DNA from: Nitrospirota bacterium
GTDB lineage: Bacteria > Nitrospirota > UBA9217
Direction of reading: 5' to 3'
DNA: 64,000 bases
Assembly: GCA_963737155.1 (NCBI GenBank)
Contig: CAVTRN010000002.1
Coordinates: 1,056,001 to 1,120,000, forward strand
Made by a program: the position numbers and the translations under genes. Under the pieces are notes generated by a model. The model searched no databases. It was not told the origin of the DNA and was given only the letters and a program-made list of their open reading frames with translations. Positions 1-64,000 of this stretch are shown one piece after another. The first letter of the stretch is position 1. Every line of letters begins with the position of its first letter.

Positions 1-270
1 TCAACGGCATTGTTCCAGCATTTCGACCGCGTATTCAATTCCTACAGAATGAAGAAAAGCAAACGTGATGCTTCATTGTTTAATGAGGTATGCGGTCTGC
101 TCGGCGTTGAACCGCGACAGGTGCTTTTTGTCGATGATAACATGAATCACATCTTAAGAGCGCAGGGGCGGGGCCTTCGTACTATTCACTTTGTGAGCGT
201 CGAGGATTTCAAGAATCAATTGAAGAATTATTTTCCCGGCTTGGGAGTTGTGAGAGATATTTTGGGGTAA
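1..270 (+). CDS. HAD-superfamily hydrolase, C-terminal part (truncated by window edge)
   Basis: KSKRD...VLFVDDNMNHI...GLRTIHF matches HAD motifs III/IV. Confidence 0.8.
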   Translation, partial: STALFQHFDRVFNSYRMKKSKRDASLFNEVCGLLGVEPRQVLFVDDNMNHILRAQGRGLRTIHFVSVEDFKNQLKNYFPGLGVVRDILG

Positions 271-357
271 TAAACCCTGCAGGAAATCTCCGGGATGTTG
301 ACATCCTTCCCGGCCGGAAGACCGAGGTTTTACGGTATCAGATAATAAGGGGAATTT

Positions 358-957
358 ATGAACGTAATTGCGTTTAACGGTAGCCCGAGGCGGGAAGGAA
401 ACACCGACATTCTGCTCGCAGAAGCAGTTCGGGGAGTAAAGGAGCGTGGCGGATCAGCGACAGTTTATCAGCTCAGTTCCCTAAACCTCAAGGCCTGTAT
501 GAATTGCGGCCACTGCGACGATACGGCCCGCTGCGTCATCAAGGACGACATGCAAGAGATTCATAAAAGCATCCGCAGCGCCGACAGGATCATTGTGGCT
601 TCTCCGATATTTTTTTTCGGGGTAAGCGCGCAGACCAAGATCATGATCGATCGGTGCCAGACCTTTTGGGCTGAGAAGTATGTACATAAAAACCCGATTG
701 CACCCGGACCTTTTGGAAGAAAGGGTTTGCTCCTGCTCGTCGGAGGGATGAAACGAAACGACAAAAATGTCGGGTTTGAATGCTCCGAGGCGAGTGTTCG
801 CGCGTTTTTCAGGACGGTGAATATCCAGGAGCATGTGACTCTTGCTTTCGATAGCATTGATGAAAAGGGAGCGATTACCGGACATCCTACGGCCCTGAGC
901 GATGCATATGAGGCAGGGAAGACGCTCGTGGGGAAAATTCCGGAAGGCAGCAGTTAG
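358..957 (+). CDS. Flavodoxin family / iron-sulfur flavoprotein (NADPH-dependent FMN reductase fold)
   Basis: NGSPRREGNT, CMNCGHC-x5-C cluster motif, ASPIFF. Confidence 0.88.
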   Translation: MNVIAFNGSPRREGNTDILLAEAVRGVKERGGSATVYQLSSLNLKACMNCGHCDDTARCVIKDDMQEIHKSIRSADRIIVASPIFFFGVSAQTKIMIDRCQTFWAEKYVHKNPIAPGPFGRKGLLLLVGGMKRNDKNVGFECSEASVRAFFRTVNIQEHVTLAFDSIDEKGAITGHPTALSDAYEAGKTLVGKIPEGSS

Positions 958-999
958 AAGCAGGTATAATGGCAGGATAAGGGAATGTTGCCGGTGGCA

Positions 1000-1548
1000 T
1001 CAAAGCCCCAGTGCTTTTTTTGCCAGCTCTACCAGCCCGAAAACCTTCAGGTCGACCATTGTACCTTTCGTCTGTGAGTCCCTGAGATATTCATGGGCAT
1101 GCCCGATCGGCACCTCGATTACATCGATGATTTCGTTGTCGTCTCCACCGTTCTTCCCGACATGTTCGAGCTCGGTACACAGATAGGCGCGAAGCGCCTC
1201 GGTCGAGGCGCCGGTAGATATAGGACCTTCAGCGAGAAACGAGAGTTTGCCCGCTGTCCATCCTGTTTCTTCGACCAGCTCGCGAGCAGCAGCTGTTTCC
1301 ATTGTTTCTCCGGGCTCAACGAGCCCAGCCGGAAGTTCAACGACCTCGCGGCCGATGGGAGGACGAAACTGTTTTTCCAGAATGACGTTCCCGGCGGGTG
1401 TTATCGCAACCATAACGACAATTCCGCCGATGCCCAGGCGTTCAAGCGCCTCCCATGTCCGTACAACCCCCCGCGCATCACGGTAGGTGATCTCCACGGC
1501 GCTCATGAACTTTCCCTGCCAGACAACTTTTTTGCTTAAAATTTCCAT
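1000..1548 (-). CDS. NUDIX hydrolase (ADP-ribose pyrophosphatase-like)
   Basis: QFRPP...ELPAGLVEPGE-x5-AARELVEETG Nudix box. Confidence 0.9.
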   Translation of the reverse strand: MEILSKKVVWQGKFMSAVEITYRDARGVVRTWEALERLGIGGIVVMVAITPAGNVILEKQFRPPIGREVVELPAGLVEPGETMETAAARELVEETGWTAGKLSFLAEGPISTGASTEALRAYLCTELEHVGKNGGDDNEIIDVIEVPIGHAHEYLRDSQTKGTMVDLKVFGLVELAKKALGL

Positions 1549-1646
1549 AAGAGATGAGAGTTTAGGAGACAGCAGATGGTTAGCAGGGGACAGCAGAATA
1601 GTCTATCGGAGGTAATTTTATTTACCCTGCCTCCTCTGCTGCCTTC

Positions 1647-2261
1647 TCACAGCCACTTCTTTAAATCCAGCGTCAGCGCCGCGGGGATGATCGTATCCAC
1701 AGCGCGAAGACGCTTCCGCCCGGCTTTCCTAAACATGGCCCGCTGCATTTGCTTTTCCTCATCATAATGATCGTAGATGGGAAAATCCTCTTCAGGTATG
1801 TCCTTCTTGAAATAGCCGCAGCCTTCCAGCCGTACCGCGCGTCGGGGCCCGCGAATCGTAGGACCGAAGATCCTGCAAATGTGCGGCCGCTGGTCATAGA
1901 TCAGGCATGCGCCGTTTTCGTCGAGTGCCGGGCAAGCCATTTTTGCCGATCGTCGAGAAATCGCATCAATGGCAGGTAGGGATTTGAGCAGGGGATCTTT
2001 CCGCGAAAAGGCTTTTTTCTTCTCCAGGATGTCAAGCTGCGCATTCGCTTTCGCGATCACCCGCTTCCGGATGTCTGAGGGAACGTTTTTCAGTGTGGCC
2101 CGAAGGTGAATAGCGTCGAGCAGCGTAATGTCGAAGAAGCCGACGGAACAGCATTCGTTGCAACCCCGTTTGCAGCCAACGCCATATTTTTTCGTGGCCT
2201 CGCGGTATTTCTCGCTGGTTTTTTCAAGAAACTTTGCATATTTTTTTACTGTGCGATGCAT
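1647..2261 (-). CDS. YkgJ-family cysteine-cluster protein
   Basis: CKRGCNECC and CPAL...ACLIYDQRPHICR motifs. Confidence 0.85.
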   Translation of the reverse strand: MHRTVKKYAKFLEKTSEKYREATKKYGVGCKRGCNECCSVGFFDITLLDAIHLRATLKNVPSDIRKRVIAKANAQLDILEKKKAFSRKDPLLKSLPAIDAISRRSAKMACPALDENGACLIYDQRPHICRIFGPTIRGPRRAVRLEGCGYFKKDIPEEDFPIYDHYDEEKQMQRAMFRKAGRKRLRAVDTIIPAALTLDLKKWL

Positions 2262-2305
2262 GCGATTGACACCTTTCCTGGACAGGGAAAATGAAAACGT
2301 AGTGG

Positions 2306-2335
2306 ATTATACGTGTCTGACAGGCTGTTTGTCAA
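2306..2335 (-). promoter_or_regulatory. Sigma70-like promoter for the YkgJ/NUDIX genes
   Basis: Minus strand TTGACA-N18-TATAAT, both hexamers consensus. Confidence 0.7.
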
Positions 2336-2502
2336 TAATTTGATGGAGGGATTGTAAACCGCGCATCACGTGTCGGAAGACGTTGAAAGGAGATCGCATT
2401 TCAACTGATAGGAGCAACGTGTCATGTTTGTAAAGCAGGAGACGCAATGGCATAACGTCTCAACAATTTAGTGGTATAGGCCTCTTCTTGCTAGCACCAG
2501 CA

Positions 2503-2538
2503 CAAAAGCCCGACTCATTGCTGCGGCTCGGGCTTTTG
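2503..2538. terminator. Intrinsic terminator hairpin after the ECF operon
   Basis: CAAAAGCCCGA...TCGGGCTTTTG inverted repeat with short T tracts on both strands. Confidence 0.7.
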
Positions 2539-2578
2539 GTGGTGCAGGCGGGGAATAACAATTTTAAAAACAATCAAA

Positions 2579-3184
2579 TCATTTGCCGTCAGGAGGTCCT
2601 CCCGGACCATTGCCCATTTGTCCATGTCCTGCGCCGGCTCTTTCACGGGCGCGGGCGATCATTTCCCGTATCTCATGTTGAAATTCCTGCTGGAAGAGCA
2701 CGTACCGCGCCTCTTGCTCGGTTGTAAGTATGTCCTTCAGGCCGTTCAGTTCCTTGTCTCTAATCTCATCCATAGCACGACGGCTTTTCACTAACCTGTC
2801 GAGGGATGCCTTCAGGCTCTGTTCATCGGGCTTCGAGGTTTTCAGTGTACGTCGTAATTCTCTCATGATCATCATCTGGTCTCGGGCTATGCCCATGCGT
2901 TGCTGATCCATCGAGCCGAGAAATGCTGCCAGTTTTGCACTGGTTGCCGCGTCGAGGTTCAATACTCCGGTCAGCCTCCAGATCCTGACCGCATCAATTT
3001 TTCTTCTGACTTCCTCGCGTTTTTCATCGGAAAGTGCGCCACCACGTGCGCCTGGATTGCCGTATCCCGCACTGTCGTCGAAAAAGCTTCCAGGAGGGGC
3101 CTGCTGAGCAAACGAGGTTGCTGCTGCACCAAGCATCAGGGCCGCTGCGGTCAAGAGCGCCTTGATTCTCAATTTTATCGTCAT
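2579..3184 (-). CDS. Periplasmic Spy/CpxP-like helical protein
   Basis: Signal peptide (…SFA/QQ), LNLD and ILTTEQ (LTxxQ-like) motifs, Gly/Pro tail; start overlaps the anti-sigma stop. Confidence 0.7.
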   Translation of the reverse strand: MTIKLRIKALLTAAALMLGAAATSFAQQAPPGSFFDDSAGYGNPGARGGALSDEKREEVRRKIDAVRIWRLTGVLNLDAATSAKLAAFLGSMDQQRMGIARDQMMIMRELRRTLKTSKPDEQSLKASLDRLVKSRRAMDEIRDKELNGLKDILTTEQEARYVLFQQEFQHEIREMIARARERAGAGHGQMGNGPGGPPDGK

Positions 3185-3801
3185 TAGCCCTCCTCTTTCC
3201 ATTGCTTGATCTTGTTTTCAAGATGCTCTATTTCCTGTGCATTCAAATCGGAAAGCTCTTCGTTTATGTCAGCATCAAAAACACCGTCGGTCGGCGAATG
3301 CGCCAGTTCTTCGGACAATTGGGTGTTGGCCCAGGCTGCTGCAGTTTCCAGCTCCTCGGGATTGAGTGCTCCATCCATTGGGTTGCCAGCAGCCATGAGT
3401 TCATCAGAAAACTCAGATCGGTCCGAGAGGGCAGTGTCCTGCTCTTTCTTCTGCTGGCGGATGGGGAACCAGGCGAGGATCACCACAATGCCTATGGCTG
3501 CAGCGGCCGCAGCCAGACGATAGGTTGTGAGCAGACTCCATATCCGGGCGGGGTCGAAGGCCCGTTTTCGAGTCTTCTCTTCCTGAACAGCGTGGAAAAC
3601 GCGCCCCGGCATCGCGGCCCAGAATGCCTCTCCCGGATCGGGGACTCCGTCTTCTGACAACGCCCGAAGAAGGGCCACTTCCCCGCGGCAGTCCTCGCAC
3701 GAGTCAAGATGCTGTTCTATCCGAAGAAGCTCCTGCATCTCGAGAACCTGTTCCCGATAGGCGGGAAGGAGATCTTGTATGGTTTTGTCTTTACACGACA
3801 T
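3184..3801 (-). CDS. Zinc-finger (zf-HC2) anti-sigma factor
   Basis: HLDSCEDC (HxxxCxxC), single TM helix, directly downstream of ECF sigma. Confidence 0.88.
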   Translation of the reverse strand: MSCKDKTIQDLLPAYREQVLEMQELLRIEQHLDSCEDCRGEVALLRALSEDGVPDPGEAFWAAMPGRVFHAVQEEKTRKRAFDPARIWSLLTTYRLAAAAAAIGIVVILAWFPIRQQKKEQDTALSDRSEFSDELMAAGNPMDGALNPEELETAAAWANTQLSEELAHSPTDGVFDADINEELSDLNAQEIEHLENKIKQWKEEG

Positions 3802-3879
3802 CGGCTTGACCTTTAACTATTTCTTCCTTGCTTAAGGAAATACCTACTTTTTTCGAATCCGCGCCAAAACAGCGATCCG

Positions 3880-4461
3880 TTACGTATCCTTCTCGGGACC
3901 ACCGTCTCCGTCTCCGGCCTGTTCCTTTCGCTCCTGGTCACCAATGATGGTCTTCAGCCTTTGAACTGCATGATGGTAATTCGCTTTGGCGGTTCCAACG
4001 GAGCATTTCATGATCGAAGCGATTTCCTCGAACTTTTTCCCTTCCTGCGTTCTCAGCATCAGCGTTATCCGCTGTTTCTGTGGAAGCTCCCCGAGGGCCT
4101 TTCGCAGAATTAGCCTGCTCTCGTTATGGATCAGCGTCTCAAGAGTGCGGGGGCTTCTCTTGATGACAACATCATCAATATTCACATACGCCACGCGAGC
4201 CCGATCGCGATACATGTTTTTCGCAAGGTTGATCGCAATCTGATAGAGCCAGGTCTTGAAGCTCGACCGTCGCTCAAAAGAACCCAGACCGGTAAAGGCC
4301 TTGACAAAGGTCTTTTGCAGGATGTCAGCGGCATCGTCATGGTTGCTCACCATACGATAGAGAAGGGAATAGAGCGGTTTTTGATACTTCAGGACCAGCT
4401 CATCGAATGCTTCCCGTTCACCTGCTTCGCTCCTGGCAATCAGATTTAGATCTTCATCCAT
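3880..4461 (-). CDS. ECF RNA polymerase sigma factor
   Basis: DAADILQKTFVKAF, SSFKTWLYQIAIN, region 4 EEIASIMKCSVGTAK; start at MDEDL. Confidence 0.93.
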   Translation of the reverse strand: MDEDLNLIARSEAGEREAFDELVLKYQKPLYSLLYRMVSNHDDAADILQKTFVKAFTGLGSFERRSSFKTWLYQIAINLAKNMYRDRARVAYVNIDDVVIKRSPRTLETLIHNESRLILRKALGELPQKQRITLMLRTQEGKKFEEIASIMKCSVGTAKANYHHAVQRLKTIIGDQERKEQAGDGDGGPEKDT

Positions 4462-4479
4462 AAATAGTGAGCTATATTT

Positions 4480-4508
4480 TATGACACGCGCCAGGGGAAA
4501 AGGTTGAA
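4480..4508 (-). promoter_or_regulatory. Putative autoregulatory ECF promoter
   Basis: Minus strand tcAAC-N17-GTCat about 20 nt upstream of the sigma start. Confidence 0.45.
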
Positions 4509-4539
4509 TATTACCATGACGCCGTTGCGGCATGTACCG

Positions 4540-4700
4540 CCGCCATTTCTTCTTTGTTTACGTCACGGTGGAGGCAGTCGCGGTTTCTACCGGACCTTTC
4601 GCATGGTACAAGGCGTCATCAGCCAAGATTACAAAGTCGGCAACGTTCTTTATGTCTTCAAGTAAGGAACCAATGCCGAGGCTTACCGTTGTCCGGAGTT
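4540..4700 (-). pseudogene. Remnant of a GGDEF (diguanylate cyclase) domain C-terminus
   Basis: Minus-strand translation TTVSLGIG...ILADDALYHAK, then after a 1-nt shift SGRNRDC. Confidence 0.7.
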
Positions 4701-4915
4701 TCCCCTTGGATAACGTTCCTGAAACCGCAGTATTTTATTTCCATATTAGGACGGCAGCCGAAAAGCGCCGCAGCTTCATGCGACGTAATACCATGGCGAT
4801 CAACGTAATTAAATTTCCTATGATCGTGGTGAAAGCAGGATTGACCGGGAACACGGAAACGCCCTGTTTTGCCGCTTGTACCGTACAGGATCAGACCAGG
4901 GATCAGGATATTATT

Positions 4916-5194
4916 TCAAATCTTCCTTCTCCTGTTTAGTTCTTCTTCAACGTATTTCCTATAGAGGACGTCCCACTCCCGGCTGCCTTCGGGAACCCGG
5001 CGCGACAGAGATTGAATTGTCCGCCGTGCGGCTGTGTCCGCTTCGTCTTCGAATTGAAGTTCCGCGGTGATGGTCCGCTTGATTTCGCGGAGCATCCGTT
5101 CCTCGGCCTGGAGCACGTCGACATTACGGTCCTGAACCAGCTTGTCCAGTATCAGGTGCGATAGGTGGGATATTCGGTCTTCGCTTAAGCGCAT
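4916..5194 (-). CDS. DUF507 family protein
   Basis: MRLSEDRISHLSH...VPEGSREWDVLYRKY. Confidence 0.85.
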   Translation of the reverse strand: MRLSEDRISHLSHLILDKLVQDRNVDVLQAEERMLREIKRTITAELQFEDEADTAARRTIQSLSRRVPEGSREWDVLYRKYVEEELNRRRKI

Positions 5195-5273
5195 GGTGAT
5201 TGATTCATTCCGTTTTAATCGTTTGTTATTCGGGCTTACTCGGGAGACCGCCCGGCATTTAAGGTTTGCGTAT

Positions 5274-5555
5274 TTAAAGTACGATACCCCGGTCCTTCGC
5301 GAGTTTCTGCTTGGTCATTTCGAACACCTTGCGATAGTCCATCTGACCTTGCGCAATCTCGGCTTCATGCGCCGCAAGCAGTTTTTCAACGTCCTTGTTG
5401 AGGTTGTCTTCCACAACCATGTCCGCAGTGATCACATCCGCAATCTTCGCGGAGATGGAATTTTTCGGCGTCTCGTAATCTGCCAGCCCCTTCTTCTCCA
5501 GGTTCGCTGCGATCGCGTCGGCGATATGTTTGATCATTTCCTTTGGAAGACGCAT
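5274..5555 (-). CDS. DUF507 family protein
   Basis: MRLPKE...MDYRKVFEMTKQKLAKDRGIVL; tandem paralog. Confidence 0.85.
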   Translation of the reverse strand: MRLPKEMIKHIADAIAANLEKKGLADYETPKNSISAKIADVITADMVVEDNLNKDVEKLLAAHEAEIAQGQMDYRKVFEMTKQKLAKDRGIVL

Positions 5556-5777
5556 CAGAAGACCTCGGTGGCATTATAACAGAAAAGGAGGAAAAAAGGA
5601 GGGAAAAAAGGAGGGGGAAAAGGGACCTCCCTGTGATTTGACGCAGATGCTTTCGTATCAAAATGCCAGGTGTCGTTGTCCGGCATTATGTTGAGGGATG
5701 GGCTTGAAATCGATAGGTCAAAGGTTCTGTTGTCAGAAGCAATGAAAGGGAGAAAATGTCTCTTTTGACCTGATTCC

Positions 5778-6707
5778 TTATATTTTCCCGACTGTCCCAC
5801 GCACTTTGCGTACATCCGCCCATATGTCCACGATACCCAAAGCAATGACAAAAACTATAGCAGGCAGCGCTAGGATGAGGAGGATGAGGAGGCCCCGAAC
5901 GAATGGCTTGACCCGTCCTTTTCTCAGATAGAAGTCCACGATGGCGGTTCCCTGGGCGAGATAAATGACAGCAAAAATGATCGATAGGTTCCAGCCAATA
6001 AGCCGGAATGTCTCGTTGGGCATAACAACGAGCGCCAGGCCGGCTATGAGGCCCCATACCCATTCATCAGGCGCGAACCATAATACAAAAGAAGGCTGAA
6101 CACCGGGCAGTGATCCCTGTTTTCGCACGATGGCGGCCCTTGCTATGCCGTAACAGCATGCTGCTTGAATGACTGACGTGGAGACGGCGATGCCCGGCAT
6201 GAGTTGAACAAGATAACGGATAAATTTATCGGGGATTGCGGTAACCATGGCTGCCATTTCTGTTAATCCCGCAGTAGTATATAATTTTGCTGCTTCGGCA
6301 ACGCTTGCACGCAAATAGGTATCCACGGTAGTAACGGGGTTTTTGCCGATCCTGATGAAATAGAAGGAAAGGATGGCCCCGATAACGACCACGGGAAGAA
6401 ATCCGCCGAGAAGAGCGATCTGCTCAGTTTTCAGATCTTTGCGCATGCCTTCGGCCACTCCGAAAGCCATAAGACCGAATCCGAACAGATAAATCGCCGC
6501 TGCCTGCCATCCCCCGAGCAGTAACGCTATCACGCTTGCTGCGGACAGGACTGTAAGGCCTTCCCGTCTGCCGTTCCGGGCCCATGCGATGATAACTGGC
6601 ACGGGCGTGAAAAGAACCAGCACCTGTCCGACAAAGGGAATAATAAAACCCGCCGCATAGAGCCCTACGGTCTGTATGGTCGCAAAAAATATTGCTCGGA
6701 AGTCCAC
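5778..6707 (-). CDS. DUF2232/YybS-family membrane protein
   Basis: Multi-TM, YLAQGTAIV and LGIVDIWADVRK motifs, located after rpsR. Confidence 0.85.
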   Translation of the reverse strand: MDFRAIFFATIQTVGLYAAGFIIPFVGQVLVLFTPVPVIIAWARNGRREGLTVLSAASVIALLLGGWQAAAIYLFGFGLMAFGVAEGMRKDLKTEQIALLGGFLPVVVIGAILSFYFIRIGKNPVTTVDTYLRASVAEAAKLYTTAGLTEMAAMVTAIPDKFIRYLVQLMPGIAVSTSVIQAACCYGIARAAIVRKQGSLPGVQPSFVLWFAPDEWVWGLIAGLALVVMPNETFRLIGWNLSIIFAVIYLAQGTAIVDFYLRKGRVKPFVRGLLILLILALPAIVFVIALGIVDIWADVRKVRGTVGKI

Positions 6708-6859
6708 GATCTACTCCAAAAAGGGAAGGGGAAACCCGGGTCGCTTTGCATTGACCGATGAGTTTCCCCCTCGTATGCTAGATTATCATCCACGACGTAA
6801 ATCCTCGGCCTTCAAGCCGGGGAGAATGTGAAGTGGAAGAGCGCGCCGCCAGAGCCGGT

Positions 6860-7198
6860 CTATTTTTCACCGGCAAAGGGGACGAGCGCGATGTTTCTGC
6901 ACCGCTGTACCGCCACGGTGACTTCCCGCTGATGCCGGGCGCAATTGCCTGAGATGCGTCTCGGCAGGATTTTGCCACGTTCGGTAATGAAGAATCGTAG
7001 TGTTTTGACATCCTTGTAATCGATGAAGGGTGTTTTATCTACGCAGAAGCGGCAAACTTTCTTGCGGATCTGGAACCGCCTCCGTTTGTCGCCGCCTGCG
7101 CGAGGACCACGATCATCTCTGTCGCCCCTGCTTCGTGAATCAGGTCCTCTGTCCGATGATCTCGAAGGACCAGACGGCCTTGCTTTAAACTCTGCCAT
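6860..7198 (-). CDS. rpsR: 30S ribosomal protein S18 with N-terminal Arg/Gly/Asp-rich extension
   Basis: KKVCRFC...IDYKD...[19 protein letters not shown]. Confidence 0.97.
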
Positions 7199-7251
7199 AA
7201 TAGTTTACTCCTCTTGGAATTATTGGATATGCCCATGATGAGCGGTGCCCA

Positions 7252-7659
7252 TCAAAACGGGATTTCCCCCTCGTCCACCGGCGTCTCAGGAGCGAGTGTG
7301 GCATGGCCCTGTCCCTGACCGCCGCCTGACGGGCGTTTCGGCATAAAGTTGACGGACTGGGCAACGACTTCGAGCTTTGTCCGCTTCTGTCCCTCTTCGG
7401 TTTCCCAGCGCCGCTGCTGGAGCCTGCCGTCAATCAGGACGGAGTCACCCTTGTTGATGTACTGTCCGCAGGATTCGGCCTGCTTTCCGAAGACAACGAT
7501 GTCTATGTAGCTCACTTCTTCCTTAGTCTCGTCACCCTGTTTGTATTTGCGGTTGACGGCGATGGCAAAACTCGCCACCGCAATACCGTTTGGAGTGTAA
7601 CGGACTTCGGGATCGCGGGTGAGATTTCCCATCAGGATTACTTTATTAAAACTCGTCAT
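7252..7659 (-). CDS. ssb: Single-stranded DNA-binding protein
   Basis: NKVILMGNLTRDPEVRYTP; acidic C-terminal EIPF. Confidence 0.97.
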   Translation of the reverse strand: MTSFNKVILMGNLTRDPEVRYTPNGIAVASFAIAVNRKYKQGDETKEEVSYIDIVVFGKQAESCGQYINKGDSVLIDGRLQQRRWETEEGQKRTKLEVVAQSVNFMPKRPSGGGQGQGHATLAPETPVDEGEIPF

Positions 7660-7740
7660 GGTGAGACCTCATGTTCCCGATCGTGTCCTCGGCACCGGGT
7701 CGGTGGAGTTCTTTCGGGAGGTTGTCCCTTGTGGTTATCG

Positions 7741-8106
7741 TTACGCTTGAGCCTGACCAGCCTCTGCTGCCTTGTCGGCGTCTTTCTTCTTTGGTTTCGG
7801 AGCTGGCTTGGTGCGCAGTTCTTTCACCAGCTTAACGGTCAAGAATTTGATGACCGCATCGGTCATCTTATACGTACGCTCTAGTTCGATCACGGCCGCA
7901 GGCGCGGCATTGAATTGGAAATACGCATAGTGGCCGCGCTTCTGTTTTTTGATCTCGTAGGCCAGCTTTTTCTTGCCCCAATCCTCGAACTTTAGCATTT
8001 CGCCGCCCTGCTTCGTAACGACTTCCTGCATCTTCTTGATGATGCCGGCAGTCTCTTCGTCCGTGAGGTTGGCGTTGATGATGAAAATCGACTCATAAAT
8101 AGGCAT
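7741..8106 (-). CDS. rpsF: 30S ribosomal protein S6
   Basis: YESIFI...EDWGKKKLAYEIKK. Confidence 0.97.
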   Translation of the reverse strand: MPIYESIFIINANLTDEETAGIIKKMQEVVTKQGGEMLKFEDWGKKKLAYEIKKQKRGHYAYFQFNAAPAAVIELERTYKMTDAVIKFLTVKLVKELRTKPAPKPKKKDADKAAEAGQAQA

Positions 8107-8114
8107 GAATGTTT

Positions 8115-8165
8115 CTCTCCTTATGGGTTATAGCCCCCCGCATACTCGCGAGGGGCAAGGAGTAA
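8115..8165 (-). promoter_or_regulatory. Probable S6:S18 ribosomal-protein leader RNA
   Basis: Minus strand CUCCUUG-CCCC...GGGGGG...ACCCA-UAAGGAG; the 5' CUCCUU pairs with the rpsF SD, with a C-rich internal loop. Confidence 0.6.
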
Positions 8166-8304
8166 TCCCGCTTTCGTGGCGCAACTTGCTTCTGCGGAAG
8201 GGGAATCGACCTTACTCTTTTTTGGAATTAGAACATTATCACAGACAGGCTGAGAAATCAAGCCTTTTCTCGGGTTTTTTGACTCTTCCTCGTTTTAACT
8301 TGCA

Positions 8305-8425
8305 ATTGCCTGTAGCTTGCTACAGGGTCACCGCATAGAGGGAAGAGTTTGAGAAACCGCAGGTTTCTCAAAAGATAATCGTCTTCCTTTTTATAGATAC
8401 CCCGCAGCTTGCTGCGGTGCGGTTA
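8305..8425. mobile_element. Palindrome-flanked miniature element (IS200/IS605-derived PATE/REP-like)
   Basis: Related end hairpins CCTGTAGC-TT-GCTACAGG (8309-8326) and CCGCAGC-TT-GCTGCGG (~8402-8417), plus internal hairpin TTTGAGAAACC-GCA-GGTTTCTCAAA. Confidence 0.55.
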
Positions 8426-8768
8426 TTACACCCGTACTTCTGTGCGGTGAGCTTCAGTGTTCCGAAAGATTTTTACAGCAGATGTGGCTATCATCTCCGC
8501 TGCCTCTGTGAACAGAATCAGCAGTGGCTGCCAGCAGCAACGGTGCCCATCTCGGGAACCTACGGCGTTCAAGCTGGAGGATGCCAGCAGGGCGTAAAGA
8601 TTAGCCCGTCCAAGGTGAATTGCCCTGTCCGCAGAGCCAAATGGGCCGTAAAGGTGATATTCGACATTGCTATCCCCTTGCCCGAACAAGACTATGGAAA
8701 ACATTGGTTTTTTTTGCCAGCTTCTACCTTTTTCATCGAGGATTTCATGTTGCTGCCAGCATTTTTTA

Positions 8769-8797
8769 TTGACAAAGGACGCATACTGTTTTATTAT
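8769..8797 (+). promoter_or_regulatory. Sigma70-like promoter for the aminotransferase-hom operon
   Basis: TTGACA-N17-TATTAT. Confidence 0.7.
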
Positions 8798-8859
8798 CAA
8801 ATTTACTTTTAAATTACACGGTTAGAAGAAGAAATCCTTTGAAAAGGAAAGGGTTAGAG

Positions 8860-10035
8860 ATGCGCGAGCAGTTCGGCAGGATCAAGAGACTGCCGCCTTA
8901 TGTTTTTGCGATTGTCAACACAATGAAAATTGAAGCCCGCAGACGGGGTGAGGACATCATCGATCTCGGCATGGGCAATCCTGATCAGGGGACCCCACAG
9001 CATATTGTTGATAAATTGATTGAGGCAGCCCAAAATCCGAAGAACCACCGCTATTCCGCGTCCAAGGGCATCACTAAATTACGTGCCGCGGTCTGTGACT
9101 GGTACAAACGCCGATTTGATGTTGATCTTGACCCTGAAACGGAAGCGGTCGTAACAATCGGGTCCAAGGAAGGGTTGTCCCACTTGGCGCTTGCCACGGT
9201 CGAGCCGGGCGATGTGGTGCTAACTACGACGCCGGCCTACCCTATTCATCCCTATGCCGTGATTATCGCCGGCGGCGAGGTGCGATCCATTCCGCTCGGG
9301 AAGGACAGAGACTTTCTGTCCGACATGCAGGAAGCTTATAAGAACACTTGGCCGCGGCCCAAAATGCTGATCATCAATTTTCCGAACAATCCTACGACTG
9401 CGGTTGCGGATTTGGCGTTCTTCCAGGGGATTGCGGATTTTGCTCGGGAAAATGACATGATTGTGGTCCATGACCTGGCCTACGCTGACCTGAATTTCGA
9501 CGGATACCGGGCGCCAAGCTTTCTCCAGGCAAAAGGTGCGAAGGATGTCGGCGTGGAATTCTTCAGTCTCACCAAGAGCTATAATATGGCAGGCTGGCGC
9601 GTGGGATTCTGCTGCGGCAACAGGGAGGTTGTCGGCGCCCTGATCAAGATCAAGAGCTACCTGGATTACGGCATGTTCCAGCCCATTCAGATTGCATCGA
9701 TCATTGCTCTCAACGGGCCCCAGGAGTGCGTAAAGGAAATATCGGACATGTACCAGTCCCGCCGGGATGTCCTCATCGATGGGCTGGAAAAGGGGGGTTG
9801 GAGAATAGAGAAACCCAAGGCCACCATGTTCGTCTGGGCCGAGATTCCCGAGCCGTTCAGGAAAATGGGGTCCCTTGAATTTTCGAAATATCTCATTAAA
9901 GAAGCAAAAGTCGCCGTATCACCGGGCGTCGGATTCGGCGAGTACGGCGACGGCTATGTGCGGTTCGCGCTCATTGAAAACGAACACCGCCTGCGCCAGT
10001 CGGCAAAAGGTATCAAACAGGCCTTAAGTAAATAA
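8860..10035 (+). CDS. Class I/II PLP aminotransferase (AlaC-like; LL-DAP aminotransferase not excluded)
   Basis: [41 protein letters not shown]. Confidence 0.9.
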
Positions 10036-10127
10036 CAGGTGCATGGGACAGGGGGCAAGGGTCGCAGATAGGCATTATTCATGGTCACGAACCCTTGACT
10101 CGTGACCCGAACTTGAACGGGGAAAGC

Positions 10128-11444
10128 ATGATTTTGAATAAACCAATCAACGTTGGCATCATCGGATTCGGCATCGTGGGTGCGGGAACGGCCCGAATCC
10201 TTGTAGAGAATGCGGAGATTATCCGGAGAAGGCTTGGCGCGCCTGTTGTGTTGAAAGCAATATCTGATCTCGACATCAAGCGCGACCGTGGTATCAAGCT
10301 CGATGGCGTGAAGCTTACGACCCGTGCACAGGATATTTTCACTGATCCCGAGATAGACATCGTTGTAGAACTCATCGGAGGATATAAGCCCGCCAGGGAG
10401 TTCATTCTCGAAGCGATCAGGAATAAAAAACACGTGGTGACCGCGAATAAGGCGCTCCTTGCAGTTCACGGCGAGGAAATCTACACTGCCGCGGAAAAGG
10501 CAGGCGTGACGCTGGGATATGAAGCATCGGTGGCCGGAGGAATTCCTATCCTGGCTGCTGTCAGGAGCGGACTTGCTGCAAACAACATTAAGTCCATTTA
10601 TGGAATCGTAAATGGGACCTGCAATTACATCCTGACGCTCATGACGAACGAAGGAAGGAAGTTCGACGAGGTGTTGAAGGAGGCCCAGGCCAAGGGCTAT
10701 GCCGAGGCGGACCCGTCCTTCGACATCGAAGGCATCGACTCGGCGCACAAACTGGCTGTTCTTGCCATGCTCGTTTTCGGCACGCCAGTCAAATTTGAGG
10801 ACATCTATACGGAAGGCATCTCACAGATCACACCGCTCGATATCGATTTCGCACGGGACTTGGGCTACAAGATCAAGCTCCTGGCAATCACCAAAATAGT
10901 CGATGGCGAGATCGAAGCGAGGGTGCATCCGACGATGCTGCCGGAGAACTATCCCATTGCCACCGTCGATGGAGTATTTAACGCGCTTGCAGTTGTGGGC
11001 GACGCGGTGGGATCTACCATGTTCTACGGTCGGGGCGCGGGAGACTTGCCTACAGGCAGTGCCGTGGTGAGTGATATCATTGAGATCGGGAGGGACATTC
11101 TCGCTGGCTGCGCCAACCGGGCGCCTGTGACGGCGTTCCGGGATCGGAAACAGCTTGCCATCAGAAAGATGGACCACATAATGTCGTGCTATTATCTCCG
11201 GTTCTCGGCGCTCGATAAACCGGGTGTGCTGTCTCGGATCACTGGAGTGCTCGGAAAGAATAATATTAGCATCTCATCGATGATACAGAAGGGACGCCAG
11301 GTGGATGAGGCCGTTCCAATCGTGATGATGACTCATGATGCTGTAGAGCTGGATGTCCGCAAGGCGCTGGATGAAATCAAGACCTTGGACTGTGTCGCCG
11401 GAACGGCGGTCGTCATCAGAGTGGAAGAGGGAAAGCAGGGATGA
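10128..11444 (+). CDS. hom: Homoserine dehydrogenase with C-terminal ACT domain
   Basis: GIIGFGIVG, VVTANKALLA, EASVAGGIP, GYAEADP. Confidence 0.96.
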   Translation: MILNKPINVGIIGFGIVGAGTARILVENAEIIRRRLGAPVVLKAISDLDIKRDRGIKLDGVKLTTRAQDIFTDPEIDIVVELIGGYKPAREFILEAIRNKKHVVTANKALLAVHGEEIYTAAEKAGVTLGYEASVAGGIPILAAVRSGLAANNIKSIYGIVNGTCNYILTLMTNEGRKFDEVLKEAQAKGYAEADPSFDIEGIDSAHKLAVLAMLVFGTPVKFEDIYTEGISQITPLDIDFARDLGYKIKLLAITKIVDGEIEARVHPTMLPENYPIATVDGVFNALAVVGDAVGSTMFYGRGAGDLPTGSAVVSDIIEIGRDILAGCANRAPVTAFRDRKQLAIRKMDHIMSCYYLRFSALDKPGVLSRITGVLGKNNISISSMIQKGRQVDEAVPIVMMTHDAVELDVRKALDEIKTLDCVAGTAVVIRVEEGKQG

Positions 11445-11448
11445 CATT

Positions 11449-11706
11449 ATGAGCGAAGAGATCAAAGCTGACACAATGATCGATATAAAGGGGCAGGTCT
11501 GTCCCTACACCTTTGTCCGATCAAAACTGACTATTGAAAAAATGAAACTCGGCGAGGTGCTCGAAATCGTGACCGACCACAAACCTGCGTCGGAGAATGT
11601 CCCCAGGAGCATGGAGAATGAGGGACAGAAGGTCTTGAAAATAGACCAGACCGGGGAAAAAGAGTGGCACATCTTTGTTCGCAAGGACAAAGAGAAGAAA
11701 AAATAA
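11449..11706 (+). CDS. TusA/SirA-family sulfurtransferase
   Basis: IDIKGQVCPYTFVRSK (CP motif), GEVLEIVTD. Confidence 0.9.
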   Translation: MSEEIKADTMIDIKGQVCPYTFVRSKLTIEKMKLGEVLEIVTDHKPASENVPRSMENEGQKVLKIDQTGEKEWHIFVRKDKEKKK

Positions 11707-11824
11707 GATTGTTACAAGCACGGCTGAATGCGGATTAAGAGACAAACTGTGGAAGGGGTTTTTTACCGTATGTATCCCTCTGTTTCTGAAGCGCAGGGAG
11801 CCGTGGTTATGGATATGGGTTACT

Positions 11825-12628
11825 ATGGACTTTACCGAAGATCAAATACTGCGTTACAGCAGGCATATCCTGCTCCCTGAAGTAGGTGGCGATGGGCAGG
11901 AGAAACTCCTGCAGGCAAAGGTTGTGCTGGTGGGGGCTGGCGGCCTCGGTTCACCGGTTGGATACTATCTTGCCGCGGCAGGAGTCGGGACCATTGGTGT
12001 GATAGACAACGACCGCGTGGAGATGTCGAACCTACAGCGCCAGATCGCTCACAACACGAGCAGACTCGGGATGTCCAAGGCCGATTCCGCGAAAGAGACG
12101 TATGAGACGTTGAACCACGATGTGAAGGTTATTACGCACAAAGAGCGGCTGTCGTCAAAGAACATTTTGGACATCATCCGGGACTACGAAATTGTAGTGG
12201 ACGGGAGCGATAACTTTCCCACTCGCTACCTCGTGAACGACGCCTGCGTGATGCTCAAAAAAACGCTCGTGAGTGCGGCTGTTTTCCGGTTCGAGGGGCA
12301 GGTGATGACCATTTTCCCAGGTTCGGGCCCCTGCTATCGATGCCTGTTCGAGGTTCCGCCGCCGCCCGGCATGGTGCCATCCTGCCAGGAGGCGGGTATT
12401 CTGGGTGTGGTAACTGGCGTGATCGGAACAATCCAGGCAACGGAAGTCGTCAAGACAATCCTCGGCATCGGTCATCCGCTGAAGGGAAGGCTTCTCTTGT
12501 GGAACGCGCTTGACATGAATTTCCGTATCGTGAAGGTGCCTCGGAACAGGGAATGCCCGGTTTGCGGCGAACACGCAACGATAAAAGAACTGATCGATTA
12601 TGAACAGTTCTGCTCCATGAGCCACTAA
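11825..12628 (+). CDS. MoeB/ThiF-family E1 adenylyltransferase (no rhodanese domain)
   Basis: RYSRHILL, GAGGLGSP, SNLQRQ, DGSDNFPTRY, PCYRC, CQEAG, CPVC. Confidence 0.95.
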   Translation: MDFTEDQILRYSRHILLPEVGGDGQEKLLQAKVVLVGAGGLGSPVGYYLAAAGVGTIGVIDNDRVEMSNLQRQIAHNTSRLGMSKADSAKETYETLNHDVKVITHKERLSSKNILDIIRDYEIVVDGSDNFPTRYLVNDACVMLKKTLVSAAVFRFEGQVMTIFPGSGPCYRCLFEVPPPPGMVPSCQEAGILGVVTGVIGTIQATEVVKTILGIGHPLKGRLLLWNALDMNFRIVKVPRNRECPVCGEHATIKELIDYEQFCSMSH

Positions 12629-12733
12629 AGGCTGTGCACGGCTGTGCATTGCTAGTCCGGTGGATACGGGATTTCCTCGACACCGGACCTTAGCGATGCC
12701 ACTGACCGGAACGAGAGCCGAGGTCCTTTCTCC

Positions 12734-13150
12734 ATGTTGACGATACAAAGGGCCGATGTCCAGGCGATATTTGACCACTGCAATCGCGAGTATCCGAATG
12801 AAGCGTGCGGGATTCTTGCCGGCAGAGGAACCACTGTTGAAAAAGTCTATTCGCTGACGAGCGAAAATCCGAGCCCGACGTTTTATCAGATAGAAGCCCA
12901 AGAGCAATTCCGGGTCCTCAGGGAGATGAGGGACACGGGAAGGGAATTGGTCGGCATCTATCACTCCCATCCCGCCGGAAGGGCATATCCGTCTTCAACG
13001 GATGTGGAGTTGGCGTTCTATCCGGAAGCCGTGTACGTTATTGTTTCACTTATCGAGCGAAAGGATCCGTGCGTGAAAGGGTATACCATCATCGACGGGA
13101 AGGTGACGGAAGTTTCGTTGAACATTACTGTGGAGGAGCATCAACAGTGA
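12734..13150 (+). CDS. JAB/MPN+ (M67, Mec-like) metallopeptidase
   Basis: PNEACG and YHSHP-x5-PSSTD JAMM motif. Confidence 0.93.
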   Translation: MLTIQRADVQAIFDHCNREYPNEACGILAGRGTTVEKVYSLTSENPSPTFYQIEAQEQFRVLREMRDTGRELVGIYHSHPAGRAYPSSTDVELAFYPEAVYVIVSLIERKDPCVKGYTIIDGKVTEVSLNITVEEHQQ

Positions 13151-14379
13151 CCTTTGTCAAGGGACTCCGGTGCGTGGAGTGTGGCAGGGAATATAAGTGC
13201 GAACCCCTCTACGTATGCGAGTTCTGCTTCGGTCCGCTTGAAGTCGACTACGACTACGCACGGATCAGGAAGGATATGACAAAGCAAAAGATCGAGTCGC
13301 GTCCCTGTAATATGTGGCGCTATCGTGAACTTCTGCCTGTCGACGGTGACCCGGTCACGGGTTTCGATTCCGGTTTCACGCCACTGGTGAAGGTTCGGAA
13401 CTTGGCCGAAGCATGGGGCGTAAAAGAAATTTATCTTAAAGACGATTCAGTGAACCACCCGACGTTGTCATTCAAGGACCGTGTTGTCGCGGTGGCTGTA
13501 ACGAAAGCCAGGGAATTCGGTTTTGACACCGTTGCCTGCGCATCGACTGGCAACCTGGCGAATTCCCTTGCGGCTTTGTCTGCTCGGGCAGGCATGAAAC
13601 GGTTTATCTTCACGCCGTCGAACCTGGAATATTCGAAGACCATCGGTTCACTGATTTATAAGCCAAATCTGGTTATGGTGGATGGCGCCTACGATGAGGT
13701 TAACCGGCTTTGCTCCGAAATTGCGGATAAATATCGATGGGCCTTTGTGAATATCAACCTGCGGCCTTTCTATGGCGAGGGTTCGAAGTCCATGGGTTTC
13801 GAGATTGCTGAACAGCTGGGCTGGAAAACACCGGACAATATTGTGGTACCCAATGCAAGCGGATCTCTCTTAACGAAGCTCTGGAAGTCATTTAAAGAAC
13901 TGGAAACAATCGGGCTCGTCCCGGCCGTCAAGACCCGGGTATTCGCCGCACAGGCCGCCGGCTGTAATCCAATCATAACGGCCATCAGGGAAGGAAGCGA
14001 CATCATCAGGCCGGTGAAACCTCGGACCATCGCACGATCGATCTCCATCGGAAACCCGGCTGACGGCTATTACGCCGCAAAAGTAACCAGGGACTCCGGC
14101 GGATACGGTTCCGATGCAACGGATGAGGAGATTGTGGACACGATACAGAGTCTTGCCGAGACTGAGGGGATGTTTGTGGAGCCCGCGTGTGGCGCGACCG
14201 TGGCGGTGGCCAAAAAGCTTGTGGACTCGGGCCGGATAAATAGGGACGGGACACTCGTTCTCTGCATCACTGGCAACGGGCTTAAGACCGCCGAGGCAAT
14301 CGCGGACCGGCTCACGATGCCGGTGCCGATAAAACCGAACATTGAGTCTTTCGAGGAACTGATGAAGAAAATCCACTAG
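13147..14379 (+). CDS. Threonine synthase-like fold-type II PLP enzyme
   Basis: N-terminal CVECG...CEFCFGPL Zn ribbon, [10 protein letters not shown] (PLP lysine), [17 protein letters not shown]; GTG start overlaps the JAB stop. Confidence 0.9.
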
Positions 14380-14488
14380 TTACTTCAACACAGGCATCGC
14401 GGAGCAACGATTCATGCTGACCGTTGTAGAACTCGGTGACGCGTGCCCGGTTTTAAAATACGTTTTCTCTCGTCTAGGAGGAGCGACC

Positions 14489-14767
14489 ATGTCGATTAAA
14501 GTGAGAATCCCCACACCGCTGCAAAAACTCACCGGCGGAAAAGCTGAGGTGGAATGCGACGCAAAAAATGTTTTAGAGCTTGTCGATGTTCTTGAGAAGG
14601 ATTACCCCGGGATAAAAGAACGGCTGTCGGACGGCGGGAAGATCCGGCGGTTCATCAATATTTACGTGAATGAAGAGGATATCCGCTTCATGAACAAGGA
14701 AGAAACAACACTCAAAGACGGGGATAGTATTTCCATCGTTCCCGCCATTGCAGGCGGACGCTGTTAA
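14489..14767 (+). CDS. MoaD/ThiS/CysO-family sulfur carrier, C-terminus ...IAGG-RC
   Basis: [31 protein letters not shown] plus 2 extra residues. Confidence 0.93.
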
Positions 14768-14873
14768 TGCCCACATCCGCAATCAGAGGCTGGATCGCGT
14801 AGACGAAGCTTTTTTGGCAGGTGTTGTCTTTTTCACCGTCTACGCTGCGGCACCGCGGACTTCAGGAGGGAGC

Positions 14874-15119
14874 ATGGCGACAAAAAGGGTCAAGTTGACG
14901 TTTCCGCAGGAACTGATCAAGGAGCCCATCATTTTCACCATGGCGAGGCAGTTCAATATAATGCCGAACATCCGCAGCGCCAAGGTCACTGAAAGCGTGG
15001 GCGAGGTTATGCTGGAACTTGATGGCGAAGAGAATGAACTTGCGGCTGGCATCGCCTATCTCAAGGAGCGCGGCGTCAAGGTAGATGCTGGCGAAGGTGG
15101 TGATCCGGCAGGTTCTTGA
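14874..15119 (+). CDS. Stand-alone NIL-domain protein
   Basis: KRVKLTFPQELIKEPII...PNIRSAKVTESVGEVMLELDG. Confidence 0.85.
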   Translation: MATKRVKLTFPQELIKEPIIFTMARQFNIMPNIRSAKVTESVGEVMLELDGEENELAAGIAYLKERGVKVDAGEGGDPAGS

Positions 15120-15202
15120 GACGAAGTTGATGGTGGTGAAGGGGCGTGGCGATTCGGTTCGAGTGAAGCCGGACTCAGGGAGCCTGGACTGCAATTATCT
15201 AT

Positions 15203-16447
15203 ATGAAATATATCATTTTACTCGGTGATGGAATGGCTGACCGGCCCAATGTGGAACTTGGCGGCAAGACGTGCCTGCAGGCAGCAAAGACGCCGAACCT
15301 CGACCGGCTGGCGACAGCAGGAAAAATCGGCATGGTGCACACTGTGCCCGAAGGGTATCCGCCGGGCAGCGATGTCGCAAACCTTACGGTCATGGGATAT
15401 GATCCGAGAAAGTACTACACGGGCCGCTCCCCCCTCGAGGCCGCTAGCATCGGTGTGGATCTGAGGCCCGATGATGTCGCTTTTCGATGCAATCTGGTGA
15501 CACTGCGCATCACCGGCGGCAAGGAAACCATGTGGGGCAAAGCGCGGAATGCGATCATGGAGGACTTTAGCGCCGGCCACATCACCACGCAGGAGGCAAG
15601 ACTGCTGATCGAAGAGATCGACCGGAAACTCGGTACAGACCGGATACGCTTCTACCCCGGGGTCAGCTATCGCCACCTTATGGTATGGAAGGGCGGCAAG
15701 GACAGGCTTGAGTGCACACCTCCTCATGACATCCAGGACAAGGACATACGGGACTATCTTCCGCGGGGAGACGGTGATGAGACGATCAATGCCTTGATGG
15801 TGGAATCACTGGATGTTCTGGCGGGTCATTCCGTGAACAGAACAAGAATCGAGAACGGTAAGCGACCGGCGAATAGCATCTGGCTTTGGGGACAAGGCAA
15901 GAGACCGAGCATGCCGACGTTCCGGGAAAAGTACGGCATCGAAGGAGCCATGATTTCGGCAGTCGATCTCACCAAGGGGATCGGCATTTACGCGGGGTTC
16001 GAAGTGGTCAATGTGCCGGGAGCGACGGGCTGGCTTGATACGAACTACGTGGGCAAGGCCGAACATGCGCTGTGGGCGCTCAAGACCAAGGACTTCGTTT
16101 ATGTCCATGTTGAAGCCCCCGACGAAGCCGGCCACAGCGGTGATCTCAAGAACAAGATAAAAGCCATCGAGGACTTCGATGAGTTCATCGTGGGCAACAT
16201 TATACACGGCATGAAGCAGTTCGATGAGTACCGCATCATGGTGCTGCCAGACCACCCGACGCCGATTGAGATCAGAACTCACTCGAATGAACCAGTCCCT
16301 TTCATTATTTACGATAATACCCGTGAACGCAACGGAGAGCCGGTTAGCTATGACGAACGGATAGGAGAGCGGAAAGATGCTCTCGATTTTAAAGAGGGCT
16401 ATCAGCTAATGGACTATTTTTTGAGCGGAGCGCATGGAGTAGCATAG
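15203..16447 (+). CDS. apgM: Cofactor-independent phosphoglycerate mutase, ApgM family (proposed homoserine kinase-like)
   Basis: [32 protein letters not shown]. Confidence 0.88.
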
Positions 16448-16532
16448 CGCGGAGAGCACAGGGCCTTGTCATCTCTTTCTGCACCTCGCGCTCCTTGCAC
16501 TTTGCCGATTGATACAATTTGGAGGAAATAGG

Positions 16533-17756
16533 GTGCTCATAGTTCAGAAATACGGCGGCACATCGGTTGGAAATTCCGAGCGGATCAAGAATGTGGCAAA
16601 GCGTGTCGTCAAGACCAGGGAAGAAGGCAACGATGTCGTAGTTGTTGTTTCCGCCATGAGCGGCGAAACTGACAAACTTATCAATCTGGCGAACCAGGTG
16701 AGCGAGAACCCCGACCCGCGCGAAATGGACATGCTGGTATCCACAGGAGAAAGGGTGACGATTGCGCTTCTGGCGATGGCGATCCAGGCGATGGGGCACA
16801 AGGCGCAATCCTTTACAGGCCGGCAGGCTGGCATCATTTGCGACAACGTCCACACCAAGGCGCGCATCGAAAAGATCACCGGCGAGCGGCTCAAACATGC
16901 TCTGAAGGAAGGGAAAATTGCCGTCGTTGCCGGTTTTCAGGGGATCACGGAAGCGTCTGACGACGTCACGACGCTGGGCCGCGGCGGATCGGACCTTTCG
17001 GCCGTCGCTGTTGCGGCAGCGCTCAAAGCCGATGTATGCGATATCTATACAGATGTGGACGGGGTCTATACAACTGACCCGAACATGGTGCTGCAAGCAA
17101 GAAAGCTCGATAAGATTTCGTATGACGAGATGCTTGAACTGGCGAGCCTCGGGGCCAAGGTGCTCCAGACCCGCTCAGTCGAGTTCGCAAAAAAATACAA
17201 TGTACCGGTAAGGGTGCTCTCGAGTTTTAACGACAATCCGGGAACCCTTGTTACCAAGGAGGATTCCGATATGGAGAAGGTGGTGGTTTCCGGCGTGGCA
17301 TATGACAAAAACCAGGTAAAGGTAACGATCCAGGGTGTGCCGGACAAGCCCGGAGTCGCTGCAAAAATATTCAACACCATTTCCGATAACAATGTGGTGG
17401 TGGACATGATCATCCAGAATATCGGGGAGGGGGGCCTTACGGATATGTCCTTTACCGTGCCTAAAACCGATTCCAAAAAAATTCTGGAGGTCATGAAGAA
17501 GGTGCTGGCCGAGATTGGCGCGAAAAACGTGAATATCAAGGAAGACATTGCCAAGATCTCGATCGTCGGCGTAGGCATGCGCTCCCATTCTGGTGTGGCT
17601 GCCAAGATGTTTTCGGCCTTGGCGCAAGAGGGGATCAACATCATGATGATTAGCACGTCGGAAATCAAGATCTCCTGCGTGATCGACGCAAAGTACACGG
17701 AGCTTGCGGTGCGGGTGCTTCACGAAGCCTTTGAGATGGACAAGGCAGCGAAATAA
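16533..17756 (+). CDS. lysC: Aspartate kinase
   Basis: [22 protein letters not shown], two ACT domains. Confidence 0.96.
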
Positions 17757-17833
17757 ATGCAAGAGTCAGGCGTCGGAGTCATGCTCTTACCTGAGTGCTG
17801 GATTTCGGTTTTCCATCATGATACCAGGATTCT

Positions 17834-19429
17834 ATGAAATCAAAAGTGCAATTATACGATACCACGCTGCGTGATGGCGCCCAGGCCGAGGATGTAAACT
17901 TCTCGGTCGAGGACATGATCCGCGTTGCGCGCAAACTGGACCAGTTCGGCGTCCATTATATCGAGGGGGGATGGCCCGGCTCAAACCCACGAGACGTCGA
18001 ATTTTTTAAACAGATGCGGCATGTCAAGCTGAAGCGGGCGAAACTTGTGGCCTTCGGCGCAACGAGGCGGGCGAAGCTCAAGGCATCGAAAGACCCCAGT
18101 CTGAAAGCCCTCGTTGCATCCGGCGCCTCTGCGGCCACGATATACGGCAAAAGCTGGGATCTGCACGTTCTCAAGGCGCTCAAAACGACGCCTGATGAGA
18201 ATCTCCGCATGATTGGTGATTCGGTGGTGTTTCTCAAAAAGAGCATGAAGGAAGTGTTCTATGATGCCGAGCACTTCTTCGACGGATTCAAGGCAAATCC
18301 TGAGTATGCTATGGAAACGTTGCTTGCGGCCGAAGCCGCGGGAGCCAACTGTCTCATCCTGTGTGATACGAACGGCGGTACTCTGCCTCATGATCTTGAA
18401 GCAATCATCGCGTCGGTCAAGTCGGTGATTACCACGCCATTCGGCATCCACGCCCACAATGACTCCGAGCTCGCAGTGGCGAATTCACTTGCTGCGATCC
18501 GATTGGGCGCGATGCAGGTACACGGCACAATGAACGGATACGGAGAGCGTTGCGGAAACGCGAACCTCTGTTCCCTGATCCCGGCGTTCAAGCTCAAGTT
18601 GGGCATCGATTGCATCTCCAATGCGAACCTGGCGAAGCTGCGAGATGTTTCCCGGTACGTGGATGAACTGGCGAACCTTCCACACCGGAAGCGTCAGCCC
18701 TATATTGGCGACAGCGCCTTCGCTCACAAAGCAGGTGTTCATGTGGATGCCGTAACGAAAAATCCGCTTACCTATGAGCATATCATCCCGGAGTTGGTGG
18801 GGAACAGGCGGCGCATTCTCGTTTCGGATCTTGCGGGCAGGAGCAATATCCTCCAGAAAGCTGCGGAATTAGGGATCCCCCTGACCAAGGACAGCCCGGA
18901 ACTGACCTCCATCCTCAGTAAAGTTAAGGAACTCGAGCATGAGGGATATGAGTTCGAAGGCGCTGAAGGTTCGCTGGAGCTGCTTATGTTGCGGGCTGGG
19001 CGCAGTTACGAATCGGTGTTCAATATGTTCGATAGAATCGACTATCGCATTCTCACGGAGAAACGGAAGGTCGACCCCCATCCGGTGAGTGAGGCGACCA
19101 TTACTGTGGAGGTCGGAGGGAATGTTGAACATACGGCGGCTTGGGGCAATGGTCCAGTGAATGCCCTGGACAAGGCACTGCGCAAGGTGCTGCCGAAATA
19201 CTTTCCCGGCAAGGGGCTTGAGAATATACAACTTCTGGATTACAAGGTCCGCGTGTTGACTGCCGCAGAAGGCACGGCGGCCCAGGTGCGGGTGCTGATT
19301 GAGTCCGGAGATGGCAAGAACCGGTGGGGGACCGTTGGCGTGTCCGAGAATGTGATCGAGGCGAGCTGGCAGGCGCTGGTGGACAGCATCGAGTATAAGC
19401 TGCTGAGATCGTCGCGAAGAAGCAGGTAG
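17834..19429 (+). CDS. cimA: Citramalate synthase
   Basis: YDTTLRDGAQ, IEGGWPGSNP, YDAEHFFDG, HAHND, SAFAHKAG. Confidence 0.92.
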   Translation: MKSKVQLYDTTLRDGAQAEDVNFSVEDMIRVARKLDQFGVHYIEGGWPGSNPRDVEFFKQMRHVKLKRAKLVAFGATRRAKLKASKDPSLKALVASGASAATIYGKSWDLHVLKALKTTPDENLRMIGDSVVFLKKSMKEVFYDAEHFFDGFKANPEYAMETLLAAEAAGANCLILCDTNGGTLPHDLEAIIASVKSVITTPFGIHAHNDSELAVANSLAAIRLGAMQVHGTMNGYGERCGNANLCSLIPAFKLKLGIDCISNANLAKLRDVSRYVDELANLPHRKRQPYIGDSAFAHKAGVHVDAVTKNPLTYEHIIPELVGNRRRILVSDLAGRSNILQKAAELGIPLTKDSPELTSILSKVKELEHEGYEFEGAEGSLELLMLRAGRSYESVFNMFDRIDYRILTEKRKVDPHPVSEATITVEVGGNVEHTAAWGNGPVNALDKALRKVLPKYFPGKGLENIQLLDYKVRVLTAAEGTAAQVRVLIESGDGKNRWGTVGVSENVIEASWQALVDSIEYKLLRSSRRSR

Positions 19430-19484
19430 TTCAGGATGAGGATGGTTCGCCGCCCCGGATTGTGGGCGTTTGCGAGGTATGCGT

Positions 19485-19913
19485 ATGATTGAAGAAGAAG
19501 GCGTAGTGGCCGAGATTGAAGGAAACAACGCCAAAGTGGCTATACTGAAAAAAAGTGCCTGTGAACAGTGCGCGGTCTCGGGTGTCTGTCATCCTGGCGA
19601 CCAGGAATACCTGGAGGCCGCCAATCCGCTGGGCGCCTTGAAGGGCCAGAAAGTCAAGGTCGCCCTTGCACCGCAGGTCTATCTGAAGGCTTCGATCATT
19701 TTGTATGGCATACCTATGACGGCGCTTATCGCCGGCGCCATCATAGCCAAGATTATCGCGCTCCCCTACGTCGGTGATGTCCGTTCCGATTTCTGGGCAT
19801 TCATCGTTGGTGCGTTCTGTACTTTCGTATCGTTTTTATTTCTCCGGTTTTATAACAAAAAAGTTGAAAAGACTCAGAAGTATAAACCTGTGATTGTTGA
19901 GATCCTTGTCTGA
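19485..19913 (+). CDS. RseC/MucC family membrane protein
   Basis: IEEEGVV...SACEQCAVSGVC, LYGIP, 2 TM helices. Confidence 0.88.
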   Translation: MIEEEGVVAEIEGNNAKVAILKKSACEQCAVSGVCHPGDQEYLEAANPLGALKGQKVKVALAPQVYLKASIILYGIPMTALIAGAIIAKIIALPYVGDVRSDFWAFIVGAFCTFVSFLFLRFYNKKVEKTQKYKPVIVEILV

Positions 19914-19947
19914 TGAGCGATCGCATGACGGCAATGGAGCCCTACGT

Positions 19948-20214
19948 ATGAGACTGATAACAAAGCCTGACGAAGCAAGGCGGCTGGCACGGACGATTCT
20001 TTCGGACATCCTCCTGTACAACCAGGCCAAGGTCAAGGAAGGGATTGAACAGGACAGTCTGTTCGATGTCATGACGGAGGAGCTTGCCGAGGGCAAAAAA
20101 TATTACGAAACCATGGTGGATGAAGGAATCCGTCAAGCCAGCAACTTTTTCAACGAGGCCGTCGTGGACGTCCTCGTCAAGCAAGCAGGCAAATTCAAGT
20201 CCGAAATATGGTGA
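19948..20214 (+). CDS. Conserved small hypothetical protein (ARRLAR-I-SDI-LYN motif)
   Basis: Clean ORF with SD; motif recalled from deltaproteobacterial proteins. Confidence 0.7.
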   Translation: MRLITKPDEARRLARTILSDILLYNQAKVKEGIEQDSLFDVMTEELAEGKKYYETMVDEGIRQASNFFNEAVVDVLVKQAGKFKSEIW

Positions 20215-20372
20215 CCTTCGGAGAGAGCAATATCTTTGGCGGTTGGTGAAGGTCGCTGTTCCGCGAACGCTTGTGCGATTTTCACGTACGGTTGAATCTG
20301 ATACCTTATAATTTAGACAGGGCATTCCATTTCCTCCATAACAAAATTCATTTTGCTCAGAAGGAGCCGTTT

Positions 20373-22490
20373 ATGCCGAACGCTGATATCAAGGAAGTCC
20401 GAAACATCGCGATCCTCTCGCACGGCGCAGCAGGAAAAACGTCGCTTGCCGATGCCATGTTGTACACTGGAGGTGCCGTCGATCTCCTGGGAAGCGTAGA
20501 CTCGGGGAACTCCGTGTTCATGCATGAACCGGAGGAAATCGCACGAAAGATTACCATTACTTCGGCCGTCGGGTTTGTAGACTGGAAAGGCGTTCGCATC
20601 AATATTGTCGATACGCCCGGCTATATCAACTTCCTGGAGGAGACGCGGGGCACCCTTCGGGCTGTTGACGGTGCTGTTCTCATTATCTCCGCCATCTCCG
20701 GCGTAAAAGCCGAAACCGAAAAAATCTATAAATTCGCCTGTGACTATGAAGTCCCCCGCGTGGCATTTGTGAGCAAGCTCGACAAGGAACGCGCCGATTT
20801 CTTCCGTGCTGTGGGAGACATGGAAAAGTATTTTTGCAAGAATGCTCTCGTACTGCAGCTCCCCATTGGACTAGAGGATAAGTTTTCCGGAGTCGTTGAC
20901 CTCATTAAAATGAAGGCGCTGATATTTGCCACGGACGGAAGCGGCAAGACTGAGGAAAAGGACATCCCGGCGGCAATGAAGGACGAAGTTGCAACCTATC
21001 GGAAAAAACTGGTGGAGCAGATCGCCGAAACTGAGGACAGCCTACTCGAAAAATATCTGGATAAGGGTGATCTCCCCGAGGAGGATATTATTGCCGGCCT
21101 GAAACACGGCACAGTGGGTGGCGGGCTGCTGCCCGTATTGTGTGGTTCGACGGTAAAAAACATGGGGATCAGCCCACTACTTGACATGATTCTCCTTTGC
21201 CTTCCTTCCCCCGCGGAACGTGCGCGTATTGTGCAGATCAAGGGAACCAACCCCAAAACAGGCAATGAAATAGTACGCAAACCGGTTACCGACGACGGAC
21301 TAGCAGCGCTGGTGTTCAAGACCATTAATGATCCCTTTGCAGGAAAGCTTTCTCTGGTGCGCGTTTTTTCGGGAACACTTAAGGCCGACGCGACAATTTA
21401 TAACGCGTCGCGCCAGGTGAAGGAAAAGGTTGGCTCTCTCTTTATTGTTCAGGGGAAAAAACAAGTGCCAACGCAAATCCTTGCATCAGGACAGATTGGT
21501 GCGATTGCAAAACTCAAAGAAACACTCACAGGCGACACGCTCTGTATTGAGCACGACCCTATTATCCTGGACTTCGCGAAGTTCGCTGATCCGGTCATAT
21601 CCTATGCTATCGCGCCGAGATCCCGGGGGGACGAAGACAAGGTGAGTACAGGAATCCATAAGCTCCTTGAGGAAGATCCAACGCTGAGATTCGCCTATGA
21701 CGAGCAGACCAAGGAAATGGTGCTGTCCGGCATGGGGCAGGTTCACCTCGAAGTGACGCTGGAGAAGCTCAAACGGAAATTCGGCGCCGAAGTGACGATG
21801 AAGACCCCGAAAGTGCCTTACAAGGAAACGATCAGAACCAAGGCAAGCGCCCAGGGAAAATATAAAAAGCAGACCGGCGGTCACGGCCAGTACGGCGATG
21901 CCTGGCTCGAGATCGAGCCCCGCCCGCGCGGCATGGGGTTCGAATTCGTAGACCGGATCGTCGGCGGAGTGATACCCCGTCAGTATATTCCGGCCGTTGA
22001 AAAGGGCGTGATGGAAGCCATGCACGAAGGCATTATTGCCGGCTATCCCATCGTTGATATCAGGGTCACGGTGTATGACGGTTCCTACCACAGTGTTGAT
22101 TCATCGGAAATGGCCTTCAAGGTCGCCGCGTCGATGGCCTTCAAAAAAGCCATGGAGGCAGCAAAGCCCGTTCTTCTTGAGCCGATCATGAGCGTGGAAG
22201 TAGTCGCTCCCGATGACACGCTTGGCGCGGTGATTGGCGACCTGAACTCGCGGCGCGGCAAGGTACAGGGCGTTGTTCCCCAGGCCAACGGCCAGGCAAT
22301 CAAAGCTATGGTGCCGATGTCCGAGATGCTTTCCTATGCGCCTACGCTCAATTCCCTGACAAGCGGACGGGGAATGTATACCATGGAATTTTATGGCTAT
22401 GTAGATGTTCCGAGTCACCTGGCGCAGAAAATCACTCAGGAACGGGCTGCCCAGCACAGCCACGGCAATCACCACGAAAAGGAAAAGTAA
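20373..22490 (+). CDS. fusA: Elongation factor G-like protein (EF-G2)
   Basis: HGAAGKTSL, DTPGY, EEDPTL, KKQTGGHGQYG; not in the str operon, divergent G1/G2. Confidence 0.93.
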   Translation: MPNADIKEVRNIAILSHGAAGKTSLADAMLYTGGAVDLLGSVDSGNSVFMHEPEEIARKITITSAVGFVDWKGVRINIVDTPGYINFLEETRGTLRAVDGAVLIISAISGVKAETEKIYKFACDYEVPRVAFVSKLDKERADFFRAVGDMEKYFCKNALVLQLPIGLEDKFSGVVDLIKMKALIFATDGSGKTEEKDIPAAMKDEVATYRKKLVEQIAETEDSLLEKYLDKGDLPEEDIIAGLKHGTVGGGLLPVLCGSTVKNMGISPLLDMILLCLPSPAERARIVQIKGTNPKTGNEIVRKPVTDDGLAALVFKTINDPFAGKLSLVRVFSGTLKADATIYNASRQVKEKVGSLFIVQGKKQVPTQILASGQIGAIAKLKETLTGDTLCIEHDPIILDFAKFADPVISYAIAPRSRGDEDKVSTGIHKLLEEDPTLRFAYDEQTKEMVLSGMGQVHLEVTLEKLKRKFGAEVTMKTPKVPYKETIRTKASAQGKYKKQTGGHGQYGDAWLEIEPRPRGMGFEFVDRIVGGVIPRQYIPAVEKGVMEAMHEGIIAGYPIVDIRVTVYDGSYHSVDSSEMAFKVAASMAFKKAMEAAKPVLLEPIMSVEVVAPDDTLGAVIGDLNSRRGKVQGVVPQANGQAIKAMVPMSEMLSYAPTLNSLTSGRGMYTMEFYGYVDVPSHLAQKITQERAAQHSHGNHHEKEK

Positions 22491-22660
22491 TTCAGGAACA
22501 GGGAAGGGAATCACACGCGCGGCTGAGCCGCATACAGGGGTTTACACAGGTCAATGCATTCATCGGTGGAGCGAAGACCTGTGTAATCGCCCGCTCCGGT
22601 TCCCGTTTAAGAAACCAGGGGAGTTCCCGCAATTCGCCGATATATTTTTCAGGATAATTC

Positions 22661-23917
22661 ATGTATAGAAAAGATACCCTTGCCAACGGCATACGGGTTG
22701 TTTCTGAAACGCTTCCGAAGTCGAGATCGATCTCCATCGGCGTGTGGGTGAAAGTAGGCTCGCGGCACGAAGCATCGGAGATCGGCGGTGTTTCCCACTT
22801 TATCGAGCACATGTTCTTCAAGGGGACCGAAAAACGGTCAGCCAAGGACATCGCCATCGAGATGGACTCCCTGGGCGGCGAGATGAATGCGTTCACATCG
22901 CAGGAAACGACCACCTACTACGCAAAAGTCGTTGACGAACACCTGCCGGTGGTCATTGAGATACTTGCCGATATCCTTCTCGGGGCGAAATTTGATCCTC
23001 TCGAGATGGAAAAGGAGCGCAAGGTTATCCTCGAGGAGATCAAGGGAGTCGAGGATACGCCCGATGACTACATCCACGAGCTTTTCACAGGCACGGTCTG
23101 GCCCGAAAACTCCCTCGGACGTCCTATCCTCGGGACGAAGGACACGATCCGGGCGCTCAAACACAATGACATCATTTCTTATATCGAGAGCAACTACACC
23201 CCCCGGGAGATCGTGATTTCCGTCGCAGGAAATTTCGAGCATGCACTACTGATCGACCTGCTGAACCTGCACTTCGGAAAACTTGCGCGGCGCGGCGTCC
23301 CCAGGAAAGAGGCGACCCCGGAGTTTACCGCCGCCATTTCGGTGAAGAAAAAGCAGCTCGAACAGGTGCAGCTGTGTATCGGATGCAAGGGCCTGCACTA
23401 TACTCATGACGACCGCTATGTGATATCGGCGCTCAACACCGTGCTCGGCAACAGCATGAGTTCGCGCCTGTTCCAGGAGATCAGAGAACAGAACGCCCTC
23501 GCCTATTCGATCTATTCCTACGCCACCTCCTATCATGATACGGGGCTGCTCACCGTGTATGCTGGGACCGATCCATCAAATGCCCTTGAAGTGGTGCAGC
23601 TCATAATGAAGGAACTGGGGAAGATCAAGGAAGAGGGGATTACGCCGGCGGAAGAGTTGCGGGTCAAGAATCAGCTAAAGGGAAGCCTGATCCTCTCCCT
23701 TGAGAGCAGCAGCAGCCACATGAGCAGACTTGCCCGTCAGGAGATTTACTTCGGAAAGTATCTGTCCATGGATGATATTATCAAAGGCGTGGAGAAGGTC
23801 ACCGCGGAACAGGTGCAACGACTGGCCCGACATCTTTTCAGCCGCGGGAATATTGCTCTCACCATACTCGGGCCTATAAACAGGACTGATGTGCCCGAGT
23901 CAGTACTGGAAATTTAA
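22661..23917 (+). CDS. M16 (pitrilysin) family zinc peptidase
   Basis: HFIEHMFFKGT (HxxEH), SSRLFQEIRE. Confidence 0.95.
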   Translation: MYRKDTLANGIRVVSETLPKSRSISIGVWVKVGSRHEASEIGGVSHFIEHMFFKGTEKRSAKDIAIEMDSLGGEMNAFTSQETTTYYAKVVDEHLPVVIEILADILLGAKFDPLEMEKERKVILEEIKGVEDTPDDYIHELFTGTVWPENSLGRPILGTKDTIRALKHNDIISYIESNYTPREIVISVAGNFEHALLIDLLNLHFGKLARRGVPRKEATPEFTAAISVKKKQLEQVQLCIGCKGLHYTHDDRYVISALNTVLGNSMSSRLFQEIREQNALAYSIYSYATSYHDTGLLTVYAGTDPSNALEVVQLIMKELGKIKEEGITPAEELRVKNQLKGSLILSLESSSSHMSRLARQEIYFGKYLSMDDIIKGVEKVTAEQVQRLARHLFSRGNIALTILGPINRTDVPESVLEI

Positions 23918-24051
23918 TACAGAAGGGAGTGGATCAGGCCGGACGCTGGTAAAAAACGGGAAAACAGAGGGCAGACAGCTCATGCTGGGAGTTGCGACTG
24001 TCCTTGAAGCTTCCCACCTCCCTGCTGTCTATTCTGCTCTCTATTTTATCC

Positions 24052-24507
24052 ATGTCCAATCACCTTATTGTCCAGATAACTAGGCTTCCCCATGCAGAGG
24101 GCCTTCCCGCACCGCATTATCAGACCGAGCACTCGGCGGGTGTTGACCTTTATGCGGCGGTAGAGCACACCATGACCATCGAGGCGGGGAAATGGTCGCT
24201 GGTGTCTACGGGTATCGCCATTGCAATCCCGGAGGGGCATGAAGGCCAAGTCAGACCCCGCAGCGGTCTTGCGTTGAAGCACGGCATCGGCATGCTGAAT
24301 GCTCCAGGCACGATCGACGCGGACTATCGTGGAGAGATCGGGATTATTCTCTTTAACTTCAGTGAAAAGCCCTTCACCATCCGGCGTGGGGATCGCATTG
24401 CGCAGCTGGTTTTTGCCAGGATCGAAAAAGCCAGGTTCGAAACGGTCGATCAATTGACTGAGACATTACGCGGCACAGGCGGGTTCGGGCATACGGGTAT
24501 ACGATAA
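24052..24507 (+). CDS. dut: dUTP diphosphatase
   Basis: AGVDL, RPRSGLA, GTIDADYRGE, RGTGGFGHTG. Confidence 0.97.
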   Translation: MSNHLIVQITRLPHAEGLPAPHYQTEHSAGVDLYAAVEHTMTIEAGKWSLVSTGIAIAIPEGHEGQVRPRSGLALKHGIGMLNAPGTIDADYRGEIGIILFNFSEKPFTIRRGDRIAQLVFARIEKARFETVDQLTETLRGTGGFGHTGIR

Positions 24508-24532
24508 GAGCGTTCAGATTTCATGGTTGGGA

Positions 24533-24745
24533 TTGGTTACGTATTATCATTTCAATACAACAAGGAAATCTGTGCTTGTGATTCTGATGCTCCCGTCGAT
24601 GACTTCCCTTGCTGCTGAAGTACCCGCGCCTGATAATTCAGTTAACTAGGAGAATATTCAGCGTGTTGCCAGGAAATATCTTTACCGCGGCAATAGGGAG
24701 ATCATTGTTGTGGCGAACCAGGTTAAGACGAAGCTGAAAGATTGA
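24533..24745 (+). pseudogene. Internally deleted remnant of a secreted M16-family peptidase
   Basis: One frame reads VLVILMLPSMTSLAAEVP...VN*ENIQRVARKYL...IIVVANQ*; signal-peptide-like segment joined to an M16-like C-terminus, with an internal stop. Confidence 0.55.
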
Positions 24746-24816
24746 TAGACAACAGAAGTCAGACTAATATGCGCAACCCGCCGATATTCTTTAGTCTGTC
24801 ATCTGACTCCTGAATT

Positions 24817-26625
24817 ATGACTTCCATTATCAAAATACTCCCTGATCACGTAGTAAACAAAATCGCAGCCGGCGAGGTGGTAGAGCGGCCAGCGTCGGTT
24901 GTAAAGGAATTGATCGAAAACTCGATAGACTCCGGAGCCACGGAGATTATTGTCGATATCGAACATGCGGGAAGAAGGCTTATCCGGGTAACCGACAACG
25001 GGTGCGGTATGTCGAGAGAGGATGCCCGGACCGCTTTTGTGCGGCATGCCACGAGCAAGATCTCGAGTGATGAAGACCTTGAGGCCATCAGTACGATGGG
25101 ATTCCGGGGGGAGGCGCTAGCGAGCATTGCTTCGGTCTCCCAGGCAAGGATGCTGTCAGGTGTGCGTGGTGCGGACTCTGGCGTCCTGATAGAGATCGAG
25201 GGAGGTTTGGTCAAGATGGTTTCAGACGCCGCCGCGCTTCACGGCACGTCGATCGAAATCGCCCATTTGTTTTACAATACCCCGGCGCGGCTCAAATTTC
25301 TCAAGAGCATGGGCACGGAGTTTTCCCACATAGCGGCCGCGGTCTCGCGACAGGCCATGGCGAACCCCTCACTCCGTTTCAAACTGACTCACAACGCAAA
25401 AACGGTGCTGGATCTTCCGGCATCCGCAAGTGTCAAAGAGCGGGTGTTTCAGCTCTACGGCGCCGAAATAGCAGACAACGTCATGTCTTTCTCCGGCGGC
25501 CGCGATGGCGTCCATGTACACGGGAGCGTTGGCATCCCGTCTTATAGTCGCGCAGATCGCACCTACCAGGACTTTTATGTAAACCGTCGTGCAGTGAAGA
25601 ACCCATCGCTCTCTCACGCGCTCTACGGAGCTTATGGAGGGATGCTCATGCGGGATCGTCACCCCATCGGTTTTATTTTCCTCGACATCGATCCCTCTTT
25701 GGTAGACGTGAACGTGCATCCCGCCAAAGCGGAAGTGCGGTTCCGGAATCAGTCACAGGTTCATGACCTTGTCCGCGAAGCCATCCGGGAGTGTCTACGA
25801 ACCCATGGGATGTCTGTCGGCGAATTGACAGGCTCAGCATACGATCATGCAGAAGGGGTGAAAGATGCTGTGGGGGATTTTTTGAAAACACGGGAAACCG
25901 TTGGCACATTCCTTGAACGAAAGCCCTCGCCGCTGTTCAGTCGACGGAAGAGCGATGGAAGGACGGCGGATATGCAGTGCAAATCCGGGCAGGATTATCG
26001 AAACGCCGATTATCCCGATCCTACCCTGCAAACAGCCATAATTCCGGAGCATGATCTCTTTCCCGTAGCGCAGATTCATTACTCATTCATTATTGCACAG
26101 TCGGCGGAGGGGATGGCAATCATCGATCAGCACGCCGCTCATGAACGGGTATTGTTCGAGAGGCTGCAGAACCAGTTTAGCGATGGGCTTATGTCGATTC
26201 AAAACCTGCTCGTTCCGGAACAGGTGGAACTCGGTCCCGCCCAAAGCGGCCTTTTATCGGAGTACCTGCTTGAACTGAACAATCTCGGATTTATCGTGGA
26301 TGATTTCGGAAATGGCACATTCATGATCAAGGCCGTGCCCGCGCTCCTCGTCGGTGCGGACTACAAGAATTTGCTCCTCGATGTTCTTGATGAAGTGAAT
26401 ATCCATGGAACGAGCGTAAAAATGGAAACGCTCCGCGATGAGGTTCTGAGCGTCATGGCCTGTCACCCGGCAATCAAGGTGCACCGGCGTCTCGATCAGA
26501 AGGAAATGGAAGCGCTCCTTGCCGATCTTTTTAAATGCCGCATGCCTCACACCTGCCCCCACGGCAGACCTACGGTGGTCCGGTTTTCGATGGAGGGAAT
26601 CAAAAAGATGTTCAAACGGATGTAG
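24817..26625 (+). CDS. mutL: DNA mismatch repair endonuclease MutL
   Basis: IAAGEVVERP, GFRGEAL, DQHAAHER, CPHGRP. Confidence 0.98.
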   Translation: MTSIIKILPDHVVNKIAAGEVVERPASVVKELIENSIDSGATEIIVDIEHAGRRLIRVTDNGCGMSREDARTAFVRHATSKISSDEDLEAISTMGFRGEALASIASVSQARMLSGVRGADSGVLIEIEGGLVKMVSDAAALHGTSIEIAHLFYNTPARLKFLKSMGTEFSHIAAAVSRQAMANPSLRFKLTHNAKTVLDLPASASVKERVFQLYGAEIADNVMSFSGGRDGVHVHGSVGIPSYSRADRTYQDFYVNRRAVKNPSLSHALYGAYGGMLMRDRHPIGFIFLDIDPSLVDVNVHPAKAEVRFRNQSQVHDLVREAIRECLRTHGMSVGELTGSAYDHAEGVKDAVGDFLKTRETVGTFLERKPSPLFSRRKSDGRTADMQCKSGQDYRNADYPDPTLQTAIIPEHDLFPVAQIHYSFIIAQSAEGMAIIDQHAAHERVLFERLQNQFSDGLMSIQNLLVPEQVELGPAQSGLLSEYLLELNNLGFIVDDFGNGTFMIKAVPALLVGADYKNLLLDVLDEVNIHGTSVKMETLRDEVLSVMACHPAIKVHRRLDQKEMEALLADLFKCRMPHTCPHGRPTVVRFSMEGIKKMFKRM

Positions 26626-26903
26626 TGAGTCGACCGGCCGCTCAGCAGTTCGGAATGCATATCCTGAAAGAATACCACTGCTTTGCTATAACCTACTCGG
26701 CATCGGTGGAGATTCTGAAATATCCGGCCGACAAGCAGGTGGCCGTCCGGCCCCGTGAAGCTAAGGACGTGATCGAGGAAGACAGCAATCGGGGATAAGG
26801 GTCCTGGCCGCGCAGACGAATGGAATGATACAAAAATGCTCATGGTTTTGTTGATCACACTCAGTCTTGCTATGTTCCTTAGTATCGCTGTTGCGCTACC
26901 GGA

Positions 26904-27254
26904 ATGCCCCGTGACAAACTTCTCAGACAGATGTAGGAGAGAACCGCGCTGCTGATGGTTGCTGTCGGCTCCCAGAGTTAATATGACAGGAACCATGTGC
27001 CGAGAAGTGCATGTCCCTTTTTTTATGAAATCGGCTCGATCCTGCAGAAGTGGGAATTCCTAAAAAAGCCGCTCCTTCTCTACTGCGAATATGGGCCGCG
27101 GGCTGGCATAGCGGCGTTTACGCTCAGGCTCTCCGGCTATGAAAGGATATCTTCTCTTGAGGGACACATGAAAGGCTGGAGGAAGAACAGATTCCGCCGG
27201 GATATAATCGTACTCCAGAGCAGTGCCACACCGTCTCAGGATCAGCTTCGATGA
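26904..27254 (+). pseudogene. Rhodanese-like domain pseudogene
   Basis: In frame: DKLLRQM*...VAVGSQS*YDRNHVP...LLYCEYGPRAGIAAFTLRLSGY...LEGHMKGW; stops at 26934 and 26979. Confidence 0.7.
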
Positions 27255-27316
27255 TGGGAAGTACCTGCATCATGGAACGCGGAAGGAGGAGCCTGAGCTT
27301 TCTCTGAACCTTTATT

Positions 27317-28264
27317 ATGCAGAACAACAAGCCCATTCTTATCATCGCCGGACCCACCGCGTCCGGCAAAACGGAGGCTTCCCTCCTTCTTGCGCAGGAG
27401 TTCGGCGGCGAGATTGTGAGCGCTGATTCCATGCAGATTTACCGCGGCATGGATATAGGAACTGCAAAGCCGACTCCGGAGCAACGAAAGCTCGTGTATC
27501 ATCACTTGATCGACGTGGTCGAACCCAATCAGCCTTACAGCGTGGGCGACTACCTCCGCGACGCACGCTCGGCCATCAACGGCATCATCGCCTCGGGTGG
27601 CCTGCCTATCATCGTCGGTGGAACGGGGCTCTATATCCGCGCGTTAACGCGCGGGCTGTTCCAAGGGCCTGCAGCCGACCTCGACCTGCGCGAACGGCTA
27701 CTCAATCGTGAAGCGGAAGGGCCAGCCGGTACACTCTATTCCGATCTCGTCAAGGTTGATCCCGAAGTTGCGGTTAGAATCCATCCAAATGATCTCAGGC
27801 GCACGGTCAGGGCGCTCGAAGTGTATTATCTGAGGGACAGGAAATTGTCCGATTTCCAGCGCGAACACGCATTCAATGAGAAGCCATTTCGGTTCCATAT
27901 GGTTTTTCTAGTACGAAGCCGGAGTGAGTTATATCCGCGCATTGAACAGCGCGTAAACCGGATGATCGAAACCGGACTGGAAAACGAGGTAAAGACGCTG
28001 ATGAACCATGGCTACAGCCCGGAGCTGGCCTCGATGCAAGGACTGGGTTATAAACATTTTCTAAACCATTTTCTGGGCAAGACATCTTGGGAAGAAGCCG
28101 TGGCGCTGCTCAAGCGTGATACCAAGCGATATGCCAAGCGTCAGTTTACCTGGTTCCGCCGTGAACCGGACTCCGTCTGGATCGACATCACAGGACTTGC
28201 TCATGCAAGGGAGATTAGTGAACGTATAAAGAAAAGCGTTGAAATTTCAGATAAAGTGGTATAA
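27317..28264 (+). CDS. miaA: tRNA dimethylallyltransferase
   Basis: GPTASGKT, SADSMQIYRGMDIGTAKP, YAKRQFTWF. Confidence 0.98.
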   Translation: MQNNKPILIIAGPTASGKTEASLLLAQEFGGEIVSADSMQIYRGMDIGTAKPTPEQRKLVYHHLIDVVEPNQPYSVGDYLRDARSAINGIIASGGLPIIVGGTGLYIRALTRGLFQGPAADLDLRERLLNREAEGPAGTLYSDLVKVDPEVAVRIHPNDLRRTVRALEVYYLRDRKLSDFQREHAFNEKPFRFHMVFLVRSRSELYPRIEQRVNRMIETGLENEVKTLMNHGYSPELASMQGLGYKHFLNHFLGKTSWEEAVALLKRDTKRYAKRQFTWFRREPDSVWIDITGLAHAREISERIKKSVEISDKVV

Positions 28265-28267
28265 GAT
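28239..28267 (+). promoter_or_regulatory. Sigma70-like hfq promoter inside the miaA 3' end
   Basis: TTGAAA-N17-TAAGAT. Confidence 0.5.
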
Positions 28268-28337
28268 AAAAAAAATTTTGTTTCGGAGCAGCGGTTGATG
28301 ATTGGACAGTTCGTGACCGTTTCAAGGGAGGGGTTGG

Positions 28338-28604
28338 ATGGGAAAGTCGCAAGTTAATCTTCAGGACATTTTTTTAAACCAGATGCGCAAGGAAAAGATT
28401 CCTGTAACCATGTATCTCGTCAACGGGACGCGGCTCATGGGAACGATCAAGGGCTTCGATAACTTTGTAATACTTCTGAAACAGGAAAACCAACAGCTCG
28501 TGTATAAACACGCCATCTCGACCATCATCCCGGAAAAACCCGTAGAACTTTTAGACAACATGGAATCGAAGAAACCGGAGCAGGAACAGGCAGCACAGGT
28601 TTGA
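28338..28604 (+). CDS. hfq: RNA chaperone Hfq
   Basis: [21 protein letters not shown]; follows miaA. Confidence 0.98.
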
Positions 28605-28686
28605 CGTCCGGATGCCATCCTATGATCATTTACATTCAACAGTTTAACATTCCTTCTCATATGTGCAAGGGAATAACATAATTTCA

Positions 28687-29580
28687 ATGCCCAAGCGAAG
28701 CGTGCAGGCGAAAAAAATCAGTATCGGTGTTATCGGCGGCAGCGGTCTCTACGAGATAGAAGGCCTGACGGACGTAACGGCCATTAAGGTGTCAACGCCA
28801 TTCGGTAAACCCTCTGATGACTACCTTGTCGGCACGCTCTTTGGACGGCGTGTGGCATTCCTTCCCCGCCATGGCCGCGGCCACCGTATCATGCCCACGG
28901 ACATTAATTATCGCGCCAATATTTACGGCATGAAGAAAATCGGTGTGGAACGGATCATCTCCGTCAGCGCTGTAGGCAGCATGAAGGAAGAAATCGAGCC
29001 CGGACACATCGTCATCCCGGACCAGTTCTATGATCACACTAAACACAGGCGCAGCACTTTCTTCGGCAGCGGTGTGGTAGCCCACGTGGGTATGGCCGAA
29101 CCGGTTTGCCGCGATCTCAGCGCCATCCTGATGGCTGCAGGCGACAAGACGGGGGCCACGGTGCACCGCGGAGGCACCTATCTCTGCATGGAGGGTCCGC
29201 AGTTTTCAACGCGGGCCGAGTCGTTGGCCTACAGGACATGGCGCGTGGATGTTATCGGAATGACAAACGCCACAGAAGCGAAGCTTGCGCGCGAAGCGGA
29301 GATATGTTACAGCACGATTGCCCTGGCCACGGACTACGACTGCTGGCATCACAGCGAAGAGGACGTGACTGTCGAGGCCGTGCTGGCGGTCATGAAAAAA
29401 AACATAGAGACGTCGAAGGCCATGATTCGCGAAGCAGTTAAGATGTTATGCGAGGTCCGGCCCTGCTCATGCGGCGAGGCGCTCCGAAATGCGATTATGA
29501 CGCCGGAAAAACTGATTCCGCTGAAGACGAAGAAGGACCTCGCGCCGATTATCGGGAAATATTTGAAGAAGAAGAAGTAA
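28687..29580 (+). CDS. mtnP: S-methyl-5'-thioadenosine phosphorylase
   Basis: GVIGGSG, FLPRHG, MEGPQFSTRAES, TDYDCW. Confidence 0.94.
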   Translation: MPKRSVQAKKISIGVIGGSGLYEIEGLTDVTAIKVSTPFGKPSDDYLVGTLFGRRVAFLPRHGRGHRIMPTDINYRANIYGMKKIGVERIISVSAVGSMKEEIEPGHIVIPDQFYDHTKHRRSTFFGSGVVAHVGMAEPVCRDLSAILMAAGDKTGATVHRGGTYLCMEGPQFSTRAESLAYRTWRVDVIGMTNATEAKLAREAEICYSTIALATDYDCWHHSEEDVTVEAVLAVMKKNIETSKAMIREAVKMLCEVRPCSCGEALRNAIMTPEKLIPLKTKKDLAPIIGKYLKKKK

Positions 29581-29688
29581 TCCATTTCATTTGCGGCGCT
29601 GGGAGAGGTTCAGTACCGGAATTTATGGTTTTTCCCGGGGCCGTCTCTCCGTTCTCTGTAATGAGATGAATTGATCTGGAGGTATTTC

Positions 29689-30597
29689 GTGAGTCTTCTT
29701 GTTGTTGGTACCGTCGCTCTGGATTCGGTAAAAACCCCTTTTGGGAATGTTGACAGCGCTCTCGGCGGTTCAGCTACGTATTTTTCCACCTCAGCCAGTT
29801 ATTTCACGGATGTCAGGCTTGTTGCGGTCATCGGCGAAGACTTCCCACGTGAACACATTCAGTTTCTAAAAAGCAAGAGCATCGACACACGCGGCTTGGA
29901 GGTTCAGAAGGGAGAGACTTTCCGCTGGAAGGGTGAATATGGGTACGATCTGAATGAAGCCCACACCCTTGCGACGCACCTGAATGTCCTGGCAACATTT
30001 AAACCGACGATTGCAGACGACTACAAGAACTCTGATGTTGTGTTCCTGGCGAATGTGGATCCCGAAATTCAGCTTGATGTCCTAAGACAGGTCAAGAAAC
30101 CCAAACTCGTGGCCTGCGATACGATGAACTACTGGATTTCGAGCAAGCCCGATGCACTTAGACGGATCCTGCAAGAAGTTAACCTGCTGACTATCAACGA
30201 AGCGGAAATCAGACAACTTGCCGGCGAGGCAAGCCTCGTCAAAGCAGCAAAGTGCGTGCAGGCCATGGGTCCGAAAACGGTCGTGGTCAAACAGGGCAGC
30301 TATGGTGCGCTCATGTTCAACGGGCACAGCGTGTTCAGCGCGCCAGCCTACCCGCTCGAATCTGTTTTCGATCCCACTGGTGCCGGCGACACCTTCGCCG
30401 GCGGCTTCATGGGATACCTCGCAAGCACGATGAACTTCACTGAAGACAGCATGCGAAAAGCCGTCATCTTCGGCAGCGTAATGGCGTCATTGAATGTGGA
30501 AGCCTTCAGCCTGGATCGATTGCGAAGCCTCGATTACCAGGAAATCGAGGGCAGGTATCGTGAGTTCAAGAAACTCACTCATTTCGAAGATATCTGA
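29689..30597 (+). CDS. PfkB-family carbohydrate/nucleoside kinase
   Basis: LGGSATY, DPTGAGDTFAGG. Confidence 0.93.
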   Translation: MSLLVVGTVALDSVKTPFGNVDSALGGSATYFSTSASYFTDVRLVAVIGEDFPREHIQFLKSKSIDTRGLEVQKGETFRWKGEYGYDLNEAHTLATHLNVLATFKPTIADDYKNSDVVFLANVDPEIQLDVLRQVKKPKLVACDTMNYWISSKPDALRRILQEVNLLTINEAEIRQLAGEASLVKAAKCVQAMGPKTVVVKQGSYGALMFNGHSVFSAPAYPLESVFDPTGAGDTFAGGFMGYLASTMNFTEDSMRKAVIFGSVMASLNVEAFSLDRLRSLDYQEIEGRYREFKKLTHFEDI

Positions 30598-30694
30598 CAG
30601 AAAGTTCAATATTCACGGTTCAGGTTTTAATGAAAACATCAGGACCATGAATCGGGGTACCTTCCTCGAAAGTGTTTGCACTTTTACGTGAATC

Positions 30695-31765
30695 ATGTTT
30701 ATTATTGATCAAACCATCGAGAATTTAAAAATCGGGGAGAGGAACGTGATTAAGGTGTTCTTCTCGATGAACAACCATCAGGTCGCCACCCCGGAAATGA
30801 TGCTCGAGGAAACCCGCAGTTACATCGTATTCTTTCGCGAAGCAAAAGATAAAATATCCGCCTACATCGGGTTGCACCTGCTTCTAACGGACCGAAAGCT
30901 ATATTACGCCCATTCATCGAATCCCTTTCCGGGGGAAGAATTAGATGCTGTTCAAGAAGAGGCGATCAGCTTCGCCGAGGGACTTGGTGCTATGCTCGAT
31001 GAATTGGACTTTGCCCAACTGTCTCCCGGGGAAGCTAACCGCTGGATAGACAAACAGGATATTTTTAGAAGTATCCCGGAGCTTCGGAGCGCCGCTGAGA
31101 CTGAAACGCCTGAGGTGGCACAACCGCAACCGCCAGTCGGACAGCAGGAACCCTCGAGACCCGAACTGGTCCCGGTACAAGCAATACCATCACAGGCGCC
31201 CCTGCAGCCCCAGGAGCAACCCTTTCTGCCTGCGCCCATGCCCTCATCCTCGCAAGAGGTATCGCGGCAGGCGGATTCTAAACCGCACCCCCCCCATTTG
31301 CAGCAGGTTTCCGCATCGCAGCCTGCGCATGATGCGCCGCAGGTAGACTCGGTTCAACCGGCTCCACAGCAGATGTTGCCGCAGACTCCCGAGGTCGAGC
31401 ATCCGTTGCATGCGCAACCCGCAGCATCTTCACCGCGAAGTCAGGGATTGGCGGAAGAGGAATCAGGGGATAGGCAGCCGTATGAGCACGGTCCCGTGGT
31501 GCTGAAAAGGGAGAATCTGCACCCGCCGCAAAAGACAATGGATGCAGGTTTGCCAGGGACGCAAACCGAACCGCCCTTCCGGGCAGCGGTGCCGAAAACT
31601 CCCTTGTCCACCGAACGTAAAGGCATGCAGGAAATATTTCAGCAGGCAACATGTTCGGATTTTGTCAACGTACCGAAACAAACAGGGAAGAAAAAGTCCC
31701 AGCCTGCGGCCGGTTTCGCAAGCCGCGAACGCGAAGCGCTTGCTCGCTTGCTCACATCATTTTGA
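30695..31765 (+). CDS. Hypothetical protein with conserved-looking N-domain, Pro/Gln-rich linker and C-terminal REALARLLTSF
   Basis: Long ORF; architecture resembles the gene upstream of tgl in myxobacteria (recalled, not searched). Confidence 0.7.
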   Translation: MFIIDQTIENLKIGERNVIKVFFSMNNHQVATPEMMLEETRSYIVFFREAKDKISAYIGLHLLLTDRKLYYAHSSNPFPGEELDAVQEEAISFAEGLGAMLDELDFAQLSPGEANRWIDKQDIFRSIPELRSAAETETPEVAQPQPPVGQQEPSRPELVPVQAIPSQAPLQPQEQPFLPAPMPSSSQEVSRQADSKPHPPHLQQVSASQPAHDAPQVDSVQPAPQQMLPQTPEVEHPLHAQPAASSPRSQGLAEEESGDRQPYEHGPVVLKRENLHPPQKTMDAGLPGTQTEPPFRAAVPKTPLSTERKGMQEIFQQATCSDFVNVPKQTGKKKSQPAAGFASREREALARLLTSF

Positions 31766-31778
31766 AAGGAGTAAGGAT

Positions 31779-32522
31779 ATGAAGACCGTGATTCTGATTG
31801 TTCTTCTAGCGCTGGTGGGGTGTGTCACGACGGGAAGCAAAACCATAGGCAAATCCCAAATGGCGTCAGGTTATTTTGATAAAGGGCTCGCCTATTTCCA
31901 ACAGAAAAACCTCGAATTGGCCTCCGTGGAATTCAACCGCTCCATTCAGACCGACAGTTCCTTCAAGCTGTCCTACTATTATCTCGGTGTCATCAGCAAT
32001 ATGCGGGGTATGGACGACGATTCGATAAAGTATTATAAAAAAGCGATCAGCCTGGATGAAAATTTTTCCGAGGCTTACAACGCGGCCGGTGTCGTGTATG
32101 AAAAGCAGCAGAAATGGGACGATGCTATCAAGTACTTCCAAAAGGCACTGGAGAATAAGCTTTATACTACTCCCCATATCCCGTATCTGAACATGGGAGA
32201 CGTGTATATGGCTCAGAAGGATTATCCGAAAGCCGTTGAAGCCTACCGCAGCGCGAAGCAGTATGCCAATCAGGATTTCATTGTTCTTGAGCTTGCTTCC
32301 GCGCTGGCCGAGGAGGGAAAAACCAAGGAGGCAATCAGCGAGTATCAGGAAGGGGTGAGCATGGCGCCACAGAATGTCGACATGCGTTACGGCTTGGCAC
32401 TGGCGTATCTCAAAGATGGGAATAAAACGTCCGCTGTCCATGAATTCAAGAGAGTCACGGAACTTGCGCCTGAAAGCAACCTTGCTATAAAAGCAAATGA
32501 TTATCTTAAAACCCTGAGGTGA
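31779..32522 (+). CDS. TPR lipoprotein, PilF/PilW/Tgl-like pilotin
   Basis: Lipobox LVGC, multiple TPRs, ALENKLYTTPH motif. Confidence 0.78.
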   Translation: MKTVILIVLLALVGCVTTGSKTIGKSQMASGYFDKGLAYFQQKNLELASVEFNRSIQTDSSFKLSYYYLGVISNMRGMDDDSIKYYKKAISLDENFSEAYNAAGVVYEKQQKWDDAIKYFQKALENKLYTTPHIPYLNMGDVYMAQKDYPKAVEAYRSAKQYANQDFIVLELASALAEEGKTKEAISEYQEGVSMAPQNVDMRYGLALAYLKDGNKTSAVHEFKRVTELAPESNLAIKANDYLKTLR

Positions 32523-32532
32523 TAGGTGATGA

Positions 32533-33369
32533 ATGGGTACGGTAGGTAAATACCTGCAAGATGCGAGGGTTGCCCGCGGGATCGACTTGCGGGAGGCCGC
32601 GCAGCAGACGCGCATCAGTCCACGCTACCTGAAAGCTCTCGAAGCTGAGGATTTTTCCCAGCTTCCCGGGGAAGTATTCGTCAAGGGATTTCTAAAAAGC
32701 TACGGGAAGTTCTTGCAGCTTCCGGAGTCCGAGATTATGGAGCGGTATGCGCAGATTCAGCAAAAAAACACTTCCGCAGCCCCGCCGGCGCCCGCCGTGC
32801 CGGCGGCCACGACCGTAGCTGAGGTTCATCATGTTCCGTCGAAATTTCCTCTAGAGCCCATGCTGTGGGTTGCAGGCATCGTGGTTGTACTTGTCCTTTT
32901 TCTCTTTTCGGCGTTTCCGAGGCGGCAGCATGTAAAAGAGACGCAGGAGGGAAGTCTGACGTCGGCCGGGTCCGGCGAACTATCCTCCTTTCCAGTCCCG
33001 ACGGCTATGCCAGAAAAGCTTTACCTTAAGGTTGTTGCTCTCGAGGACACCTGGCTTCTGATCCGGACTGATACGAGTCCTGAGAAAAAAGCGATGCTGA
33101 TCAAGGGCGAGAGCCTTATCTGGAGCGCTGATGAAAGGTTCCTGCTGAGTTATGGCAGCGCGGGCGCTCTGAAACTTGTGCTGAATGGGAAAGAGTTGAC
33201 GGTCGACGAGCCGAAGAACGCGGAGATCAGGGATCTGACCATTATTTCTTCGGGAGTCGTAAACCGGAAAATAAAGGTAAGAAATTCCGCTGTATCAAAA
33301 CCGAAGTTAAAGCCGGACTCAAATTTACAACCATCTCAATCCACATCAGCGCCCGTCCGCGTGCGGTAG
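32533..33369 (+). CDS. RodZ-like protein (HTH, TM, DUF4115)
   Basis: YLKALEAEDFSQLPGEVFVKGFLKSY, TM helix, GSAGALKLVLNG. Confidence 0.85.
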   Translation: MGTVGKYLQDARVARGIDLREAAQQTRISPRYLKALEAEDFSQLPGEVFVKGFLKSYGKFLQLPESEIMERYAQIQQKNTSAAPPAPAVPAATTVAEVHHVPSKFPLEPMLWVAGIVVVLVLFLFSAFPRRQHVKETQEGSLTSAGSGELSSFPVPTAMPEKLYLKVVALEDTWLLIRTDTSPEKKAMLIKGESLIWSADERFLLSYGSAGALKLVLNGKELTVDEPKNAEIRDLTIISSGVVNRKIKVRNSAVSKPKLKPDSNLQPSQSTSAPVRVR

Positions 33370-33737
33370 CCACAGCTGGCTTCTGCTCAACGAAAACACC
33401 GGCGCAAATGCCCCCGAAACCGGTTCAGTAGCCCCCCCGACGAAACAGCCTGCGAATCCAGATATCTATTGGCGGTGTTTTATACCGCACCAATTTATTC
33501 AGGTCTTCTCCCCGCGCTTTTCGATCCCCTCAATGCCGATGCCAGTTTCTCCCCCTGGGCGAGTTCATAGCTGTTGAGCTTGATGTGTCATTCTTCCGCC
33601 ATCTTTTCGAACCGCTTTCCATATGGTTATTTGTCGACGTTCCTAACCGAATATTCCCCCGATTTTGTCCATCACCCGAAAGAAACCCAGGCTACCGTAC
33701 GGGTATCAGGAGGTCGTCGGGGAACCCAATATGTTGT

Positions 33738-34175
33738 CTATACCATTCCTGTCGACTCCATTCGATCTACATGCGTACCTTTCCAGTATATCTTGCTGCA
33801 AGACCCGCAACGGAGAAAATAATCGTTTGCTTCATAAACATAAACCGGCACGAGATCCCGGGCTTCATCTTTGTCGATGGGTTTAAGAGTCTCGTTACAA
33901 TCTGAACAGCGAGTGAGGGGCGTTGCTCCGACCGGGCAGGCTGCAAGAACCTGGGCGACCTGTTCCTCGACCTGAACACTTGCGATCAGGAGGTGGTTTT
34001 CTGCAAGAGGTCGGCAAGCGAGACCGTGATCACGGGTAAGGATAATGCGGTTCTGCTCCAGCGATATGCGGATTATCTCGTTGTCGTCGAAACCGTTGTT
34101 ATAGAGGACATCGAATCCTCGCAGCCGCAATCGCTTCGTGAGCCTTCCGAGCATGACATCAGCAATGAATCTCAT
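33738..34175 (-). CDS. Mut7-C RNase domain protein
   Basis: FIADVMLGRL, ILTRD, RCSDCN, CGSCSKIYWKGTH. Confidence 0.92.
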   Translation of the reverse strand: MRFIADVMLGRLTKRLRLRGFDVLYNNGFDDNEIIRISLEQNRIILTRDHGLACRPLAENHLLIASVQVEEQVAQVLAACPVGATPLTRCSDCNETLKPIDKDEARDLVPVYVYEANDYFLRCGSCSKIYWKGTHVDRMESTGMV

Positions 34176-34284
34176 AAAAGCATTAGATAGGAGACTATAG
34201 GCATTAGTGAGAGACGAGCGACGAAGAAAAAGAAGCAAGCCCCTATATTTTGTTTCTGCCTGTTGTCGGCTTGATATCTCTTGA

Positions 34285-36720
34285 CTAACTGAACCTTCTC
34301 AGCCTTAAAGAGTTTGACACCACGCTCACAGAGCTGAAGGCCATGGCAGCCGATGCGATCATGGGGTTCAGCAGTATTGAGAATACGGGGTACAGTCCAC
34401 CCGCCGCTACGGGGATGCCGATGATGTTATAGAAAAAAGCCCAGAACAGGTTCATCTTGATCGTTTTCATGGTCCGGCGCGAAAGCCTCACTGCTGTAGC
34501 TACAATGCGCAGATCGTCTTTGATCAGCGTGACATCGGAAGCTTCGATTGCCACGTCTGTGCCTGTGCCGATGGCAATGCCCACATTTGCCTGAGCAAGG
34601 GCCGGCGCATCATTAATGCCGTCACCGACCATGGCCACGATGCGTCCTTCTTCCTGGAGTGTTTTAACCATTTCCATCTTGTCATGGGGGAGGACTTCAG
34701 CAAACACACGCGATATGCCCAACTCATTGGCAATGGCCTGGGCTGTGCGACGGTTGTCGCCCGTCAGCATAACAACTTCAAGGCCGAGGTCCTGGAGTTC
34801 CCTAACTGCCTCCTTCGAATGCTCCTTAAGGGTGTCCGCGACGGCGATGATTCCAGCTGCTTTGTTGTCGACCGCAACGAGCATGGGAGTTTCCCCGCGG
34901 CTTGACAGCTTTTCAGACTCGGCCTGGAACGATGCGAAATCGATTTTGCTGTCCGCCATCAGACGCTTGTTGCCAAGCAATATGGTCTTTCCCCGAAGCA
35001 CGGCTTTGACACCATGGCCGGGAAGCGCTTCGAATTCATCGGCCTGTTCGAGGCCTACGTTTATCTCACGGGCTTTCTGCACTATCGCTTCGCCGAGAGG
35101 ATGCTCCGAACCTTTTTCCGCGGAGCCTGCATAAAAGAGGATTTCCCGCTCGCTCATGCCATCTCTGATAATCTCCGTGACTTTGGGCTTTCCACGCGTG
35201 AGTGTCCCGGTCTTGTCGAGAACGATCGTATTGATCTTCTGTGCCCGTTCCAGACTCTCGGCATTTTTAAAAAGAATACCTTTTTCTGCGCCTTTCCCCG
35301 TTCCTACCATGATCGCCGTAGGCGTGGCCAGCCCCATGGCGCACGGACAGGCGATGATGAGGACGGCGATAAAGTTCAGCAGTGCGAAAGTGAATCGCGT
35401 TTCCGCAGGTCCGAAAATATACCAGACCGCGAACGTGACGAGTGCAATGCTGATCACGGAAGGCACGAAAATACCGGAGATGTAATCGGCAAGTCGCTGG
35501 ATCGGCGCCTTGGAGCCCTGAGCCTCCTGAACCATGCGGATGATTTGGGACAGCATGGTTTCCTTGCCGACCTTGGTTGCCTCGAACGTGAAGGTCCCGA
35601 TCTTGTTGATCGTGGCGCCTATAACCTGATCGCCGGTCTTCTTGTCCACGGGCAGACTTTCTCCAGTAAGCATAGATTCATCGATTGAGGAGTATCCGTC
35701 CCGGATTACGCCGTCAACGGGTACCTTCTCCCCGGGACGCACGATGACGAGATCACCCGATTCGACGTCTTCAATAAGGATGTCCTGCTCCACACCCTCG
35801 CGAACAACTCGGGCCGTTCGCGGCCGTAGGCCGACGAGCTTTTTGATGGCCTCGCCCGCTCGGGTCTTGGCGCGCGCTTCTAAATACTTGCCGAAGAGGA
35901 CCAAAGTGATGATCATGGTCGCCGTGTCATAGTATGTGCCGCCATGGTTCCCATAGTGTCCTAACGCCGACGGAAAAAAGGTGAGCACAACACTGTAACC
36001 GTAGGCCGCGGACGTGCCGACAACGACCAGCGTGTTCATGTTCGTACTGCCGTGTTTGATCGAGGCCCAGGCATTCTGGTAAAAATGGCGGCCTACCCAG
36101 AACTGGACCGGTGTTGCCAGGAGAAACAGGATGAACCACATGGTCCGAGGAGGGACGACGTCAGTGATGGGGAGCATGTCCTGGAAACTGCCGATCATCA
36201 CCAACACGGAAAGGATGGCGCTCATGATGAGCTTGGTGCGGAGGTCCGAAAGTTCCTTCATCCGCGCTTCTTTTTCTATATCGAGAGCTGACCGGCCTTC
36301 CGCCTGCTGCGGAAGGCGGAAACCGGCTTTTTCAATGGTTCTTCGGATATCGCGTAAGCCGACCTGGCCGGGAACATATGCCAGCTCGATGGTTCCAGCT
36401 GTGCCATTTACAGCAGTTTTCAGCACGCCATCCATGGACGTTATGACCCGTTCGAGTTCACGTACCCGCGATACGTCAAGATCTATGACCGGAAGGACGA
36501 TTGTTTCCGTTACAGCCTGATAGCCGAGTTCATTGATGCTGGAAATGAATTTGTCCAGTTCCACAACCGCGGGATCAAATTCAACAACGGCTTTTTCATT
36601 AGCGTAATTGACGTTGGCGGCTTTTACTCCAGCCAGCTTTGAGAGGTCCTTCTGGATGGCAGCGGCACAGTTTACGCAGGTCATGCCTTTGACCGGAATA
36701 ACGGCTTTCTTAGTCACCAT
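34285..36720 (-). CDS. copA: Copper-translocating P1B-type ATPase
   Basis: [34 protein letters not shown]...P and MxxSS motifs. Confidence 0.95.
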
Positions 36721-37094
36721 GAAATCATTTTACCACAAAGGGTGACAGGGACAAAGCGATACAAGTATCAGGAAGAAGCGAAACCATGATCTCGCAGACC
36801 GCTGATGAGTTTTTTTCTCACCCGCGTTGAAAACCCCTGATCTTCAGGGTGGAAACATAAAGCGCTGGTTGCGAAGCAACCGGGTAAGCATTTTTTTGAG
36901 AAAAGTGTCCCAATATTCACTTTTCTGACGCCATTGAAGATGGTTAAGATATTTAGCATATACGATTTTAGCTATAATATTATGCAAATGCTATTATTTA
37001 AAATTTTAATTGAGTATTTTGTAAACTTGTGGTATTGTAAGCGCCACACGCTTAAGAAAGCGTATTTCAAATTCAATAAGGAGGGTTATAACAC

Positions 37095-37388
37095 ATGAAG
37101 AGGTTTTCAGCAATTATGGTGGTAGTGGTTCTGGCAGTATCCATGGCATCATTGGCTTTCGCTGCAGAGTCGAAGATGGGCACAATTAAGAGCGTTAACG
37201 CCGCGGCTGGCACGGTCGTTTTTTGCCCAGAGGGATCAACCCAGGATATTACACTTAAGGCTGACAAGTCCGTTGATCTCAGCCAAGTGAAGGCCGGCGA
37301 GAAGGTTAACGCGACCATCAATAAAAACATGCTCGAAAATGTCATGGCTGCTCCCGCGGGAGCTCCCAAAGCTTCAGTGGGTTGCTAA
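37095..37388 (+). CDS. Small secreted beta-rich protein ending in Gly-Cys
   Basis: Strong SD, signal peptide (…AFA/AE), VKAGEKV motif, C-terminal VGC, followed by terminator. Confidence 0.8.
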   Translation: MKRFSAIMVVVVLAVSMASLAFAAESKMGTIKSVNAAAGTVVFCPEGSTQDITLKADKSVDLSQVKAGEKVNATINKNMLENVMAAPAGAPKASVGC

Positions 37389-37408
37389 TCTCTGCATTTA
37401 TCCAGTCA

Positions 37409-37440
37409 GGGAGTCCCCGGATAGGGAGACTCCCTTTTTT
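37409..37440 (+). terminator. Rho-independent terminator
   Basis: GGGAGTC-CCC...GGGA-GACTCCC followed by T6. Confidence 0.85.
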
Positions 37441-37664
37441 ATTGCGTTTAGTCATCTTACCAAATGAGAACACATCTTCTTCGAAGGCTCATCTAGGGAG
37501 AGCTGGCGCCAAGGTAAAAGTCGATTCAAAAGGGAATGTAGGAAAACAGCGATTTTGCCCCGTCGCAAAAATTCTTGATTTGTAGGGACGTTTGTTTTAT
37601 TATTGTGCGGCAAATTGATTGTGCGGTTTGAAGAAAAAAAATACGGATATTCGGGGAGGAAGTA

Positions 37665-37892
37665 GTGATTAAAGTGAACCAGGAAGAACTCAAACAAAAA
37701 ATCGAAAAACTGAAAAAGGTGGCTGTCGAAAAAGCGGCAAAGTCCGTAGGCAAGAAATCGGATCCCGAGGCTCGAAAAGCACTGAAACAGGTAAAGCGAG
37801 CTCAGCGGAAACTGCGCGTTGCAAAGACCTATAAGCAAGCCGAAAAGAAGGCGGCCGAGGGGCAAGCTGCAGGTGAGAAGGCTTCAGCATAA
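37665..37892 (+). CDS. Small Lys/Ala-rich basic hypothetical protein
   Basis: GGGGAGG SD, GTG start, predicted helical, highly basic. Confidence 0.7.
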   Translation: MIKVNQEELKQKIEKLKKVAVEKAAKSVGKKSDPEARKALKQVKRAQRKLRVAKTYKQAEKKAAEGQAAGEKASA

Positions 37893-38294
37893 GCGGAAGG
37901 CAATGTGAAGTTCCCAGGTTTTTGTCATAGTATAAAGCTTGTTTTTTAAAGAGTAATTGCGGTCTGTGCACTCGGGATAACTGCTATTTCAGCCACGGTC
38001 GGCGTATGATTGCAAGAAGTCTCAGGGCCACCAATCCGGACAACAACGCAAAGAAGACAAAGTTAAGCCTGGAACAAAACAGTGGGAATTTTCCGTAAAC
38101 TGTCTTGTGCTAAAGCAGAATTGACAGCGCTTCAAAGTACTCTTGCAGAGGTCAGAAATTGTGTCAGCAATTCGGAAGAGCAGGCGAAACGGGGTACGGG
38201 CAAATTGATATTGGAAGGGCTGGAACCGCTTGTGATGAGGAAAGATCAAATATCGCGGACAGGGACGGCTGACAAAAATATATTGGCAAGGTCT

Positions 38295-39794
38295 ATGAAA
38301 ATTACTGTTGCTAGAGGCAGGATAGAAACATACAAAACCAGTGGCGCCGTACTGATGCTGTTTGATGAGGAGAAGCCCGGCAAGACGGCGGAGCGGGTAG
38401 ACAAAGCGTTGGGTGGAATGGTCAGCCGCCTCATGAAGCGCGGTGATTTCAAAGCGAGCCCCGGCGCGGTCCATCTCCTCTATCCTGCGGGACATATTCC
38501 CGCGGAGAGGTTGCTTCTTGCGGGGCTTGGCAAACGCGGCGACTTCACGCTGAACCGTCTTCGTCAAGCCTTGGGCAAAGCCGCTCCGGCATTGAGAGCG
38601 GTCGGAGCAAGGGATTTCGCCATTGCAGTGGACGAGCTTGGCCAAAACAGCGAGGAAATTGGCCAGGCAGTGGCTGAGGGCAGCCTGCTCGGCCTCTACC
38701 TTTTTTTGAAATATAAGACAACCGATGAGGGCAGCCGCACGAAGTCTATTCAAAAGATATCAGTGCTGACCGAAATGGGGTCCGCGGTCAAGGCCCTGCA
38801 GAAGGGTGTGAAGACCGGCGAAGTAATCGCGGAGTCCACGTCCATGGTTCGCGATATGGTAAACACCCCGGCATTAGACATGACGCCGACAGTTGTTGCC
38901 GCGAAAGCGCGTGAGATAGCACGGCAGTTCGGACTTAAGATCCAGGTACTCGAAAGACGGCAGATGGAAAAGCTTGGCATGGGTGCGCTTCTTGGTGTCG
39001 CCTTAGGTAGTGTCCAGCCGCCGAAGTTCATCATTGTCGAATACCGGAGAGGCGGCAGCAAGCCGGTCATCGCCTTGGTGGGTAAGACTATCACATTCGA
39101 TTCCGGTGGCATTTCCATCAAACCGGCCGAGAACATGGATAAGATGAAGGATGACATGTCCGGCGGAGCGGCGGTGCTCGGCGCGATCCGCACTGCTGCG
39201 GCGCTTAGGCTGCCGCTCAATATCGTGGCTCTGCTCCCATCAACGGAAAACATGCCGAGCGGTAGCGCGCTTAAGCCCGGTGATGTTCTTAGGACGTTGT
39301 CCGGACAGACCATCGAGATCATCAATACCGACGCCGAGGGCAGGCTCATTCTATCCGATGCCCTTGCTTATGCCTGCCGATACAAACCCGCGGTGATTGT
39401 GGATATCGCTACGCTTACAGGTGCATGTTCCATCGCTCTGGGGCAGGAAGCTGTGGGTATGCTTGGCACCGACGAAACGTATAAACAGATAATTCGCGAA
39501 GCCGGTCTTAAGACAGGTGAACGGGTTTGGGAGTTACCTCTCTGGGAAGAGTACTATGAGTTGATCAAGAGCGACATAGCGGACATGAAGAACGCCGGCG
39601 GAAGGGCAGGCGGAGTGATTACGGCAGCGGCGCTCTTGTCGAAGTTTGTGAAAAAATATCCATGGGTCCATCTCGATATCGCGGCGATGGCCTGGAGTGA
39701 GAAAGACAAGCCTTTTACGCCGAAAGGCGCCACTGGTGTTGGAATGAGGCTCCTGACGCAGTTCCTCCGTGATTACGCGGCGAAAGCCAAGTGA
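38295..39794 (+). CDS. pepA: Leucyl aminopeptidase (M17)
   Basis: GKTITFDSGG, MKDDMSG, NTDAEGRL, ATLTGA. Confidence 0.96.
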   Translation: MKITVARGRIETYKTSGAVLMLFDEEKPGKTAERVDKALGGMVSRLMKRGDFKASPGAVHLLYPAGHIPAERLLLAGLGKRGDFTLNRLRQALGKAAPALRAVGARDFAIAVDELGQNSEEIGQAVAEGSLLGLYLFLKYKTTDEGSRTKSIQKISVLTEMGSAVKALQKGVKTGEVIAESTSMVRDMVNTPALDMTPTVVAAKAREIARQFGLKIQVLERRQMEKLGMGALLGVALGSVQPPKFIIVEYRRGGSKPVIALVGKTITFDSGGISIKPAENMDKMKDDMSGGAAVLGAIRTAAALRLPLNIVALLPSTENMPSGSALKPGDVLRTLSGQTIEIINTDAEGRLILSDALAYACRYKPAVIVDIATLTGACSIALGQEAVGMLGTDETYKQIIREAGLKTGERVWELPLWEEYYELIKSDIADMKNAGGRAGGVITAAALLSKFVKKYPWVHLDIAAMAWSEKDKPFTPKGATGVGMRLLTQFLRDYAAKAK

Positions 39795-40211
39795 CAAGTA
39801 ACTGGTACGTGATAAACACTTCTCAATATTCGAATATATTTTGAAGCTTGTTTGAGATTTAAAATTTTTATCCTCCATGGATATACACCAGATTGAGATA
39901 TTTTACACGCTTGTCAAGTTTTGCGGTTTTTCCAAGGTAGCGGAAAACTTCTTCTCCCCAACCCGCAGCAAGCGAGCATATCAAGAAACTGGAACATGAT
40001 TGTCTGCTAAACTCATGGATCGGCTCGGATAGTAGGCTGTGCCTACCGCGGCGGGGGCAATTCTCGTCCGCCATCATCCTTCGCAAGAGAGTAGACTGTT
40101 CCCCTCTGTGTCAGCCCGTTATTGAGTTGATCCTGAAAGAAAAATGAGCACCTTCTGAATATCAAGCCGGCAACAAACAGGGAATATCCTCTGGCCTCTT
40201 CCACAAATCCC

Positions 40212-40240
40212 TTGACTCTTTGACGCGGCGCTTCTAAAAT
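40212..40240 (+). promoter_or_regulatory. Sigma70-like promoter
   Basis: TTGACT-N17-TAAAAT upstream of the kinase-like gene and uvrB. Confidence 0.6.
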
Positions 40241-40269
40241 AATGGAACTTTCTTTGCACTCGGCCCTGG

Positions 40270-40902
40270 ATGCACACTAATCTTACATATGAAGAAGCCC
40301 GGTCGAATAGTGAAAAGGTCCTCATCAAGGGCCAATTCTACAAGGCCGATGTATTTATTACACGGTCCAGCGACGGCCGTTTTATCGTAAAGGACTTTAC
40401 GCAAAAGGGGTTCTGGGAGCGGAACGTCGTTGGAAGGATCGTCGTCAGTCGAGAAGCCCGAGCCTATGCGGCGCTGGCAGGGATTGACGGACTGCCGACG
40501 CGTTTCAAGCGATTGTCGCCGTTAGCGCTTGCACTAGAATATCTGGAGGGAAAGGACCTTGGTGCCGTTGAACAAAAGGAAATTGGGCCTGACATCATCA
40601 GCCAGTTTGAAGGGATCGTGAAGGAAATCCACGATCGCGGCTGGGTCCACCTTGACCTTCATCGCAGAACGAATATACTCCTTGTTAGCGGCAAAGTGTA
40701 CATCGTGGACCTTGCCTCCGCCTTGCATCCGGGCGGCGTCCTCATTATCGGCCGTTGCCTTACCCGGATGATCGGCCTTGCGGACCGGTTGTCCCTCATT
40801 AAATTAAAAACGATATTCGCTCCCCAGGCATTGACCTCCCAGGAGCGGATCTGGCTCAGGATCAGGAACAGGATCATGCCGACGAAATGGAATATGCCAT
40901 GA
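40270..40902 (+). CDS. RIO/Kdo-like protein kinase-fold protein
   Basis: IVKDF, REARAY, HDRGWVHLDL..RTNIL, IVDLASA. Confidence 0.8.
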   Translation: MHTNLTYEEARSNSEKVLIKGQFYKADVFITRSSDGRFIVKDFTQKGFWERNVVGRIVVSREARAYAALAGIDGLPTRFKRLSPLALALEYLEGKDLGAVEQKEIGPDIISQFEGIVKEIHDRGWVHLDLHRRTNILLVSGKVYIVDLASALHPGGVLIIGRCLTRMIGLADRLSLIKLKTIFAPQALTSQERIWLRIRNRIMPTKWNMP

Positions 40903-40978
40903 TGGGTGAACAGACGACGAGGCACTCATTTGCCCGGGTATCAGTGATGCCGGTGTTCTCTCTAGAATAATATCGATC

Positions 40979-42985
40979 ATGCCTAAATTCAAGATCACTT
41001 CGAATTTCAAGCCCACCGGTGATCAGCCTGAGGCTATTGACAAGCTTTCCCAGGGAATCATCAAGGGGTTGCCGAACCAGGTTCTTCTGGGCGTGACCGG
41101 ATCAGGTAAGACCTTTACCATGGCGAATGTCGTGGAGCGCGTGCAAAAGCCGACGCTCGTCATCGCGCACAACAAAACGCTGGCCGCACAGCTGTACAAT
41201 GAGTTTAAAGAGCTTTTTCCCGGCAACGCCGTAGAATATTTTGTTTCCTATTACGACTACTATCAGCCGGAGGCCTACCTTCCAACAACAGATACCTACA
41301 TCGAAAAGGACTCCTCCATCAATGAGCAGATTGACCGCATGCGCCACTCCGCGACAAATGCACTTTTAGAAAGAGACGACGTGATCGTCGTAGCCTCGGT
41401 CTCGTGCATTTACGGACTGGGTTCGCCCGAAGCGTACCGCGGAATGCTGCTGTTTCTGGAAAAAGGGCAGCATATCGAGCGGAACGATATCCTGCGCAAA
41501 CTCGTGGAAATCCAGTACACGCGAAACGACTTCGATTTCCAGCGGGGTACATTCCGGGTACGTGGAGACGTGGTCGAGATCTTTCCAGCATCTCACGAAA
41601 GCACGGCGATCCGCGTCGAGATGTTTGGTGACGATATCGACGGCATATCGGAATTCGATCCGCTCCTGGGTACGCCCCTGAACAAACTGGACAAAACCGC
41701 GATTTATCCGAGCAGCCATTACGTGATCCCTGAAACGCGCATGAAAGATGCCATCGACGGGATCCACGCGGAGCTTCGCGACCGCATCCAGTATTTTCGC
41801 AAAATGAATAAATTGATAGAAGCTCAACGCATCGAGCAGCGAACAATGTTCGATCTCGAGATGATTCAAGAGATGGGGTATTGCCACGGTATTGAGAACT
41901 ACTCGCGCCATCTTTCGGGACGGTCTCCGGGTGAGCCGCCGCCTACGCTCCTTGATTACTTTCCCAAGCACTTCTTACTGATCGTCGACGAATCGCACGC
42001 TACGATTCCGCAAATCGGAGGCATGTATAACGGCGATCGAGCCCGAAAGCAAACGCTCGTGGATTTTGGATTCCGGTTGCCATCGGCGCTTGACAATCGT
42101 CCGCTTAACTTCGAGGAGTTCGAATCGCGGATACACCAGACTGTGTATGTCTCGGCAACACCCGCTGATTTCGAGGTTGAAAAAGCCGGGAACAGGATCA
42201 TTGAACAGGTCATCCGTCCCACGGGCCTCACGGACCCGAAAATCGCGATCAGGCCGGTTAAAGGCCAGGTTGACGACCTGCTGAGTGAAATCGGGAAACG
42301 GGCGGAGGCAAAAGAGCGAGTGCTTGTAACCACGCTGACGAAGCGCATGGCTGAGGACCTGACCGAGCATTACAAGGAATTAAACGTCCGCGTTGCCTAT
42401 CTGCATTCCGACATCGACACTCTGGAGCGGGTAGACATAATCCGAGATCTGCGGCTGGGCAAGTACGACGTCCTGATCGGCATCAATCTCCTCCGTGAAG
42501 GCCTGGATATTCCCGAGGTATCGCTTGTCGCCATTCTCGACGCCGACAAGGAGGGGTTTCTCCGCTCAACGCGCTCGCTCATCCAGACCATGGGCCGTGC
42601 GTCGCGCAACGTGAACGGCGAGGTGATTCTCTATGCAGAGAACATCACCGATTCGATGCGCAATGCGATTAATGAAACGAACCGGCGGCGGACAGTGCAG
42701 GAGGAGTACAACAGGAAGCATAACATTACACCGACAACCGTGAAGAAAAACATCATGGCCGCGCTCAGAACCGTTTATGAACAGGATTACTTCACTGTTC
42801 CGATCACGGCCGAAGAAGCAGGAGGGGATGTTGCGACCGTGGACATTCCCATGCTTATTGCACGACTGGATAAACAGATGCGGGCAGCGGCTAAGGAACT
42901 TGATTTTGAAACCGCCGCCGAGCTTCGGGACAAAATCAGATCTTTGAAGCAGCGGGAGTTGGCCGTTGGGGTAAAAGTGGAGTAG
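40979..42985 (+). CDS. uvrB: Excinuclease ABC subunit B
   Basis: [27 protein letters not shown] domain. Confidence 0.99.
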
Positions 42986-43009
42986 GGGCGGCAGAGTCAC
43001 AATGCGGAA

Positions 43010-43170
43010 TTGTCCAAGGATGCTCAGACACTTCTGGAATATTTTGTGTGGGTCGATAGTATGCGAGACCTTTTCGATCAAGAGAGAAAAGTCGAGCGCG
43101 GAAAAGACGATTTCACCGACATAATTATCGACAGGTCTTATTGGTGCGGTGGTTTGTATGCCGTTGTCGA
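43010..43170 (+). pseudogene. Truncated hypothetical gene fused to intron remnant
   Basis: TLLEYFVWVDSMR...SYWCGGLYAVVE looks protein-like and runs into intron-derived sequence. Confidence 0.35.
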
Positions 43171-43330
43171 GTCCAGTGTTATACATGGCGCATCCAAATG
43201 TTTGCTTCACCACGCTGGGTTTTTCGGACCTGGCAGCTCGTACGACTGCCTAACCAGCCGAATCGCCGTCTACGGACCCGTACGCACGGTCGTGTGACAG
43301 GAAAGCCCGTGCGGGCCTACCTGTGTTGAT
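43160..43330 (+). mobile_element. 3' remnant of a group IIC intron (maturase tail plus domains V and VI)
   Basis: GAATCGCCGTCTACGGACCCGTACGCACGGTCGT (DV with CGC triad), DVI ending ...GTTGAT; preceded by in-frame SSPVLYMAHPNVCFTTLGFSDL* resembling an IEP C-terminus. Confidence 0.8.
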
Positions 43331-43462
43331 TGGTTTTCCAGTCAGCGTCGTGTCACGAAGCTTGCCGTGTCTCCCCCCGAGGCCCTCCTCGTTCAACCAC
43401 AAATGTATCTCGCCAATATCCTCGTTTCCCGAAGGGAAAATCCATGGTACAATAAGCATGCA

Positions 43463-45298
43463 ATGACCCTCGAAGAAAAACTCAAGAACCTCCCCGACGA
43501 GCCAGGAGTCTATATGATGATGGACGCCCGGGGGCACATTATTTATATCGGCAAAGCTGTGTCGCTTGTGAACCGAGTAAATTCCTATTTCCAGAAAGGG
43601 CCGAAAGGCGAGAAGACCGAGCTTATGGTGCGCCAGATCGCGGACCTTGAGACTATTGTGACGCATACCGAGCTTGAGGCCCTGATCCTCGAATCGAACC
43701 TCATCAAGAAACACCACCCGCGGTACAACATTATTCTCCGGGACGACAAGAACTATCCTTATCTTCGGTTCGACATCAAGTCGGAATATCCTCGGCTCGA
43801 AGTCGTCCGGCGATTGAAAAAGGACGGGGCCGCATATTACGGGCCCTATGTCCCTGCTGGCGGCATGTGGGAGTCACTCGCGCTCATTCGCAGGACCTTT
43901 CCGCTCGCCTCATGCAGGAAGGAACTGGGAAAGAAACCGGAGCGTGCTTGCGTCCAGTTCCAGATTGGACGGTGTCTGGGGCCGTGCACCGGCGGGGTCG
44001 ACAGTGCAGCGTATCGTGATGTCGTTTCCCAGGTCCGTCTCTTTCTCGAGGGCAAGAACCGCGATCTTCTCGACATGCTCAAGCGTCGCATGGAGGAGGC
44101 GTCGGAGAAGACGGAGTACGAGCGCGCGGCAGAACTCAGGGACCGGATCGCAAAGATCAATGGCGCTTTCGAGAGGCAGAAGGTCATCTCCCCAGGGTTC
44201 GAGAATCAGGATGTTGTTGGAATCGCATCCGAAGCGGGCCGTGCGGACATCCAGGTGCTCTTCATCAGAAACGGAATGATGCTCGGGCGGAAAGACTTCT
44301 ATCTCGACGACGTGCGCGGTTTGTCGAACGAAGATATCCTCGGCGACTTCCTGCGCCAATTTTATGCAAAGGAGATGATCGTCCCCGCCGAGGTCCTGCT
44401 GCCGTGCGAGGTGTCTGATCGGGAGGTATTCGAGAGATGGCTTTCGGAAAAGCGCGAAGCAAGGGTTGATGTCCTGGTTCCCCAGCGCGGACGCAAGCGC
44501 GAACTGGCGCAGATGGCATCGGATAACGCAGCCCAGTCGCTTCGCGAACATACGCTTTCCCGGAGGAGCAAGGAGAAAATCCTGGCGCGGCTCCAGGAAG
44601 AGCTGGGGCTCCGGAACCTTCCGCGCAGGATCGAGGCCTTCGACATATCGCAGATACAGGGAACAGAGCCAGTCGCGAGCATGGTCAGTTTCGAGAACAA
44701 CGTCCCGGATAAGCGGCATTATAAACGTTTCAAGATAAAAACGGTGACGGGCCAGGACGACTTTGCGAGCATGGCTGAGGTGATCCGGCGGCATTACACG
44801 AGGGCGAAAGAGGATGGAACGCTTCCCGATCTCATCCTTATCGATGGCGGCAAGGGGCAGCTCAGTGCTGCCCTTGACGTGCTGAAGGATCTGCAGATCG
44901 AGGAACCTGACGTCATCGGTCTCGCTAAGGCCCGCAGTGGGAATGAGGGTGTAGAGCGGGAGTTCGAGCGAGTCTTTCTCCCGGGCATGGAGGAACCGAT
45001 TATTCTTGACCCCTTGAGTGCGACTACGCACCTGGTGGCGCGGGCGCGCGATGAGGCCCATCGGTTTGCGATCACCTATCATCGGAAACTTCGTGAGAAA
45101 CGGGCTGTCCATTCAGAACTTGACGACATCCCTGGAATCGGAAAAGCCCGGAAGAAAGCGCTGCTTCGTCACTTTGGAAGTGTGGAGAAGATCAAACAGG
45201 CGTCGTTGGAGGAGTTGGCCGCTGTGGCGGGCATGACCGGAAAAGCTGCTGATAAAATAGCCGAGTTTTACGGGAAAAAATCGGCTGAAAAGGTTTAA
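43463..45298 (+). CDS. uvrC: Excinuclease ABC subunit C
   Basis: PGVY...YIGKA GIY-YIG, DDKNYPY, RIEAFDIS, IDGGKGQ, RDEAHRFA, HhH. Confidence 0.99.
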   Translation: MTLEEKLKNLPDEPGVYMMMDARGHIIYIGKAVSLVNRVNSYFQKGPKGEKTELMVRQIADLETIVTHTELEALILESNLIKKHHPRYNIILRDDKNYPYLRFDIKSEYPRLEVVRRLKKDGAAYYGPYVPAGGMWESLALIRRTFPLASCRKELGKKPERACVQFQIGRCLGPCTGGVDSAAYRDVVSQVRLFLEGKNRDLLDMLKRRMEEASEKTEYERAAELRDRIAKINGAFERQKVISPGFENQDVVGIASEAGRADIQVLFIRNGMMLGRKDFYLDDVRGLSNEDILGDFLRQFYAKEMIVPAEVLLPCEVSDREVFERWLSEKREARVDVLVPQRGRKRELAQMASDNAAQSLREHTLSRRSKEKILARLQEELGLRNLPRRIEAFDISQIQGTEPVASMVSFENNVPDKRHYKRFKIKTVTGQDDFASMAEVIRRHYTRAKEDGTLPDLILIDGGKGQLSAALDVLKDLQIEEPDVIGLAKARSGNEGVEREFERVFLPGMEEPIILDPLSATTHLVARARDEAHRFAITYHRKLREKRAVHSELDDIPGIGKARKKALLRHFGSVEKIKQASLEELAAVAGMTGKAADKIAEFYGKKSAEKV

Positions 45299-45654
45299 TA
45301 CATGTAGCCGATGAGAGAGATAAAATTCGTCCTAGGTAAAAGCGAGTCGAGAACCAGGTTTATGTTAATAAACGAGAAAAAACTCGATTCCCCCTGCATC
45401 TTTTGCATAATCCTTTCGGAGCGAGCGCAGGTAGCTCTAAAATGGAGTAAAAGCTGAGGAGTTTATTCCCGGGAAGTTAAGGTTAAAAGTAATTTTATAA
45501 TCATATAGTGACATTAATTTTAGCCAATATATATTGCAACTCTACATATGGCGACAACCCGCAATAACCCCGGAAGCGACTTTTGCGATTGTAAAACATA
45601 TTTATCAGCCATGTGGTTATGTTAACCGAGACCCCCTATAATCGAGGAGATTTT

Positions 45655-46467
45655 ATGACAAACGAACAATGGCTGGAGATGTTTAGAGTCATCGGTGCGA
45701 AAATGCGAAGTGGAATCGCTGATATCCTGAACACAGAGGGGGGCAAGATTCCCCTCGGGAAAGGGGCGGGAGGCGATAAGACCTTCCCCGTGGATAAATG
45801 GGCGGAGGATATTATTATTTCCGGGCTGGAACAAATGCAGCGGGAAGGCGAAGCATTTACTCTTATCTCCGAGGAACTCGGGATTCGTAAATTCGGCGAC
45901 GGCAGAAAGGTCGTGCTGGTCGACCCCATCGACGGTAGCAACAATGCAAAGACGGGGATCCCTTTTTTTTCCTCATCAATGGCCCTCTTGAATGGCGATA
46001 CCCTCTCTGACCTCGCTGCGGGTTATGTGATCAACCTGTCCACGGGAGACGAGTTCTGGGCCCTCCGCGCCCAGGGTGCATATAAGAACGGCAAGCGCAT
46101 AAGGACATCGGCGACCGAAGGCATTAACATCGTGGCCTACGAGGCGTCATCTCCCTTAACCGATCTGCCGCGGCTCCTGCCGCTGCTGACGCGGGCGAAA
46201 CGGACCCGCTGCTTCGGATCCACGGCCCTGGATCTCGCGTACCTTGCATCGGGTGCAATCAGCCTGTTCGCTACAGCAACGGCCTCGCGGGCCTTTGACT
46301 ACGCCGCCGGTTTGCTGATCGTCGAGGAGGCGGACGGCGTGGTAACCGACCTCGAAGGACGGCATATCGACCACGTTGTAGCGGGTTTGGACAGAACGGT
46401 TCCTCTTCTCGCAAGCGCGCACGAACGTCTCCACGTCGCAGCGCTTGATTTGCTTGCAACAACATGA
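45655..46467 (+). CDS. Inositol monophosphatase / bifunctional FBPase-IMPase (archaeal-like type)
   Basis: GAGGDKTFPVD, ISEE, VDPIDGSNNA, FDYAAG. Confidence 0.88.
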   Translation: MTNEQWLEMFRVIGAKMRSGIADILNTEGGKIPLGKGAGGDKTFPVDKWAEDIIISGLEQMQREGEAFTLISEELGIRKFGDGRKVVLVDPIDGSNNAKTGIPFFSSSMALLNGDTLSDLAAGYVINLSTGDEFWALRAQGAYKNGKRIRTSATEGINIVAYEASSPLTDLPRLLPLLTRAKRTRCFGSTALDLAYLASGAISLFATATASRAFDYAAGLLIVEEADGVVTDLEGRHIDHVVAGLDRTVPLLASAHERLHVAALDLLATT

Positions 46468-46519
46468 CAATCCCGTTCAGCAGTATTGACATACCATACT
46501 TTTTATGTAATTATGAAAT

Positions 46520-47443
46520 ATGGCCCTTGTTAACCACACCACGCGTGAAATCAACACAAAGATCGTATATTATGGCCCTGGACTCTGCGGGAAAACGACG
46601 AACATTCACCTTATTTACCATCGGATCTCGCCGAATCAGCGCGGGAAACTCATCTCGCTGGCCACGGAGACTGATCGAACATTGTTTTTCGACTTCCTTC
46701 CAGTTGAGCTGGGCACCATTAAAAATTACAAAGTGCGGTTCCATCTCTATACCGTACCAGGCCAGGTATTTTATAATGCCACGAGGAAGCTTGTGCTCAA
46801 GGGCGCAGACGGCCTTATTTTCGTGGCCGATTCTCAGCGCGCTCTGTTGGAGGCAAACCTCGAGAGCTTGGCGGATCTTCGCGATAACTTAGCCGAGCAA
46901 GGCGTCAATATCATCGAGTTTCCCATGGTGATTCAGTATAACAAACGGGATCTTCCCGACGTTCTTTCGGTAGAGGATCTGAATGCGTCGCTCAACCCGC
47001 GGAATGCGCTTTATTACGAGGCTGTTGCGACGACCGGAGAGGGCGTCCTGAAAACATTTACCGCTATATCCAAGCTTGTGCTGCAGGATATGCAGAAATA
47101 TCCGGAACGCCACAACTTTTCGTTGAACGATGTCGTCGGCAAGGGCGAGAGGCGCTCCGAGCCGTCCGAAGACATCATGAAGGATGTGCCGCCGTCGGAA
47201 CCGTCTATGACTGGAGTTGCCGCGGCTGAGGCGAAATCGGAAATGGCGGCGTTCGTGAATGCCGTTGATGCAAAGGTGAAAGTGAACCTGGGAAAAGCCT
47301 CTATGGAGGATGGTGGCATCATCCTTCCCTTTGACATCGTGAGCGGAGATCGGGAGGAACAGTTCGAGCTTCATATTGCAATCGATATGGAGGCGCCCCT
47401 TTCCAAGCGCTTCAAAGTTATTATAAAAAATTTCAAAAAATGA
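46520..47443 (+). CDS. MglA-like small GTPase with C-terminal extension
   Basis: KIVYYGPGLCGKTTN, DRTLFFDFLP, YTVPGQVFY, QYNKRDLP; about 110 extra C-terminal residues. Confidence 0.92.
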   Translation: MALVNHTTREINTKIVYYGPGLCGKTTNIHLIYHRISPNQRGKLISLATETDRTLFFDFLPVELGTIKNYKVRFHLYTVPGQVFYNATRKLVLKGADGLIFVADSQRALLEANLESLADLRDNLAEQGVNIIEFPMVIQYNKRDLPDVLSVEDLNASLNPRNALYYEAVATTGEGVLKTFTAISKLVLQDMQKYPERHNFSLNDVVGKGERRSEPSEDIMKDVPPSEPSMTGVAAAEAKSEMAAFVNAVDAKVKVNLGKASMEDGGIILPFDIVSGDREEQFELHIAIDMEAPLSKRFKVIIKNFKK

Positions 47444-47545
47444 ATATTACGCGCGGACGTGGAGCCCTAGACGCTGAAGACGAATTCTTCTGGCGACCGT
47501 AATCCATATTGAAACAGTGGCATTGATCACGTTCATGAGGTTTCT

Positions 47546-48259
47546 ATGTCTAAGGTAACAGTGCTTATACCTGCAGCGGGCATGGGAAAGAGAATGGGCA
47601 GGGCCATCGCGAAGCAGTTTCTTCCCCTGGGTGACAAACCCATGCTTGCTCATACCCTCTTGGTATTCCAGCGTGTTTCAGAAATCGACGAGATCATCCC
47701 GATCCTTTCGCAGGAGGACATGGAAAATTGTCTCGCAGCTATAATCGAACAGTACCACATTACAAAAGTGAAGACCCTGGTCGTGGGCGGCAAGGAGCGG
47801 CAGGACTCGGTGGCAAACGGTCTGCATAAACTCGAGAGGGACGCATCGGTGGTGCTCATCCATGACGGGGTGAGGCCTTTCGTAACACCCGAGATGATCA
47901 AGGAAGCCGTGGACTATGCCAGGAAAGGCGAGTGTGTGACCGTAGGCGTGCCGATCAAGGACACCATCAAGGAAGTGAACGACCAAGGGATAGTGCGTCA
48001 GACCCTGGAGCGCAGCAAGCTCTGGGCCATTCAGACACCTCAGGCATTCCCAGTCAGGACCCTTAAACAGGCGTACGGGGAAGCTTCCTTAAGGCAAAGG
48101 TATGGCACAGACGATGCGACGCTCGTTGAGCGAATGGGCGGTAAAGTGCGGGTGATCATGGGAAGCTATGATAATATCAAAATCACGACGCCTGAAGACT
48201 TGGTGTTGGCGGAGGAGATACTGAAGAGGCGCTATGATGCGGATCGGGATAGGTTATGA
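47546..48259 (+). CDS. ispD: 2-C-methyl-D-erythritol 4-phosphate cytidylyltransferase
   Basis: [37 protein letters not shown]. Confidence 0.97.
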
Positions 48260-48713
48260 TGTTCACCGTCTCAGCGGTGGCCTCAAGCTCGTCATAGGCG
48301 GTGTGGACGTTCCCTCTGAGCAGGGACTTGTTGGCCACTCCGATGCCGATGTGCTGCTCCACGCGATCTGCGACGCCCTGCTTGGAGCGGCAGGGCTCGG
48401 CGACATTGGCCGGCATTTCCCGGATTCCGCTCCGAAATACAAAGGTATTTCCAGCCTGATCCTGCTCCGGGAAGTGCACCGGCTTCTCAAGGAAACGGGC
48501 TATCGCGTCAACAATATCGACGCCACCATTGTGGCAGAGCGTCCGAAAATGGCCCCTCATGTGCCCGCAATGACGGCGAATATCGCTGCCGCTGTCAACG
48601 TTGACCGGTCTATGGTCAATGTGAAGGCGACTACGACCGAAGGGCTCGGGTTTGCGGGAAAGGGCGAGGGAATGGCCGCCTATGCCGTTTGTACAATCAG
48701 GAAATCGGAGTAA
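48234..48713 (+). CDS. ispF: 2-C-methyl-D-erythritol 2,4-cyclodiphosphate synthase
   Basis: [26 protein letters not shown]. Confidence 0.97.
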
Positions 48714-48714
48714 T

Positions 48715-49470
48715 ATGACATATTTTATTCTAATTGTTTTTGTTTTTCTGGTCACGGTTGCGCCGGCCTTTCCACAGGTTGATGATCAGACGGGGAGCCA
48801 GAAGCAGAAAGAACAGGAACAACAAAAACACTTCCTGTATGAGTGGACCGACAGCAAGGGCATTGTTCATATTACCGACAGTCTCAGTAATGTTCCGGAG
48901 AAATACCGGTCCGAAGCACAGAGGTTAGAAACCCCTTCGGGAGCCGAGGGAACGGAAAGCCAGCCGGGAGAACAGGGCACAATAGATCATCCCGATTACT
49001 CTAAAGAAGAGGAAATTCTGCAGAACCAGAAGGAAGCATGGCAAAGTCGTATGAAGGCAGCGAAACAGCAATTGGCAGACGCCGAGCGGCGCTACCAGGA
49101 GCTGTCGCAGAAGAGGGATGAATTGCTTGGGAGTTGGGGAGGGCCCGCATCGGGACACTTGGAAGGCCGGGAGGAAGCTGCCCGCATAGAACAGCAGCTG
49201 AAGCAGGTGCAGAAGGAGATTGATGATACACGGCAACAGATAAGGGTGGTGATCCCCAATGAAGCGCGTAAGGCCGGGATCCACCGGGATGGCTTAGAGA
49301 ATGATCGCAAAAGAATGCTGATTGAAAACTTAGCAATGTTGAAATCGTCAATGATGATAAACGTGCAAGACAATTCTCAGTGGTGTAGCTCTCCTGCCGA
49401 TCAGTGCGTGTCACGCCGAAGGTTTTTTAAATTGTTGGTCAGTACTCTTCAATCCGCAATGACAACATGA
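48715..49470 (+). CDS. DUF4124-domain secreted coiled-coil protein (natural end probably ~49304, frameshifted)
   Basis: Signal peptide, [20 protein letters not shown]; EARKAGI followed by PGWLRE* in another frame. Confidence 0.8.
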
Positions 49471-50123
49471 GTGATATCATTCGAAAGATCAGAAAAGATT
49501 TTCATGCAGCACTTTCCATGGATCCTGCCGCTACGAACAGACTAGAGGTCGCTCTGACGTATGCAGGTGTTCACGCGCTTCTGCTCTACCGTTTCGCCCA
49601 CTGGCTGTGGACAAAACGCATTCCTTTTGTTCCGCGTGCTCTGTCACAGTTAGGACGGTTCCTGACGGGCATTGAAATTCATCCCGGTGCGACAATAGGC
49701 TCGGGGTTGTTCATTGACCATGGGATGGGAGTGGTAATCGGCGAGACAGCGGAGATCGGCGATAACGTCACGCTGTTTCAGGGGGTGACGCTTGGAGGAA
49801 CGGGCAAACAGCGGGGTAAACGACACCCGACGTTGGGGAGCCACGTTGTCGTGGGTGCCGGCGCAAAGGTGCTTGGCCCCATAAAAATTGGCGATTATGT
49901 CAAGATCGGTGCTAACTCGGTGGTGCTTCAGGATGTGCCGGATCATTCAACCGTGGTCGGCATTCCCGGGAAAATTGTTAGAATCAAGGACGAACGCGTT
50001 CCCGATGAAGCGCTTCTCGACCATATCCACATCCCCGATCCCATCGCGGACCGGTTCATCGATCTTCAGGTGCAGATCGATTCACTGAAAAGAGACTTGG
50101 AGAATCTTCGACAAAAAAAATGA
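49467..50123 (+). CDS. cysE: Serine O-acetyltransferase
   Basis: [35 protein letters not shown]. Confidence 0.96.
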
Positions 50124-50165
50124 TTGCAAAAATCCTGATAGGTGATGAGTCAGGCTTAAACATCG

Positions 50166-50600
50166 TCAATCCTCTATGATTTTATAACTGTGCTTGATTG
50201 TTCCCGCCTTCGCTAGTGTTGCCCCGACTGAGCAGTACTTATCGAGGGACAAGGCAATAGCTCTTTCAACTGCCTCCTTTTCAACACCCTTACCCCTCAC
50301 GACATACTCGATATGAACTGATTTGTACACTTGCGGAGGGTTTTCGGCCTTTTCTCCCTGTATATTGATTTCAAGACCTGTGACGGGCTGACGTTTTTTC
50401 CGAAGAATTGATATAACGTCCATACCCGAGCAACCGCCGAATCCGACGAGCAGCAGTTCCATGGGCCGGAATCCCGCATTGTGACCACCGGCTGTATCAT
50501 CGGCGTCCATGTTCAGGGTATGACCAGACGTTGCATTGCCTGTAAACAGCATATCATGCATGAGAGTTACTTTTGCTTCAACCATGTTTTCTGACTCCAT
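50166..50600 (-). CDS. OsmC family protein
   Basis: RPMELLL.GFGGCSGMDV, SLDKYCSV. Confidence 0.92.
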   Translation of the reverse strand: MESENMVEAKVTLMHDMLFTGNATSGHTLNMDADDTAGGHNAGFRPMELLLVGFGGCSGMDVISILRKKRQPVTGLEINIQGEKAENPPQVYKSVHIEYVVRGKGVEKEAVERAIALSLDKYCSVGATLAKAGTIKHSYKIIED

Positions 50601-51442
50601 TCCTGTAATGAAATAAAAAGCGGTCTAAAAATTTAATCATCGTACCAGAAAGTCTTTGTGGCTGTCAATGGCCATTCCTAAAAACATAAAAATTTATCTC
50701 CCGCAACGATGACGGCAGCTGTTATATCCTGCACAAAACCATCCAAAGCTCGGACTGATCCGCGATAAATAAGCTGCCGCACCTAGGCCCGACGTGCTGA
50801 TTGCAGGTATTCAGATCCAGTGCGCAAATGCCTGTCTCGCCGGCCGACAACGATGACAGCGACAGCGGGGTCGGCAGGCAGCTTCATAAGCGTTGGTCTG
50901 TTGCGTTAAGGCAGGACCAATCTCAGTGACCTTTTTGAGGTTGCCAAGCCTTTTTTTCAGCGAATGTGGGAAGTCGCCCTCGTGGCGCGTCTAGATCATT
51001 TTTCTGGTTATGACTGAATACGCGAAAATACAGAGCGACAACACCCGAAGCAGTTTCCTCCTCTTAAATATTAAGTGTCCCGATTGGCATTTGCGGAACC
51101 TGCGGCAGTTTAATTGCTTTCCGTCCGTTTCTGATCGGTTCAACACTTATACCTTGTTGCTTTGAAATATGTTTAATTTAATAATGATATTATGATATAT
51201 ATACTAATATTTTATAACAAAAAATAAGCAGCGTCTGGTCGTATTTTTAATTACATTCGTTTTCTTTGGGGAAAATAGACAATAACTAAATAACTTTAGT
51301 ATTATTTAAAAAAATCGGCATATTAAGCGTTTCTCTACAGAAATAATGGTGAAGACGCCATAATTCAAGGACTCACCTCGTTATCAGAATATATAAGATT
51401 ATGATTAATAAATGGATTAATTTTTAAAGATCACATTGTCTG

Positions 51443-51457
51443 TGGCACTTAAATTGC
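51443..51457 (+). promoter_or_regulatory. Sigma54 (-24/-12) promoter motif upstream of dsrA
   Basis: TGGCAC-TTAAA-TTGC, exact consensus, in an AT-rich region. Confidence 0.7.
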
Positions 51458-51585
51458 GGGAAAATAATTTGATTTCATTGCTTATCCATAAAAGGCATGT
51501 AACTATTTGTAATAATTTAGTTGTTAAATGAATATTCGCAACCGTGATAATTATATGCGTTTATAGCAGAATTAATTTTTTTTAT

Positions 51586-51614
51586 TTGACTAAAACAGAA
51601 AGTACACTTACAAT
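51586..51614 (+). promoter_or_regulatory. Sigma70-like promoter upstream of dsrA
   Basis: TTGACT-N17-TACAAT with an A/T-rich upstream tract. Confidence 0.65.
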
Positions 51615-51856
51615 CGCATTTCCTGACGTTGCTAAAGAAGTGATGTTTCATCGATAATTATTTACCTGCCCACCTCAGTTCACTAATAAAACCGTTAGCA
51701 GAAAGGGGGATCATTCACCATAATTCTGATAATTTCGCAGTCTGTCATTTGCGAATGGTTGCGAACGCCATAGATCAGAACCTCCATTTTCGCAAATACT
51801 TTTGAGTTCACCGAATGAATAATGTACTGATATAAATCTATAAGGAGGATTTCCTA

Positions 51857-53035
51857 ATGAGCAAAGATGGTAAGACACCAATGCTAGACGACCTGGAAAA
51901 AGGCGCATGGCCGAGTTTCGTAAAAGAGATCAAAACAGCCGCAAAGAGAAGCAACACGGCTCAAGATCTTCTCGGCATCCTGGAGAGATCTTATAGGGAC
52001 AAAGTCACCCACTGGAAGCACGGAGGGATTGTGGGCGTACTTGGTTACGGCGGGGGCGTTATCGGACGTTACTGCGATCTTCCCGAAGAGTTCCCCGGTG
52101 TGGCCCATTTCCATACCGTTCGTGTAAACCCCCCGTCAGGTTTTTTCTATACCTCCAAGGCACTCAAAGAACTGTGCGATATCTGGGATAAATACGGCAG
52201 CGGCATGACGAACATGCACGGATCTACTGGTGATATGATTTGGCTTGGCACTCAAACCGACAAGCTCGAGCCAATCTTCGCCGAGATAACTGCAAAGGGA
52301 TGGGACCTCGGCGGTTCCGGTTCATGCCTTCGTACTCCGAGTTCCTGCGTGGGCATGGCACGCTGCGAGTTTTCGAACATCGATACTATGAACATCTGCC
52401 ACACCTTCACCCAGAAATTCCAGGATGAACTCCATCGTCCTGCATTCCCTTACAAATTCAAGATCAAGGTATCCGGCTGTGCCAATGACTGCACTGCGGC
52501 AGTGGCACGCGCCGACATGTCCATCATCGGCACCTGGCGCGACAACATCCGTATCGACGCGGCTGAGGTGAAGAATTATTCCAAGGACATGGACATCAAG
52601 ACGGAAGTAACCGATATGTGCCCGACCCACTGCATGAGCTGGGACGGCAGCAGTCTCAAGATTAACGACAAGGATTGCAACCGCTGCATGCATTGCATAA
52701 ACCGCATGCCGAAAGCATTGCGTCCTGGCAAAGAGAAGGGCGCGACCATCATGTTGGGCGGAAAGGCCCCAATCGTGACGGGCGCTCTTATGAGCTGGGT
52801 TCTTGTTCCCTTCATGAAGCTTGAGGCACCCTATGATAACCTGGAAGACCTTATCCGCAAGCTGTGGGAATGGTGGGATGAGCATGGAAAGAATCGTGAA
52901 CGTATCGGCGAACTCGTCGACCGTATGGGCATGAGATCCATGCTTGAAGCCACCGGCATCCCGCCGGTCCCGCAGATGGTAAAGGCACCGAGGACCAACC
53001 CCTATGTGTTCTGGGCAGAGGGTGAAGTGCAGTAG
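51857..53035 (+). CDS. dsrA: Dissimilatory sulfite reductase alpha subunit
   Basis: TPMLDDLEKGAWPSFV, THWKHGGIVGV, CX5C...FPYKFKIK..GCANDC. Confidence 0.99.
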   Translation: MSKDGKTPMLDDLEKGAWPSFVKEIKTAAKRSNTAQDLLGILERSYRDKVTHWKHGGIVGVLGYGGGVIGRYCDLPEEFPGVAHFHTVRVNPPSGFFYTSKALKELCDIWDKYGSGMTNMHGSTGDMIWLGTQTDKLEPIFAEITAKGWDLGGSGSCLRTPSSCVGMARCEFSNIDTMNICHTFTQKFQDELHRPAFPYKFKIKVSGCANDCTAAVARADMSIIGTWRDNIRIDAAEVKNYSKDMDIKTEVTDMCPTHCMSWDGSSLKINDKDCNRCMHCINRMPKALRPGKEKGATIMLGGKAPIVTGALMSWVLVPFMKLEAPYDNLEDLIRKLWEWWDEHGKNRERIGELVDRMGMRSMLEATGIPPVPQMVKAPRTNPYVFWAEGEVQ

Positions 53036-53076
53036 TCATACACTGATTCGAATAATATCAAGGAGGGAAACCTATA

Positions 53077-54150
53077 ATGGCTGACAAACCGAAAAGAATA
53101 ACAGATCTTGGTGCACCCGACTACCATAAATTTCTGCCTCCCGTAATCACAAAAAATTATGGAAAGTGGAAGTACCATGAATATATCAACAAAGGTACGA
53201 TGAAGCATGTGTCCGAAACCGGCGACGAGCTGTATACTGTCCGCATCGCAACGTCCCGTCTTGTAAGCACCGACTTCATCCGTGAGATGTGTGATCTCGC
53301 TGAAAAATTCAGCGGCGGGCACCTCCGCTGGACGACCCGCCATAACGTCGAATTTTTCCCGGCAAAGGAGCAGGTTGACGCTCTTCAGGTAGAACTCAAG
53401 AAACGCGGCCACCTTGTCGGTGGTATCGGCTACGGCATCAGCAATGTGGTACATACTCAGGGATGGATCCATTGCCACACCCCTGCCACGGACGCTTCGG
53501 GTGTTGTGAAGGCGGTCATGGACGAACTTCATGAATACTTTACCACGAAGAGTCTTCCGGCACGCGTCAGAATCGCCTTGGCCTGCTGCCTGAATATGTG
53601 CGGCGCAGTCCACTGCTCTGACATTGCCATACTCGGGATTCACCGCAAACCCCCGAAGGTAAACGAGGCTACGCTCGGAAACCAGTGCGAAATTCCGACG
53701 ACTATTGCATCGTGCCCCACGGGCGCCATCAGCCCGAACCCGGCAACGAAATCAGTGAAAATCAAGGCCGAGCGCTGTATGTATTGCGGCAACTGCTATA
53801 CCATGTGCCCATCACTTCCGATCGCCGATGGGACTGGTGACGGCATTTCCATCTATGTCGGTGGCAAGGTGTCGAATGCACGCGGGCCAGCCCGCATGTC
53901 CAAGCTTGTTATCCCGTTTCTTCCGAACAATCCGCCACGCTGGCCCGAAACGGTCAAGGCGGTCAAGCATCTTGTCGAGGTCTATGCTCAGAATGCTAAA
54001 AAACATGAACGGATGGGCGAATGGATCGAGCGCATCGGCTGGGAGCGGTTTTTCAAACTGACCGGCCTGGCATTTACGTATCAGCACATTGATGACTTCA
54101 CCTTTGCCCGTGATACATTCAGAATGACCCCCACATTCAAGTGGGAATAA
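53077..54150 (+). CDS. dsrB: Dissimilatory sulfite reductase beta subunit
   Basis: [45 protein letters not shown]. Confidence 0.99.
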
Positions 54151-54173
54151 GCCTTATCGTCCGGACTCCATGT

Positions 54174-54204
54174 CGGCCCCGGTATTCATCCGGGGCCGGT
54201 TTTT
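54174..54204 (+). terminator. Terminator-like hairpin between dsrB and dsrD
   Basis: GGCCCCGG-TATTCAT-CCGGGGCC followed by GGTTTTT. Confidence 0.65.
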
Positions 54205-54240
54205 CTGATGCTGTGAACAACATAACCGGAGGGGGAAACT

Positions 54241-54477
54241 ATGGACGCCGCAGAACTGCAGAAAAAAGTTTATGAACTGGTAGAAAAGAACATGGGGAAA
54301 AAGAAGATGAAAGCCGGCGACATCACTAAGGCCATGGAAGCCGAAGGCGCAAGCAGGGATGAAGTCAAGGCAGCCATTCGTGAGCTTGTTGACGGCGGCA
54401 GGCTGGTGTATTCGTATTTCGGCGGAAGTTTCATAGAAATTCCTCATACGGAAGGCTCGGCCAACCCACAATCATAA
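54241..54477 (+). CDS. dsrD: DsrD
   Basis: 78 aa winged-helix-like, ELVDGGRLVYSYFGGS, directly after dsrB. Confidence 0.85.
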   Translation: MDAAELQKKVYELVEKNMGKKKMKAGDITKAMEAEGASRDEVKAAIRELVDGGRLVYSYFGGSFIEIPHTEGSANPQS

Positions 54478-55895
54478 TGCAGAATATTCCGAGGCTGGTG
54501 CTTTCAGCCACCCGGGGAGGGCTCGGCAAGACAACGCTCTCAATCGGGATTGTCGCTGCTTGGAGAAAAGCCGGCAGACAGGTTGCGGTTTTTAAAAAAG
54601 GGCCTGATTTCATCGATGCGGGTTGGCTGGGCGTTGCAGCCGGAAAACCCTGCTACAATCTTGATCTTTTCATGATGGGGCAGGAGTGCATCAAAAAGTC
54701 ATTCCAGGAACATACAAAGGGTTCCGATGCCGCCATCATTGAAGGCAACAGGGGACTCTTTGATGGTGTTGATGAATCAGGGACTTACAGTACGGCACGG
54801 CTAGCCGGTTTGTTAAAAGCTCCGGTGGCGCTTATTGTCGACTGTACAAAAGCTACGAGTACCGTCGCAGCAACGGTATTAGGATGCAGACAGTATGATC
54901 CATCGGTCAATCTGGCGGGGGTCATCCTCAATAATGTATCGTCAACGCGTCACGAGAGTGTAATCAGAAAGGCTATCGCACAAAGCAGTGATCTCCCTGT
55001 AGTTGGTGCAGTCCCTCGGCAACGGGGGGATGCTTTTCCGGAACGGCACATGGGATTGACGCCGTTTCACGAACATCCTGAAATGCAGCAGGCAATATCT
55101 TCGTCAACGTCCCTTGTGGAAAGCTATCTTGATCTTGATGCGTTGTGGTCAATTGCCTGTGCGACGCCGGAGATCGAGTGTGCGCCGAGCGCATCAGCCG
55201 ATGACCCTGTCACGACACGAGGTGATCGGGTCGTGATTGGAGTGATCAGGGATCGAGCGTTTCAGTTTTATTACCCTGATAACCTGGAGGCACTGGAGAG
55301 CCAGGGGGCCACGCTCAGAGAAATAAACGCGCTTCACGACAGGGCACTGCCCGGTGATATCGATGCGCTCTATATTGGCGGCGGTTTTCCCGAAACTCAG
55401 GCCGCGGAGCTGGCGGGAAATGAAAGTTTTTGCGCATCAGTGCGGAATGCGGTGGAAACCGGCTTGCCTGTTTACGCTGAGTGTGGCGGACTCATTTATC
55501 TTGGTAGGAGTCTTATCGTCGGCAGTGAACGCTTTCCTATGACCGCAGTGCTGCCGGTTGATTTTGTGCTTGAAAAAAGTCCGCAGGCGCATGGTTATAC
55601 GATCCTGAAAACAAGCGACTCAAGCACGTTCCTTGAAAAAGGCATTGGCATTCGTGGTCATGAGTTCCACTATTCCAGGATTTACCATATTGACGGAAAT
55701 CCGTTAATGGCGTATCATGTTGCGAGGGGTTCCGGTATAAATGGTATGGGGGATGGCATCATCTATAAAAACGTATTAGCTTCCTATACTCATATCCATT
55801 CCTTGGCTACACCGCAATGGGCACCTGCCATGATACGCATTGCCCGTAAACGCCGCAATGCTCTAGTCGAACTAAGAGAACAGGGGATCTCGTGA
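54477..55895 (+). CDS. dsrN: Siroheme amidase (cobyrinate a,c-diamide synthase-like)
   Basis: GGLGKT, KKGPDFID, IEGNRGLFDG, GGGFPE, AECGG, GHEFHYS; inside the dsr cluster. Confidence 0.9.
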   Translation: MQNIPRLVLSATRGGLGKTTLSIGIVAAWRKAGRQVAVFKKGPDFIDAGWLGVAAGKPCYNLDLFMMGQECIKKSFQEHTKGSDAAIIEGNRGLFDGVDESGTYSTARLAGLLKAPVALIVDCTKATSTVAATVLGCRQYDPSVNLAGVILNNVSSTRHESVIRKAIAQSSDLPVVGAVPRQRGDAFPERHMGLTPFHEHPEMQQAISSSTSLVESYLDLDALWSIACATPEIECAPSASADDPVTTRGDRVVIGVIRDRAFQFYYPDNLEALESQGATLREINALHDRALPGDIDALYIGGGFPETQAAELAGNESFCASVRNAVETGLPVYAECGGLIYLGRSLIVGSERFPMTAVLPVDFVLEKSPQAHGYTILKTSDSSTFLEKGIGIRGHEFHYSRIYHIDGNPLMAYHVARGSGINGMGDGIIYKNVLASYTHIHSLATPQWAPAMIRIARKRRNALVELREQGIS

Positions 55896-56251
55896 ATCCA
55901 GGGACAAGGGGGAGTATTGAGCCAACCTGCCCTTTTTGCAGTAGTAAACTTGAACCTCCCAAAACCATGGTTCTCAATGTCATGGAAAGCGTTGAGGGGG
56001 GAACATGCAAGACCTGTGGCGCGTTCTACATCGCCGATCCGACGGGCAAGAACCTCGGAGAGGTGATGATGCAGGCGCTCGGGGTGGTGGCGGAAACGTT
56101 GTCAAAAGACATGGCTGACATGGTTCTCGGAGAGGATTACGAAGACGCGGTTTTGAATTATGATATCCGGACACATCGTTCCACAGGGATCAGCAGAGGT
56201 TTTAATGGCCAGGGACGGCTTTATATACTAAATGTAAAACGCAAATTATAA
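55892..56251 (+). CDS. Uncharacterised Cys-rich (CPFC...CKTC) protein in the dsr cluster
   Basis: GTG start overlaps dsrN stop; two CxxC pairs. Confidence 0.8.
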   Translation: MNPGTRGSIEPTCPFCSSKLEPPKTMVLNVMESVEGGTCKTCGAFYIADPTGKNLGEVMMQALGVVAETLSKDMADMVLGEDYEDAVLNYDIRTHRSTGISRGFNGQGRLYILNVKRKL

Positions 56252-56364
56252 TGGCGGGCATTAAGGTTTGTTTTGAGCGGACCACGGGTGATGCAGGAAC
56301 CGGGAATTACAGTTGAGGGAGCTAATGAGGCGCCCGAACACAATTAACGAAAGGGGACAAAAAG

Positions 56365-56700
56365 ATGGGAACAATTTCGGTAGCGGGTAAAACGATCGAA
56401 GTGGATGAGGACGGCTTCCTGGCTAATCTGGACGACTGGAGTATGGATGTGGCCAAATACTTTGCGGAGGTTGAGGGAATCGAGATGTCCGACCAGCACT
56501 GGGAAGTAGTGAATTTCCTCCGTGACTACTACAAGCAGTATCAGATCGCGCCCATGATCAAGATTCTGGTGAAGGAGATCGGCAAGAAACTTGGGCCCGA
56601 AAAAGGCAATACCAAGTACCTTTATGAGCTTTATCCGGGCGGTCCGGCAAAGCAGGCTTGCAAAATCGCGGGTCTTCCGAAACCGACTGGCTGCGTATAG
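56365..56700 (+). CDS. dsrC: Sulfur carrier DsrC
   Basis: VDEDGFL, HWEVVNFLR, C-terminal ACKIAGLPKPTGCV with both CX10C cysteines. Confidence 0.97.
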   Translation: MGTISVAGKTIEVDEDGFLANLDDWSMDVAKYFAEVEGIEMSDQHWEVVNFLRDYYKQYQIAPMIKILVKEIGKKLGPEKGNTKYLYELYPGGPAKQACKIAGLPKPTGCV

Positions 56701-56863
56701 TAACTAGAAATTTCCCGAATTAATTCGGTTGTGAGCGCCTCTAACTTTTAAAGTGGCGGCCTGACCTGAGGAAAAAGTATCGGCCGACTTTACCTGATAT
56801 GCGGCAAGTGTCAGGGTGTGCGACAACGGTCGGGTACACAAAATTCAGGAGGAAGTGACCGTT

Positions 56864-57049
56864 ATGTACATGGTTGCAGTTGACAAAAAAAAGTGCGACG
56901 GTTGTGGCACCTGCGTAAATGTTTGTCCTCAATCCGTTTTCAAAATGGAGGGAGACAAGTCTGAACCGGTGAACATGTCCGAATGCATTAATTGCCTTAC
57001 CTGCGTTGAGAATTGCCCGCAGCAGGCGATTACGGTTACTGAGATATAA
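56864..57049 (+). CDS. 2[4Fe-4S] ferredoxin
   Basis: CDGCGTCVNVCP and CINCLTCVENCP; SD AGGAGG. Confidence 0.93.
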   Translation: MYMVAVDKKKCDGCGTCVNVCPQSVFKMEGDKSEPVNMSECINCLTCVENCPQQAITVTEI

Positions 57050-57076
57050 TGCGGTAACATTGAGTCATACCGAAAG

Positions 57077-57108
57077 GGGATAGTTGAAAAATTATCCCCT
57101 GTTTTTTT
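57077..57108 (+). terminator. Rho-independent terminator after ferredoxin
   Basis: GGGGATAGT...ATTATCCCC-TG-T7. Confidence 0.7.
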
Positions 57109-57135
57109 ATATCGAACTTGCTCTCGGGAGGTGAG

Positions 57136-57438
57136 ATGATGAAGCTAGCGGTTTTTTTAAGCGATTGGAGAAGGACGGAGAACAGTTTTGAGAGAATGAA
57201 AGCCGACAAGCTCGGCGTTATTCTCGTCGGCAACGGAATCTATCATGCTGTGGTGAAGGAAGGCGGGAAGGAATCCCCCGTGCTTTCGAAGGCGGGCGCG
57301 AACTTCTACGTTCTGTCTGACGATCTGGAAACGAGAGGATATACGGCGGCGAATGTGAATTCAAAGGTGAAAATCATCGGATATGGCGATATCGTCGATC
57401 TGATCATGAATGATTACGAAAAAACGGCGTGGTTGTAG
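57136..57438 (+). CDS. dsrH: DsrH/TusB-family protein
   Basis: VILVGNGIYHA, YVLSDDLETRG, IGYGDIVDL. Confidence 0.85.
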   Translation: MMKLAVFLSDWRRTENSFERMKADKLGVILVGNGIYHAVVKEGGKESPVLSKAGANFYVLSDDLETRGYTAANVNSKVKIIGYGDIVDLIMNDYEKTAWL

Positions 57439-57555
57439 AAATCCGAAAGCGGGGCGCGCTATGGCGGAGGGGGGATTGCAAATGGACGTTATCCTATCCA
57501 CTGCAGGACAGAGGCACCCTGTATCAAATACGACAATTTTATAAGGAGGAGAACT

Positions 57556-57915
57556 ATGGGAGAACTGACAATTGGATCGTTCCCTTCCCTGGTCGGCTCG
57601 ATGTCACTGGATTTTACCTTTAAACTTGCCGAGGCGGCAATCGGCAAAGGGCACAAGGTAAATTTGTGGCTGTCCGGCAACGCGGTGATGATGGCCAAAA
57701 AGGGACAGAAGGCTTTCAAAGATTATTCGCACATGGAAAAACGCATGAAGGAACTTATCGCCAAGGGAATGGAGATTACCGTGTGTGAGGCCTGCGCGGA
57801 AGCGCGAGGTTACCATAAGGAAGACACTCCCGAGGGCATGAAACGCGCCAGTATGGACTGGTATTTGGCGAAGACCGTGAAGACCGACAAGCTGCTTCAT
57901 ATCGGAGGTGAGTAA
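57556..57915 (+). CDS. dsrE: DsrE-family sulfurtransferase
   Basis: AEAAIGKGHKVNLWLSGNAV, VCEACAEARG. Confidence 0.8.
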   Translation: MGELTIGSFPSLVGSMSLDFTFKLAEAAIGKGHKVNLWLSGNAVMMAKKGQKAFKDYSHMEKRMKELIAKGMEITVCEACAEARGYHKEDTPEGMKRASMDWYLAKTVKTDKLLHIGGE

Positions 57916-58329
57916 ATGGGCGCCGTAAAAATATTGTTTGTAGTGCAAAGACCGCCGTACAAGAGCGAGAACCCCCGCCTTGCGCTCACCCATGCTATTT
58001 CAAGCCAGACGGCAGAGATTTATATGGATGACGGGGATTCCGTGGTGCCTACCCTTGTGTTCGTTGGCGACGGAGTGTTGAACGCCGTGAAGAACCAGCA
58101 GGCCATGAAGCTCTACGGTGTGACGAGCACCGAAAGTCATATCAAGAATAGCTTGCTTGTTGACGTGCCCGTCTGGGTATGCAAGGAAGATATGGAACAT
58201 TTCGGCCTGAAGGAAGACCAGATGATCACCGATGCTGAAGAGCTCGGCGGGGAGCTGAAGACGAAATTCGTCAGTTTCGCAGAGATTCAAAAAGAGATGG
58301 AATCGGTCAAACATCTTCTCTTCTTCTAA
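57916..58329 (+). CDS. dsrF: DsrF/TusC-family protein
   Basis: ILFVVQRPPY, VFVGDGVL..VKNQ, VWVCKEDM. Confidence 0.8.
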   Translation: MGAVKILFVVQRPPYKSENPRLALTHAISSQTAEIYMDDGDSVVPTLVFVGDGVLNAVKNQQAMKLYGVTSTESHIKNSLLVDVPVWVCKEDMEHFGLKEDQMITDAEELGGELKTKFVSFAEIQKEMESVKHLLFF

Positions 58330-58338
58330 TGTTACGTA

Positions 58339-58360
58339 CCCTGCAGCAATTGCTGCAGGG
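58339..58360. repeat. Perfect 22-bp palindrome (REP / IS605-end-like)
   Basis: CCCTGCAGCAATTGCTGCAGGG. Confidence 0.8.
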
Positions 58361-58389
58361 ATGTTTGCTATCAGTTCATCAAAGAAAAA

Positions 58390-58905
58390 ATGAAGCTTAA
58401 AGAGCATTTAACGGAAAAGAAAACCGACATTCTGCGAAAATGGTTTGATGCCGTTGTGGAGACCTATCCGAACGAGACGTCCACCTTTTTAAAAAAGCAG
58501 AAAGCCCAGTTTACGAATCCCGTCGGTTATACGCTTTCGGAAGGGCTCGAACATCTTTTCGACGCACTGCTGCGGGGAATGCTTCCTGACACCGTATCAC
58601 GGTTTCTCGACAGCATTATAAGAATCCGCGCCATCCAGGCATTCACCCCTTCCGAGGCCGTTTTATTCATTTTCCAGCTCAAGAAGCTGGTCCGTCAGGA
58701 ACTCGGGACTGAGATCCTGCACCAGCAGGGGATTGTCGAGGAACTGGCGGCCTTTGATTCAGCGACCGATGATCTGGCTCTCTATGCGTTCGATCTTTAC
58801 ATGAAATGCAGGGAAAAAATTTACGATATCAAGGCAAACGAAGCTAGAAACATGACCTTCAGGCTATTGCAGCAGGCGCGTCTTATCGTTGACAACCAGG
58901 ACTGA
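58390..58905 (+). CDS. dsrT: DsrT (RsbRD N-terminal domain protein)
   Basis: QFTNPVG, IIRIRAIQAFTPSEAV, AFDLYMKCREKIY; directly before dsrM. Confidence 0.92.
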   Translation: MKLKEHLTEKKTDILRKWFDAVVETYPNETSTFLKKQKAQFTNPVGYTLSEGLEHLFDALLRGMLPDTVSRFLDSIIRIRAIQAFTPSEAVLFIFQLKKLVRQELGTEILHQQGIVEELAAFDSATDDLALYAFDLYMKCREKIYDIKANEARNMTFRLLQQARLIVDNQD

Positions 58906-58958
58906 GGCCGGTGAAGACCGTTCCGAGCTGTTAACCTAAAACGAAAAGAGGTAACGAA

Positions 58959-59951
58959 ATGAAAGCCTTATCTGCATTCATCGTAGTACTGTTCCTTGTA
59001 CTAGTTGCCTATATGGGGGTGGAGACGGCAAATGCGCACTTTCTCTTTGGCGTTGTTTTCCCCTACGCGGCTGTTGCCCTCTTCATCGGGGGCATGATCT
59101 TCCGAATCCTCAAATGGGGCAGCGCGCCGGTCCCTTTCCGCATTCCGACGACTTGCGGGCAGCAGAAGTCGTTCTCATGGATCAAACACAGTAAGCTTGA
59201 AAATCCTTCGGGAACAATCGGGGTGATGGGCAGGATGGCTCTCGAAGTCCTGTTTTTCCGTTCGCTTTTCAGAAACCTCAAAACACAAATGCAGGACGGT
59301 GGAAAACTGACGTATGGAGAGGCCAAATGGCTCTGGGCCGCCGGTCTGGCATTTCACTGGTCTTTTCTCATCGTACTTATCAGGCATTTACGGTTCTTTA
59401 CCCAGCAGGTACCGGCGGCAGTGCAGATGGTCGCGGAGCTCGACAGCTTCCTCCAGATTGGAGTGCCGCTTCTATACATGACCGATGCCGTACTCCTTGC
59501 TGCCGTAACCTATCTCTTTATTAGAAGAATCAGCTTGCCCCAGGTTCGTTATATCTCCCTCATGAATGATTATTTTCCTCTGTTCCTGATCTTTGGGATT
59601 GCGCTTTCCGGTGTGCTCATGCGGTACTTTTTTAAAACAAACATCGTGAGCGTAAAGATGCTTGCCATGAGCCTCGTCAGCTTCAAACCGGAAGTTCCCC
59701 AGGGGATAGACGCGATCTTCTACATTCACCTGTTTCTCTTGTGCACGTTGTTTGCTTATTTCCCGTTTAGCAAACTTGTGCATATGGCCGGCGTATTCAT
59801 GAGCCCCACCCGTGTGCTGGCTAATACCAGCCGTGTGAAGCGGCATATTAACCCCTGGAATTACCCCGTCCATGTTCATACCTATGAAGAATACGAAAAC
59901 GACTTCAGGGCAAAGATGAAAGATGCCGGCCTGCCGGTAGAAAAGGAGTAA
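58959..59951 (+). CDS. dsrM: DsrM membrane cytochrome b
   Basis: PVPFRIPTTCGQQ, AFHWS...IRHLR, IHL...PFSKLVH. Confidence 0.96.
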   Translation: MKALSAFIVVLFLVLVAYMGVETANAHFLFGVVFPYAAVALFIGGMIFRILKWGSAPVPFRIPTTCGQQKSFSWIKHSKLENPSGTIGVMGRMALEVLFFRSLFRNLKTQMQDGGKLTYGEAKWLWAAGLAFHWSFLIVLIRHLRFFTQQVPAAVQMVAELDSFLQIGVPLLYMTDAVLLAAVTYLFIRRISLPQVRYISLMNDYFPLFLIFGIALSGVLMRYFFKTNIVSVKMLAMSLVSFKPEVPQGIDAIFYIHLFLLCTLFAYFPFSKLVHMAGVFMSPTRVLANTSRVKRHINPWNYPVHVHTYEEYENDFRAKMKDAGLPVEKE

Positions 59952-59953
59952 TC

Positions 59954-61573
59954 ATGGCGAAACTTCCGAAACCAGAAGAATTAGCGAAAGTTGATTACAC
60001 GCTGCCGAAGACGGGCTGGATGGAAACGCCTGTCGTGTTTAAAGAGGGCATGTTCTGCCATGGGTCGAAGCCGAAAAGCCTCGAGATTGTCGGGTTCCCG
60101 AACCCGCGTGATTGGCGGCCAGCGGATGCGGACTGGAAGCTGCCTGAGAACTGGAAGGAAATCCTGATTAAGGGTATTGCGGACCGACTGAAAAAATACC
60201 GGTCCTTCCAGCTCTTCATGGACATCTGTGTACGCTGTGGCGCCTGTGCTGACAAGTGTCACTTCTTCATCGGTACCGGAGACCCGAAGAACATGCCGGT
60301 TCTCAGGGCCGAGCTTATCCGCTCGGTTTACCGTCAGGAATTCACGCTTGCCGGAAAAATTCTTGGTAAGATGGCAGGAGGGCGAGAACTGACGCTCGAC
60401 GTACTGAAGGAATGGTGGTACTACTTCTATCAGTGTACGGAATGTCGCCGCTGCTCGGTATTCTGTCCCTACGGCATCGACCAGGCCGAGATTACAATCA
60501 TTGGCCGGGAACTCCTCAATGAACTCGGCCTCAACATCGAGTGGATCGCCGGTCCCGTATCGAACTGCTATATGAAAGGTAATCATCTCGGTCTCGAACC
60601 GCACACGATTATCGGAAACCTGGAATATATGCTGGACGACATTGAGACTGTGACCGGGAAAAAGATCAAACCTACATTTAACAGAAAAGGCGCGGAGATT
60701 CTCTTTGTTACTCCGTCCGGCGATCTTTTCGCGGACCCGGGTACATACACTTGTATGGGTTACCTAATGCTGTTTGAGGAGCTCGGCCTTGATTATACTT
60801 GGAGCACCTACGCGTCAGAAGGCGGAAATTTCGGCTTCTTTACCACGAACGAGATGGCGAAGCGGCTCAATTCCAAAATATATGCCGAAGCCAAGCGTCT
60901 CGGCGTGAAGTGGATCTTAGGAGGAGAGTGCGGTCACATGTGGCGGGTGCTCTCACAATATATGGACACCTGGAACGGTCCGGCTGATTTTCTCGAAGTG
61001 CCGAAATCGCCGATCACTGGCACGGTCTTCGAACAGGCGAAGTCAATGAAGATGGTCCATGTTGCCGAGTTCACCGCCGACCTGATACGAAACAACAAGC
61101 TTAAACTCGATCCGAAGCGGAATGACCACCTCAAGGTTACGTGGCACGATTCCTGTAATACCGCGCGCGGTATGGGCCTGCTTGAAGAACCACGATACGT
61201 GCTCAAAAATGTGGTGAATCACTTCTACGAAATGCCGGAGGATACGATCCGCGAAAAGACTTTTTGTTGCGGCAGCGGCACAGGACTGAATGCGTCGGAA
61301 GACATGGATCTCCGCATGAAGGGCGGGTTCCCCCGCGCAAACGCCGTCAAGTTCGTGCAGGAGCATCACGGAGTTAACATGCTTGCCAATGTGTGCGCCA
61401 TTGACCGAGCGACGCTCAAGGCCCTCATGGATTACTGGGTGCCGAGCGTGGGGGTCTGTGGACTCCACGAATTGGTGGCGAACGCTCTCGTTATGACGGG
61501 CGAAAAGGAGAGGACGACCGACCTGCGCGGCGAACCCCTTCCATTAGCTGAAGTGAAGGAGGGAAAAGCCTAA
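59954..61573 (+). CDS. dsrK: DsrK (HdrD-like Fe-S catalytic subunit)
   Basis: CVRCGACADKC, CTECRRCSVFCP, GECGH, WHDSC, FCCG. Confidence 0.97.
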   Translation: MAKLPKPEELAKVDYTLPKTGWMETPVVFKEGMFCHGSKPKSLEIVGFPNPRDWRPADADWKLPENWKEILIKGIADRLKKYRSFQLFMDICVRCGACADKCHFFIGTGDPKNMPVLRAELIRSVYRQEFTLAGKILGKMAGGRELTLDVLKEWWYYFYQCTECRRCSVFCPYGIDQAEITIIGRELLNELGLNIEWIAGPVSNCYMKGNHLGLEPHTIIGNLEYMLDDIETVTGKKIKPTFNRKGAEILFVTPSGDLFADPGTYTCMGYLMLFEELGLDYTWSTYASEGGNFGFFTTNEMAKRLNSKIYAEAKRLGVKWILGGECGHMWRVLSQYMDTWNGPADFLEVPKSPITGTVFEQAKSMKMVHVAEFTADLIRNNKLKLDPKRNDHLKVTWHDSCNTARGMGLLEEPRYVLKNVVNHFYEMPEDTIREKTFCCGSGTGLNASEDMDLRMKGGFPRANAVKFVQEHHGVNMLANVCAIDRATLKALMDYWVPSVGVCGLHELVANALVMTGEKERTTDLRGEPLPLAEVKEGKA

Positions 61574-62001
61574 TGAAACTCTATGACGGAGGTAAAATAC
61601 TCATCGGGCTGGCGGTTTTCCTGGCGTTTGCCCTGTTCCCGTTCTACTACAATATAGGTAAAGTGAACGCCAAACCTGATCCGAAAACGGATACACCGGA
61701 AATCCAGGAGTGGGTAAAAGTTAACGGTAAAAAGGAATGCGTCGAATCGAAGGAGTTCATGCAAAGAGAGCACATGCAGCTTCTGAACAACTGGAGAGAC
61801 GCGGTTGTCCGCAATATGTACCGTGTCTATGTCAGCTCTTCAAGTGGCAAACAGTTCAATATGAGCCTCCAGAATGGGTGTTTGCATTGTCATTCGAACA
61901 AGAAACAGTTCTGCGACCAATGCCACAACTACCTGGCGGTCAATCCGTACTGCTTTGATTGTCATATCCAGCCGATGGAAAAGGAGGAGAACAAATCATG
62001 A
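61573..62001 (+). CDS. dsrJ: DsrJ triheme cytochrome c
   Basis: N-terminal TM, HMQLLNNWRD, three CxxCH motifs. Confidence 0.96.
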   Translation: MKLYDGGKILIGLAVFLAFALFPFYYNIGKVNAKPDPKTDTPEIQEWVKVNGKKECVESKEFMQREHMQLLNNWRDAVVRNMYRVYVSSSSGKQFNMSLQNGCLHCHSNKKQFCDQCHNYLAVNPYCFDCHIQPMEKEENKS

Positions 62002-62828
62002 GCCTGGACAGGAGACAATTTTTGAAGATTGCCGGTATCTCCTCCATTCTGGGGTTCGGCGCCTCGGTCGCGTCTGCAACGCATACGATCTGGGAAAAAG
62101 GTCTAGAGCCACCGCAAATTGAACCGAACAAAGATGCTTTGATTGCAACCCGGTGGGCTATGGTTGTTGATATGAGCAAGTTCAAGACCGATGAGGACAT
62201 CAAGAAGGTTACCAGCGCATGCCATCAGACACATAATGTCCCAGATTTCCGCAATCCTGACGGAACTGTGGACGAAAAATTCGAAATTAAGTGGATTTGG
62301 AAAGAACCTTACGACCGCACTTTCCCGGGCGCGGAAAACAAATTCATGAATGAACGTATAAAGGAAATGCCCTTTATCGTGCTCTGCAACCACTGCGACA
62401 ATCCGCCGTGCGTGCGGGTCTGCCCGACCAAGGCGACATTCAAGTTAACGAACGGAATCACCATGCAGGATGAGCACCGTTGTATCGGGTGCCGTTTCTG
62501 CATGGCCGCCTGCCCTTATGGATCGCGTAGCTTTAACTGGACCGATCCGCGCAAAGCGCTCAATCCGGCAACGGAAAACAAGGCATATCCCACAAGGACC
62601 AAGGGCGTAGTGGAGAAATGCACCTTCTGCTCTGAGCGACTTCAGTTTGGTAAAATTCCGGCCTGTGTAGAGGCTGCTCCTCAAGGCGCCATGTTTTTCG
62701 GGGATATAGAAGACCCCAATTCCGATGTCAGAAAAATCGTAACGACCCAACTTACTACCCGGCGCAAGCCGGATCTGGGGACCGGACCGGCAGTCTATTA
62801 TCTGATAGGAGGGAGCGACCATGCTTGA
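61998..62828 (+). CDS. dsrO: DsrO periplasmic Fe-S protein
   Basis: Tat motif DRRQFLK, CNHCDNPPCVRVCP, CIGCRFCMAACP, KCTFC. Confidence 0.95.
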   Translation: MSLDRRQFLKIAGISSILGFGASVASATHTIWEKGLEPPQIEPNKDALIATRWAMVVDMSKFKTDEDIKKVTSACHQTHNVPDFRNPDGTVDEKFEIKWIWKEPYDRTFPGAENKFMNERIKEMPFIVLCNHCDNPPCVRVCPTKATFKLTNGITMQDEHRCIGCRFCMAACPYGSRSFNWTDPRKALNPATENKAYPTRTKGVVEKCTFCSERLQFGKIPACVEAAPQGAMFFGDIEDPNSDVRKIVTTQLTTRRKPDLGTGPAVYYLIGGSDHA

Positions 62829-63993
62829 AAAGGCATTTGAGGGAGGAAAATCATACTGGGCATGGCTGATGTTTCTCGGCGCCCTTGCCCTGATCGGCGT
62901 TTACTATTATATTCAGCAGTTCCAATATGGGTTGGGTATCACCGGGATGAGCAGGGATGTCTCCTGGGGTCTGTATATAGGCCAGTTCACGTTCCTGGTC
63001 GGCGTCGCAGCTTCGGCTGTCATGCTGGTGATTCCCTACTATCTTCACGACTTTAAAAAGTTCGGGAAGATCGTGATTCTGGGAGAGTTTCTGGCCATCT
63101 CCGCGGTCATCATGTGCATTCTTTTCATCTTCGTGGATATGGGCCAGCCCATGAGAATCATGAACGTGGTATTGCATCCAACACCGAATTCGGTCATGTT
63201 CTGGGATTCCGTGGTGCTTTGCGGATATCTGTGCATCAATCTGCTGGTCGGATGGGTGACGCTCAGCGCGGACCGCAAAGGCATTGCACCGCCGAAGTGG
63301 ATCAAGTTCTTTATTTACCTTTCGATCCCCTGGGCGGTCAGTATCCATACTGTGACGGCGTTCCTTTATTCCGGTCTACCGGCGCGCGAGTTCTGGTTGA
63401 GTGCCGTCATGGCGGCGCGGTTCTTGGCATCGGCGTTCGCCGCCGGTCCGGCGCTGCTTATTGTTCTGGCGCTTATCGTGAGGAAGGTGTCCACATTTGA
63501 TCCAGGCAAAGAGCCTATCCAGGCGGTCGGCAAGATCGTAACGTATGCCATGTTCGCCAACGTATTTCTTCTGGGACTTGAGTTCTTTACGGCGTTCTAC
63601 AGCGGAATTCCCGGCCATTCGCTGCCCTTCAAGTACCTGTATGTCGGTCTTCAAGGCCATTCCGAGCTGGTTCCGCTCATGTGGACGTCGACGATTCTTG
63701 CAGTCCTGTCGCTGGTCTTGCTGGTATTCCCGCAACTGCGGAAGAAAGAAGGCCTGCTGGCATTTGCTTGTGTTTCACTTTTTATTTCACTCTGGATCGA
63801 TAAGGGTTTCGGCCTGATCATCGGCGGTTTTGAGCCGAATCCTTTCGAATATGTGCGTCCTTACTGGCCGACGATGCCGGAAGCGTTGATAACCCTCGGC
63901 GTCTGGGCCATCGGCATCCTTGTCCTGTCCATGCTGTATAAAATCGCTGTTTCCGTGCGAGAACGCATGGCTGGAATCGAGATTGAACATTAA
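62821..63993 (+). CDS. dsrP: DsrP (NrfD/PsrC family) membrane subunit
   Basis: GMSRDVSWGLYI, FLVGVAASAV, SIHTVTAF; about 10 TM helices. Confidence 0.96.
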   Translation: MLEKAFEGGKSYWAWLMFLGALALIGVYYYIQQFQYGLGITGMSRDVSWGLYIGQFTFLVGVAASAVMLVIPYYLHDFKKFGKIVILGEFLAISAVIMCILFIFVDMGQPMRIMNVVLHPTPNSVMFWDSVVLCGYLCINLLVGWVTLSADRKGIAPPKWIKFFIYLSIPWAVSIHTVTAFLYSGLPAREFWLSAVMAARFLASAFAAGPALLIVLALIVRKVSTFDPGKEPIQAVGKIVTYAMFANVFLLGLEFFTAFYSGIPGHSLPFKYLYVGLQGHSELVPLMWTSTILAVLSLVLLVFPQLRKKEGLLAFACVSLFISLWIDKGFGLIIGGFEPNPFEYVRPYWPTMPEALITLGVWAIGILVLSMLYKIAVSVRERMAGIEIEH

Positions 63994-64000
63994 AAAAAGG

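Follow-up and report, generated by a model that had tools for sequence, protein, structure and literature searches.

The type I DsrEFH complex of Allochromatium vinosum (PDB 2HY5) has chains of 130, 102 and 132 residues, with an active-site cysteine, Cys78, in DsrE and a cysteine, Cys20, in DsrH. TusBCD of Escherichia coli (PDB 2D1P) belongs to the same fold family and follows the same three-subunit logic, while the PDB entry for YchN of E. coli (1JX7) contains six chains, all with one sequence. DsrEFH type II, described by Plum-Jensen et al. in 2026 (PMC13293266), is a divergent set of three DsrEFH-like subunits and accompanies reductive-type DsrAB. According to the available part of that paper, type II has one conserved DsrE cysteine and occurs in sulfate reducers, Nitrospirota among them; its main hosts include Nitrospirota, and 'subtype 1', the subtype most like type I, is 57% Nitrospirota. 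The same extracts report for cable bacteria with reductive DsrAB that the type II genes adjoin yeeE and tusA and share a transcript with the latter, that the trimer is about 33 kDa in size, and that sulfur passes from TusA to DsrE (active Cys67) and on to DsrC.

Sets that mix dsrD, dsrEFH and dsrL are found in SAR324, Actinomycetota, Nitrospinota and some Nitrospirota (Anantharaman 2018, PMC6018805; Klier 2024, PMC11406059). They unite reductive and oxidative markers in one genome, and their directionality is debated. In these sets dsrL is retained, and the DsrEFH is type I-like and groups with sulfur oxidisers; those SAR324 genomes that have DsrD carry DsrEFH on a different scaffold. The co-occurrence of dsrD and DsrEFH in Nitrospirota is already in print: besides the type II paper, PMC11406059 mentions dsrD together with dsrEFH there. 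For Thermodesulfovibrionia the excerpted text of PMC11033732 gives 'dsrFH but no dsrE', and related Nitrospirota genomes are scored without dsrEFH in the accessible part of one large survey (Diao Table S1), where a related genome has dsrT = 1.

Here we describe a complete dsr operon. It comes from an uncultured bacterium of the Nitrospirota that is close to the lineage GWC2_57_13, assigned by GTDB to class UBA9217, and lies in a 64-kb stretch of DNA, the window, in whose ORF list 17 ORFs of the + strand occupy positions 51857-63993. Family matches and ORF positions agree with the order dsrA-B-D-N-orf-C-fdx-H-E-F-T-M-K-J-O-P given by an earlier note on this DNA. The operon codes for a sulfite reductase of the reductive type (DsrAB with DsrD, DsrN and DsrC) and for its membrane complex, DsrT-MKJOP. 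Genes of the DsrE/F/H fold adjoin those of reductive-type DsrAB, DsrD and DsrT; their combination with dsrD and dsrT had been pointed out in that note. The features are, with family scores and cut-offs in brackets:

51857..53035, + strand: dsrA, alpha subunit of dissimilatory sulfite reductase, reductive type (TIGR02064, 565 bits, cut-off 392.85)
53077..54150, + strand: dsrB, beta subunit (TIGR02066, 484 bits, cut-off 341.5)
54241..54477, + strand: dsrD-like, directly 3' of dsrB, 78-aa winged-helix protein, probable divergent DsrD
54477..55895, + strand: dsrN, sirohaem amidase, CobB-like a,c-diamide synthase (NF002204, 440 bits; GATase_3 and CbiA domains)
55892..56251, + strand: orf119, conserved hypothetical with two C-x-x-C pairs
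56365..56700, + strand: dsrC with both C-terminal cysteines (PF04358, 161 bits)
56816..57049, + strand: small 2x[4Fe-4S] ferredoxin (Fer4 families)
57136..57438, + strand: dsrH-like, about 100 aa, no cysteine (PF04077, 40.8 bits)
57556..57915, + strand: dsrE-like, 119 aa, invariant C77-x-x-C80 (PF02635, 51.2 bits)
57916..58329, + strand: dsrF-like, 137 aa, conserved Cys89 (PF02635, 41.8 bits)
58390..58905, + strand: dsrT, directly 5' of dsrM (RsbRD_N domain, 77.9 bits)
58959..59951, + strand: dsrM (NF038037, 531 bits, cut-off 300)
59954..61573, + strand: dsrK (NF045796, 730 bits, cut-off 400)
61573..62001, + strand: dsrJ (NF038038, 166 bits, cut-off 100)
61959..62828, + strand: dsrO (NF045797, 285 bits, cut-off 200)
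62821..63993, + strand: dsrP (NF045798, 481 bits, cut-off 350)

The name dsrN was given because of the position of the gene in the cluster, and the name dsrT follows literature usage. The arrangement is not due to chance, because the same order recurs in related genomes. That no dsrL is seen, as stated earlier, holds within the window: a family scan of 49 ORFs from its remainder, picked from the 117 ORFs of at least 100 aa (the others overlap them), found no dsrL, sat, apr, qmo or sox. Unlike the mixed sets, the window combines the absence of dsrL with a divergent trio inside the operon.

By sequence, DsrA is assigned to the reductive type. It scores 511-538 bits with solved reductive DsrA proteins and 322 bits (39% identity) with a phage oxidative rDsrA; its identity is 59% to representative P0127, a protein that reaches 501-570 bits with the solved reductive enzymes, and 44% to representative P0132, a protein sharing 62% identity with the phage rDsrA. 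The earlier note had proposed a DsrAB phylogeny to separate the reductive from the oxidative clade. In our DsrA tree, which is thin, with one named oxidative anchor and unnamed representatives, the window, P0127, P0138 and 10 Nitrospirota loci form a group (support 90/91) outside the separate oxidative anchor clade of P0132, P0140 and the phage rDsrA (100/100). UBA9217 DsrAB is also assigned to the reductive type in the available portion of PMC11033732. The product of 54241-54477 is probably a divergent DsrD: Pfam DsrD is its sole Pfam match (17.9 bits, under the cut-off of 24.2) and is matched by 8 of 11 orthologues at E <= 0.01, while a sequence comparison with solved DsrD gave no match. Its AF2 model is a winged helix (pLDDT 85.7), for which Foldseek ranks Z-alpha domains at the top and DsrD (1wq2 and 1ucr) at 31 and 41 with TMq 0.62-0.64.

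The products of the three dsrH-, dsrE- and dsrF-like genes (H, E and F) all lie above the Pfam DsrH/DsrE thresholds and all below the NCBIfam cut-offs for DsrEFH and TusBCD. H reaches 47.1 bits on TIGR03011 (cut-off 49.2), F 34.4 bits on TIGR03010 (cut-off 94.15), and E only 24.8 bits on TIGR03012, far under its cut-off of 89.25. The listed ORF of H begins with TTG at 57118, but homologues and a ribosome-binding site favour a start at ATG 57136 or 57139. Because the NCBIfam cut-offs are failed, the order is H-E-F, DsrE carries a C-x-x-C and DsrH is free of cysteine, the trio is classified as neither canonical oxidative DsrEFH nor TusBCD; what had been called an oxidative-type relay is instead a divergent family.

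In profile comparisons with solved structures H matched A. vinosum DsrH best (E 4.5e-6), followed by TusB (E 2.7e-5) and TM0979 (E 5e-5), and E matched YchN best (E 4.3e-4) with DsrE next (E 0.01). F gave no match to solved structures by sequence, and its AF2 model (pLDDT 78) has A. vinosum DsrF as best Foldseek match (2hy5_B, E 2.5e-7, TMq 0.74). The trio shares with type I the folds, similar sizes and the aligned DsrE cysteine (Cys77 in the window, active-site Cys78 in A. vinosum). It differs in its gene order, in the second cysteine of E, in the lack of a cysteine in H where A. vinosum DsrH has Cys20, in the wide margin by which E and F fail the NCBIfam DsrE and DsrF models, and in being paired with reductive DsrAB, DsrD and DsrT and no DsrL. 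Likeness to type II, as drawn from its published description, lies in the divergent three-subunit set beside reductive-type DsrAB, in the conserved DsrE cysteine and in a linkage to tusA among distant relatives. In contrast to the cable-bacteria genes, those of the window stand in the order H-E-F inside the dsr operon with no adjoining tusA or yeeE, Cys77 is the candidate active residue, and Pfam recognises all three subunits, which have 100, 119 and 137 aa.

Matches were found in 190 species genomes, and loci were fetched for 80 of these, all Nitrospirota; as far as seen, the trio family is restricted to this group. Among the 80 fetched loci, 79 have H-E-F and all have E-F, so the co-occurrence, which the earlier note had called uncommon, is not so in this lineage. 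A dsr cluster with a divergent H/E/F set, the putative relay, is standard here and recently in print, and is useful rather than surprising. The trio lies inside the dsr operon, as in the window, in 44 loci, with dsrC 5' of it in 43 and dsrT 3' of F in 41. The 36 other loci are more distant; tusA is directly 3' of F in 34 of them, and a dsr gene is found within 3 kb of E in 18. Over loci L003-L044, median identity to the window is 89.1% for E, 89.9% for DsrB, 91.9% for DsrC and 91.7% for DsrK, compared with 75.7% for DsrM and 70.9% for DsrT; in conservation, E is on a par with DsrB, DsrC and DsrK. The C-x-x-C motif of E is present in 80/80 loci, the cysteine of F in 77/77 orthologues, and the C-x10-C-x end of DsrC in 57/57 orthologues.

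A sulfur relay towards DsrC, as the earlier note had suggested, is still the best hypothesis for the trio in view of the conserved Cys77 of E, the DsrH- and DsrF-like folds and the tusA linkage. We give somewhat better than an even chance to a DsrEFH-like relay, from TusA to DsrE to DsrC, that brings zero-valent sulfur into a reductive-type Dsr system. H, E and F would form a DsrEFH-like heterotrimer, in which Cys77 of DsrE would take over sulfane sulfur, with a TusA protein as the most likely donor, and hand it to a cysteine of DsrC; zero-valent sulfur would thereby enter the DsrC/DsrMKJOP/DsrAB system. Trimer formation, the direction and partners of the transfer and the physiology are what we infer here, and the cable-bacteria transfer to DsrC offers a precedent. 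If this is true, an organism equipped as a sulfate/sulfite reducer may also be able to oxidise sulfur or to run the oxidising half of disproportionation. Several findings count against such a relay: neither tusA nor yeeE occurs in the window operon or in the 44 window-type loci, H is without cysteine (likewise in 64 of 78 orthologues), and the closest solved sequence relative of E is YchN, not DsrE. The available text of PMC8794893 also stresses that running in reverse has never been demonstrated for any reductive DsrAB.

It is possible, though we consider it unlikely, that the trio acts reductively or in sulfur salvage and that the organism is simply a sulfate/sulfite reducer. Sulfane sulfur would then be taken off DsrC (persulfide or trisulfide) or off the sulfide of sulfite reduction and passed to TusA and biosynthesis, or reactive sulfur would be buffered. 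The trio is embedded in one operon and transcribed together with DsrD and DsrT, genes that go with reduction, which speaks for this explanation and against the relay. The same holds for the relative GWC2-57-13, whose gene set as scored in the accessible part of Diao Table S1 (sat, aprAB and qmoABC present, dsrL absent) fits a plain sulfate reducer; dsrL is absent and dsrD present in 30/30 Nitrospirota rows of that part of the table. Furthermore, the single TusA gene of the window lies 46 kb from the trio in a biosynthetic-looking cluster with ThiF-, JAB-, ThiS-like and PLP-enzyme genes. However, the only biochemically tested divergent DsrEFH is one-way to DsrC without back-donation, according to the extracts of PMC13293266, and a trio of this kind is absent from most canonical sulfate reducers according to the available parts of PMC10591310 and PMC8794893.

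Distinctly less credence is due to the idea that the DsrE-like protein is a YchN-like C-x-x-C thiol-disulfide redox protein and not a persulfide carrier. Together with F and H it would then assist DsrMK in redox work, with the disulfide or trisulfide of DsrC or some other thiol as substrate. YchN, the best solved match of E, has the same C-x-x-C spacing; Cys80 is invariant in all 80 loci and absent from A. vinosum DsrE in the alignment, and F retains a cysteine at the equivalent position. But H and F, which always stand on either side of E here, resemble subunits of the DsrEFH complex, the tusA linkage in distant loci suggests persulfide traffic, and we know of no function for YchN itself.

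A TusBCD homologue for tRNA 2-thiouridine synthesis, placed in the dsr operon incidentally, is very improbable: one source calls E homologues 'tRNA 2-thiouridine synthesizing protein D' and H matches TusB nearly as well as DsrH, but the TusD, TusC and TusB equivalogs give 19.8, 28.3 and 32.9 bits where their cut-offs demand 92, 79 and 104, the E profile has no match to solved TusD, the conserved context is dsr genes and not tRNA modification, and the adjacent protein with both cysteines is DsrC and not of the TusE type. That the organism is specialised in sulfur oxidation, by a canonical reverse Dsr pathway with oxidative rDsrAB and type I DsrEFH, is hardly credible either, since, despite the DsrE/F/H-fold genes in the cluster and the rDsrAB and DsrEFH reported for the Nitrospirota classes 9FT-COMBO-42-15 and RBG-16-64-22 in the available part of PMC11033732, this reading is contradicted by the equivalog scores, the DsrA identities and the DsrA tree, by the presence of DsrD and DsrT and by the absence of dsrL.

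Between dsrN and dsrC, orf119 has no Pfam or NCBIfam family match; a relative occurs as a complete ORF at 53 of the 80 loci and, where matches to dsrN and to dsrC are both seen, lies between them. The Atlas clusters closest to orf119 consist of unnamed proteins from Nitrospirota and Thermodesulfobacteriota. The small ferredoxin, which the earlier note had offered as a possible substitute for DsrL, finds no support in that role: of 42 window-type loci, 37 have it between dsrC and H and 5 lack it there, and of 18 distant loci that have the trio elsewhere, 16 show a small ferredoxin 3' of dsrP. A terminator-like hairpin (57075..57110, + strand), with 11 pairs in its stem and a T run behind it, separates the ferredoxin gene from H; the region is not enriched in such sites, with 16 found where shuffles give an expectation of 14.6. 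The cluster of the nearest relative, L001, ends after a second small ferredoxin 3' of dsrP.

The dsr cluster of this uncultured Nitrospirota bacterium occupies positions 51857-63993 of the window, with all open reading frames (ORFs) on the + strand. Naming with Pfam and NCBIfam gave the genes listed below, where H, E and F denote a trio of DsrH-, DsrE- and DsrF-like proteins.

Genes of the dsr cluster in their order
dsrA, first in the cluster, +, 565 bits (equivalog model, cut-off 392.85)
dsrB, after dsrA, +, 484 bits (equivalog model, cut-off 341.5)
dsrD-like gene, after dsrB, +, 78 aa
dsrN, after the dsrD-like gene, +, CobB-like, 440 bits
orf119, 55892-56251, in the dsrN/dsrC interval, +, 119 aa, two C-x-x-C pairs, zinc-ribbon-like
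dsrC, after orf119, +, PF04358, 161 bits
Ferredoxin, 2x[4Fe-4S], after dsrC, +, family matches in Pfam/NCBIfam
H (57136-57438), then E (57556-57915) and F (57916-58329), after the ferredoxin, +, one DsrH-family and two DsrE/DsrF-family genes
dsrT, after F, +, RsbRD_N domain
dsrM, K, J, O and P, after dsrT, +, each above its equivalog cut-off

Since the Pfam and NCBIfam assignments follow one another in this order, the gene order proposed in the earlier note from the sequence alone is correct. In the rest of the window 49 ORFs were scanned, picked from 117 ORFs of at least 100 aa, the remaining ones overlapping these. These encode housekeeping functions; dsrL, sat, apr, qmo and sox are absent from them, and the previously noticed absence of dsrL thus holds within the 64-kb window.

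The DsrA of the window scores 511-538 bits with five solved reductive DsrA sequences and 322 bits (39% identity) with the rDsrA of phage Lau218, the sole named oxidative-type sequence used as reference. Searched among 1.84 billion cluster representatives, DsrA had 921 hits, with about a dozen near full length among the best 150 of the 921. These representatives were labelled indirectly, from a BLAST comparison with the phage rDsrA and a search against solved structures: representative P0127 is 59% identical to the window DsrA and reaches 501-570 bits on the solved reductive enzymes, and representative P0132 is 44% identical to the window DsrA and 62% identical to the phage rDsrA. A maximum-likelihood tree was computed from 23 DsrA rows, made up of the window, the phage protein, 11 of the best 150 representatives and 10 of the 37 sequences from the loci. 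One of its groups (support 90/91) holds the window together with P0127, P0138 and the Nitrospirota loci, and a clade apart from it (support 100/100) unites P0132 and P0140 with the phage rDsrA. By sequence, the window DsrA is best placed with the reductive and not with the oxidative enzymes, in a test that is thin because the tree holds only one named oxidative anchor; of the DsrAB phylogeny suggested earlier as a check, the DsrA part came out on the reductive side. The placement agrees with the consulted part of PMC11033732, which assigns the DsrAB of two classes, UBA9217 and Thermodesulfovibrionia, to the reductive type. As to membership of the reductive-type DsrAB, both dsrA and dsrB pass their equivalog cut-offs. 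A tblastn search of DsrA against plasmids gave no match.

The sole family match of the dsrD-like protein is Pfam DsrD, with 17.9 bits under the cut-off of 24.2, and 8 of 11 orthologues match this family weakly at E <= 0.01. DsrD was not found when the protein was searched against solved structures as a single sequence and as a profile. The structural model (pLDDT 85.7) is a winged helix, encoded directly after dsrB; Foldseek lists Z-alpha domains first and solved DsrD at ranks 31 and 41, the fold match being non-specific. In the portion of the supplement of Diao et al. (PMC10591310) that was used, a related genome is scored with dsrD = 1. From sequence, model and position the protein is probably DsrD.

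H, E and F are three adjacent genes of the DsrE, DsrF and DsrH fold (Pfam; best matches DsrH for H and DsrF for F). None of them passes the curated NCBIfam models, which span both DsrEFH and TusBCD: H reaches 47.1 bits with TIGR03011 (cut-off 49.2), E 24.8 bits with TIGR03012 (cut-off 89.25) and F 34.4 bits with TIGR03010 (cut-off 94.15). The earlier note had named a grouping of H/E/F with TusBCD among the cases against its reading, and this was checked: the scores on the E. coli-type equivalogs all fall below the cut-offs (TusD 19.8 against 92, TusC 28.3 against 79, TusB 32.9 against 104). Because the trio misses the curated cut-offs and scores lower still on the Tus equivalogs, it is neither canonical DsrEFH nor TusBCD but a diverged relative of both within one fold family.

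H (about 100 aa) contains no cysteine, as in 64 of 78 orthologues, and the column aligned to Cys20 of DsrH, conserved in type I (the A. vinosum DsrEFH), is a non-cysteine. Among solved structures its profile matches A. vinosum DsrH best (E 4.5e-6), then TusB (2.7e-5) and TM0979 (5e-5). E (119 aa) carries C77-x-x-C80 in 80/80 loci, with Cys77 aligned to the active-site Cys78 of A. vinosum DsrE; its profile matches the solved structures YchN best (E 4.3e-4) and DsrE second (E 0.01), with TusD unmatched, and in the ESM Atlas only generic DsrE clusters are found (0.89), a lead at most. For F (137 aa), sequence searches against solved structures came back empty; the top structural match to its model (pLDDT 78) is A. 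vinosum DsrF (E 2.5e-7, TMq 0.74, 18% identity), with DsrE, YchN and TusC ranking lower. The cysteine of F, in register with Cys77 of E in a weak profile alignment, is kept in 77/77 orthologues, with a slightly different surrounding motif in two. The two DsrC cysteines are present in 57/57 orthologues.

The locus comparison covers 80 Nitrospirota loci carrying E relatives, of which L001-L044 are window-type and L045-L080 distant. By the median identities across L003-L044, the trio is constrained as strongly as the catalytic core.

Median identity to the window across L003-L044
DsrC, 91.9%
DsrK, 91.7%
DsrB, 89.9%
E, 89.1%
DsrA, 86.7%
H, 83.8%
F, 83.5%
DsrM, 75.7%
DsrT, 70.9%
DsrN, 67.6%

A 90%-clustered protein collection holds 311 E relatives, and every taxon-named one among the best 120 of the 311 belongs to Nitrospirota, including Thermodesulfovibrionales and Ca. 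Magnetoovum. A second homologue search with a distant member as query delivered no named host outside Nitrospirota among the best 120 of 332. The loci themselves stem from a one-genome-per-species scan with 190 stretches encoding an E relative; the best 80 of the 190 are all Nitrospirota, and the 16 proteins of the window were placed on them. E-F occurs in 80/80 loci and H-E-F in 79/80 (exception L022). In L001-L044 (E identity 82-98%) the trio lies within the dsr operon as in the window, with dsrC upstream in 43/44 (L040 starts too late) and dsrT after F in 41/44 (exceptions L029, and L036 and L037, which end at the contig edge). In L045-L080 (E identity 66-72%) it lies after dsrMKJOP-fdx, divergent from dsrMKJOP-fdx, or elsewhere, with a dsr gene at most 3 kb from E in 18/36. 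There H-E-F-tusA is found in 34/36 loci, with tusA directly 3' of F, and the two exceptions end at the contig edge; Pfam confirmed this tusA in L068 (10799-11044) and L077 (10800-11060). The trio has neither tusA nor yeeE/yedE as a neighbour, be it in the window or in any of the 44 window-type loci, and the scanned neighbours of the trio in L068 and L077 include no yeeE. A FastTree tree of concatenated H+E+F (76 rows; five loci with incomplete ORFs or odd length left out) is divided by one branch (support 100) into 42 operon-embedded and 34 tusA-linked rows. Against plasmids, tblastn of E found 8 records with 31-38% identity, five of them annotated as DsrE family proteins; in the single context examined the E-like gene stands alone.

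With type I the trio shares the DsrE/F/H folds and the active-site DsrE cysteine. Type I goes with oxidative rDsrAB, DsrL and the order E-F-H after dsrAB, whereas the window has a reductive DsrA, no dsrL and the order H-E-F. The observation of the earlier note, reductive markers and dsrH-E-F in one dsr cluster, is confirmed and its interpretation partly supported; the label "oxidative-type" has to be dropped, as the type I cut-offs, the DsrH cysteine, the E-F-H order and oxidative DsrAB with DsrL are all missing. Type II, the divergent DsrEFH of Plum-Jensen 2026, is reported in the consulted part of PMC13293266 from 985 genomes, of which 73.9% carry reductive dsrAB, and its genes usually stand in synteny with tusA and yeeE; the authors use more than 80 bits on their three type II models as the mark of membership. 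Judged from this part of the source, the likeness to the trio consists in a low-identity DsrEFH structure (F by its model, E by sequence with E 0.01), the conserved DsrE cysteine and the reductive dsrAB, here in the same operon as the trio. The difference is the synteny with tusA and yeeE/yedE, both of which the operon-embedded window trio lacks, together with its H-E-F order. Subtype 1 of type II is 57% Nitrospirota and the most type I-like subtype (same part of PMC13293266). Because of the same hosts, the tusA link, and subunit sizes and a cysteine position close to those of type I, the trio probably belongs to this subtype, as far as the consulted text describes it. The trio is a typical conserved trait of a Nitrospirota lineage and probably of a kind described in 2026; the only part that may be new is the operon-embedded, TusA-less form.

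PMC6018805 proposed marker rules and listed dsrEFH in Nitrospirae with oxidative DsrAB; PMC11406059 reports that dsrD and dsrEFH occur jointly in SAR324, Actinomycetota and Nitrospirota, where the mixed sets retain dsrL; and in PMC11033732 most Thermodesulfovibrionia with reductive dsrAB have dsrFH and lack dsrE. In the examined portion of Table S1 of Diao et al. 2023 (PMC10591310), a survey of 950 genomes, each of the 30 Nitrospirota rows gives dsrE/F/H = 0, dsrL = 0 and dsrD of at least 1. Locus L021 (Nitrospirae bacterium GWC2_57_13), inside the clade of the window in both the DsrA and the H+E+F tree, is linked by name to the genus GWC2-57-13, class UBA9217, of this table, whose row shows 0 for dsrE, dsrF, dsrH and dsrL, 1 for dsrT, and a full set of sat, aprAB and qmoABC. 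With these entries the nearest relative described so far has the look of a complete sulfate reducer that lacks DsrL. The rows UBA6898 and GW-Nitrospira-1 match by genus names the trio-bearing L067 and, less surely, L074; since both are scored zero for dsrE/F/H, the survey, in the rows at hand, did not register the trio family.

We propose that H, E and F would form a heterotrimer in which Cys77 of E would take up sulfane sulfur and then persulfidate DsrC. Sulfur would thereby gain an oxidative way into a Dsr system of reductive type, a route that might serve the oxidation of sulfur or sulfide, or the oxidising half of disproportionation. The trio might instead act in the reductive direction or in sulfur salvage. 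It might also have a C-x-x-C redox role. A service in tRNA thiolation and a canonical reverse Dsr pathway are both very unlikely.

A bolder reading, which we regard as improbable, takes the operon-embedded, TusA-less H-E-F trio of this clade as a third functional kind of DsrEFH, co-transcribed with DsrD, DsrC and DsrMKJOP in a single operon that would run the Dsr pathway both ways without DsrL or a TusA/YeeE import module. This kind would be marked by the C-x-x-C of its DsrE, by a cysteine in DsrF and by the lack of one in DsrH, and the two directions would be sulfite reduction, and sulfur oxidation or disproportionation. Genome surveys assign sulfate reduction or sulfur oxidation by markers such as dsrD, dsrEFH and dsrL. 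Because the trio family is scored absent in the 30 of 30 rows examined though the genes are present, such calls may be incomplete for a widespread groundwater and soil lineage. Since the operon joins DsrD, DsrC and the DsrEFH-like trio in one transcription unit and has no DsrL, nature provides in it a compact system for testing whether reductive-type DsrAB can work in reverse, a question left open in the consulted parts of papers from 2022 and 2026 (PMC8794893, PMC13293266).

Ordinary sulfate reducers commonly have ferredoxin genes in their dsr loci. The ferredoxin between dsrC and H is found in 37/42 window-type loci. In L001, the nearest relative, a second small 2x[4Fe-4S] ferredoxin (L001:16580-16765) follows directly after dsrP, at a place just past the window end, and then come unrelated genes. 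A ferredoxin after dsrP occurs in 26/34 window-type and 16/18 distant loci reaching that far, whatever the trio position. The suggestion that the co-encoded ferredoxin replaces DsrL finds no specific support in these frequencies.

The product of orf119 matches no Pfam or NCBIfam family, and its nearest Atlas clusters are unnamed proteins from Nitrospirota and Thermodesulfobacteriota. Wherever matches to both dsrN and dsrC occur, relatives of orf119 are placed between them, as a complete ORF in 53/80 loci; in L051 and L061 the counterpart is a listed ORF of about 350 aa with weak HEAT-repeat matches. The gene may be an undescribed dsr accessory gene.

Upstream of dsrA lies a 1.2-kb AT-rich stretch without long ORFs (50600-51857; GC 0.41 in the bin 50001-52000) with several promoter-like sites. 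Terminator-like hairpins are located at 54172-54200 (after dsrB), 57075-57110 (ferredoxin/H) and 58339-58360 (F/dsrT), the latter two bracketing the trio. Promoter-like and terminator-like sites are not enriched over shuffled sequence (16 terminator-like hairpins in the region, against 14.6 in shuffles), and an Rfam search of 50000-64000 gave no match. H and E are separated by a spacer of 117 nt (57439-57555), and E and F abut. A frameshift between H and E, suggested by an ORF of 64 aa in another frame that overlaps the spacer (57429-57623, no family match), was rejected, E being of full length with its own ribosome-binding site.

The sole TusA gene of the window (11353-11706; PF01206, 70 bits) belongs to a separate cluster at 11353-15119, which also encodes a ThiF/MoeB-like adenylyltransferase, a JAB peptidase, a threonine-synthase-like PLP enzyme, a ThiS/MoaD-like carrier and a NIL-domain protein, and looks like a protein-thiocarboxylate sulfur-insertion pathway.
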